Assembly: GCF_006345805.1 (NCBI RefSeq)
Contig: NW_021832539.1
Coordinates: forward strand, 1 to 52,264
DNA from: Octopus sinensis
Lineage: Eukaryota
Length of the DNA: 52,264 nucleotides
Direction of reading: 5' to 3'
Shown here: piece by piece, positions 1 through 52,264 of the stretch
Layout of the letters: each line of letters opens with the position of its first letter
Position numbering within the stretch: position 1 is the first letter of the stretch
Program-made: the position numbers and the translations under genes
The notes under the pieces: model-generated
Database searches by the model: none
Seen by the model: the letters and a program-made list of their open reading frames with translations, nothing else
What the model was told of the DNA's origin: nothing

Positions 1-589
1 TGATAATAATTGCAACTGGAACAAATCATTCCATAAGATATAGCTGAAACAAATATTGAGCAGTCAAAGTCCTTGTTTGGTAACTTTGCTCTGTATCTGA
101 TTCCTTTCATGCATTGGCAGATCTGGTGATGAGATACTAGAGATATACAGGGATATACATTTCACATTAATTTACATAAAATCTAGATCCCTACACAGAT
201 AACATGAATAATTTAGTCATATTCCAATGAAAAGCACAAAGAGACATTCTCTAAACTATCGAGAAAATATTCCAAGACTGATGGTTACTAAAGCAACATT
301 AAAGCCTCACCATCCATGAAGACCTCTCGTAACAAACAGAAATGTATTTCTGCCATTATTGGTGCAGCTTTATAATACTCATTATGAAGTAGAATAACAC
401 AGTAAATAATAATCCCCGAATTTCTACGATGTGGTAGAGGCCTACAATACAGGAGTTATGAAAAGTATTATACACTAGCATACCTATGTCCTCAAAAATG
501 CAGTCAACTTTATTAATGTTACAAAATGGCACATGAGTGCAGGGGGAGAAAACATATAAGTGTATATATATATATATAAAGAGGTATGT

Positions 590-756
590 TATAAGGTATT
601 TCTCCAAACATTTACTGTTTTCCTCATAATTTTTGAAAACCTGATTAAATTCGATGATTAATATATAAATTCTGTTATGATTCTTATTAGATAAGAATTT
701 AGAGATATATTCCATTGGTTTATTCCAAATAGATAACCCTTAAACATGTAGGTTTC
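590..756 (-). pseudogene. Degraded exon D of the tandem gene family (further copy starting at 4831)
   Basis: ctccag acceptor at 757-759. EYISKFLSNKNHNRIYIL resembles EIIRKFKKNLNKDEINEL in exon 21273-21463. Frameshift/stop lies near its 5' end. Confidence 0.4.
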
Positions 757-915
757 CTGGAGTTTTAATATAAATTAATAATTAAAATAATAATGACAAT
801 AATAAATCAAAAATAAAAGAAGAGTGCCATTGTTATCAAGTGAACGATAGTTTGACATCTCGTGTGTCTTCAACCGGTTCAAAAATTAATTTTGTCAATC
901 TACTTCATTTTGGCG

Positions 916-1082
916 AATATATAAAGGATTGAGGTACCTCCTCCAGATATAGAAACAAAATAAAAGAAGAGTGTCATTGTCATCAAATCACAAGATGTCA
1001 AAATATCCTTCACATGATGACAATAGCACTCTTTTGTTTTTGCTTCTATATCTAAAGGAGTTACCTAAATTCTTTATATATT
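916..1082. repeat. Fold-back/MITE-like inverted repeat with ~70-bp arms (second copy about 4993-5158)
   Basis: 916-985 is the imperfect reverse complement of 1015-1082; followed by an (AAT/ATT)n tract. Confidence 0.7.
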
Positions 1083-1259
1083 AATAATAATAATATTAAT
1101 ACGAATAATAATAATAATAATAATTATTATTATTATTATTGTAAAGGAGTATGAAGTAGCATTTCATGAATTTTAATTTTCATTTTGATTTAAATGCAAC
1201 TGAATATTGACCTACACAAGTTTCCATTACATTGATTAGTAACCATTGTAATTGTAACT

Positions 1260-1319
1260 TTACTGTAATACTGGTACAGTTTCTTGAAGGTCTTCATTGT
1301 GATATCCTTTCCGATCGAA
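1260..1319 (-). CDS. Putative terminal exon C, copy 1 (FDRKGYHNEDLQETVPVLQ*)
   Basis: ctttcaccag acceptor; phase 0 fits exon B; TAA at 1260-1262. Confidence 0.45.
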   Translation of the reverse strand, partial: FDRKGYHNEDLQETVPVLQ

Positions 1320-1680
1320 CTGGTGAAAGTTTCATGTTAATTTTAGTATTACATTAAATAAAGTGGTGTTAAACGTTAATTCAGATGTGAACTTTATTTT
1401 GAATTCCAAGAATTGATTGGATAATTTCTCGTTTGTTTCTTGGAGTCAGTTATTTCAAAATATATCATTCGATTGATTATATTATGATTGATTATTTAGC
1501 ACTTATTTATATTGTGTAAAATTAATTTCCCTTCTTATGTAAACATCTTAATTTTTGTTCGTGTCTAAAATTTATTACATTATACTTTTTGATAAAATTC
1601 TTCTATGCACAGGTCTTATTTATTTGTCCCTGGTCTATAAGCAGTACTAATTATTTCTCTAGATTGCTAGGCCTTTACAG

Positions 1681-1827
1681 TTCCAGGCTTGACAAGCTAC
1701 CACTAAAATGGCAAAAGTGTATTGACAATATAGATGCATAGCTTGATGAATAAAACAATTCCTTGTATTTATAAAACATGAGCAAACTTTTTTCGTTTCT
1801 ACAAATTTCATACTTTATGACCTAATA
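1681..1827 (+). mobile_element. Tc1/mariner 3' end remnant
   Basis: Encodes KLPLKWQKCID...DE*, like a mariner transposase C-terminus, followed by a TIR-like end. Confidence 0.6.
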
Positions 1828-1992
1828 GAAGCATTTTGTACCAATGTGAGGAAATATATGAAAATATTCACAAAGAGGATATGCAAAGTTCATTTTACAC
1901 AATCCAGTGATGAAATTATCAACAATTCATTTATCACAATTTATGAAACCAACAAAAATAAATCAAAATTTAAAAGTTAAAAAAAGACTTAC

Positions 1993-2029
1993 TCTTTTTA
2001 GTTTCTTGAATATTTTATCAAGTAAGTCA
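1993..2029 (-). CDS. Micro-exon B, copy 1 (S-DLLDKIFKKLKR)
   Basis: ttttgcag acceptor, gtaagt donor, 37 nt, phase 2 to 0, open frame. Confidence 0.7.
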
Positions 2030-2499
2030 CTGCAAAATATGTAAATGTGAAAATTCCAGATTAGTAAAATGAATCTGTCATTATGAGGCTAGAGTCTAAT
2101 ATTTCAGTCTTTATCTTTTAACTGAAAGAAAGAATGAAATGGAATCAAGAAAAGGAAGTGAAACTAAAATTTAAGGAAATGTATGGCAGCTGAAAAGTTA
2201 TAACCAGTGAGAGTGATTGGATCAGAGAAGGAAGGTGAGAGGTGAACAAGGAGTAAAGGAAAGTAAGAAATTAAGGCAGTAGTTTGAAAAAAGCAATTTC
2301 TCAAAGAAAGATAAGTAGGAATATACTGAAAATTGTAAGAGTGGGAGAAAAGATGGAGAAACTATTTGTGACAGAGGTAAGTAACAAATAAGAGGAACCA
2401 TACTTTAAAAATAGATTTATTCACACACACACACACACACACCTTAAAATTAGATTTATTTACACACACACACACACAAACACACACACATACACACAT

Positions 2500-2960
2500 G
2501 GGAAGGTAATAGTGATGGAGTTGGTGATGTGGGCATACTCCTAACCGAGAAATGGGTGGGTAAGATCATAGAAGTAGTTAGTGTATGTGATAGAGTACTT
2601 ATGCTCAGGCTAGTCTTGCAGAATAGTATAGCTACAATTATATCTGTCTGCACCCAACAAGTGGGCCAACCAAATGAACAGAATGACCACTTTTATTTTT
2701 GATCTCCAACACCAACTTCAGGAAGCCAGCAAGCCACCTGATAACCTATTACTTAGGTGACTCTGTTAGGCAGATAGATTTCATTCTCACCAGACTGCAT
2801 GATGCATGACTGCTCTTAAATGCAAAGACCCACCCTGGTGAAAAATGTAGCCCCAGCATAGACTAGTCATTAGTGACTTTAGACTCCAGGCCAGAAAGAT
2901 GCTAAGAAGCAGCCAGTCTGGAAAAGAAGGATCTGGCAGCTTGAGAACCCTTTGTTTGGT
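2500..2960 (+). mobile_element. RTE-type LINE APE-endonuclease fragment, internally deleted
   Basis: Same sequence as 6599-7240 but lacking about 280 bp (junction ttttat|ttttgatctcc near 2695). Confidence 0.85.
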
Positions 2961-3450
2961 CAGAGTTAAACTTCACTTTCTTTAGTGCATAGGTCAGCAA
3001 AAAATTTGAATTTTGTTGATCAGTATTATAAATGAAATAGCTGCCTTAAGAGATATGAACCTAGAGAAATGATGGATTATTATATTAAATGCCAAACAAA
3101 TTTTCTTTAATGCCTTCTGTTGATTTCCATCCTTCTACTATTCATCAATAATACCAATAGTCTAATTGAGTAAGATTTGGAAGTATAGCAATTTAGTATA
3201 CATATCCATCATATTATGAGATAATAATTTACAAGGAAATCAACAATGTCCCTTGCTCATTGCTTTAAAATTATCAACATTTCCAGGAGAGGTTTTTGTT
3301 TGCTAATAACTGAATTAATCTCAACTGATCAGATATCTCTAATTGCTGGGATAATCTCAGCTGATCCCCTATACACCATAATTGGAACCCTGCTATATAT
3401 ATATATGTACTTATATATTAACAGATTTAGGCATATGTTTCTTGCATTAC

Positions 3451-3482
3451 CTCTCTTCATCTGAGCTGTCCATTTCATCTTC
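3451..3482 (-). CDS. Micro-exon A, copy 1 (EDEMDSSDEE-S)
   Basis: ttcttttaatttcag acceptor, gtaatg donor, 32 nt, phase 0 to 2, joins exon B in frame. Confidence 0.7.
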
Positions 3483-3958
3483 CTGAAATTAAAAGAAATG
3501 ATATTGAACGTTAGAAGGAATGACAGAATTCCAACTTGTTACAACAGATTATACACAGAAGACCTTACTGAATATAAATAGTACAACAGGTGAGAGTAGT
3601 GACAATTTTCTGATGGAGATTATGCAATCCATATTATCACAGATACACATGATTTCTTTTTTTCTTATTTATAGTTTTAGCATGGTACACTGGTTTTGAC
3701 ATAGGATTTGAATGGAAGAAATCTTTTAACTAAAAACAGTGTCAAATGATGATATGAGAATTATTATTTAATCAATTTAAACATTGTGTAAAATTCAAAG
3801 TCATATGAGACTTAGAAATGTATACAATACCCCACAACTAGCTTTAAAAATGACTAAAAAGAAGAGACGAAAGAGTGTAAATAGAGAACAATTAAAAGGT
3901 CATGTTACTGAATAGTCATTTAATTTTCATGTATTGGACGATCTTTTATTTGACGTAC

Positions 3959-4440
3959 CTTGAAAGAAAATTGCACCTACAGCCCTGATTAACATTTTAA
4001 AATCAAAATTCCAAACAACCTCTCTCTCAGATTGATAATAATTGCAACTGGAACAAATCATTCCATAAGGCATCTGAATAATTCCCAGATGAACACAATC
4101 ATGATTCTATATAATATATTCCTGGCAGAATATAGCTGAAACAAATATTGAGCAGTCAAAGTCCTTGTTTGGTAACTTTGCTATGTATCTGATTCCTTTC
4201 ATGCATTGGCAGATCTGGATGAGATACTAGAGATATATAGAGATATACATTTCACCTTAATTTACATAAAATCTAGATCCCTACACAGATAAGATGAATA
4301 ATTTAGTCATATTATAATGAAAAGCACAAAGAGACATTCTCTAAACCTATCAAGAAAATATTCCTAGACTGATGGTTACTAAAGCAACATTAAAGCTTCA
4401 CCATCCATGAAGACCTCTCGTAACAAACAGAAATGTATTT
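3959..4440 (-). pseudogene. Degraded long exon F, deleted copy
   Basis: Ends at AAG|gtacgt donor; protein-like frames with several stops; lacks about 270 bp relative to 8223-8965. Confidence 0.35.
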
Positions 4441-5154
4441 CTGCCATTATTGGTGCAGCTTTATAATGCTCATTATGAAGCAGAATAACACAGAAAATAA
4501 TAATCCCCGAATTTCTACGATGTGGTACAGGAGTTATGAAAAGTATTATACACTAGCTTACCTATGTCCTCAAAAATGCAGGCAACTTTATTAATGACAC
4601 AAAATGGCACATGAGTGCAGGGGGAGAAAACATATAAGTGTATATATATATAAAGAGGTATGTTATAAGGTATTTCTCCAAACGTTTACATGTTTTCCTC
4701 ATAATTTTTGAAAACCTGATTAAATTCGATAATTAGTATATAAATTCTGTTATGATTCTTATTAGATAAGAATTTAGAGATATATTCCATTGGTTTATTC
4801 CAAATAGATAACCCTTAAGCATATAGGTTTCCTGGAGATTTAATATAAATTAATAATTAAAATAATAATGATAATAATAAGAGCAAAAATAAAAGAAGAG
4901 TGCCATTGTTATCAAGTGAACGATAGTTTGACATCTCTTGTGTCTTCAACAGGTTCAAAAATAAATTTTGTCAATCTACTTCATTTTGGTGAATATATAA
5001 AGGATTGAGGTACCTCCTCCAGATATAGAAAAAAATAGAAGAAGAATGTCATTGTCATCAAGTCACAAGATGTCAAAATATCCTTCACATGATGACAATA
5101 GCACTCTTTTGTTTCTGCTTCTATATCTAAAGGAGTTACCTCAATCCTTTATAT

Positions 5155-5201
<47 letters not shown>

Positions 5202-5203
5202 TA

Positions 5204-5245
<42 letters not shown>

Positions 5246-5361
5246 AAGGAGTATGAAGTAGCATTTCATGAATTTTAATTTTCATTTTGATTTAAATGCA
5301 ACTGAATATTGACCTACACAAGTTTCCATTACATTGGTTAGTAACCATTGTAATTGTAACT

Positions 5362-5421
5362 TTACTGTAATACTGGTACAGTTTCTTGAAGGTCTTCATT
5401 GTGATATCCTTTCTGATCGAA
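5362..5421 (-). CDS. Putative terminal exon C, copy 2 (FDQKGYHNEDLQETVPVLQ*)
   Basis: Acceptor at 5422-5424; TAA at 5362-5364. Confidence 0.45.
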   Translation of the reverse strand, partial: FDQKGYHNEDLQETVPVLQ

Positions 5422-5780
5422 CTGGTGAAAGTTTTATGTTAATTTTAGTATTACATTAAATAAAGTGGTGTTAAACGTTAATTCAGATGTGAACTTTATT
5501 TTGAATTCCAAGAATTGATTGGATAATTCCTCATTTGTTTCTTGGAGTCAGTTATTTCAAAATATATCGTTCGATTGATTATATTATGATTGATTATTTA
5601 GCACTTATTTATATTGTGTAAAATTAATTTCCCTTCTTATGTAAACATCTTAATTTTTGTCCGTGTCTAAAATTTATTACATTATACTTCTTGATAAAAT
5701 TCTTCTATGCACAGGTCTTATTTATTTGTCCCTGGTCTATAAGCAGTACTAATTAATTTCTAGATTGCTAGGCCTTTACA

Positions 5781-5927
5781 GTTCCAGGCTTGACAAGCTA
5801 CCACTAAAATGGCAAAAGTGTATTGACAATATAGGTGCATACCTTGATGAATAAAACAATTCCTTGTATTTATAAAACATGAGCAAACTTTTTTCGTTTC
5901 TACAAATTTCATACTTTATGACCTAAT
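5781..5927 (+). mobile_element. Tc1/mariner 3' end remnant (duplicated copy)
   Basis: Encodes KLPLKWQKCIDNIGAYLDE*. Confidence 0.6.
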
Positions 5928-6093
5928 AGAAGCATTTTGTACCAATGTGAGGAAATATATGAAAATATTCACAAAGAGGATATGCAAAGTTCATTTTACA
6001 CAATCCAGTGATAAAATTATCAACAATTCATTTATCACAATTTATGAAACCAACAAAAGTAAATCAAAATTTAAAAGTTAAAAAAAGACTTAC

Positions 6094-6133
6094 TCTTTTC
6101 AGTTGCTCGAAATATTCATCAACTTCTAAGTCA
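6094..6133 (-). CDS. Micro-exon B, copy 2 (S-DLEVDEYFEQLKR)
   Basis: ttttgcag acceptor, gtaagt donor, 40 nt, phase 2 to 0. Confidence 0.7.
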
Positions 6134-6598
6134 CTGCAAAATATGTAAATGTGAAAATTCCAGATTAGTAAAGTGAATCTGGCATTATGAGGCTAGAGTC
6201 TAATATTTCAGTCTTTATCTTTTAACTGAAAGAAAGAATGAAATGGAATTAAGAAAATGGAAGTGAAACTAAAATTTAAGGAATTGCATGGCAGCTGAAA
6301 AGTTATAGCCAGTGAGAGTGATTGGATCAGAGAAGGAAGGTGAGAGGTGAACAAGGAGTAAAGGAAAGTAAGAAATTAAGGCAGTAGTTTGAAAAAAGCA
6401 ATTTCTCAAAGAAAGATAAGTAGGAATATACTGAAAATTGTAAGAGTGGGAGAAAAGATGGAGAAACTATTTGTGACAGAGGCAAGTAACAAATAAGAGG
6501 AACCATACTTTAAAAATAGATTTATTCACACACACACACACACACACCTTAAAATTAGATTTACTTACACACACACACAAACACACACATACACACAT

Positions 6599-7240
6599 GG
6601 GAAGGTAATAGTGATGGAGTTGGTGGTGTGGGCATACTCCTAACTGAGAAATGGTTAGATAAGATCACAGAAGTAGTTAGAGTATGTGATAGAGTACTTA
6701 TGCTCAGGCTAGTCTTGCAGAATAGTATAGCTACAATTATATCTGTCTGCACCCAACAAGTGGGCCTACCAAATGAACAGAAGGACCACTTTTATGATAT
6801 TCTTCTGCAGGCTACCTCCAAGATGAGTGACAATGATCTCATATTCATGACTGGGGATTTCAATGGGCATGTTGGACGGCAGCCCAGCATCTACCATCGT
6901 GTTCATGGGGGCCATGGAATTGGTCCCTGAAGCGAAGAGGGAGCAAGGCGACTGGAGTTCTGTGATGCAAATAACTTTTTGATCTCCAACACCAACTTCA
7001 GGAAGCCAGCCAGCCACCTGATAACCTATTACTTAGGTGACTCTGTTAGGCAGATAGATTTCATTCTCACCAGACTGCGTGATGCATGACTGCTCTTAAA
7101 TGCAAAGACCCACCCTGGTGAAAAATGTAGCCCCAGCATAGTCTAGTCATTAGTGACTTTAGACTCCAGGCCAGAAAGATGCTAAGAAGCAGCCAGTCTG
7201 GAAAAGATGGATCTGGCAACTTGAGGACCCTTTGTTTGGT
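6599..7240 (+). mobile_element. RTE-type LINE APE-endonuclease fragment
   Basis: GVGILL, GDFNGHVG, NTNFRK and QIDFILTR endonuclease motifs; contains stops. Confidence 0.9.
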
Positions 7241-7714
7241 CCTTTCTTTAGTGCATAGGTCAGCAAAAAATTTGAATTTTGTTGATCAGTATTATTAATG
7301 AAATAGCTGCCTTAAGAGATATGAACCTAGAGAAATGATGGATTATTATATTAAATGCCAAACAAATATTCTTTAGTGCCTTCTGTTGATTTCCATCCTT
7401 CTGCTATTCATCAATAATACCAATATTCTAATTGAGTAAGATTTGGAAGTATAGCAATTTAGTATACATATCCATCATATCATGAGATAATAATTTCCAA
7501 GGAAATCAACAATCTCCCTTGCTCCTTGCTTTAAAATTATCAACATTTCCAGGAGAGGTTTTTGTTTGCTAATAACTGAATTAATCTCAACTGATCAGAT
7601 ATCTCTAATTACTGGGATAATCTCAGCTGATCCCCTATACACCATAATTGGAACCCTGCTATATATATATGTACTTATATATTAACAGATTTAGGCATAT
7701 GTTTCTTGCATTAC

Positions 7715-7746
7715 CTCTCTTCACCTGAGCCGTCCATTTCATCTTC
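7715..7746 (-). CDS. Micro-exon A, copy 2 (EDEMDGSGEE-S)
   Basis: Same splice sites as copy 1; two substitutions, both non-synonymous. Confidence 0.7.
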
Positions 7747-8222
7747 CTGAAATTAAAAGAAATGATATTGAACGTTAGAAGGAATGACAGAATTCCAACT
7801 TGTTACAACAGATTATACACAGAAGACCTTACTGAATATAAATAGTACAACAGGTGAGAGTAGTGACCATTATCTGATGGAGATTATGCAATCCATATTA
7901 TCACAGATACACATGATTTCTTTTTTTCTTATTTATAGTTTTAGCATGGTACACTGGTTTTGACATAGGATTTGAATGGAAGAAATCTTTTAACTAAAAA
8001 CAGTGTCAAATGATGATATGAGAATTATTATTTAATCAATTTAAACATTGTGTAAAATTCAAAGTCATATGAGACTTAGAAATGTATACAATACCCCACA
8101 ACTAGCTTTAAAAATGACTAAAAAGAAGAGACGAAAGAGTGTAAATAGAGAACAATTAAAAGGTCATGTTACTGAATAGTCATTTAATTTTCATGTATTG
8201 GACGATCTTTTATTTGACGTAC

Positions 8223-8866
8223 CTTGAAAGAAAATTGCACCTACAGCCCTGATTAACATTTTAAAATCAAAATTCCAAACAACCTCTCTCTCAGATTGAT
8301 AATAATTGCAACTGGAACAAATCATTCCATAAGGCATCTGAATAATTCCCAGAACACAATCATGATTCCATACAACATATTCCTGACAGAATATAGCTGA
8401 AACAAATATTGAGCAGTCAAAGCCCTTGTTTGGTAACTTTGCTCTGTATCTGATTCCTTTCATACATTGGCAGATCTGGATGAGATACTAGAGATATATA
8501 GAGATATACATTTCACCTTAATTTACATAAAATTTAGATCCCTACACAGATAACATGAATAATTTAGTCATATTCCAATGAAAAGCACAAAGAGACATTC
8601 TCTAAACCTATCAAGAAAATATTCCAAGACTGATGGTTACTAAAGCGACTTGGCCTTAACATACCCGAAGACTTCTTGTAACAAACAAAAATATATCTTG
8701 CATAGAAAAAAAATATTACTGAATAAACTGGTCTTCTTCTTCTTCATAACCAAACAGTATTTCATCCCCATCAACTCTACAGATCCTCTATAAAGCTCAG
8801 ATGAAACCATCAAATATGTAGTTCTCATATACTTGAGATGGTACTGTTGCTACACAAAGTGACATC
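8223..8866 (-). pseudogene. Degraded long exon F
   Basis: ttttcacatgttccag acceptor and gtacgt donor; in-frame stops; weak similarity (YExY...EIxFG) to ORF 19934-20270. Confidence 0.35.
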
Positions 8867-9316
8867 CTGGAACATGTGAAAAGAAAAGCCACATGACTGA
8901 TTAAGCATTCACTTAATGTCTAATAGAGAGTCATGCTGACTCCTCTCTCTCTCTCTCTCTCTCTGCATTTCTGCCACTATTGCATTGGCTTTATAATATT
9001 CCTTATGTAGCATAATAACACAGAAAATAATAATCAACAAATTTCTAAGATGTGGTGGAGGATTACACTAAAGGGGTTATGAAAAGTATCATACACTAGC
9101 ATACCCATGTCATCAAAAATGCAGGCAATTTTATTAATGATACAAAACAGCACATCAACACAGTAGGAGAAAACATTGATAAATGCCAGCTATCAAGTAA
9201 ATGTATGTACACACACACAATCGAAGCATTTGAAGAATTTTATACAGTTGTAAAATTCGATTGAAAATAACTTCCACATGATACGCGCGCGTGTATGTGT
9301 GTGTGTGTGTGTGTGT

Positions 9317-9458
9317 AGGTATGTTATAAGGTATTTCTCCAAATGTTTACTGTTTTCCTTACGGGTTTTGAAAAATTGGTTAATTTCAGCGATTAGCATA
9401 TAAATTCTGTTATAATTGGTTTATTCCAAATAGATAATCCTTAAACCGTATATGTTTC
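9317..9458 (-). pseudogene. Degraded exon D, diverged paralog
   Basis: ctccag acceptor; YNRIYMLIAEINQFFKTRKENSKHLEKYLITY matches the 590-756 copy. Confidence 0.4.
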
Positions 9459-9527
9459 CTGGAGTATTAATATAAATAATAACAACAATAATAGTGATGG
9501 TGATGACAATATTCTGCCCAATACTAT

Positions 9528-9845
9528 AGATTTGCTTGTCAGTTGTTTGGCCTTAACCACCTTAGTGGCTGACAATATGTGCATCTTTAATCACAACCTG
9601 AAGTAGTGTGATTAGTGTGCATCATAACCATGTGTTGAGAGGAATTCTTTGGGGTTTAAATAATTCACCTCTGGAAACATGGGTGTTTCATTCAATACCC
9701 TTAAGCAACCTTTATTCAGGGGCTTTTTGAGTGGGATGAGCTATTCACCCCGAAGAAAATTCTAACCTGCAAGGTCATGCGCTTTTAATCTTCATGAGAT
9801 CACTATGTCAGGCACATGTGGTTGTAATGCACGCGCTTGTTGTAC
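9528..9845 (+). repeat. Interspersed repeat (SINE-like or LINE UTR); inverse copy at about 47165-47580
   Basis: Direct sequence match between the two locations. Confidence 0.7.
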
Positions 9846-9899
9846 AAGTCAAAATTGTCACGTCCTGTCACAGGAAAGATAAAATAATGAAGCCATTAC

Positions 9900-11740
9900 A
9901 GCGTCGGCTCAGGTGCCTTTTGGAATTATGGATAGGGTTTGTCTGAAATCACTAGACAGGAGAGAAATGCCTCCTATGGAGTTAATGCAGCCCCTGATGT
10001 CTTTCAGGGTCCTGTCCAGTGCTTCATGGGATCCTTTATGTGCCATGGTGCATTCATCCCAAACAATGACCTGGCACCTTTGTAGCACTTCTGCCTTGCC
10101 GGAGTCTTTTGTATTATTGCAGGTGGCTGAGTCAGACACAGAAGCATTAAATGGGAGTTTGAAGATCGAATGAGCAGCCTACTCCCGGGCACAGTAGAGT
10201 CATGGCAATTCCAGAAGAAGCTACAGCTAAAGAGATCTCCTTTTGTTGGCGTACTTTTGCAAGGAGAAGTTTAGTCACGAATGTTTTACCAGTTCCTCCT
10301 GGGACATCTAAAAAGAAAATACCACCTTTGCATTCACGAATGGAAGTGTAGACAGCGCTGTATGTGTGCTGCTGGTCCTGAAGCAACCTCGGCTCAGTTC
10401 CGTCGATGTATTATTGAAAAGCATCGATGTCGGAGGCTGTTTCCTGAATAATGCATATTGGTAGTATGTGTGAGCTCGTTCTGCTGACTTTTGGTAGACT
10501 ATAAAATGAAAGATCGTAACTGCTGGAAGTAAGTAGGCTGCCCTCAATGTCGAGTGCTCTGTTGAAGAATTCATCATTGAAACTGATGTTTAAGTGGCAA
10601 CAGAAGTTGTTCTTGGTGGTGGTAGTCCTCTGAAAGGTCTTCCTTGTATTTCTCCCATAAGGTGACAGGATCACTGAGTTCGCATGTTTGCAATAGCACT
10701 GCAAAGAGTTTTTGAAGACTCCTCGCTGAGCGTATTGTAACAGCTTCCACCATTGTTGTGTCAGACTGAGCGTCGTCTTCTAGCAGTCTGCTTTACAGCA
10801 GGCTCGCAGTATGTAGTAAAAACTTCACCTTTGAAGTTTTTCAGGTTGTCAAAAGATGTCAGTCCCATGACCTCATGCAGCAGTAGGCAAAAGTAAAATA
10901 ATTCTTGTTGGTTAGGGTGAACTGTGTAAACTCTTCCAAGGGTGGGGTACACGATCTTAAGTTTGGCTGTCCCTCGACGGGTTGTCCTTGTTTTCTTGAT
11001 TCCCAAATGTGTGTTTTCTTTTTCCAAATGTAATATGATGGAACCTGAGGATACAGGAGTGTCTTGGCAAAGGGGTCATTGTGCATAGTCTGAAGAAGGC
11101 AGTGAGCACGGTATCCATGGGTTCTTGTGCCAGCTGGAGAAGTTGACACCCTGGCTGCTCTCAAGATTCAAAACTTGAAAATAAATCGATTTTTTCAGTT
11201 TGATGTGGTTTTTTGTCGCACAGGGATGCCTTTGGACATAGAACAGACACTTGATAGAACTGCTATTACATGTGGTTTTTTGGCTGTAAAACCAAAGAAA
11301 TTGGACTTTCCAGTAAAAAGTTTTCTACCGTGTAATTTTGCAAAATTGCGAAAAATCAATTTTTTTCAAAGTTTTTCGCAATTTTCTTGGGAATCAGAGG
11401 CCCCAAAGTAGTGCCAGAATATTTGTTTGAAATGTCACAACATAACGGTCCTGTTGACACCAAAATTATAAAAATGGGACGTTCCTGTAAAAACTTTTCA
11501 TGTGTAACTTTAACCATTTTTTGCAAAAGGTGTGTGTGTGGTGGGGTCACTTCAGTTTTATCGAATTTTATCCTAGAAGGGTGTATCTGTAGGCATCGGT
11601 AATGTAGCCGTGACCTGCCTGGGTAAATTTGCTATTTAATAAAAAAAAAAAATCATCAAAATTGGATGAAAAATGTGGAAACGCATAAAAAGCATACACA
11701 CACACACACACACACATATTTTGAGTTTTATATATATATG
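9900..11740 (-). mobile_element. Degraded Helitron (RepHel, PIF1-like helicase part, plus probable 5' end)
   Basis: PGGTGKT Walker A, VASSGIA, IVWDECTM, DFRQTL and LGRVYTVHP motifs across frameshifted ORFs; Helitron-like 5' terminus with (TG)n near 11600-11740. Confidence 0.85.
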
Positions 11741-12150
11741 TGTGTGTGTGTGTGTATGTATATTCGTATATAGATATATGTATATATATGCATGTATATA
11801 TATATATAGAGAGAGAGATATATATGTGTATGTATGTGTGTATGTACGTATATGTGTATATTTCAATTTTAGATGAGATATAAGCATATCTTGATCCTCT
11901 GAGGACTGATTTTCTAATGGCAGGCCACATGTACTCTATTCCATTGTATTAATTTTAAGATCCCAAATTGGATAGTTAGTGTTGTCATGTCACTTTGCTG
12001 TGGCTGGCATGGCTATACAATTTACAGAATAGACAGTGTTCAATTCCCATGGATTGCCATAAAACTTTTTCTCTGTCTTCTTGTTTATAAGATGGATAAC
12101 ACCACACCTTTGTATTGAATGAAATATGTTATTCATTGACAAACTTCTAG

Positions 12151-12551
12151 TTTACTCTTTTACTTGTTTCAGTCATTTGACTGTGGCCATGCTGGAGCAC
12201 CACCTTTAGTCGAGCAAATCGAACCCAGGACTTATTCCTTGTAAGCCCAGCACTTATTCTATCGGTCCCTTTTGCCGAACCGCTAAGTGACGTAAACACA
12301 CCAGCATCGGTTGTCAAGCAATGCTAGGGGGACAAACACAGACACACAAACACACATACACATACATATATATATATACATATATACGACAGGCTTCTTT
12401 CAGTTTCCGTCTACCAAATCCACTCACAAGGCATTGGTTGGCCCGGGGCTATAGCAGAAGACACTTGCCCAAGGTGCCACGCAGTGGGACTGAACCCGAA
12501 ACCATGTTGTTGGTTAGCAAGCTACTTACCACACAGCCACTCCTGTGCCTG
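12151..12551 (-). mobile_element. tRNA-derived SINE (octopus-type)
   Basis: A-box TGGCTGTGTGGT, B-box GGTTCAGTCC, CCTTGGGCAAG core, simple-repeat tail; tail fragment also at about 42035-42112. Confidence 0.85.
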
Positions 12552-13115
12552 TGTAATCCAAGTTTTTTCTGGTTTGTCTAATCCAAGCAAAGGTTCCTTA
12601 TTTGGACAATTGAAGTTGTAATGCTGCCTTCCTGTAGTGGTTAGCAGACATGTGTTTAATTCCTGTAGGTGATGTTACAATGGTTTTCCTCTTCTATATT
12701 ATATATACACAAATATCTCTCTAGAATGCATGTTAATTGAAGATTTTCTTGCTACACCTTACTAAGGTACACCTATATATGCTCTATTAATTTATGGTTT
12801 CATAAGGAATGTAATGAAACTAAATCAAGAGATGTTAATATTTCACAGCTTTGATTAGCTGTCCAGAGAAATTAAGAAATGGCTCTATGGCTCTCTGAAT
12901 ATGAAAAGTAGTAGTTAGGTTGTACCAATATTAAAAGTTTTCTACTTCTGGTCATATGAAAACTAGCAGCTTACTCATCAAATATGAAAAAATTTTAGCC
13001 TGGTCTACCAGTATGATATATAGTAGCTGGTTCTTCTAATATTAAACAGTATCCAGCCATAGTAAAATGAAATCTTATACACTGTCATTAATAATCTCTT
13101 CTACTATATTCAAAA

Positions 13116-13289
13116 GGTCGAGATTTCGTGGGGAGGGGGCTAGTTGATCAAATCGACTCCAGTACCCAACTGGTACTTAATTTATTGACTCTGAAAGGAT
13201 GAAAGGCAAAGTTGACCTCAGCAGAATTTGAACTCAGAAGGTAGCGGCAGACGGAATACTGCTAAGCACTTTGCCCTGCTTGCTAATGA
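13116..13289 (-). mobile_element. tRNA-derived SINE with GCCTTTCATCC...AAGTACCAG central domain (Meta-domain-like)
   Basis: GAGTTCAAATTC B-box; related copies at 16327-16511, 18420-18560, 18590-18660 and 45715-45792. Confidence 0.8.
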
Positions 13290-13605
13290 ACACTGACATT
13301 AATAATATTAGAGAAAATAGAAGCCTATTGTGCTGGATCTACAATGAGAGATGGCGTAGACAGTCATACCGATTGGAAGAATAGTAAATGGCTACACAAG
13401 TATGAAGGACAATAGCTTGGTCTACCAGCATGAAAAATAATAACAGGTTGTACCAATGTGAGAAAATATATCAAAATATTCATAAACAGGATATACAGCA
13501 TCCATTTTATACAACCCATTGATGAAATTCTCAACAACCCATTAATCACAATTTATGAAAACAGTACAAAAAGAAAATAACCTTTAAAAATTAAAGAAGA
13601 CTTAC

Positions 13606-13648
13606 CATTTGTCTTGCCATGAAAGAATTGTCATCATGATCTAAGTCA
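13606..13648 (-). CDS. Micro-exon B, diverged paralog (S-DLDHDDNSFMARQM)
   Basis: ttatccag acceptor, gtaagt donor, 43 nt, phase 2 to 0; flanks (about 13440-13980) align to 1830-2420. Confidence 0.65.
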
Positions 13649-14235
13649 CTGGATAATCTGTAAATGTGAAAATTGCAGATTAGTAAAGCAAATTTATCAT
13701 GATGAGCCTAAAGTTTAATATTTCAGTCTGTCTTTTAACTGAAAGTAAGGAATAGAAGAAAAATTGTGTTTTTGCATAAAATGGACTCAAGAAAATGGGA
13801 AAGGAAGTAAAATTAAAGGAATTGTGTGGCAGGTGAAAAGTTATACCCAGAGAGAATGATTGGGTCAGAGAAGAGTGACAGGTGTAATAATGGCAGAAAG
13901 ATGGAGAAACTATTTGTAACAGAGACAAGTAACAAATGAGAGGAATCATACCTTAAAAAATAGATCTATTCACAGATAAATATATATTTACAACACTTCC
14001 AATATAACATCAGTCACAATATAGCAACAGTCCCAAAACAACATTAGTTATTAAATAGATATATCAAACCATATCCATATATATTTAGTGTTTCTGTGAA
14101 ATTATGTCCGATGAGAGATCAGACTTTTAGGATAAGAATCAGACTGACCAGCTTCATTGTTACCTTGCAATTCACCAAGATCCACAGAATCTATATGGCT
14201 ATTATTACTTATATTTATTTTTTCATAACACATAG

Positions 14236-14278
14236 TCATCAATGCTTCAAATATCAGCTGATATTTTTCATCAGATGA
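14236..14278 (-). ncRNA. Degenerate, probably dead hammerhead ribozyme
   Basis: UCAU-CUGAUGA-A-AAAUAUC/GAUAUUU-GAAG-CAUUG-AUGA; GAAA is changed to GAAG and there is no valid NUH triplet. Confidence 0.4.
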
Positions 14279-14419
14279 GAGAAATTAAGGAAAATACAAT
14301 GAAATTTTTCAGGCCATAATGGTAACAGACATAGAAAGTGGGAAGATAATGTAAATGGTTGATGGTATAGTTGGGTAGACGGTATAAAGAAAGTGGAGAA
14401 TTATTATTGTTGTTGTTGC

Positions 14420-15810
14420 TGCTGTTCGTCCAAGTCAGCTCATCTGCCTTGTTGCAGAGCCAGGAATCGTTTGTCTCTCTGAGGTTTATGTGCACATTGC
14501 TTTTTGTAGTGTTTTAAGCTGCTTTCTTTGAGGCCAATGTGTTGTCTTGCTTAGTGACTCTGTACGCTTCATGCTTCTCATTAAGTAGCTTCCGAATTAC
14601 CTCATCTTTGTTGTCGAGCAGTTTTAGTATTTATGCAAGTTCTGACCTAGATGAGTGATCCAGGACTGTATAACGTCTCCGAATGCCACCCAGTCTACTC
14701 CTGTCCATTCATTTCCACTATTGAATTGGCTCAACTTACTGTCCACGTGGTCCCAGCTGACATTCAGTTTCGCATTGTGTCATTTCAATTTGCTGACACT
14801 TAGTCACTTGTTTGCCTGCTTCACTTGGATGTACTGGATGTAGGCTGGATGTGCATGTCCTGATTGCAATGATGAATCTGTGATCTGACCAGCATTCCGT
14901 ACCACATATGGCCTTTGTAACCACCTGCCTCACCTCCTGACTATGTCATATCCAATTAGATGCCAAGGTTTGCTGCAGATGAGAGCTGCTGCGGATATTG
15001 CCAACTCCACTTCTCCCAATATCTCGATCCATGTAGCAACTCTGGCACTGAAGTTGCTGAAAAAGACGTGCTTGACCTTCTTAGACACAATTACTATGTA
15101 AGCTTCCAAGTCTTCCTAAATCTTATCATTAAAATCCTCAGAGCCAGTCATGGTGGGGTTGTAAGTACTGTGATGGTGCTTTCTTCTGATGTGAAGCTGC
15201 AGAGGCATCAGTCTTTTGGGGATGTTGGTTATCTTGCTGATAAGACTAGATCTGGGGGTAAAATCCATTCCTCCTTCACATTGTTCATCACAACTGAGGC
15301 CAAACTAGAAGAGGGTTAACCAATTTGCTCTCAGTCAGCTGACCTTTGTTTGCAGGTCTGGCCTCACATGGAGCTGCAATGTGTATGTTGTACCTGCCGA
15401 ATTTCCTAACAACAAGAGCTACCAACTCTCAGGTCTGCTGTTTTGGTGCTGTCCATAAGTGCTCAAACATTCCATGAGCGAATAGTGAGGGATGTCAATG
15501 ATGTTTGCATCTTGGTGTTTCGACTGCATTGCTTGAATCGCTGCCTTCAGTGGTATACAGACCAGAATAAGATGAAGTAAGCAATGTTTATGGTACCTTT
15601 GCCAGCTGTTCCTTTATGCCATGGAGGTGACCTGCACTCTCTTGGAGCTGCTCAGACATTTACACATCTGCCAAATTTCACTGCTGCTTCGGTCAGTGGA
15701 GCATGAAGCCTGCCCTGGGCCACCTGTCTTCAAGTTTGTAACTACAGCACCCACTGATGAATCTTACACTTACCCACTCACACATAACTATTGTATTCTG
15801 ACACACACCT
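14420..15810 (-). mobile_element. RTE-type LINE fragment (endonuclease region)
   Basis: VTKAICGTECWSDHRFI and adjacent APE C-terminal motifs; many stops. Confidence 0.8.
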
Positions 15811-16326
15811 GTTTCTTCTTACCCTTTTCTAATCTCATTTTCACTTGAGTTCCACATAGACATCAACAGACTCTCTGCTATTAGAAATCACATACTAACT
15901 ACCACTTCTTGTATCCATTACCATGTTGACCATCTGAAATATGACAAAGACAATCCCCTTCTCCTTCCCTTAATTTTCCCTTTTTTCTCTCTGAAAAGAC
16001 TATATCTTTTGCCTCAATCTTTGTTGTCTTTTCCTTTTCCACATGGCTTAATTCATTGCTTTGTTTTATATTTATATTTTTTTAAAATTATTTTTGCTGA
16101 GGAGCATTAAGACCAGGATTTCTCATGAAATCAGTCTCATTCTTTAATTGCTGCTTGCTCTCAGCTTCTTGAGAAGAAGAAACAGGAATCTGTAGAATTG
16201 TTAAGTAACAATAAAACTGGTCATTTTGATCTTCATCCCAAACTGGCAAAAATCATGGTTTTGTGTAATTTTTTGAGATTTTTTCATATTTAATATTCTT
16301 TTCTACTCTAGACACAAAGTCCTAAA

Positions 16327-16511
16327 TTTGGAGGGAGGGGGCCAATCGATGAGATAAAACCCAGTATGTAACTGGTACTTAATTTATCGACCCTGAAAGA
16401 ATGAAAGGCAAAGCCGACCTCGGCAAAATTTGAACTCAGAATGTAAAGACAGACGAAATACCACTAAGCATTTTGCCCGGCGTGCTAACGTTTCTGCCAA
16501 CTTGTCGCCTT
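16327..16511 (-). mobile_element. tRNA-derived SINE (Meta-domain-like)
   Basis: Matches 13116-13289. Confidence 0.8.
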
Positions 16512-17405
16512 CCTCATATTTAATATTACATAATTATATACGTATGTTGTGGTGGTTATCATTCATCCTCCATGATGTGGTCATTTCAGTTTCAACACAC
16601 AAACTTTGGTCAAGTCTCTTGTTACAACAGTTGAATCCACAAATTAGTGAATACATTCTCCCCACCCACATCTTTATATTTTGTCAGTCTGTCTGTCTGT
16701 CAATCTATCTATCTATCTATCTATCTATAAATTTATTTTATCCTCTCTTTCTCTATCTCTCTCTTCCTCCCTCTCTTTCCATCCCTCTGACACCCTCTTT
16801 CTCTTGCTCCCTTTCTCACTCTCACTGTTTATGAATATAATTAGGATCATCATTTACAGATTCTATGGATTTCCCACTGAGTTCACAAACCAGTTTCAAC
16901 TGCTCCTTACTTTGCACAAATCTGTTCATTTTATAATAGTAAAAGAAATCAATATCACAAAATCTCAATTTTTTTCCCCAATAAAACTGTCTGCTTATTA
17001 AAATTATTAATCCTTAAGAGAAATAAATGTAGAAAAATAACGGACTGCTATATTTAAATCCTGTCAACATTTGGTTTTTTGAGCCTTCAGTTGATGTCTG
17101 CCTTTCTGTTATTCTTAAATAATACTTGTGATCTAATCGGGTAAGATTTGGAAGAGCAGCCATTTAGTATATTTCAAACATTTAATGAGAAAAGACTTAT
17201 ATAGAAATCAATAATAAACTGATATTGGTAGTTGTCTCACTTGTTGGTTTGGGGTTATCAACGTCCACGAAAAATATTTTTGTTTACTAATTGCTGGGAT
17301 AATCTCAACTGATTAAAGATTTTATCTTTCTATATACCATAACTGAAACCCTGCTATATATATACTTATATATTATCATATTTAGGGACATATTTCTTGC
17401 ATTAC

Positions 17406-17437
17406 CTCTGTGTTGCAAAGACTTCCAAATGGAGATC
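17406..17437 (-). CDS. Micro-exon A, diverged paralog (DLHLEVFATQ-S)
   Basis: ttcttttatttccag acceptor, gtaatg donor, 32 nt; flanks (about 17280-17840) align to 3290-3900. Confidence 0.65.
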
Positions 17438-17869
17438 CTGGAAATAAAAGAAATGGTATTAAATGTGAGAAAGAATGATTGAGATCCATCTTCTGACAAC
17501 ACATTATACGAAGAAGAGATTACTGAATATAAATAGCAACAGTTATGTGGTGGAGATAATCTAATCCATAATATCTCAGATACACATGGTTCCATTTTTT
17601 TTCTTTGTAGTTTTAGCATGGTAAATTGATTTTGACATGGGATTTGGATGGATAAATTCTTCTGGTTAGAAACAGTATCACATGATGATGAGAGAATTTC
17701 TATTCAACCAATTGAAACATTTGTTTAAAATTTGTAAGCCGTATCAAACTAAGAATTGTATACAATACCATACATATACCTTTAAAAATGACTAAAAGGA
17801 AAGGAAGAAAGAGTGCAAGGAGAGAACTATTAAAAGGTTGCTAAACTCTAAATGCTTTCTGTTTCATTC

Positions 17870-18030
17870 TCTCTCTGTTGATTTCTTCTTATTCCTTTTT
17901 GTCGAGGAGCGTAGGCTCGAAACATAAAAGACTTTTCCAATTTTCCTGAGCGTCAAACTAATGCACTTGCTTGTTCCTACACCTGTCTTCATCTTTTGTT
18001 TTTCTATGAATTTGAACTATATATATATAT
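17870..18030 (+). repeat. PLE-derived short repeat with hammerhead-like relic
   Basis: UUGUCGA-G-GAGC guag GCUC-GAAA-CAUA-AAAG, ending in (TA)n. Confidence 0.4.
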
Positions 18031-18075
18031 ATTGGTTTGTGTGTGTGTGTGTGTGTGTGTGTGTATACAGACACG

Positions 18076-18116
<41 letters not shown>

Positions 18117-18189
18117 ACACACCACACACACACACACAGATATTTACTAATGGTTCACAACATAAATAATAATATATATATTATCTTAC

Positions 18190-18284
18190 TTGATAGAGAA
18201 TCCCGTCTGAAAGTAGGTTATTCAGGTGTCTATAAATTTTTGTCCACTTCAACAAAAACGGCAAATATTTCAATTTATTCTTTG
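18190..18284 (-). CDS. Putative exon (A-KNKLKYLPFLLKWTKIYRHLNNLLSDGILYQ)
   Basis: gttacag acceptor, gtaaga donor, 95 nt, phase 1 to 0; fits exon A. Confidence 0.45.
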
Positions 18285-18419
18285 CTGTAACATAGATTTC
18301 CCAAAAAATAATTCATTTTATATTAAAATGTCCTTTAACTAAATCAAAATATTTAATATCATCAATATGGCTAATATGACATCTTATAATATTCCTTCAG
18401 ACCAAGGCGACAATCTATC

Positions 18420-18560
18420 TTTATGTTCTGAGTTCAAATTCCACCTAGGTCGACTTTGCCTTTCGGAGTCGATGAATTTAGGTACCAGTTGTGTACTGGG
18501 GTCGATCTAATCAACTGGCCCCCTCCCCAAAATGTCGGACCTTACACCTATAGCCAATTT
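18420..18560 (+). mobile_element. 5'-truncated SINE (Meta-domain-like)
   Basis: CTGAGTTCAAATTCC...GGTACCAGTTG...CCCCCTCCCC. Confidence 0.75.
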
Positions 18561-18664
18561 TTTTTATTGTTCATATTATTTCACAAAACAGTGAGCTGGC
18601 AGAATTGTTAGTGTGCTAGGTGAAACCCTTAGTATTTCTGCCAGATAGTGTTCTGAGTTTATAT

Positions 18665-19410
18665 AAAGTGTCAAAAGTTGTAAAATGGGTTTTTGCATGA
18701 GCTCTCTGCAGACAATTGCAAATGACATGTTGATTGTTGTGCATCATTTTGATGCACAAATACCTTTTTTGGATAGAGACTTAACTGAGATGAGAAATAG
18801 ATAATTTGCCATAATGTTTAGTGAAAACATCAGTAGCTCATATTTGGTGAAGATCCAACTCAGCAGTCCAGAAGTGGTTGGCATCTAAGGAAGATTCTTC
18901 TGAAATTATGGTAGGATATGCATGGAATAATTCATTCCAAGCTGCTACAGGATAACCAAACAATAACAACCAATCTATACTGCCAAAAGCTAGCATGTTT
19001 GAAAGCAGCCATGCATCAAAAACACCCATCATTAATAAACAAAAATGAAATCATCCTTCATCATAATAATCCTAACACTGCAAAAATGGCCAAAGAAGTT
19101 TGAGAAAAATAGACCTGGGAAATTATGCATCACTCACTTTATTCTTCTGATCTCGCACCAACAGATTATCATCTCTTTAAAAGTTTACAAAATCATTTCA
19201 GTGGATTAAGACTTAATTGAAAAGTAGAAGCTGTAATTTCCTTTTTCCCTTCTAAAACTAAGGATTTTATGAACGTGGCATTAAAAAACAGATGGAAAGT
19301 GGTCACAGATGAGAGTAGTAACTATATTATTGATTAAATAAATACGATAGTTTTTATAAATTCTTTTACTGAAACTTAAAAAACAGACAGAACTTTGTTA
19401 CAACCTGATA
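18665..19410 (+). mobile_element. Degraded mariner transposon (transposase C-terminal half and 3' TIR)
   Basis: WxxHEL, IILHHNN and YSSDLAPTDYHLF motifs; ends ...GTTACAACCTGATA. Confidence 0.85.
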
Positions 19411-19933
19411 TTATCTACTTATGTATAATATTGAATATACATACACAGTTTATAGTCATGATGCTGCTGTTTTTAGCTGAGAGAAAATCTCCATAGATAT
19501 GCTTTATTTAAAACACATATAGGAAAGAGACCAAAATTCCTCCTGGCAGTAACTCAAGAGAATGCCAGATGCATACAGTCTTGTGGTGGCTTGTCAATTA
19601 TGTGTACTTGCTGTGCTGCATACTGAGACAAAATCTGTCCTCTCCAACATATAGGAAACAGTAAAAAACACATTCACTGATATTTCAAATAACTACTGGG
19701 TTAAATATATATTCACTGCATGAAATTAAAATAACTATTTATGCAGCATAATAAATGTATGTACACAATTCACAGGCAGGAGTTAAGTCTTCTTATGACT
19801 GAGTGTAATAATAAATGTGTGAAATTAATGGTTATCAAAGAAAAAGTCAAAGTAATTAGCAATCAATAAGAATATCTAAATTATAGTTTATTATTATTTG
19901 GAGAGGAGAAGAGAAAAAAGAGCAAGGTGTAAA

Positions 19934-20270
19934 TCACTTATGGATAGTGCCACCCAGATTGGGATGGAAGATGATGTTGTGTTCAGATTCCCAAACATTA
20001 ATAATGGTCACTTTGTGGGACATATAAAAGTAAAATAATGAATAACAGTAATTAAAAGACTGCAGGTTAATCTTCAATATTAAATAAGGAAGGGTAACTG
20101 ATGCTAGTTTAACTCCAAATATTTCATTTGGGTTATTATTAATGCTGCTGAGTTTTTTTCTTATTTCAGGTAAAAAGTAATTATCATGTTCTTGAAGAAC
20201 ATAATATTCATAATATTCATTGCCAAATATCAAAAATATTTCATAACAATCTATATAAGTGTCATACTGA
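19934..20270 (-). CDS. Exon-like open frame of the unknown gene family (QYDTYIDCYEIF...GGTIHK*)
   Basis: ttgttcag acceptor; about 110 open codons in very AT-rich DNA; no recognisable domain. Confidence 0.4.
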
Positions 20271-20439
20271 CTGAACAATGACAATAAAACTTGTTTATAA
20301 TATAGATAATGTAAGATAGGATTACTGTTTTAATGTTCGGAATATAAATAAAGGCAATTGATAAAAGTCATCACTATACTAAAGGGAAAATAAAATTTAT
20401 TTAATAGATTGCCTCTAATAAACACTTGTTGACATGGTT

Positions 20440-20855
20440 AATCCCAGTACTGCCTGACTGGCTTCCATGCCAGTGGCATGTAAAAAGCACCATTAGAGTG
20501 TGATTGATGCCAGTGTTGTAGGACTGGCTCCAGTGTTGGAGATACGTAAAAAGCATCATACAAGTGTGGTTGATGCCAGTGCTATCTGACTGGCTACCAT
20601 GCCAGTGGCACGTGAAAAGCACCATTCGAAAATGGTTGATGCCAATGCTGCTTGACTGGCCCCTGTGCCGGTGACATGTAAAAAACACCCACTACACTCT
20701 CAGAGCTGTTGGTGTTAAGGGCATCAAGCTGTAGAAACCTTACCAGATCAGATTGGAGCCTGGTGCAGCCTCCTGGCCCACCAGTCCTCTGTCAAACTGT
20801 TCAACCCATGCCAGCATGGAAAGCAGATGTTAAACAATGATGATGAGGATGATGC
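20440..20855 (+). repeat. Interspersed repeat with about four tandem ~63-bp units and a GAT tail; inverse relative at about 42515-42830
   Basis: TGACTGG..CCATGCCAGTGGCA.GTAAAAAGCACC repeated. Confidence 0.75.
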
Positions 20856-21272
20856 AAAATAGTTTTATTGAATAATATTACACATTATGAGAACCAATTT
20901 GAGGTAGAAAAGTGCAATATTTTTATGAAATCAGTAAGTTTGATGTTAAAGAGCAGTAATGTTTATCTTTCTATAAGCTTCTGTTGTCCGTGCTCTAGAC
21001 CCCTTCTTATCTTTAGTTTATATATCATGTTCTAGACGAGAACAATTTTCAAGTAATTATTTCTATGGATAAGATCAAATTTGGTACCTCAAATCTGGGA
21101 AATATTCATCGGTTCAGCAATTATACAAGCATACTGTTTTTAATATCTATTTACAGTAATGTAGAGAAGGGGAATTTTTAAGTTAAATGTCTTTACCACA
21201 GACAAAGTACAATGCTAATGACAACATGTAAAACACTGACATTCCAGAAACTTTTTAGATATTTTTTATTAC

Positions 21273-21463
21273 CTTTGAACACAGCCTTCTTGATTACCAC
21301 ATCAAAGTCTTCACCTGAGTGTATATTGTAAACAGATAACAAGTGTAGTTGTTCCAGGGACTTAATCACACATTTAAACAGCTCATTTATCTCATCTTTA
21401 TTCAAATTCTTTTTAAATTTACGGATAATTTCCTTTCTGATCTCATCTCTCAGTAGCGTTATT
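21273..21463 (-). CDS. Putative exon (R-ITLLRDEIRKEIIRKF...KKAVFK)
   Basis: ctttctag acceptor; donor gtaata at 21272 (alternative gtaaag at 21196); open frame. Confidence 0.55.
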
Positions 21464-21568
21464 CTAGAAAGACAAATTATTTCAACTTTTTATAGTGATG
21501 AAAGAAAGTTGCATATAAAGAATAATATAAGATCTACACTGATGTCACAAACAAGATAGACTTCTTAC

Positions 21569-21715
21569 CTTGGTGCCCTAATGATAAATAATGTCATCCA
21601 GGCTACACTAATAGTAAAATAGATAACAAATGATGTTTGCTGAGGGACCTCACCCTTGATGGAACAGAGCTTAATTAAAGGAGGAAGGGTACCATCCATA
21701 ATCTTTACAGGACAT
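21569..21715 (-). CDS. Putative exon (CPVKIMDGTLPPLIKL...FIIRAP-R)
   Basis: Pyrimidine-rich acceptor ctcag, donor gtaaga, 147 nt, phase 2 to 2; in frame with the next exon across a 105-nt intron. Confidence 0.6.
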
Positions 21716-21829
21716 CTGAGATTGGTGAAGAAAAGACATGAATAAACTACAATTCAGAGATTATTGCTAATGAATTCTTGGATCTTGTAAATAGATAACC
21801 TAGAAGTCATAGTGTGGGTAGGCCTGACA

Positions 21830-22834
21830 AGAAATGGGGAGTTCAGCAGATGTGAGAGTGAGAATGGCTGGAGTAAGATAGAGACAAATGGATGTGGTTC
21901 TAATGAAGGAGTCTAGTAGAGGGGAGGAGAGCCTGGCTTAATCAAGATAATGAGAAAAGGAAGTGGTTCTATGTATGGAGTTTAGCAGAGCAGAGAGAGA
22001 AAGTATATAGAGAGGAAAAATATAGAGGAAGAATATAGAGAGGAGAAACAAGTGGTTCTAAGACAAGAGTCTGACAAAGAAGAGAGGAATATAGAAAGAA
22101 ATATAAGTGGTTATGAATTTGAAGTCTAGCAGAGGGAAGCGAGAGTATGGCTGGAGAAATATAATGAAGAAAATAAGTTGTTTTAAAGATAGAGTCTAGC
22201 AGAAGGGAGACAGAGTATGCCTGGAGAGAGTTAATGAGGAAAGAAAATAGTTCTACGGATGGAGTTTAGCTAAGGAGTGAGAGAGTGTGGGTAGAAGAAA
22301 ATAATGAGGAAAGGAAGTGGTTCTAAGCATAGAATCTAGTAGAGGGAAAATTGAGCATAGCTGGAGAAAGATAATGAGAAAAAGAAGTTATGAGAATGGA
22401 GTCTAGCAGAGAGGTGAGGGAGGATGACTGGAGGAAGACAGAGTGAAATGGAATTAGTGCTGAGAATGGAATCCAGGAGAGGTGAGAGGCAGCATGTCTG
22501 GAGGATATTAACGAGAAAAGGAAGTTGTTCTGAGGATGGGATTTAGCAGAGGAGCAAGAGAATGTTGCTGGATGAAGATAGAGACCAATGGGAATGGTTC
22601 TGAGGATGGAGTCTAGAAGTGGGACGATATAGCATGGATGGAGGAAGATAATGAAGAAAGAATGTGGTTCTAAGATGGAGTCTAGCAGCAGAAACAGGGA
22701 GTGTCACTGGAGGAAAATGGAGAAAAAATAAAAGTGGTTCTAAGGAAAGAGTCTAACTGTGGTGAGGTGGACAGAGCATGGATGGAGGAAGGGAATGAAG
22801 AATGGAAGAGGTTCTAAAGACGGAGTTTAACAGA

Positions 22835-22891
<57 letters not shown>

Positions 22892-23203
22892 ATAGCTAGA
22901 AGAACAGAATGTGTAACGAATGTGGTTCTAAGTATGAGTCTAGCAGAGGAAAGAGGATCATGGCTGGAGGAAAATAATTAGGAATGGAAGTACTTCTTGG
23001 AGGTGGAGAAGAGTGAAAGTAATGAAAGTTAAAGAAAGAAGTGGTTATAAATGAGGAAGGAAATGTGAAATTTGTGGAAGTTAGTGGAATAAAATAAGGA
23101 AAGGAAAACGTTCTAAGGATGGATTCTAGCAGAGAGGAGTTAAGGAATGATTGAAGTAAGATAATGAGACATAGAAATGGTTCTATTTGTGTTGAGTAGG
23201 GAG

Positions 23204-23239
<36 letters not shown>

Positions 23240-23340
23240 ATGGCTGGAGGAAGATAATGAGGAAAGGAAGTGTTTCTGGGAAGTACTGGAATGGAGAAAT
23301 GACGAAAGTTGAGGTACATAATAATTGCCTATTACAGTAG
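21830..23340 (+). repeat. Purine-rich minisatellite, ~70-bp unit, about 20 diverged copies
   Basis: TGGTTCT anchor recurs at about 22524, 22594, 22664 and 22735; unit approximates GAAAAGGAAGTGGTTCTAAGGATGGAGTCTAGCAGAGG... Confidence 0.9.
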
Positions 23341-23608
23341 AGGAATAATATCAGGGATAAACAAGTGATGAGCGTAGGACATGAAATGTGAAGCAAAAGT
23401 TTCCTGAGGCAGTGGGAATTGTGGTGAGGTAGAGCGTTTCACGAACAAGCATGTGCCAGAGGAGTAGGTTATTAGTTCTGCTGTGGTGGGCAGGCTTTCT
23501 CAAGCACAGCAAGGTGCTAAATATCTTGGTCCTTTGACATCTCCAAGGATCAGCAACTTGAGACTGGCCCCCAAAGCATCACCCCTTGTCTTTCTGAGTC
23601 TCCTTCTT

Positions 23609-26600
23609 TGTTATGACGTGCATGTACACGTTGGTTGTAAAATAACATTACCCAAATAAATATTTGGAATGTGGTTGTGTAGAATAACCTATCGCAGAAT
23701 TATGTTCACAGGGAATGCGCTCCAAATTACTCGAATGTAGGAACGATACAGTCGACCAACACTGTCAACTGCCTTGACAGTTCTCACAGTTCTTACTCAT
23801 TGAAATCCATTAGTCCACTTTCAGTCACGTGGGAGGGGGTGTTCACGATTCTGCCATATCTTCCTTTTTTAAGAATTAAACTCATGCGGAGTTTAATATC
23901 TTTTACGTTTAGGGTCTAATTACAGTGGTTCGGTTCTTTTCCTTTTTCTGGCACTTGGACATGTGGTTTCAATCTATTTAAGTGTTGGTACCTCAAACAT
24001 ATCATAAAGTACTTCCTTGGGAATTTCATCTCTCGTGGCCGTTTCTTCCGTAAATCGTTTTCTAAGCAGGTTTGTCTTTTATATTCAAAATTTTTACCTT
24101 TTACCAAAGATAACACTTTTCCAATCTCTTTAGTAATCACACTGCCCTGCCACATTTCTTTACCCTTTCTATATATTTTAAAGAAAACTATATCAGCTAT
24201 CTTGAGATATTTTGAATTATATTAATGTTTGCTATGTTACTCGGTAACAACTTGTCAAAGACGAATCTAAACTTTCTAAGGAACATTAATTCTGCAGGTA
24301 ACATTCCAGACGGGGTTTTTGGATTAGGTGTTACTCGGTACATTCATAGAAATTGTTGAAGTGTTAGGTCATCCGTTACTTGATTGTTCGCCTTATTAAA
24401 ACACTCTTAAAAGCATCGATAAAACGATTGTCCATTTGACATTAGTTGATACGTCAGTGTAGTCACAAGTTAGATAACGAACATTTTACAAGATTTTCTG
24501 AACTTGTCTGGAGTAAAATGAGTTCCATTATCAGATACATTTGTATCCAGAATACCATATCCGGTGAATGATTTGTGTAAAAAGTTTACTGTAAGCGGGG
24601 ATGTCGGATTTTTACATTTATGCATTTCAAGCCGCTCAGAAGAACTGTCTACCACAAAAACGTAATATGAACTTATTAAGTGGCCCTGCTTAATCAACAT
24701 GCATTCAAGAGAATGGGTTATCTGTTGCCATTTTGTGGTTGATGATTTTGCTGCTAGGGCACAACCTCTGCATGTTCTCACTAGTTCTTCAATGTCATGG
24801 CCCATCGTTGGCCAATACACATAAGTTCTGATGAATGATTTTATTCTCAAAAATCCCTGGGTGGCCAATGTGAAATTTCTTTAGTATTCCTTTCTGTAAT
24901 GTAGCTGGCGCTACTAATCCTTGTGTGTACATTAACACATTGTCACAAATTGAGAAAAGGTTCGAATTTGTGTTGCGTTCTGCAAGACACATATTTTTAT
25001 TTCATTTTTTCAGCCTTCACAATTCCTTTCATTTTCTAAATAAATTCATTGTTTTCCGATTTTAATTTTGTCTTGTAATGTAACTGATAATTCACATGTG
25101 ACATGACATAGAATATTTTTAAACTTCTTTTCTCGCTCCCAACGCAGCAATCACGGCGTCTTCAAACGGCTCAGTATTTTTTGGTATCAATATTGACAAT
25201 CGGTGTGTCCTAAATATTTAGATTGTATGAACTCCGCCTTAAAAATCACAATTTAGTAATATGATACCCCAGCATGGCAATCTGTTCACAGTATGGGTAG
25301 GTATTCCTTTCTATGACCCATATATAGATAATAACAGACGATGATATGTCTGTAGTCAAAAATTTATAAGGTCTAAAAATCTATGAAATATTTACACTGT
25401 AAACATAATCGCGAGAGCCTCTTTTTCGATTTGGCTGTAATTTATTTCTGCTGTAACAGTGAACGTGAGGCATGAGCCACAGTCTTCATGATGGTAACAT
25501 CTTCATATTTATGTAGTATTACTGCTCCGATACTGTACCCACTGACATCTAAAGGTACTGTAATCTCCACTGCAGGATCGAAATGTGTTAAAGACAAATC
25601 TGATGATAATATCTTTTAATTTCGACGAAAACCTTCTGACAATTTTCAGACCATTTCCACATCTTTTTTAGTAGATTATTTAGTAAAGCTGTTACCTTGT
25701 GCATATTTGGTATATAAATTTCATAATAGATTATCAGGTATATATAATAGGATTGTAAGGTAGACATACTTAATGGAGTGAAGTATATTTTAAATCGCAT
25801 CTGCCTTCGGTGGATCTGGTCAACCACAATTTTTATCAATGTGTTGTCCTAAATATTTAATATTCGCATTTCTCCTCGCTCAGTTTGAAAACATAATCTC
25901 TTACTTTTTCAAAAACACATTTTACATGCGTGACATGCTGATCTTGGGATTCACTTTTAATTAATATATTATCCACATAGGCCATTATGAAGTCACGCTC
26001 TGCTAGCATCACAGCCATCACTCGATGGCTAGAGCAACTTTTATGCCAAACAGAAGCCGAGTAAATTTCTACAGACATTTATGGGTATTAATTGTTAGTA
26101 GCTTAGAACATTCATCTTCCACTTGAATTTGCATCAGAAAGATCTAATTTCGAGAAAAATTTACCACAATTCAGTTTCGAGAAGATTTCCTCTGGGATAG
26201 GTAATGGGCACTAATACTGTCTTAAATATTCTCTTACTCCTGTCGAGAAAATTGCACAAGCACGTATTTTATTGTACTTTTTTCTAACGTATATACTATT
26301 GAACTCGCCCAGCCTGAGTAATCAATCTTTCCAATTACTCTAATTTTTTACAGTCTGTCTAATTCTTTATTTATCTGTTCCATTGTTGCAAATGGTAAAT
26401 TACTTGTGTGTTTGAAAACCAATAATGAATTTTCTTTTACCTAAAAGTTGGCTTTGAATTTATTGCACTGATCTTACTTGTCCAAAAAACCATCAGGGGG
26501 CTACTTTATTCACTTCTTTTCAAAAACTTTCTACCTCTGTATTTGAACTAGCGTATGACTCCATTACATTTTTACAAATCTTGTTTATGTACAAATCCCA

Positions 26601-28089
26601 TAAGTCAAACAGTTCCATCCAGTCAATCCCAGAAAAGTTGCTTGTATTTTTTTATACATAAGATTTCGCCTTTAAAATCTTACTGCTAATTTTGTCTTTA
26701 GAAATTAATTTAATTCCTGAGATACCACGTGCAATCATCGAGGATTTTTGTAGCATAGATTTCCCGATTCTTTTCCATGTGTTTTCAATAATTAAAGTAA
26801 TGTCATTACCTGTATCTAGTTGTTATTTTACATTTCTTATTAATTTTTACATCCATAAATTTCCTTTGCATCCCGTTTGTATTTCATGTCGCCGTAAAAG
26901 TGGTGACATTATTTTTCTATTGAACTCTTTTCTTGTTTATTTTTTGGTGGAGGGGAGTCCAGTGTGATTTTGTATGACCTATCATACCATACTTGAAGCA
27001 TTTTAGATTTTTATATGGATTAGTTTTCTGCTTTTCATTACTGTATATAAGAGCAGTTAATCACTTCAATTTGTTTCCTATCATGTCTTAAGTTTATTAT
27101 TCTCCAGCATTCCCCAGCTATTCCTTGTAGTGTTAGCTTCTGATTCTGCTCAAATTTAGTCAGCATTCAGTTACAAATTTCTGCATTTGCCATTAAACCG
27201 TGCATGAAAATTAAGAATTTTGGTAATTCATTGATTTTAAATCTCTCGCATTCCCTTATAACAATTTCAGCATATGTAATAAAATCATCGTCCTCTTTTT
27301 TGTATTATTTATGCAGTACCAGCGCATATCAAATAAAGAATTTTTCATTGAAAATTTTGGATACAGTATCCACAGTTTCTTCAAAACAAACTTCACCCAG
27401 TCTCTTTGATAATATGTAATAGCAATATTTCTCATCTTGGCTAGCCCTAACTTTCTCAATGAGAGTCGAGATTTTTCATCTTGTCAGTCGAAGCCATCTT
27501 CACTAAGAATTTCTTTATACCTTCAAACGTAAGCAGGAAAGTTACTGCCCTCATTTAGGTCACATGCGAGTTCTCCTATGGAGTTTGCGACCATGTCAGG
27601 AGTGAATGAACTGAATGTATTTTCTATTTTATTCTGTATTAGCTGTACTAAGATTTGCTATTGCTTCTGAAACCCCAACAACCGTTGATGCTGCTGCTGC
27701 TGCTTCTACAATTGCTAGTTTTGTTGCTGTTTTTGTATCAACAACAACTGTCATTGTTCATGTTGCTCTGTTTGAATTAGAGCAGCTGGTGAACTTCCCG
27801 CGTTCTAGCAACAATCTGCCCAGCATGAGCTTCGAAATAATCTCGTCGCCAAAAATGTTATGACATGCGTTTACACGTCGGGGTGTAAAAAAGTATTACC
27901 CAAATAAATATCTAACATGTGGTTATCTAAAATAACCTATTGCAGGATTATTATGTTTACAGGGAACCCGTGCCACTTGAACGTGGGTACGATATTAATC
28001 CTTGACACATCGCCCTAACATAGTAATCAATACGGTCAACCAACACTGTCAACTTTCAGTCAAGTGGGAGTGTTCAGGATTCTTCCACA
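23609..28089 (-). mobile_element. Degraded Ty3/Gypsy LTR retrotransposon (Mag-like)
   Basis: LTRs 23609-23858 and 27856-28089; PBS TGGCGACGAG at 27842-27851; PPT at 23859-23870; RT (AYVDNIL), RNase H and integrase (HIGHPG..YVYWP..CRGC) relics. Confidence 0.9.
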
Positions 28090-29318
28090 ACAATCTTCTA
28101 CAAGTTCCTTCTTTATGCAATTGTCCTCACCAATATGCATCACATGACTGAACCACGACAGTCTTCTATTTTGCACACAACATTTGATTAGTAACAGGTA
28201 AAACCTCTGAAATTTTTCCCACAATTTAATTTCGAGAAGATTTCCTCTGAGCTAACTAGGTCACCTGCTAATTAGGTCACCTAAGTGAAAAAAAAAATTT
28301 ACTCTTACTTCAGCACAATGACAAAATTATTATTCGATCAAAATAAAGAACAAACCGAATAGATAAGTCTGTATGCTCTTCCTTTACAAATCCAAATAAT
28401 TTTCGGTAAACACTTGCCATAACGTCTGCTGCTCCACCAGATCCCTGATAATAAAAGAAGAAATTTAAAGAATTCATTAAAATTAGATCTTCAAATAAGA
28501 AGTTATCTAAGAATGAACAAATATTTTGAAAATTCCTTTAAAACACACACATACTATCCAATAACGTTGTCTCTCTGTAAATAAAGGCATTATATAAAAC
28601 GAATTTAATGTGAGCTTAGCTGTAACACATTTCAGGGATGATTTATAGTGACATTATCAGAACCAAATTTCAATGACAATAGTAAAATAGATAGAGTCAA
28701 CTGTTTTTTCTGGTCTGAGACTGAACTAAATTGTTCTGGTACTAATTCCTTAGAGCCGAGTTGTGACAATATAAAATAAAGTTATGTACATAGAAACACA
28801 TGTCTCAACAGTGGATTTGAACTCAACACATGAATGTTAACCACTTTACCATCTCCTCCTTCTCTCTCTCACTCTTTCTTTCTTTCTTTCTCTTTCTCTC
28901 TCTCTCCATTCATTCATTTCAATGAAAGAGAAAATAATTCTCAAGTTAACATCAAACATCAATCCAAAGAAGCTGTTGTTAACTCCTCCTGCGTTGCTCT
29001 TACTTCCATTGCAATCTATAAAGTATCATGAATCTGTGGTTTGTGGTTTACTTGTTCTTAATTTTGTTGTGTATAAGAGACTGGGAACAGGAGGTGCACA
29101 GGGTGCAAGTGCACCTACTAACAATTTTGGTGTGTGCAAAATAAAAATTTGAGCCCTGTATATATGTTTCCGAGGATGAGGGAGCAGTGTTTAAAAATTG
29201 ATCTGTAAAAATTTGTTTTCAAAGCAAGAACCATGAACTAAAATGAAAATAAAACCAACAACATTCCTAGAAACACATATTACTGAACTAAACCATTTTT
29301 AACATCATTATTAGTAGA

Positions 29319-29367
<49 letters not shown>

Positions 29368-29446
29368 AGCGCGCGTGTGTGTATGTGCATAAAAGCGTTG
29401 TAGTTCGCTCGAAACATTGTAATATCAAAGAATGTAAAAAGAGAGA

Positions 29447-29625
29447 AAAAGAGAGTTCTGGCAATACAGAAGGTTTAATAAAATCTTTATATTTCAGGTG
29501 CCAAAGCCATCTTCAGAAGAAAAGAATTGTTTAAGAAAAATTCAGATTGTTCTTTTATTCTGAAGATGGGCCTTTGTGCCTGAAATGTAAAGGTTTTACT
29601 AAACTTTCTGCATTGTCTGAAGCTG
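29447..29625. repeat. Imperfect inverted repeat whose arms carry hammerhead-like CTGAAGA...GAAA motifs
   Basis: About 80-bp arms, 29447-29530 versus 29548-29625. Confidence 0.6.
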
Positions 29626-29636
29626 TTTATTTTTTC

Positions 29637-30042
<406 letters not shown>

Positions 30043-30189
30043 GGTTAAGTAATTGAGATTCTAGTGAATTCTAAAGAATTCACATGAATATGGTCCTTAA
30101 CTAGGATGCACCGGATATCTATATGGTGTTAACCATACGACAAATGGGGTGATTATAAATAGGAAAAAAGCTACAAGAATGGATTAAAA

Positions 30190-30276
30190 TCTCGGTACGA
30201 TCGTTTCGTACGAGGACATCTTTAATAAGCTACAAAAATGCAGTGAATACAGATGGCTCGTACTCGTCAGCCGAAA
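30190..30276 (-). ncRNA. Type-I hammerhead ribozyme (inverted copy, PLE1)
   Basis: Reverse complement of 34085-34172 with intact core. Confidence 0.85.
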
Positions 30277-30632
30277 AAATATCGGAGAATTCCCAAACAT
30301 CAAAAGGGGTAGATACAAAAGAGGTTGTAAGATTAGCTGCATTGAAGAAAGTTCGATTCATGGAGATCCGATGAAAGGTTTTAAACCTATAGAATTCATG
30401 CATGTCTACATATAGCTCATATTGAATATTTGATCAAGTTGTATGAAGAAATTTTCGGATACAGTCATGCAAAATTTCTGAAAATCCGAGTAAGAGGCAA
30501 AGTGACTGCCACATCATGTATAGGAAAGTCTGAGTAAAAACATAGTGACTGTCATATCGTGTAGAGGAACAGATTGTTATTGAAATTTACAAGAATCGCA
30601 GATAAGTTCGATTTTTTTGGAGATCCGATGCT

Positions 30633-32801
30633 TTGTTTGCTTTGTTTGTTGTAAATACCAATAATAAATCACACATAGAAAGAATTAAAAAGAAGATTAA
30701 TAGGTTCTTTAAAGATTTCAACCTTAGCATAACCTATGAACCAAACATTAAAATAGCTAATTTTCTAGATATTACTTTAGACCTTAACTCCAAACTACAT
30801 TATCCATTTAGAAAGGAAGGGGAAATCACTAGTTACGTAAATAAATTATCTAATCATCCCCCAAATATAATAAATTCCTTAGTTAGAAATATTTCCATAA
30901 GAATATCCAAATTATCATCTAATTGTAATATATTTAACTCACACTCAGGACATTACAATGAGGCGTTATCTAGAGCAGGATATAACCAGAAAATTACTTT
31001 TGAAGATACGGAAAAACTAGGAACTCATCATAATAATTTAAGTAAATTAAACAGCAATAACCACATAAATAACAAAAATGATCAAGTCGAAAAGATACAT
31101 AGATGTGGATCTAATACAACTTATAATCGTAATGATAAGTATAAGGATAAATACATAGACCATAACACAGATAGCCCTGATAAGGCAACCTTAAATAAAA
31201 TTAAAATAAATAAAATTAAAATTAAGAAACACACTATTAGTAACATAGACAACAACAATGACCATACCAGAAAGGATAGTAGAAATAGATTTACAACGGC
31301 AAAGTACCCTAATGATATTAAGAATATTAATAAAAACATAACAGAGAATACTTATAATAAGGGTAAAATAAACTGGGATAAAACTAGCAAACATGCTAAC
31401 ATGAACATTAATAAATACAAAGAATCTGATGATGGGACGATTAATTCTAATAACCCTAACTCTAGTGGGAAAAATTCTAGCAGCCCTAACTTTAATTCTA
31501 AGAAATTTAATAAGAAAGACATAATATGGCTAAACATCCCTTTTAACTGTGCGGTTTCATCAGATATTCAGGGTAGATTCAAAACAATTCTAGAAAATAA
31601 TTTCCCATCCTCTCATAGATATCATAAAATTATTTCTAAAAAAACAGTCAGAATTTCTTATTCAACTCTCCCAAATATGTCCACTTTAATAGCTAAGATC
31701 AATAATAATAACATAAAACTAACCAGAAATAATTTAATAAATAAAAATAAAAATACAACGGAAAATTGTAATAACAGTACGAAAAATAATAATTGCAACA
31801 ATAATAATAATAATAACAATAATGAATGTCATAAAATAAATATAACCAAAAGCCATGGATTTGTTAATAACAATAATAACATAAATAGGAATGATTATGT
31901 TAGTAATAGGAATAATACCATGAATGTAAGTACAGCGAATGAGAGTAACAACATTATCGGCAACAACACTACGCATCTGCATAACAATATCGACAACAAT
32001 ACTAATAGCATCAACAATATCAGCAATGATAGTAGGGTTATAGAACCAAACGATAGTGTAGGAATACCGACAAATGATAATACTACTTTAGAAGATAACA
32101 TCAACTGCAATAATGATAACATTATTTTAGATAGCAGCACCAATAATAATAATAATAATAATGAAAGTAGGGCTTTAGAACCAAATGAAAATGTAGGAAT
32201 ACCTATAAATGATAATACTGTTTTAGATAATAATATTAACTACAATAATGATAGAGTTTTTTTAGATAATAACAATAATCAAAATCATGATAAATTTACC
32301 CGCTCTGCTTCGAGCAACAGTAATATAAGACTTCTATCCTCAAGGTATTCCACCTCTAATTATAATGCCCCTAGATGTAACTGCAGAATTAAATCAAAAT
32401 GCCCGGCCCCTGATTTATGCGGGTTAATTAACATAATCTATAAGTGCTCCGTAACCACAGATAATAATAAGTTCTCTTATGTTGGATGCACTGTAAATTT
32501 TAAACAGAGATTGAATAACCATCTCTCATCTTTTAAATTACGTCATAAGGCTGATAGCACTACTCTTTCTAGTAAAATTTGGGAACTAAAAAACAATAAT
32601 ATCAAATATAACCTTAATTGGGAATTAGTCAGAAGAGCAAAACCCTATAAAAATAGCAGAGTAGGCTGCCAACTTTGCTCCATGGAAGCATTTGAAATAC
32701 TAATGTATAAAAATAATGGAGATATTCAATTAAACAGCAGAATTGAACTTGGAAATTCTTGTATACATGCTCGGTTTAAGACTCTTAAATATTTTAAATG
32801 A
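30633..32801 (+). CDS. PLE1 ORF, 5'-truncated: late RT, thumb, Asn-rich inserts, Cys motif and GIY-YIG endonuclease
   Basis: NFLDITLDL, SNHPP, IIWLNIPF, CNCR..CP..C, IY..YVG..R..H, CQLC..E..N; 722 open codons; no genuine start codon. Confidence 0.92.
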   Translation: MFALFVVNTNNKSHIERIKKKINRFFKDFNLSITYEPNIKIANFLDITLDLNSKLHYPFRKEGEITSYVNKLSNHPPNIINSLVRNISIRISKLSSNCNIFNSHSGHYNEALSRAGYNQKITFEDTEKLGTHHNNLSKLNSNNHINNKNDQVEKIHRCGSNTTYNRNDKYKDKYIDHNTDSPDKATLNKIKINKIKIKKHTISNIDNNNDHTRKDSRNRFTTAKYPNDIKNINKNITENTYNKGKINWDKTSKHANMNINKYKESDDGTINSNNPNSSGKNSSSPNFNSKKFNKKDIIWLNIPFNCAVSSDIQGRFKTILENNFPSSHRYHKIISKKTVRISYSTLPNMSTLIAKINNNNIKLTRNNLINKNKNTTENCNNSTKNNNCNNNNNNNNNECHKINITKSHGFVNNNNNINRNDYVSNRNNTMNVSTANESNNIIGNNTTHLHNNIDNNTNSINNISNDSRVIEPNDSVGIPTNDNTTLEDNINCNNDNIILDSSTNNNNNNNESRALEPNENVGIPINDNTVLDNNINYNNDRVFLDNNNNQNHDKFTRSASSNSNIRLLSSRYSTSNYNAPRCNCRIKSKCPAPDLCGLINIIYKCSVTTDNNKFSYVGCTVNFKQRLNNHLSSFKLRHKADSTTLSSKIWELKNNNIKYNLNWELVRRAKPYKNSRVGCQLCSMEAFEILMYKNNGDIQLNSRIELGNSCIHARFKTLKYFK

Positions 32802-34084
32802 TATTTTAAATCATATCTCAATTGATAACTGTATACTGAAATCATTTTACATAAAATTCATTTTGACTTACATATCACTCCTACATAGTATATTATATAT
32901 TTAACTGGAAAGATAAGTTCTAACTAGCTATGATTATAATTTTTTCTCTCTCTGATGGTACTATTAAATACTTATTGACTTAAATTATTTGATTTATTTC
33001 TATTGGACCATATTATTAATAAATTAAATCTTGCTCTATTTTTATCTCCATTTCTTAGTCTATTTTTTATCCCTTTACAAATATTAGTTAGTTAATTCTC
33101 TTAATTTCTTTTAAATTTTTAAAAATTAATTCTGCTAATACCAGACCTATCGTAGTGTATTGTGATGTGATATAATATATCAAAATAATATAATATAATA
33201 TAGTGTAGTATATTATAGTTTAGTATAATAATAATATAATTGTTTAATTTCATTTAAAAACATTATGTATGTATTATAGTTTAGTATAATAATAATATAA
33301 TAGTTTAATTTCATTTAAAAACAACCCCATTTTTCTTTCCTTTCTAATGACCTCTTTGTAACGTGACAATCTATTAATAGTAACATTTATAAATAAAGAA
33401 ATAAATTGTTGACCTCAGTTCGAATTTGTTCCAAACAAACTTAGACTTTTTTGTTAGTATCAAATTGTGCCCATCCCCTTAGCTTCCCCTTTCCTTTCTC
33501 TTTGACAGCTTAAATAGCAGTAACTGATTAAATTCCTACCCCCTTCCTCCTCTTTCTGTGATTCTTTGAAAATTTCATTAACAACCTGAACCACTACAAT
33601 ATAAGACTGTCATTTGTGCTTCTCATTCGGACTCCCTGATATTTTCGCATGATTGTACCCTAAATCTCTCCACAAAACTGGATTACGAACTATAAGGACA
33701 TACACAAATTTTGTAAGTTCAAGACTTTTTCATCGGATCTCCAAAAAAATCGAACTTATCTGCGATTCTTGTAAATTTCAATAACAATCTGTTCCTCTAC
33801 ACGATATGACAGTCACTATGTTTTTACTCAGACTTTCCTATACATGATGTGGCAGTCACTTTGCCTCTTACTCGGATTTTCAGAAATTTTGCATGACTGT
33901 ATCCGAAAATTTCTTCATACAACTTGATCAAATATTCAATATGAGCTATATGTAGACATGCATGAATTCTATAGGTTTAAAACCTTTCATCGGATCTCCA
34001 TGAATCGAACTTTCTTCAATGCAGCTAATCTTACAACCTCTTTTGTATCTACCCCTTTTGATGTTTGGGAATTCTCCGATATTT

Positions 34085-34172
34085 TTTCGGCTGACGAGTA
34101 CGAGCCATCTGTATTCACTGCATTTTTTGTAGCTTATTAAAGATGTCCTCGTACGAAACGATCGTACCGAGA
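34085..34172 (+). ncRNA. Type-I hammerhead ribozyme (PLE1 3' end)
   Basis: UUUCGG-CUGACGA-GUACGAG..43 nt..CUCGUAC-GAAA-C GAUC G-UA|CCGAGA; predicted cut after 34166. Confidence 0.88.
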
Positions 34173-34198
34173 TTTTAATCCATTCTTGTTGCTTTTTT

Positions 34199-34232
<34 letters not shown>

Positions 34233-34237
<5 letters not shown>

Positions 34238-34702
34238 CACATAAATGCCTCACACTAAGAGGGACAAAGTCATTACTACCAAAATTACACTAATCATACT
34301 TAATGCAGTTCTTCAAAGCAAGACATTTAAAAAATGAATTTAGTTCTGTATCACCGTGATTTCACATTTAACTTACGTCTTATGATCCTCAGCAGAACTG
34401 ATTCTGAACACATCATAAATAAACCACCAACCTTACCTAGCGAAGACGAACAGACATCTACAGACGAATAGATGTCTGTTCGTCTTCGCTAGGTAAGGTT
34501 GGTGGTTTATTTTATTTATGATGTGTTCAGAATCAGTTCTGCTGAGGATCATAAGACGTAAGTTAAATGTGAAATCACGGTGATACAGAACTAAATTCAT
34601 TTTTTAAATGTCTTGCTTTGAAGAACTGCATTTAGGTATGATTAGTGTAATTTTGGTAGTAATGACTTTGTCCCTCTTAGTGTGAGGCTTTTATGTGTAA
34701 TA
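34233..34702. repeat. 470-bp near-perfect palindrome (~230-bp arms, 8-nt spacer)
   Basis: 34233-34460 versus 34469-34702; about four small differences. Confidence 0.95.
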
Positions 34703-34876
34703 ATGCCCTCTATACAATATAGATATAATTAATTTGTTCAAAAGAAAAAAAAATTATTTTCGAATTCTTTTCTCTTATGAGGTTTTTCACGCTAACTACC
34801 TGATAATTTCTTGTTAAGATTCCTTATTAAGAAGTTATCCTTAATTGTTAAATTATATATATATATATATATATAT

Positions 34877-35300
34877 GTAGGTCCCGGGTTGAGTCGGGGT
34901 TAACCACAGTAAATAAGGTACTCAATACATAGCAGAGTAAAGTAATTTATTTTATAGAAGGAGCTTCTACAGGACTAGAACTGTTTCATTCAGATGAAAT
35001 CTTCAGGAAGCTGGCTGTCAAAATAAGTTCTGGTATTTATGCATTTAGGCAGATTTAATGGAGTGGTGGTGGGGGACGTTTTTTGGGTAGGTTGGTATTT
35101 AGGAGATAAACAGGGCACAAGCTATTGTTCTTAGGGGAGTGGTCAAAAGGCCAGAGTGTTATTTGAAATGAGAAGAATCAGTGAGAAAATAAATAAATAA
35201 ATAAATAAATAGAATAAATGAATAGAAACAGATATATGGGATGGGATTTTAGGTAAATTAGAAGACAATTGCTTTTTGGTGGTCAAGAAGAGGTAGGCAG
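34877..35300 (-). mobile_element. Solo PLE 3' end (element 3)
   Basis: Carries a hammerhead fold and tail, and abuts (TA)n at about 34876. Confidence 0.6.
34962..35012 (-). ncRNA. Type-I hammerhead ribozyme variant
   Basis: AGCUUC-CUGAAGA-U UUCA uc UGAA U-GAAA-CAG uucuaguc CUG-UA|GAAGCU. Confidence 0.7.
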
Positions 35301-35541
35301 TTTGTTATTGTTAGGTGGAGGGAATAAATAGATAAATATACATGAAAAAACATAAAATAAATATACATACAAACACACATACATACACATGCGAATATAC
35401 ATACAAACACACATACATACGCACATATATATACACACATACATACAGATATATATATATACATACACACATACACACATATATATATATATACATATAC
35501 ATATACATACATACACCTACATATACATATACATACATAGA

Positions 35542-35623
<82 letters not shown>

Positions 35624-35661
35624 GAATGGAGTCGAACGACGATTTTAACAAAATTCCTTTA

Positions 35662-35744
35662 CTCTCGACACATGTTTCGAAGGCTGCATATTCCTAATTC
35701 CGAAGGAATAAAGGGTGCATTATGCCGCCATCTCACCAGGAAAG
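35662..35744 (-). ncRNA. Hammerhead ribozyme with core mutation (CUGGUGA)
   Basis: Identical to 37881-37963 except at position 35736. Confidence 0.8.
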
Positions 35745-36142
35745 ACAAGGAACTTATGTCAGCACCATGAAGAGCAAGCACTTTTAGATGACTGCCCACA
35801 TGATGTCCACAGTAATAATGAGTGTTTCTTTAAAATATCCCGTTATAAGCAATGACGTCAAAGTTGGTTGGATGGAGAATGTTCTAAAGAGTTCAAGAGT
35901 TCAAATTTTGTTGGGAGGAGAAAGCTCTAGGAAGGGGATAGAGTGCAAGCTGTATTGTATAGGGATGCGTGGGTGTATTCTATTGTTAATGAGTTTCAGT
36001 GCTTGTGTGTGTGTATGTATATAATTGGATTCGTGCCTCTGTGTGTGTGTGTGCGTGACTGTGTGTGTAGGGTGACAAATGTCAGAAACATTTAGTAGTG
36101 AGGTGACAGATTTGTGTCTGTGCGTTCGATTGTGGGTATGAT

Positions 36143-36175
<33 letters not shown>

Positions 36176-36372
36176 AAGAGAGAGAGGTGGGGAGATGCAG
36201 AGAAAAAGAGGAAAATATATCTCAACAAATTTTGTAGTAATTGTTCATGTAACGTAGTAGAAAAAAAGAAATTGTCTATGGTGGTGTTGTATAAGTGAAA
36301 CTAAATTATTAAAATCAAAGACGTTATCTATACTAAACATCATTCATATGAGAGGAAAGTATGTCTCTGCCA

Positions 36373-37682
36373 TTATTTGCACTTATAGGATTTTTCTATA
36401 ATTGTGTTTACCAAGGGAAATTTGGAGAAAAGGATAAAGAAGAGTTCGGAATTACAAAGGCCACAGAATTTCCTGCCTTTATCAAAAGGAAAAGATACAG
36501 ATAATATGGACCAGTCCAGTTTGAAAGTTATATTGCTGTCCTTAAGACGCCAAACTAATTTACTTAGTCCTGTACTCTGTTGTTTTCTCTTATCTCGGAA
36601 AGTTGAATAATGATTGGAAATTCTCTGGGACAAACGAGAAGTTGTCGCGCCAATATAGAAGACACCGGTACTGGAAGAAATCCTACACTGGTAAATGGAG
36701 TTTTTAATTTTGGAATTACTGGATAAGAACTTTAATCTGTTAGGGTTTTCCTCCGAGATTAAAACGGAGTTTCTATTGTTCTGATTGCTGTTAACATTAC
36801 TGCTAGCGTTGATCACTACACTATTTCTATTATTGTTATTATTATTAGTTGTACTATCACCGGCAATATCCCTGACAATAGAAATGCTGTCGTTGTTACC
36901 ATCAACACTACCACTGTTATTAATTTGACTAATACTATTACTAATATTACCATTGTTAATACTAACGCTGTTACGAATGTTGTTATTATCAATACTACCT
37001 CTACCATTACTATTGTATGTTTGGTTGGAATTAGTGAGAATAGTGTTGTAACTCCCGGGTGAAGAATCTTTGTTTAGCAGCTTATTATTATGGGAGGCGA
37101 TAATTTGCGAAAGACTTTTAGTGTTAAAGAATGCAATCCTTACCCTATACGAATTGATAATCGAGTAATACCTAGAATCCCTGGGAAAGTTCTTAGCTAC
37201 GGCCTCACGGAACTGTAAAGGAAGGTTTGATTTGATTTGCTTCCCGAAAGGTATAACAAACCAGATATAGTTTTTTGTGGATTTAGAATTGGTCATATTG
37301 CTACCATTGACAGTAAAGGGAAAATTTCTATGTTGGAAATTTGGGGTTGGTTGTCTATTTCCTCCCCTGGTCCGTAAATTACTTTTCTTATTTACAGGGG
37401 TGCCGACATTGTTAGAGCTGGAATCATTATTCTCACTATTTCTATTGTTATTAGTTTTCTTATCCTGAGAAGCATTTATTGGTTTAGAATGGGCCGGGTC
37501 GGTGTATGATACGTTATCTCTATAACCGGCTTTTGATAAGGCGGCGTTGTAAAATTCCGCTTTCTGGTTAAAGATGTCGACATTGGCAGACAATTTCGAC
37601 AGTCTTAAAGAAATGTTTTTAACTAAATTATCGGTAATTGTTTTGGCATGGTTGCTGAAAATGCTGATATATTTAAGATTAG
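36373..37682 (-). CDS. PLE2 ORF, 5'-truncated: thumb, Asn/Ser-rich linker and GIY-YIG endonuclease
   Basis: YISIFSNH, YNAALSKAGY, YIWFVIPF, SIYQC..FYIG..R..NH, CGLC..E. ORF-track codons 37683-37764 come from the inverted repeat. Confidence 0.9.
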
Positions 37683-37880
37683 TTTTCCTCTTTTTCTCTG
37701 CATCTCCCCACCTCTCTCTCTCTCTCTCTCTCTCTATCATACCCACAATCGAACACACAGACACAAATCTGTCACCTCACTGCTAAATATTTTAAAGAAA
37801 CACTCATTATTACTGTGGACATCATGTGGGCAGTCATCTAAAAGTGCTTGCTCTTCATGGTGCTGACATAAGTTCCTTGT

Positions 37881-37963
37881 CTTTCCTGATGAGATGGCGG
37901 CATAATGCACCCTTTATTCCTTCGGAATTAGGAATATGCAGCCTTCGAAACATGTGTCGAGAG
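37881..37963 (+). ncRNA. Type-I hammerhead ribozyme (inverted copy, PLE2)
   Basis: CUUUC-CUGAUGA-GAUGGC..branched insert..GCCUUC-GAAA-C AUGU G-UC|GAGAG; predicted cut after 37958. Confidence 0.88.
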
Positions 37964-38146
37964 TAAAGGAATTTTGTTAAAATCGTCGTTCGACTCCATT
38001 CTTTCATTTATTCATAGTTAAAAAAAAACACACGAGAACACGGGATCCCTGCCCTTGGCATATAGCTTCAACCGTGTTTTCTGACGTGAATTTGCTACCC
38101 AGGTATCGGTTAACCGAATTATCCATACTAGGATAATTCATTCACC

Positions 38147-38250
<104 letters not shown>

Positions 38251-38699
38251 GTAGATGTGTGTATCAATAAAGATATAGAGAAAATCCCGTTTTTAATCGT
38301 TGAATTCACCTTACAGAAGCTGATGATCGTTTCTGTTGTGTCAACATGTTTAGCTACAAAATATATAATTCAAATCAATTTGTCCAAAAATACATGTTAA
38401 TACAATGTTTTCAATTCGAGCCAAAGCTAGTTCAATTCAAAGTGAATTAAGAAAATATCTCCAGTACAAGAACACGTACAAAAAGAACGTTAAGAAGAAT
38501 TATAATCTAAGAAATTTTTGTGTTCAACTATTTGTGACATCATTGGATAACAGAATAGTAAAAAAATAAACATATGAACTCTACGTTATGACAGTTAGAA
38601 ACAAATGTTTTATGTTATATCTATTTATTAAATATACTAAACATTTATCAAAACATTATGCTTATGATATATGAAAAGCAATTATAATTAAGAACTACC

Positions 38700-41290
38700 A
38701 GTGAACTAAAGTAACACCCCTTATTTTTCGAGCCCCATCTGGAGTATTCGAGCAGTTCCTTGCAGTGATGTTTTCTGCAAGTGCTCCACCCTCATTGCAG
38801 CCCCTATTTGTTCCATGTACTTCTCAAGATTTTTATTCACTCTTCTCAGGGCTCCGAAAATTTTTCAGCGACTACAACTTCTTAACCTCCCAAGCTAGCC
38901 TAGCATATCTATCGACTTTTTCTTCCTTATCGCATATCTTGTTATCAGCTGGGCATGCTATATCTACGATCCAACATAGTTTGTTGTCTTCCTCAATTAA
39001 GACTATGCCTGGCTTCCTATTCTCTATCTCATGGTCGCACTGAATCATAAAATCTCACAGGATCTTTGCATTATCATTTTCGATGATGCTTTCGGGTTTG
39101 TGCTCATACCAATTTTTTGCCCTGTCAAGTTCATACTTGTTGCAAAGTGTCTAATGGACAATCCTTGCTATATTGTCATGACGTCTCTTATATTCCTTCT
39201 GGGCTAGTGGCGTACATTGACTGGTAATATGCCATACGGTTTTACAATTTTGTCCACAAATTCTGCACTTACCACTTTTTATATGTTGCCTATTCTGTAT
39301 TTGATGTAATTGGTTCTAAATACTTGATCTTGGGCAGCACAGGTTAGAGCCTCTGTTTCCGGTTTTAAATTACTTGTAGTCATCCATAGCCACCTTTTTT
39401 CTGTCTGTCTTATCTTTAACATCCCTATGAAATTATCCATGCATTCTTTTCTTTATCCTCCAATTTTCAGTTTCATTCATTCTCAAGTGCTAGTACAGTG
39501 CTTTATCATTGCAATCTTTCATCCTACTCAAGCCTGACCTTCTTCTAATTATCGCGGTTCTGTGGCATTTTTTACATACCATGTTATGTTGTTTTCTTCT
39601 GCTCCAATGCTATGTTCACATCCAATCAGTCCTCTTCCCCCACTTTTTTTTGTACATACAGTCTGTGTCACTTTTTGGGTGGAGTGTCCCATATCTAGTT
39701 AGCAACTTCCTTGTCTTTCTGCCTAAGGTGTTTAGTTTGTCTACTGTCCATGCAATTACCCCTACTCCATATCTAAGGAGTGAAACCGCCCATGTGTTGA
39801 TAGCTTCAATCTTATTCCGTCCGTTTAATTTAGACTTAAGGATCAGTCTCAGTCTGCGCAAGTACTCCACCTTAAATTTTTCTGTCATTTCATTCTCAGT
39901 CAGTTTATCCATTTCCAATCCTGAACTTCGTCTCTTTTATCTGATTCCCAACATCCCCCGACGGTATAGATAGCCCGTCCATACATTTGATTTTGTCTCT
40001 CTTCAAGACTAACGCACCACATTTTTTCATTCTGAACTCCATTCTGATATCAGCACTGAAAGCATCAACGAGAACTGATTTAGGATTCCTCTTTACCATA
40101 AAGTTTGAGGTCATCCATGAATAACAAATGGTTGAATTTTTGTTGGCGGCTTTTGAATACATACCTAGCCTTTGGTTTCCTAAGTATCAGTGTTAGTGGC
40201 ATCATGCACATTACAAAGATCAGTGAGGACAGGAAGTCCCCTTAGAAGATGCCTCTCCTGGTTTCTATTGTCCATAAACTTCTTCCATATGCTGCCAGGT
40301 CTGTCCCCCACTTCGCCATACTTTTTCCAAGCAATCGCTCAACATTCAATGCAATACCAAATAGGTTCATACACTCCATGATCCAAGAATGTGGGATCAT
40401 ATTGTATGCCTTACGATAGTTGATTCATGACATGGCTAAGTTAGTTTTCCTTTTCTTGTAGTCTCTAAGTACAGTTTTGTTCACCAGAAGTTGATCCTTA
40501 GTACATCTGTACATACACTTGCAACCCTTTTTCTCATGTAGCAGGACTCCATTTTTTCAAGGTGTCTGTATATTGCCTCTCCGACTATTCCAGCCAATAA
40601 TTATCACATAAGTGGCAAACAGGATATCAGCCTGTAATTGTCCACCGTATTGTCTTTTCCGATATTTTTCAAGCACAACACTATCCTACCCATTGTCAAC
40701 CATTCTGGTGTTACTTGGTTGGCATTTAACAAGGTGTTGAGCTGTGCAGCTATTCGTGTATGACATTCACCAAATCTTTTGATCCAGTAGCCTTGAACTC
40801 CATCTGGTCCTGGGGCCTTCCAGTTGCTAATTTTTTGCTGATTTCCTTCACTTTCCTAATTGAAATGACTAGTTCTGCCTGTTTTGGACAGACTACTGTT
40901 TATTTCAGTTCTTGCAGCAATCCAGCACTCTTGTGCTCCTTGTCTTTGCTCCAGATGTCACACTAAAACCTTTGCCTTTCATTGTTATCTGGTATCAACT
41001 TTTTCTGCGTACACTCTCCATTTATTTCTTTATAGAATCTCTTCTGATCTACTCTGAATAATCTATTCTGATGATATCCCTTCCTTCCTTGGTCGTATCT
41101 TACCATCTTTGCTTTCATTGCAACGAGGCGCTGTTTCAGTTCCTCCATTACCACTTTCAAGCCCTTTCTTTCAATATTATACTTGCTGTTCAGAGCCCTG
41201 TATTTTTGTTCGCTTCCAAGCTCCCCCTTCTCTTTTCGGTCTAACACAGAAATGACTTTAAATGCCTGATTCACCCAAATCCTAATCTAT
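38700..41290 (-). mobile_element. Degraded R4/Dong-like non-LTR retrotransposon (RT, thumb, CCHC, RLE)
   Basis: EYLRRLRLILKSKLNGRNKIEAINTWAV, CRIC..H..C, ILWDF..CDH..RKP.IV motifs. Confidence 0.88.
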
Positions 41291-41334
41291 ATATATGAAC
41301 GTGAGTGTATCTTTGTATGTATATATAATATAAT

Positions 41335-42200
41335 ATAAGGGTAAATAATTATTAATTTTAAAATCAACAATTATTACCGAGTAGTTTTCGGGATGGAAAT
41401 ATAACCATTATCGGTAGGAACTTTTACAAAAGTTCTTTATATATATATATATATATAAATAGGGTAAGCAACAGGTTGCTTAGCCACACACCGAAAATTT
41501 AGAAATAGCAGTCAAAAACTGCTTATTTCTATTTTCTACCAATATAACTCCACATATAACATATACATGTAACTTACATATGTAAAAAGAAGGGAAAATA
41601 ATGAAAACAAAGTCTTTGGTCAGTTACAGACGTGTTTCTGGGTTAGAATTATAGATAACTCATTCCCGTCTTCAGCGCAACATTCCGTTAGATTATTGAT
41701 TTGCAAATACTATTTACCTACCTCTTGCATCCCGATCTCGTGTCATCGGAGATAGCAGAAGATAGTCAGCACAAGCCAAATCCATATAGACGAATGAATT
41801 CGTATTTTCCCTCCAAAATTACCATGTGTGTTACAAAAATAGTTCCTCAGAAAGAGAACCGTGATTTGTCATAAGGGAGTGAAAAATTCTATTATTAATA
41901 ATATAAGGGTAAATAATTATTAATTTTAAAATCAACAATTATTACCGAGTAGTTTTCGGTATTGACTGCTATTTCTAAATTTTCGGTATGTGACTAAGCA
42001 ACCTGTTGCTTACCCTATATATATATATATATACTCTTTACTCTTTTACTCTTTTACTTGTTTCAGTCATTTGACTGCGGCCATGCTGGAGCACCGCCTT
42101 TAGTCGAGCAAGTATATATATATATATATAAAGAACTTTTTGTAAAAGTTCCTACCGATAATGGTTATATTTCCATACCGAAAACTACTCGGTAATAACA
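41335..42200. mobile_element. Rearranged non-coding PLE-end remnant with direct and inverted copies
   Basis: 41335-41389 repeated at 41901-41959; about 41380-41513 inverted at 41960-42190, split by a SINE piece inside (TA)n. Confidence 0.65.
41623..41681 (-). ncRNA. Minimal type-I hammerhead ribozyme variant
   Basis: GUUGCG-CUGAAGA-C GGG..CCC A-GAAA-C AC G-UC|UGUAAC. Confidence 0.6.
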
Positions 42201-42268
42201 TAGGAAAAGGAAAGATCCAAGGAAGGGAAGACGAAGAAAAAAAAATCGCCAACAATACACACGCGGTC

Positions 42269-42299
<31 letters not shown>

Positions 42300-42899
42300 C
42301 TTAATAAAATAGGAGATGGAATGTGTATTTGACTTTATTAATTTACTATTACCCCCAACTGCCTTTGAGCTAATAACATTCCTCACTACACAATACTAAC
42401 AAAACTGATAATCTATTAACCTATCCAATCAACAGCCGCAAACAAAATAATCTACAGTCGCACTCACTCTTCAATACTAAAAAATTGCTGACCTGTTAAA
42501 CTCTCACAACTCTTCAGTCATCCTGCTCATCATCTCCATCGTTTGACGTTCTCCTTCCATGCTGGCATAGGTTGGACAGCTTGACAGCAGCTGACCAGAC
42601 AAGCATGCACTGTACTTTTGTGTGTGTTTTTGTCATGGTTTTCAGAGCTGGATGCTCTTTCTTATACCTACCACCTTGCAGAGAAGGCTGGGTGCTTTTT
42701 ATGTGACAGCAGCACAAGCGAGACCAGTTTTGGCATGGTTTTTACAGCTGGAAGCCCTTCCAAATACCAATCCTTTTACAGTGAGGATAAGATGCCTTTT
42801 GAGTGGTGCCAGTAGGGTCATCGTGTATCTTTGCAAGTTAGGGCGTGACAGTGAGACAGAGAGACAGAAACAGGTATCTTGCTGTAAAGGAGCCACATG

Positions 42900-43230
42900 A
42901 TTACCCACCCAGAAAGAGAGAGAGAGAGTAAAAGAGAGAAAGAGAATGAAAGAGAGAGGGGAGAGGTGGGAAAGAGGGTTATCAAGAAAGAAAATAGTAA
43001 TCGGTGAGCTGCTGTAATGGAGATAGATGGTTACTTATAGTCGGAGCGGAGAAGATACATGGTTACCCAGAGGGAGAGAGGGAGGTGGAGAGTATTAACA
43101 GGAAAGAGGATAGAAACGTGCGCTGCTGTAAAGGAGATAAATGGTTACCTAACAAGAGGTAACAGCAAGAGAAGGTGGGAGAGAGCGTGATCAAGAATTA
43201 GGGGAAAAACGGATGTGCTGCTGTAGAGAA
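42900..43230 (+). repeat. Purine-rich tandem repeat (~105-bp unit, about 3 copies)
   Basis: GCTGCTGTAA.GGAG..ATGGTTAC motif recurs. Confidence 0.6.
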
Positions 43231-43529
43231 GATGCGGCTGTCTTCATTCATACGTATCACATGTCCACTGAGTAACAGAAACTATCTACTACCTCAAGAG
43301 AACCTCCTGAGCATTTGAGAGAGCGTCTAAGTGTGCTCTTAGTGCTTATTGTTCTTGTATATCTACCACAAATGAAGATGACCTTATCTGTTAATCTACC
43401 TGTGATTCCACTGCATTACTTATGTATCCCAAGCTTCCACTTGATGCACCGAATGGAATTACTTTCACTCCACATATTCATCAGGGTCATTATTTGACAG
43501 AAATATAGTCTTATCTTCTCTTTTCCTAA

Positions 43530-44920
43530 CAACAATTCTGGTCATATCTAGGTTAATGTTATGGTCCTTTGATTCCATACCTGGAATTTCTTCTCCAATT
43601 CTGCAACAGATTCTGCAATAATAGTGAGACAATCAGTGTATAGCAGTTCCCATGAGCATCCAGTTTTGAATTAATCATCAGGGTCTGAAGGACTATGATG
43701 AATAGGAGAGGACTAGAGAGTGAGCTCTGGTGAAACCCTATCTGTACTCTAAATTCATCATTGTATTCATTGCTGACTCTCACCTTACTGACAGCACCCC
43801 TGGACATGGCTTGTATGGCTCTTAGCTTCCTTAGAGACCACCAGATAACAGAGCAGAAGACGTTCTCGAAAGCTTTCTTCAGGACGACGAAAGCTAAGTA
43901 TAATGGCTTACTTTTAGCCAAATACTTTTTCTGCATTTGTCTCACTAGAAAGATGGCATCTGTGGTACTCCTCCAAAGTACAAAACGAAACTGCATCTCA
44001 TCTAGTTTAATTCTATTTCTAATCACTTCAGCTATAACTCTCATTATAATTTTCAGAAAATGGTCCAGCAGTCTGATACCTTTGTAGTTGTTTCTAGCTA
44101 ATGTATCACCTTTATTCTTGTAGCAGCTATCTATAATATTACTATACCAATCATAGGGATGATGCTTTCCTGAATAAACTGATTGACTATGTGAGTGATT
44201 TGGGTGTATCGCACACCACCGGATATTTTAATCTTCTTGGAAGTGATACTCGATGGTCCAGGGGCTTCCCAGGCCTTCATATCCTTAATTTCCCTATCAC
44301 ACTGATATCATCTTTGATGTCTGGTCCTTCAATTGGTTCAGTATTTGAAAGACTCTCCTTCTGTCATTCTTTTTCCACATTTAGTTACCTTTCACAGTGG
44401 CACTTCCATGCATCTTCTCTGACTCACTAAGTGCAGGCATACCATTATCTATTCGCACACATTTCTCACCCACCACATCTTTGCACTGCTTTGCAATCCT
44501 GAACACTTCACGCCTCTGATCCTCACAATGTAGAACATTTGCAAATCGTTCACCTTCTCTTATTCCTTTTGTTATGTAAATCGGATGCCTAGCTGCCCTT
44601 CTGGCTATCTTATATAATTCTCTACTTCCAGCATTTTTCTAGTTTTTCCAGGTCTGTTGTCTTGCTTTTATAGCACTGTCCAACTCCTTGTTCCACCACC
44701 ATGTCACCCACGGCCTAGCTGGGATTTTGCACCAGCCGCAAATTTGGTCTGTGTCCCCCAGTAGATTGTCCCATAGGAATTCCAATTATCATCTAAGGTA
44801 TATTTTCCTACCTCCTCTTTCACTTTAACATCAGAGACTTCCATTAACAAGTCTCTAAATTTCTGTTTCCTTGTTGGGTCCATAACCTTTTCTAATAGGT
44901 TTTATCACTCCGATTCATTC
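43530..44920 (-). mobile_element. Degraded RTE-type LINE RT fragment
   Basis: MQFRF..RSTTDAIF, LYLAF..LKKAF and GFHQSSLSSPLLF motifs. Confidence 0.85.
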
Positions 44921-45869
44921 TAACACTAATTCTGAAGTCATTAACTAGACTGTGTGTACACTCTTCACCTAGAAAAAAATTCTAATTTGTGAGGAGCTGC
45001 CTATCTTATTGACCCGCGAGGAGGTAATTGACCTTATTTATGTTTTTATCAGATTGATAAGTGTTTAGGTGGATATTTGGTTTTCTGAAGGTAGCAACTC
45101 AGAACTCTAGCAGCCTTGTTCTCTCCTGAGGGGTCGAAGAGGGAGCCGATAAACTCGCTGAAATTCCAGCATGACTCAAATTTATTTATAGAAATCAAGA
45201 TTTTTGAGAGAAGCATTGACACGCTGGACATAGCATAAGTAAGATATGGGAATTTATGGACACCATCTCAAAGTTTTAACAAGACTATAGTAATATATGG
45301 ATAAAACATCATATCGCATCTACAGTAAGGGAATATACAGTAGTGGAACATACAGTAGTGGAACATCATATTGTAATTTTAAAATCTATAAGCATCACAA
45401 TGTTTTAGCAAACGTAGACAATTTCATAGTTTGAAATAACAGGCTTACACATTTTTGGGGGAGACGTACAATAGTCATCCTATCGTATGAATGTTTATAG
45501 CAGCATTGAAGACCGAGTGGGAGAGGAGAAATGAGAGATAGCATGGTCAAAGAGGAAGCAGGTAAACTCGCCAAAATTCTAGCATACAGCAAGTTTATAG
45601 AAATCTAGATTTTTTAGAGGAGCATCGACATGTTTGACACAGCATAGGTAAGATGTTTCTACAAACATAGACAATTTAATAGTTTGAAAGGAGCATCGAC
45701 ACATAGGTAGTATTGGTGAACTGGCAGAATCCTTAGCGAGTCTGGCGAAATGCTTAGTAATATTTCGTCTGCCATGTTCTGAGTTCAAATTTCTTATCAT
45801 TCCTCTGGCAGTTGCAATGACAGGACAGTTCTCGTTTATGATACCACATCTTTTGTATTTCAATTACCG

Positions 45870-47160
45870 GGTACTTATATTTACTTAATTTCTCAAATAC
45901 TTTTACAGATATATTTTTATCAGTGGGATTACTTAGATCTATTAGTCTACAAGTATTTTCTTCTTTTTCTTTAATGACTATGTCTGGTCGATTAACGTGG
46001 ATCGCTCTGTCCGTGTTGACTGAAAAATTGAAGAGGATAGTAACATTTTTTTACCTTCAATGACTGGCTCAGGATGATGTTCATATCAGTAAGCAAAAGA
46101 ACTGATTTTGTAGTGTTTTTATATTTACCAATGTAAATACTGTCCTACCCTATCGTGATAAATTTTGTTTTCGTTTGGTGTCAGCACAAGGCAACCCGAG
46201 ACGAGATGGTCTATTGTTTCATCAAATCTATCACACAATCTGCATTCATGGTCAGAACCATTTTGAAGAACGTTGGCCTGGTAGTTTTGTACGTGCAAGC
46301 TTTGGTCTTGTGCTGCCAGTCTGAAACCTTCAGTCTCTGCTTTCAGTCCTGTTTCCCAGCTACTGATGGCTGATGATTGGTCTACATCTGTGTTTTGACT
46401 TCGAAGTATATAGTATACATGCAGAGGCTTCTGGTTGCACTGTTCCTCAATTTGTTTCTGCCCGTTCCATTTTGCAGTCTGCTTGATTTGTTTTGCTTGT
46501 TTTGTGGCAATGGTTTCAGATCCTTCATCTATTTCAGGGTTAATACCAAGTTCCTTTGCAAATTTCCAAACTTCTTTGACAATCGAATGTGAAGTTTTGC
46601 TCCTTTCGTGTTTGCACAGAAGCATAATCGTCCAGCCTCTGTACTAGATAAGTACCTGTTCATTGCCATTTTGGAAGTTTTATAGCACCGTTCTACCTGC
46701 ATCATTCCTCTTCTCCTATTATATCTAGGTAGGTACTGCTTTTGGTTGGTGTATGTTCTTAGACGTTAGTAGCTAATTTGTCTTCCAGTCCAGGTGTTGA
46801 AGCCTTGTAAGATACCAGTTAATGATGCTAAAACTATATTAGACTGCTGGAAGTGCCACTATCTTAAAGGCTTTAATGCAATTTTTCAAGCTGAATTCAG
46901 TTTTTAGTATGAGTCATATTCTCCTGTAATACTCCTTTCTTATACTTTTCCGTCATAGTAGCATGTTCTATACCATCTCCTTTGTTTATCCTCAGGTATT
47001 TGTAATTTCCTTGTGAGTCAATCTCTTTGATGATAGCATTGGTAACTAATTTCATGGAAGCTGTTTGTCTGATCTTGCCACTTGTAAAAGTTGCTGTAGT
47101 GCACTTACCAAGACCAAAATTCTTTTATCATTATTGAGTGAGAGAGCAGTGCATGACATC
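45870..47160 (-). mobile_element. R4/Dong-like LINE fragment
   Basis: LKAETEGF..AAQDQ, CRLC..ETIDHLVSGC and HDRVGQYLHW motifs. Confidence 0.85.
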
Positions 47161-47681
47161 AGAATGTCACTGGGATAAAATATACAAAGCCTAGTATACC
47201 CATCATGACTACCCGCCTGATAAGGGTACACCAGATACATGCATCACAACCATATGTGTTCGTGATATAGTGAACTCATATCATGATAAATAGTGCATGA
47301 GCTCACTAGTGGGGCCCAGTTAGAATTTTCTTCATATTGAGTAGCTCATTCCACTCAAAGTCATTGAATAAGGAATATTGAAGGATGTTGAACAAAACAC
47401 CAATGTCTCCAGAGGTGAATTATCCAAACCCCAAAGAATTCTTCTCAATACATGGCTATGATGCTCCCCCACTACTTCTGCTCATGATCAGAGATGCACA
47501 TATCATCAGCTACCAAGGGACATGCTCAACTGGTTAAGGTCAAGCAACTGACAAGCAAATTGAGAAGAATATTTGCTGTAGCCCATCTTTTATATCAAGA
47601 CAATACAATGTACATGATTACACTTCCAATCAGTTAAGATCCGAAGCCACCTGAGCCACTGCCTGGTACTGCATCAGGGCA

Positions 47682-47744
<63 letters not shown>

Positions 47745-47749
<5 letters not shown>

Positions 47750-48340
47750 TGCCTTTGCACAGCTTCTAATGCTGGAGATGTACTACACTGTCAGTTGTTC
47801 ACTACCAATGAACTAAGGTAACACCTCTTAGTTTTTGAGCACCTTCCGGAGTATTCGACTGGTTCCAAGCAGTGCTGTTTTCTGCAAGTGCTCTACCCTT
47901 ATTGCAGCCCCTATTTCTTCTATGTACTTCTCAAGATTTTTCCTCACTGTTCCCAGAGAGCTCCAACAATTATTGGTACTACTGCTACCTTTTATCACCG
48001 ACCACAACTGCTTAGCTTCCCAAGCTAACCTATCATATCTCTTGACTTTTCTTTCTTACTTATCGCATAACTTGTCAGCTGGGCATGCTATGTCTATGAT
48101 TCAGCATTGATTGTCTTCTTTCTTAATTAAGACCATGTCCAGCTTCCTATTCTCAATCTCATGATCGCACTGAATCATAAAATCCCATAAGATCTTTGCC
48201 TTTCTATTTTCGATAATTCCTTCAGGTTTGTGGTCGTACTAAGTTTTTGCTCTGTCAAGTCCATACATGTTGCAAAGTGTGCAAAGTGTCAAATGGACAA
48301 GCCTGGCTATATTGTTGTGGCATCTCTTATAAAAATCTTA
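47745..48340 (-). mobile_element. R4/Dong-like 3' end adjoining (AAT)n
   Basis: RLE motifs and a 3' UTR shared with the copies near 38700 and 51000. Confidence 0.8.
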
Positions 48341-48384
48341 AGAGACGGAATATAAGATTATTATTATTATTATTATTATTATTA

Positions 48385-48423
<39 letters not shown>

Positions 48424-48619
48424 GTTCGACTTTTGCTTTGTATTTGTACAAGTTGGTTCCAAGTCTCATCCAGAGACCTCAAAAGAAAACAAGTTAGAAG
48501 TTCATGCTGGTGTTATGAATAGGGTGTCATATATTTGGTTTTGCACATAGTATTGTTCTAGAGAATGTTTAAGAAAACAAAAAAAATATAAGTTTGTTTT
48601 AACATCTGAGATTACATAG

Positions 48620-50945
48620 ACTGTATTTTATGTAGGACATGGGCAGTTCCCATGAGCACTATCATTTGAATTTCTGCCATTTTGGGGTTTCCTGGTACCT
48701 GAGCTAGGTAAAAATCAGCCCCTTTTGCTATTATTCATAGGGCACCTATGACAACTGGTATTGTTTTAGTCTTGAGGCTCTACAGTTTGCCAATTTGTAC
48801 CTCAAGATCTTTATACTTGGGCAGTTTTAGGTATGACTTGACAAATACATTTACATCGATTGGGACAGTCATATCAATGAGGCGGCATGATTTTTGTCTG
48901 AAGTCTGGCCTATTTGCATCTATCTTTCTGTCAGTTTGAATGGGGAAGTTCTAGAAGAGTGAGATGTGATCATTTTCAAGCACTGGAGGTGGTTTGTGTT
49001 CCCACCAGTTTTTATTATAGGACAGGTCCAGGTTTTTGCAAATCATTCAGTGAATATTTTGTCTATCAATATCTCAAGCCTGCTGAGATACTCTGTATGC
49101 GCAAGAAGACTGCACATGGAGACAACATGATCAATGGTTTCGTTTTGTTGTTGACATACATGACGTGTTGGCCTGGTAGTTTCTTGTAGGTAGGCATTGA
49201 TTTTGTGCTACTGTGATAAACCCTTCTGTTTCTAAATTTAAGCCAGAAGACATTAGCCATTGATGGGTAAGGGCTTTGTCAACATCGGCATTATTAGCTC
49301 TCTTTGGGCATTTGCCATTGAGAGGTTTTTCTTGCCATTTGTCAGTAAGAATATCTAAAGCAGCAGTTTTAGCACAGGTTTTCATAGGCTTAGCTTTTCC
49401 TCTGCTTGTTTCTTGTATATCTAATTCTGGAAACAGTTGAATTTGGAATTCACTTAGATATTCTTTTGCCTGTTTTGTTACTGAGTATGATGCTTTCTCG
49501 CTTTCATGCTTTGAGACAGGTTTTTCAGGTAGGTGTCTAAGCCAATTGTGGTAATCTTCATTGTAAATTCCAGTTGTAAATTCCAGTTGTTAATTCCAGT
49601 TGTAAAAGTCCACAGACACCATCTTTTCTTGGCAGGTAAAGTCGTTCTATATCTGATTTAGGGTGGTGCATTCTATGCATTGTCGACAATTTTCGTATTT
49701 TTCTGTCAAGATTACATATTTCAATAATTGACCAATTAATGATATTGAAACTGTAAGTCACGACTAGTATAGCTAAAGTATTGATTGCTTCGATCCTGTT
49801 TCTTGCATTCAGCTCTGTCTTGAGTATTGCCCTAACCCTGTGGTAATATTCTCTTCTGATCCTTTCCTTCATCACTGAATGTTTGATTCTGTCCCCTTCA
49901 AATATCTTTGGTAAGCCAGGGATCATTCTCATATAATTTTCAGTTCCCTTCTTGATCATTCCTAGTGCTCTTACGATCACTGGTATTGTAACCGCCTTGA
50001 GATGCCACATTTTCTCAATTTCAATGAGTAGGTCTTTATATTTTCTGAGCTTGTCAAACTCTTTCGCCGAGATATTATGATCACAGGGGATGCTCATGTC
50101 GATCAATAAGCAAACTTTATTGTTTTGGTCTTTCACAACAATATCTGGTTTATTGGCTTTGATGGTTCGGTCTGTATGTACTGGAAAGTCCCACAGAATC
50201 GTTACATTTTCTCCTTCAATTACAGTTTCAGGGTGGTGATTATACCACTTGTCGGCAGTTTTGATATTGTAATGCCGACTTATTAGCCAGTGTAGATATT
50301 GGTCAACTCTGTCATGTCTTAATTTATACTCCACTGGTGCTAAGACTTTACATCCAGAGATTAGGTGGTCCACTGTTTCAATCATGTTGTTGCAGAATCG
50401 GCATTTTGGGTCTGCTCCATTTTTCATCACATTGGCCTGGTAGTTCCGGGTTGATAGGCTTTGGTCTTGAGCAGCCAGGATGAAACCTTCGCTCTCTGCT
50501 TTTAGCCCTGAGCTCCGTAGCCACTGATGGGTTTGCTTCTGGTCAACATCAGCTTGTTTGCTGCGGGCCACATATTTGCCGTGCAGAGGTTTCTCCTCCC
50601 ACCTATCAGCCAATTGCTCGTGCGCTTTTTCGTTGCCATTATTTTCACCTTCTTTGCAACAATAGTTGCCGTACTTCCCTCGGGTTGTTCAGTTTGGGTA
50701 TCCTGCACGAGATCAATAGTAAATTTTTTGCTTTCCTTTATGATAGAATGAAACTTCTTTCATCTCTTGTGATTTTCCACGAGCTTTAGCATCCAGTCAT
50801 TCGTTATTTCAAGATATTTGGCCAGTCCAATTGTGGTTGTTTTGTAAGCTAGTTCAAATTGGATCAGGCCTCGACCTCCTTGGGCTCTGGGAAGGTAAAG
50901 GCGATCTACGTCTGCCTTTGGGTGGTGCATCCTATTACAACTCAG
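48620..50945 (-). mobile_element. Head-to-tail R4/Dong-like fragments, including chimeric ORF 49558-50613
   Basis: The thumb-to-RLE motif series appears twice. Confidence 0.85.
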
Positions 50946-50962
50946 CAGCTTGCGTATGTTCC

Positions 50963-50996
<34 letters not shown>

Positions 50997-50999
50997 TTA

Positions 51000-51350
51000 T
51001 TCTCTTTGCACAGCTTCTAATGCTGGAGATGTACTAAGGTGTCAGTTGTTCACGACTAGTGAACTAAAGTAACACCCTTTATTTTCCGAACACCCTCTGG
51101 AATATTTGAGTGGTTTCAAGCAATAATGTTTCTGCAGGTGCTCCATCCTTATTGCTGTTTCCTATTTGTTCCACGTACTTCTAAAGACTTTTCCTCACTG
51201 TTCCCAGGGCTTCGACAATTATTGGTACTACTTCTATATTTTTCAGCAACCACAGTTGCTTAACCTCCCAAGCTAACCTGTTATATCTAGTGACTTTTCT
51301 TTCTTCCTTATCGCATAACTTGTTGTCAGATGGGCATGCTATAATCTATA
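51000..51350 (-). mobile_element. R4/Dong-like 3' end adjoining (AAT)n
   Basis: Matches 47745-48080. Confidence 0.8.
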
Positions 51351-51374
51351 ATCCACTTCACGGAATTGATCGGG

Positions 51375-51575
51375 GATACCCTCACTGGATCGAACCAGAT
51401 GGTGTGTCTAGATGTGGTAAGTCTGTTCGCCAAAGTCCCAACTATCAGCGATTCAAGAAAAACTGGTGACAGACACCTGTCTAAAAGAACGCACTAGTAT
51501 ACCAATAGGAAACTTGATGGAAATGTTGACCTTTTGTGTAGAAACTACCTACTTCAGAATGGACTGTAATATATA
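51375..51575 (+). mobile_element. PLE RT fragment (Poseidon/Penelope-type)
   Basis: MVCLDVVSLFAKVP...ERT...MLTFCVETTYF (RT motif A region). Confidence 0.75.
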
Positions 51576-52264
51576 TTGAACGTGTCAAAGTGCTGTCATC
51601 TGCCTGTCGGCTCTACTCCTGCAACTCAACTTGATTTCGAGCCGGGTCGTCTGCTGCTGGAGAGGACCGATCAGGTAAAGGACCTGGGTATCTTGGTGGA
51701 TTCCTCCTTTTCGCCTTCGGCCCAGTGCGTCCATGCTGCCAACAAAGCGCGCGGAATTCTGTTTTTGATTCGACGGTCATTCGGAATGCTCACAGCAGCC
51801 ATATTCCTACCACTCTATATCACGCTGGTGAGACCCATATTGGAGTATGGGATTCAAGCCTCTTCTCCTTATCTCCTCAAAGACATACAGCATCTCGAAA
51901 GAGTCCAGAGGTTGGCTACCCGCATGGTTCATGGTCTCAAAAATTTGTCCTACGAAGAAAGGCTGAGGACGCTCGACCTTTATTCTCTTGAAAAACGCCG
52001 CCGCCGTGGTGATCTCATTCTCGCCCACAACATCATAAGTGGGAAGTGTAACCTCTCGAAAGAGCTGTTCTTCACTCCTGCTCCGGAGCGTCGGCTGCGA
52101 GGTCATTCCGAAAAGCTCTACCTGCGACGATTTCATCTCAATCGAAGGAGAGGAGCTTTCTCCGTCCGGGTTGCGGATCCGTGGAACAAGCTGCCAGACG
52201 AGATGGTGAAGATGCCAATGACCGCTTTGTTCAAAGCCTCCCTGGACCTCAAGTGGCCTGAACT
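51576..52264 (+). mobile_element. 5'-truncated CR1-clade LINE with an open frame to the window end
   Basis: LNVSKC, KDLGILVD, LVRPILEY, LERVQRLATRMV, RRRRGDLI and WNKLP motifs; no stop in about 229 codons. Confidence 0.9.

Follow-up and report, generated by a model that had tools for sequence, protein, structure and literature searches.

The window analysed here (52 kb) is the whole of an unplaced Octopus sinensis contig, VCDQ01003105.1, which starts at the boundary of a tandem unit. The RefSeq protein XP_029655472.2 is the exact translation of a chain of exons on its minus strand, W-X-Y-A3-B3-A2-B2-A1, and this exact match identifies the A and B micro-exons as annotated coding exons that are spliced in series. 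Exon B, which had initially been described as a hypervariable micro-exon between near-identical introns, is indeed a coding micro-exon; it belongs to the acidic linker of LOC115229221, a TRPM2-like (SLOG-domain) gene of O. sinensis. Exons W (28356-28444, 89 nt, GSGGAADVMASVY...), X (21273-21463, 191 nt) and Y (18190-18284, 95 nt), all on the minus strand, code for the glycine-rich loop (GSGGAADV) as well as the terminal helices of the TRPM SLOG (MHR1/2) domain, and the tandemly repeated, acidic A/B linker follows the last helices of this domain. Just the C-terminal end of the SLOG domain lies in the window. A search of the contig for SLOG exons 5' of the chain found none, so the copy present here may be a gene fragment; the end of the contig falls inside the linker array.

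A profile of the region searched against the PDB had TRPM channels as all of its top 26 matches, aligned at the MHR1/2 end (E-values: TRPM7, 1.8e-5; TRPM4, 3e-3; TRPM5, 7e-3; TRPM2, 0.03), and TRPM5 and TRPM7 ranked first in a single-sequence search. The Pfam model LSDAT_euk had no match in the W-X-Y-A-B fragment (149 aa) or in protein P0001. In the near-identical chromosomal relative from O. sinensis (P0002), LSDAT_euk (PF18139) occurs three times without the channel part, and these domains, together with the PDB profile matches, establish homology to the TRPM SLOG domain. LSDAT_euk and the TRPM2 domain were both found in P0014 of O. bimaculoides, where the relative is annotated as TRPM2-like with these two Pfam domains and where an alternatively spliced 13-aa cassette is present. 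The chromosomal O. sinensis copy spans 248 kb and the O. bimaculoides gene 404 kb. The octopus cluster consists of TRPM2-like genes with tandem SLOG domains, three to four in the relatives; the orthology of the remaining SLOG repeats between P0002 and the O. vulgaris proteins was too ambiguous to be used. The N-terminus of the gene lies outside the contig. TRPM2-like relatives are expected to be cytoplasmic or membrane proteins, and a candidate signal-peptide first exon in each unit (ATG at ~3990 or ~3590), read by eye, was discarded on account of frames incompatible with exon A. A search of the concatenated A+B peptides against 5.8 billion proteins gave 0 matches, a misleading null, given that the RefSeq protein of the window itself surfaced only in an exhaustive HMMER search. 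None of ten open reading frames of the window was present in the protein collection by exact look-up, and the entire window had no match in Rfam.

The linker is encoded by three tandem units: u1 (1-4033), from which the array continues past the low end of the contig; u2 (4034-8294), the orthologue of unit uX in O. vulgaris DNA (L002, ~42255-46350); and u3 (8295-17980), which is older and enlarged by transposon insertions. With nhmmer, three units were found in the window in total and none in a second O. sinensis contig (L001). Each unit carries a module of two micro-exons, A (32 nt, acidic) and B (37-52 nt, starting with SDL), all on the minus strand. Exon A1 (3451-3482, 32 nt, EDEMDSSDEE) is the same at the nucleotide level as the A exon of O. 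vulgaris (L002, 43211-43242). Exon A2 (7715-7746, 32 nt, EDEMDGSGEE) carries two A-to-G replacements of its own (S to G and D to G), which are the only two u1/u2 differences in exon A, in agreement with the initial annotation, where the changes in this exon were called non-synonymous. Exon A3 (17406-17437, 32 nt) encodes DLHLEVFATQ. Exons B1 (1993-2029, 37 nt, SDLLDKIFKKLKR with a split Ser codon) and B2 (6094-6133, 40 nt, DLEVDEYFEQLKR) are, respectively, a basic, derived variant and an annotated coding exon, and exon B3 (13606-13657, RLSSDLDHDDNSFMARQM) is annotated with 52 nt. The lengths of 37, 40 and 43 nt first reported for exon B hold for B3 (13606-13648) only with the acceptor homologous to that of u1 and u2, the RefSeq acceptor lying 9 nt upstream and adding RLS in frame. 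All length variants of B are in frame as had been claimed, but it is only the A+B pair (69/72/84 nt, from 32 + 37/40/52) that keeps the frame. Wherever exon B is present its AG acceptor and GTAAGT donor are kept (3/3 paralogs). An AlphaFold model of a 192-aa fragment (pLDDT 45) gave a weak hint of helical B exons and disordered A exons.

A third micro-exon, C, had been included in the first description, but the annotated mRNA lacks it and joins B2 straight to A1; its candidate at 484-507 has lost the acceptor in u3, has a phase-0 stop and is missing from the RefSeq chain. Mutually exclusive splicing, first suggested by homology to the TRPM helices, is contradicted by the RefSeq annotation, in which A3-B3-A2-B2-A1 follow one another in series and not as Dscam-like alternatives, and the O. 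vulgaris and O. bimaculoides proteins likewise hold their orthologous modules in series. The RefSeq coding sequence ends at 2118-2121 (minus strand) through an acceptor (cag/TTAA) that yields Ser plus a stop and is also kept in u2 and u3. Exon B1 is absent from this model. Its splice sites are intact, and we infer that B1 is expressed; any selection on the B1 peptide is putative, given that the RefSeq model stops at an acceptor 92 nt upstream of it.

Global alignment of u1 and u2 revealed 98 substitutions in 4007 aligned nt (2.4%) and 15 indel events, with a substitution rate of 2.2% outside exons. Small multi-nucleotide clusters of differences are present in the introns too. A star tree relates the two units to O. 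vulgaris uX, each of the three having 41 private non-coding changes (1.1%), so that the u1-u2 distance equals that of either unit to O. vulgaris. An identical tract of 480 nt (3609-4087 in u1, 7873-8351 in u2) points to gene conversion between u1 and u2 in the recent past. Comparison of u3 with u1 and u2 showed exons 47-60% identical against flanks of ~80% (Fisher P 2e-4 to 7e-3), with A3 being 47-50% identical to A1 and A2.

Over its 37 aligned nt in this comparison, exon B has 8 substitutions between u1 and u2 and a single 3-nt indel; its intron flanks differ at 1/72 and 2/71 sites, as first described. The excess is significant against the 2.2% non-exon rate (binomial P = 1.3e-6), and in a permutation scan over any 37-nt window 41 of 20000 shuffles were as extreme (P ~0.002). 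The original translations, DLLDKIFKKLKR and DLEVDEYFEQLKR, were also right, and correspond to the sole frame open in all copies. It is true that a single change is synonymous, but only ~11 synonymous sites are available, and for A+B the Nei-Gojobori method gave pN 0.147 and pS 0.134 (pN/pS ~1.1) on this tiny sample. Exon B alone cannot show dN > dS, and the informative contrast is that of exon versus intron, rather than dN versus dS inside exon B. With O. vulgaris used for polarity, the u1 copy is seen to have acquired six of the 8 substitutions as well as the codon loss (EYFEQ to KIFKK), the private changes being 6 in u1, 2 in u2 and 0 in O. vulgaris. B2 differs by 2 nt from its O. vulgaris orthologue (DLELDEYFEQLKR), and its peptide equals the B exon of the O. 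vulgaris protein P0006. In B1 the hydrophobic positions (L..F..L) are kept despite the switch from acidic residues to lysine. A/G differences make up 29% of exon and 31% of intron differences, with no enrichment that would point to the "hard-wiring" of A-to-I editing, which was discarded.

The clustering of changes in B1 bears on an explanation that needs no selection on B1, namely that the cluster is mainly one complex mutation, a template switch, fixed by drift in a redundant and possibly unused exon. In this event 10 nt would have been copied inverted from the intron 137 nt downstream, converting the ancestral GAATATTTCG into AAAATATTCA. The block at 2007-2016 (plus strand) is indeed the exact reverse complement of the intron 10-mer AAAATATTCA at 1861-1870 (plus strand), the possible donor, and this one block covers 5 of the 6 u1-private substitutions, reducing the independent events to maybe 3, not 7. 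The donor 10-mer is found in u1, in u2, in a u3-like form, and in O. vulgaris; being common to all of them, it is older than the change in B1. The position of B1 outside the RefSeq model, the clusters noted above in the introns and the palindromic core AATATT fit such an event as well. On the other hand, a 10-mer match within a few hundred bases of 72% A+T sequence is no more than mildly unlikely, with an estimated chance of 0.02-0.15 (the shuffle control being a weak null). The switch also leaves unexplained an extra C-to-A change, the codon loss, the two changes in A2 and the two in B2, the location of the sole large cluster in 4 kb inside a 69 nt exon pair, and the exon-restricted pattern in A3/B3, in the O. 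vulgaris exon A', and in W, X and Y on all lineages. We therefore regard this explanation of the B1 divergence as rather unlikely, although the original mutation behind B1 may have been one template switch of 10 nt, fixed later.

For W, X and Y the comparison was with L001 and with O. vulgaris L002; L001 and the window, both unplaced and from a single assembly, represent alleles or paralogs. Exon Y is hypervariable against both (a 12-nt indel and a substitution cluster with respect to L001; 18/95 with respect to O. vulgaris). In exon X the 5' 125 nt are hypervariable (~28% against L001; 40/191 over the exon against O. vulgaris) and the 3' 66 nt conserved, and in exon W the last 15 nt are hypervariable. 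In the mRNA the 3' patch of W adjoins the 5' patch of X, and the edges of both lie no more than 2 nt from the splice junctions. Scanning in unbiased 40-nt windows against L001 and L002 placed the top peaks only at W, X, Y and microsatellites, with a few weak 5-6-hit peaks in non-coding DNA. For W/X/Y, pN was 0.15-0.21 and pS 0.05-0.09, with an intron divergence of 0.018-0.022. Replacement divergence is thus 8-9.5 times that of the introns and also exceeds that of silent sites (pN/pS 1.9-2.9; P = 0.07, 0.013 and 0.02 against neutrality). Taken over the micro-exons and W/X/Y together, the exons of young duplicates far exceed their introns in divergence with a bias towards replacements. Four-fold sites within the variable patches differ at 1/33, that is, at the intron level. 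The Nei-Gojobori pS of these three exons exceeds that of the introns 3-4-fold (P ~0.001-0.05), and some conversion, or a modestly increased mutation rate, may be involved here. The acceleration is 6-8-fold on all three lineages (window, L001 and O. vulgaris), the patches of X and Y have the appearance of scattered point changes on all of them, 6 sites of exon X differ among all three sequences, and the invariant positions are mostly hydrophobic.

The recurrence of the pattern in three independent sequences makes it extremely unlikely that we are dealing with an assembly or polishing artefact, or with two haplotypes misjoined in tandem. The window is a 52-kb unplaced contig starting at a unit boundary, and P0002 and O. 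vulgaris are each one A/B module short, both of which are compatible with such an error, but the frame and splice sites are intact in all variants, the B2 peptide and the A1 nucleotide sequence recur in the independent O. vulgaris assembly, and the u1-u2 distance, equal to that from O. vulgaris, is too great for ordinary alleles.

Exon-confined gene conversion, in which SLOG repeats or linker modules of diverged paralogs would have donated the patches, either through genomic DNA with homology left in the exons alone or through spliced cDNA, appears improbable. The gene lies in a cluster with many paralogous SLOG repeats, exchange between u1 and u2 does occur, the B exon of P0002 (DLLDEYFEQLKR) resembles a mosaic of B1 and B2, and the adjoining of the W and X patches at the junctions and the raised Nei-Gojobori pS are also compatible with it. 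However, a search of the window, L001, L002 and 19 family proteins yielded no B1 donor, and exon X shares only 36-42% identity with the remaining repeats of P0002. The near-absence of four-fold differences indicates that the patches are not old, the changes are spread over all three lineages with some sites differing in all three sequences, and conversion by a cDNA that covers W-X should delete the 6.9-kb intron, which is still present. The cDNA-mediated variant, put forward initially as an alternative to selection, accordingly found no support.

A related possibility is that the exons are old and the introns young, the latter being homogenised by conversion or recombination and selection shielding the exons, as in the MHC. 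Conversion between units is evident, exons A and A' of O. vulgaris differ by 6 replacements in 32 nt behind 170 nt of identical upstream flank, and two types of exon X reappear in different contigs and species, type I being that of the window and P0002 (only its conserved patch core in P0005 of O. bimaculoides) and type II that of P0001 and P0004. Nevertheless, the divergent islands end within a few nt of the exon edges without decay into the flanks, silent sites in the patches are undiverged, and non-coding DNA, transposon remnants included, has diverged evenly and in a star-like manner over 3.7-10 kb, all of which renders old exons very improbable.

We consider it probable (roughly 0.6) that the divergence of exon B is one case of gene-wide diversifying selection after duplication. 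The initial interpretation of strong diversifying selection stands insofar as the micro-exons are really coding, their excess divergence is not due to chance and gene-wide selection is favoured, but exon B by itself was insufficient to sustain it. According to this reading, an old module array (u3, A/B, A'/B') would have existed first, and an extra A/B duplication on the contig would have generated u2 and u1 around the split of O. sinensis and O. vulgaris. Both copies would then have outpaced their own introns, B1 most of all, its exposed acidic residues changing to lysine with the hydrophobic positions retained. Recurrent positive (diversifying) selection would act on exposed residues, raising replacements to ~8 times the intron rate in every coding exon, with silent sites at the intron level and the hydrophobic core kept. 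From the comparison of exons with introns and silent sites we infer that selection, and not a special mutational process, is the driver; a mutational process aimed at exon sequence only is much less likely.

Such acceleration is unexpected in a TRPM2-like SLOG gene, as conservation is the norm among TRPM channels. In TRPM2, as in bacterial Thoeris ThsA, the SLOG domain is a sensor of NAD-derived nucleotides. A doubtful but attractive extension is that the tandem-SLOG TRPM2-like cluster of octopus is a fast-diversifying recognition family, immune-like or chemosensory, with arms-race selection on two helices and the linker. If so, the surface helices after the nucleotide-binding glycine loop and the charge-switching micro-exons would be under selection, with replacements at ~8 times the neutral rate, and this would be an animal lineage in which an array of SLOG sensors has turned into a variable receptor system; to our knowledge, cephalopods have no adaptive immunity. 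The locus unites tandem SLOG amplification, a micro-exon linker array that is still duplicating and replacement rates ~8-fold those of introns among the O. sinensis copies and O. vulgaris. Were selection confirmed, it would point to an unrecognised fast-evolving sensor family in cephalopods, with a concrete target for tests in the two helices by the nucleotide-binding loop and the acidic/basic linker. It would also be a natural case for telling selection from clustered mutation, since a template-switch candidate and a point-substitution pattern coexist within one gene.

Exons that outpace their own introns many-fold are characteristic of genes for toxins, gamete recognition and immunity, and conotoxin genes show a similar pattern. 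The octopus gene resembles accelerated-exon (ASSET-type) families in its young tandem duplicates with near-identical introns and in its short, radically altered exon segments with mostly exposed-residue replacements. Unlike toxin families, it encodes a cytoplasmic TRPM-type SLOG domain and linker, neither a toxin nor a secreted peptide, and unlike families that evolve by block swapping, its silent sites and the spread over lineages suggest many point substitutions, with B1 as a possible exception. The MHC shares exon-restricted diversity, dN > dS and near-identical introns among alleles and young paralogs, but its exon diversity is old, with diverged silent sites and lineages that cross species, whereas silent sites here are at the intron level. 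Canonical TRPMs are conserved and have one SLOG domain without an acidic micro-exon array, and a keyword search of two papers on TRPM evolution (PMC13143021, PMC7306681) gave no hit for this feature, whereas the octopus relatives carry their SLOG domains in tandem and some models (P0002) consist of these without the channel. With schistosome MEGs the gene has in common very short exons, kilobase introns, high dN/dS, disordered products and variation in a micro-exon array (PMC4350168, PMC10526429). In MEGs, however, each micro-exon is symmetric (a multiple of 3), the products are secreted and variation arises by exon skipping (PMC4350168, PMC10526429), whereas the single octopus exons are asymmetric (32 and 37/40/52 nt) and the modules are all included in series in the annotated mRNA, as a linker inside a large TRPM2-like gene.

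The window comprises the entire unplaced contig VCDQ01003105.1 (52,264 bp) of the Octopus sinensis assembly GCA_006345805.1, and possibly carries just part of a gene. Its DNA is AT-rich, with abundant SINEs, microsatellites and LINE and retroelement remnants, and its single annotated product is a protein of 180 aa, XP_029655472.2 (LOC115229221). Self-comparison of the contig revealed three tandem units, u1 (1-4033), u2 (4034-8294) and u3 (8295 to approximately 17980), the last one older and inflated by transposons, in an array that continues past the low end of the contig. Aligned over 4007 nt, u1 and u2 show 98 substitutions (2.4%), along with 15 indels. A 181-nt segment of u2 (6795-6975) is missing from u1 (at 2695), this indel falling within a LINE endonuclease-like fragment whose ORF in u2 (6628-6930) reads ...LIFMTGDFNGHVGR...

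A chain of minus-strand exons, consisting of W (full 89-nt exon 28356-28444, with the ATG of the RefSeq model at 28420), X (21273-21463), Y (18190-18284), A3 (17406-17437), B3 (13606-13657), A2 (7715-7746), B2 (6094-6133), A1 (3451-3482) and a short terminal piece (2118-2121), translates exactly to XP_029655472.2; the A and B micro-exons, numbered after their units, are genuine coding exons. This exact translation leads to three corrections of the initial annotation. The exon B of u3 is in frame as had been proposed, but its annotated acceptor lies 9 nt further upstream, giving an exon of 52 nt; instead of the three micro-exons (A, B and C) attributed to each unit, the RefSeq chain contains two, with the frame preserved only by the pair; and the modules are joined in series in the annotated mRNA, not as alternatives. 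The basic variant B1 (1993-2029), a candidate exon, is absent from the RefSeq model, which splices A1 to an acceptor located 92 nt upstream of B1, generating a Ser codon followed by a stop. This strong acceptor (ctttcag/TTAA) is found 92 nt upstream of each B exon, at 2118-2122 in u1, where it ends the RefSeq CDS, and at around 6226 in u2 and 13740 in u3, and yields Ser plus a stop whenever joined after an A exon; it could represent a premature-termination (poison) acceptor built into every module. A matching module order was found in a chromosomal O. sinensis relative (XP_036366207.1), in O. vulgaris (CAI9735608.1 and CAI9735606.1) and in TRPM2-like isoforms of O. bimaculoides, in all of which the exons A3-type, B3-type, A, B and A' are followed by RSADDSWLEN. 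Isoforms X3 and X1 of O. bimaculoides carry between the A3-type and B3-type exons an additional 13-aa cassette micro-exon, SEKTESLDFNPIY, that is missing from isoform X2, so the linker micro-exons are alternatively spliced in a related species.

The initial annotation had described exon B as hypervariable within near-identical introns, and this claim was upheld. On the minus strand, B1 and B2 (1993-2029 and 6094-6133) differ by 8 substitutions and one 3-nt indel, compared to a single difference in 72 nt of one flank and two in 71 nt of the other, an excess over the non-exon rate with a binomial P = 1.3e-6; a permutation scan of all possible 37-nt windows matched this clustering in 41 of 20000 shuffles. 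The contrast extends to the older unit, as A exons of u3 share 47-50% identity with those of u1 and u2 within flanks that are approximately 80% identical, and B exons share approximately 60% within flanks of approximately 81% (Fisher P 2e-4 to 7e-3). An AG acceptor and a GTAAGT or GTAATG donor are retained in the three B copies and the three A copies, and one common open frame runs across all of them. Because of this excess over background, the low P values and the conserved splice sites, the observation is real and not a product of chance. An assembly error is unlikely, as both the variants and the pattern recur in assemblies made independently. Exon B alone has a pN/pS of 1.1 over 11 silent sites, and selection cannot be proven from it by itself. 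Codon 6 of the A exon (3465-3467 and 7729-7731) takes four forms in copies that are nearly identical. Two were read from DNA, Ser (AGC) in u1 and in O. vulgaris and Gly (GGC) in u2; the other two, Cys in XP_036366207.1 and Asn in O. bimaculoides, are seen at the protein level only and hence presumably encoded by TGC and AAC.

The O. vulgaris locus (L002; OX597830.1), which is collinear with the window and contains u3, one A/B unit (uX) and then A' and B', allowed these changes to be polarized. The non-coding DNA of u1, u2 and uX forms a perfect star in which each unit has 41 changes of its own (1.1%). Private changes in exon B number six in u1, two in u2 and none in O. vulgaris; therefore, the B2 type (DLEVDEYFEQLKR) is near-ancestral and B1 is derived, having lost a Glu codon and changed EYFEQ to KIFKK. 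The chromosomal copy of O. sinensis, with the sequence DLLDEYFEQLKR, has lost the Glu codon as well. Exon A has two private changes, both in u2. Within O. vulgaris, six replacements over 32 nt separate A' (L002 47308-47339, KHGIGSSDEQ) from A (43211-43242, EDEMDSSDEE), and the 170 nt upstream and approximately 70 nt downstream of them are identical.

A 480-nt tract identical between u1 and u2 (3609-4087 and 7873-8351), in which O. vulgaris has nine private changes, indicates recent conversion between units. No donor for B1 was found in the window, in the O. vulgaris locus, in another O. sinensis contig (L001, see below) or in 19 related proteins. For B1 specifically, a template switch acting as a mutational shortcut is credible: five of its six private substitutions fall within one 10-nt block that is the exact reverse complement of an intron sequence located 137 nt downstream, itself conserved in u2 and O. 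vulgaris. However, the probability of a chance 10-nt match in such AT-rich DNA is not negligible (we estimate 0.02-0.15), and a template switch leaves unexplained both the other changes and the placement of the cluster in an exon.

Positions 18089-29904 of the window are collinear with the O. vulgaris locus and with a further contig of O. sinensis (L001; VCDQ01003212.1). Non-coding divergence among the three sequences is 2.0-2.2%, and in unbiased 40-nt scans the top peaks were confined to the 3' end of W, the 5' 125 nt of X, exon Y and microsatellites, with a few weak peaks of 5-6 hits in non-coding DNA. The last 15 nt of W (28356-28370) and the first 125 nt of X (21339-21463) constitute a hypervariable patch that is contiguous in the mRNA and interrupted in the DNA by a 6.9-kb intron conserved at approximately 98%, the patch ending no more than 2 nt from both splice junctions. 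In the three-way comparison exon X accumulated 21, 10 and 13 private changes, each lineage at 6-8 times the intron rate, and at six of its sites all three sequences are different. Nei-Gojobori estimates gave pN values of 0.15-0.21 and pS values of 0.05-0.09, with an intron divergence of 0.018-0.022 and pN/pS ratios of 1.9-2.9 (P = 0.07, 0.013 and 0.02 against neutrality). Within the variable patches, first and second codon positions are approximately 29% different, and among 33 four-fold sites in codons matching at their first two bases one differs. Invariant positions are mostly hydrophobic.

A general mutator of exons and conversion from old paralogs would each be expected to increase divergence at silent and replacement sites alike, and the clean silent sites speak against both; as the Nei-Gojobori pS is 3-4 times the intron value, there is room for a minor contribution from either. 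The data fit recurrent positive selection, which would act on residues predicted to be exposed, given that replacements run far above the rate of introns, silent sites stay level with introns, the core of the protein is preserved and no lineage is spared.

The collinearity between the window and L001 stops exactly at (CA)n and (TA)n microsatellites (18040-18140 and 29911-30041); downstream of exon Y, L001 has more than 3 kb of different sequence, and neither A nor B modules occur there over 10 kb. The W-X and X-Y introns contain two minisatellites (20435-20689 and 22123-22688), with 3.9 copies of a 66-nt unit and about 8 copies of a purine-rich 70-nt unit. An insertion of approximately 4.2 kb (around 30050-34250) at a (TA)n microsatellite has 478-nt inverted terminal repeats with 99.4% identity (30154-30630 and 33731-34208); its 722-aa ORF is rich in Asn, has no Pfam match and is related to a 463-aa ORF at 36373-37764. 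The insertion is missing from L001 and the O. vulgaris locus, which marks it as young or polymorphic. Upstream of the gene, approximately 13 kb of retroelement-rich DNA (38151-51578) has two copies in the O. vulgaris locus (2284-14305 and 79285-92826), in opposite orientations and with 95-98% identity. The last annotated exon of the O. vulgaris protein P0004 (KIDKCLGGYLVF) lies inside this stretch and is probably spurious.

The translation of W-X-Y (GSGGAADVMASVY...LLSVYNIHSGEDFDVVIKKAVFKAKNK...) was compared as a profile with solved structures, matching only TRPM channels, at the end of MHR1/2 (E-values: TRPM7, 1.8e-5; TRPM4, 3e-3; TRPM5, 7e-3; TRPM2, 0.03). MHR1/2 corresponds to the SLOG (LSDAT) domain (PMC13143021). 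The 248-kb gene of XP_036366207.1 encodes three LSDAT_euk domains and a neighbor gene four, and the O. bimaculoides relative combines LSDAT_euk with a TRPM2 domain. The A/B micro-exons therefore form an acidic linker after a SLOG domain, and the gene is, as judged from these profile and domain matches, a member of an octopus cluster of multi-SLOG TRPM2-like genes. At the level of keywords, two recent papers on TRPM evolution, one covering metazoans and the other cephalopods, contain no mention of an architecture combining multiple SLOG domains with micro-exon linkers.

The micro-exon finding is real, and the larger finding is an exon-restricted acceleration over the whole TRPM2-like SLOG gene. 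Among the closest phenomena are the accelerated exon evolution and ASSET of snake toxin genes (PMC2474615, PMC2711939), the micro-exon genes of schistosomes (PMC4350168, PMC10526429) and MHC-type exon diversity; the octopus locus behaves like these systems, but as a TRPM-type SLOG gene it lies outside the snake toxin, schistosome micro-exon and MHC families.
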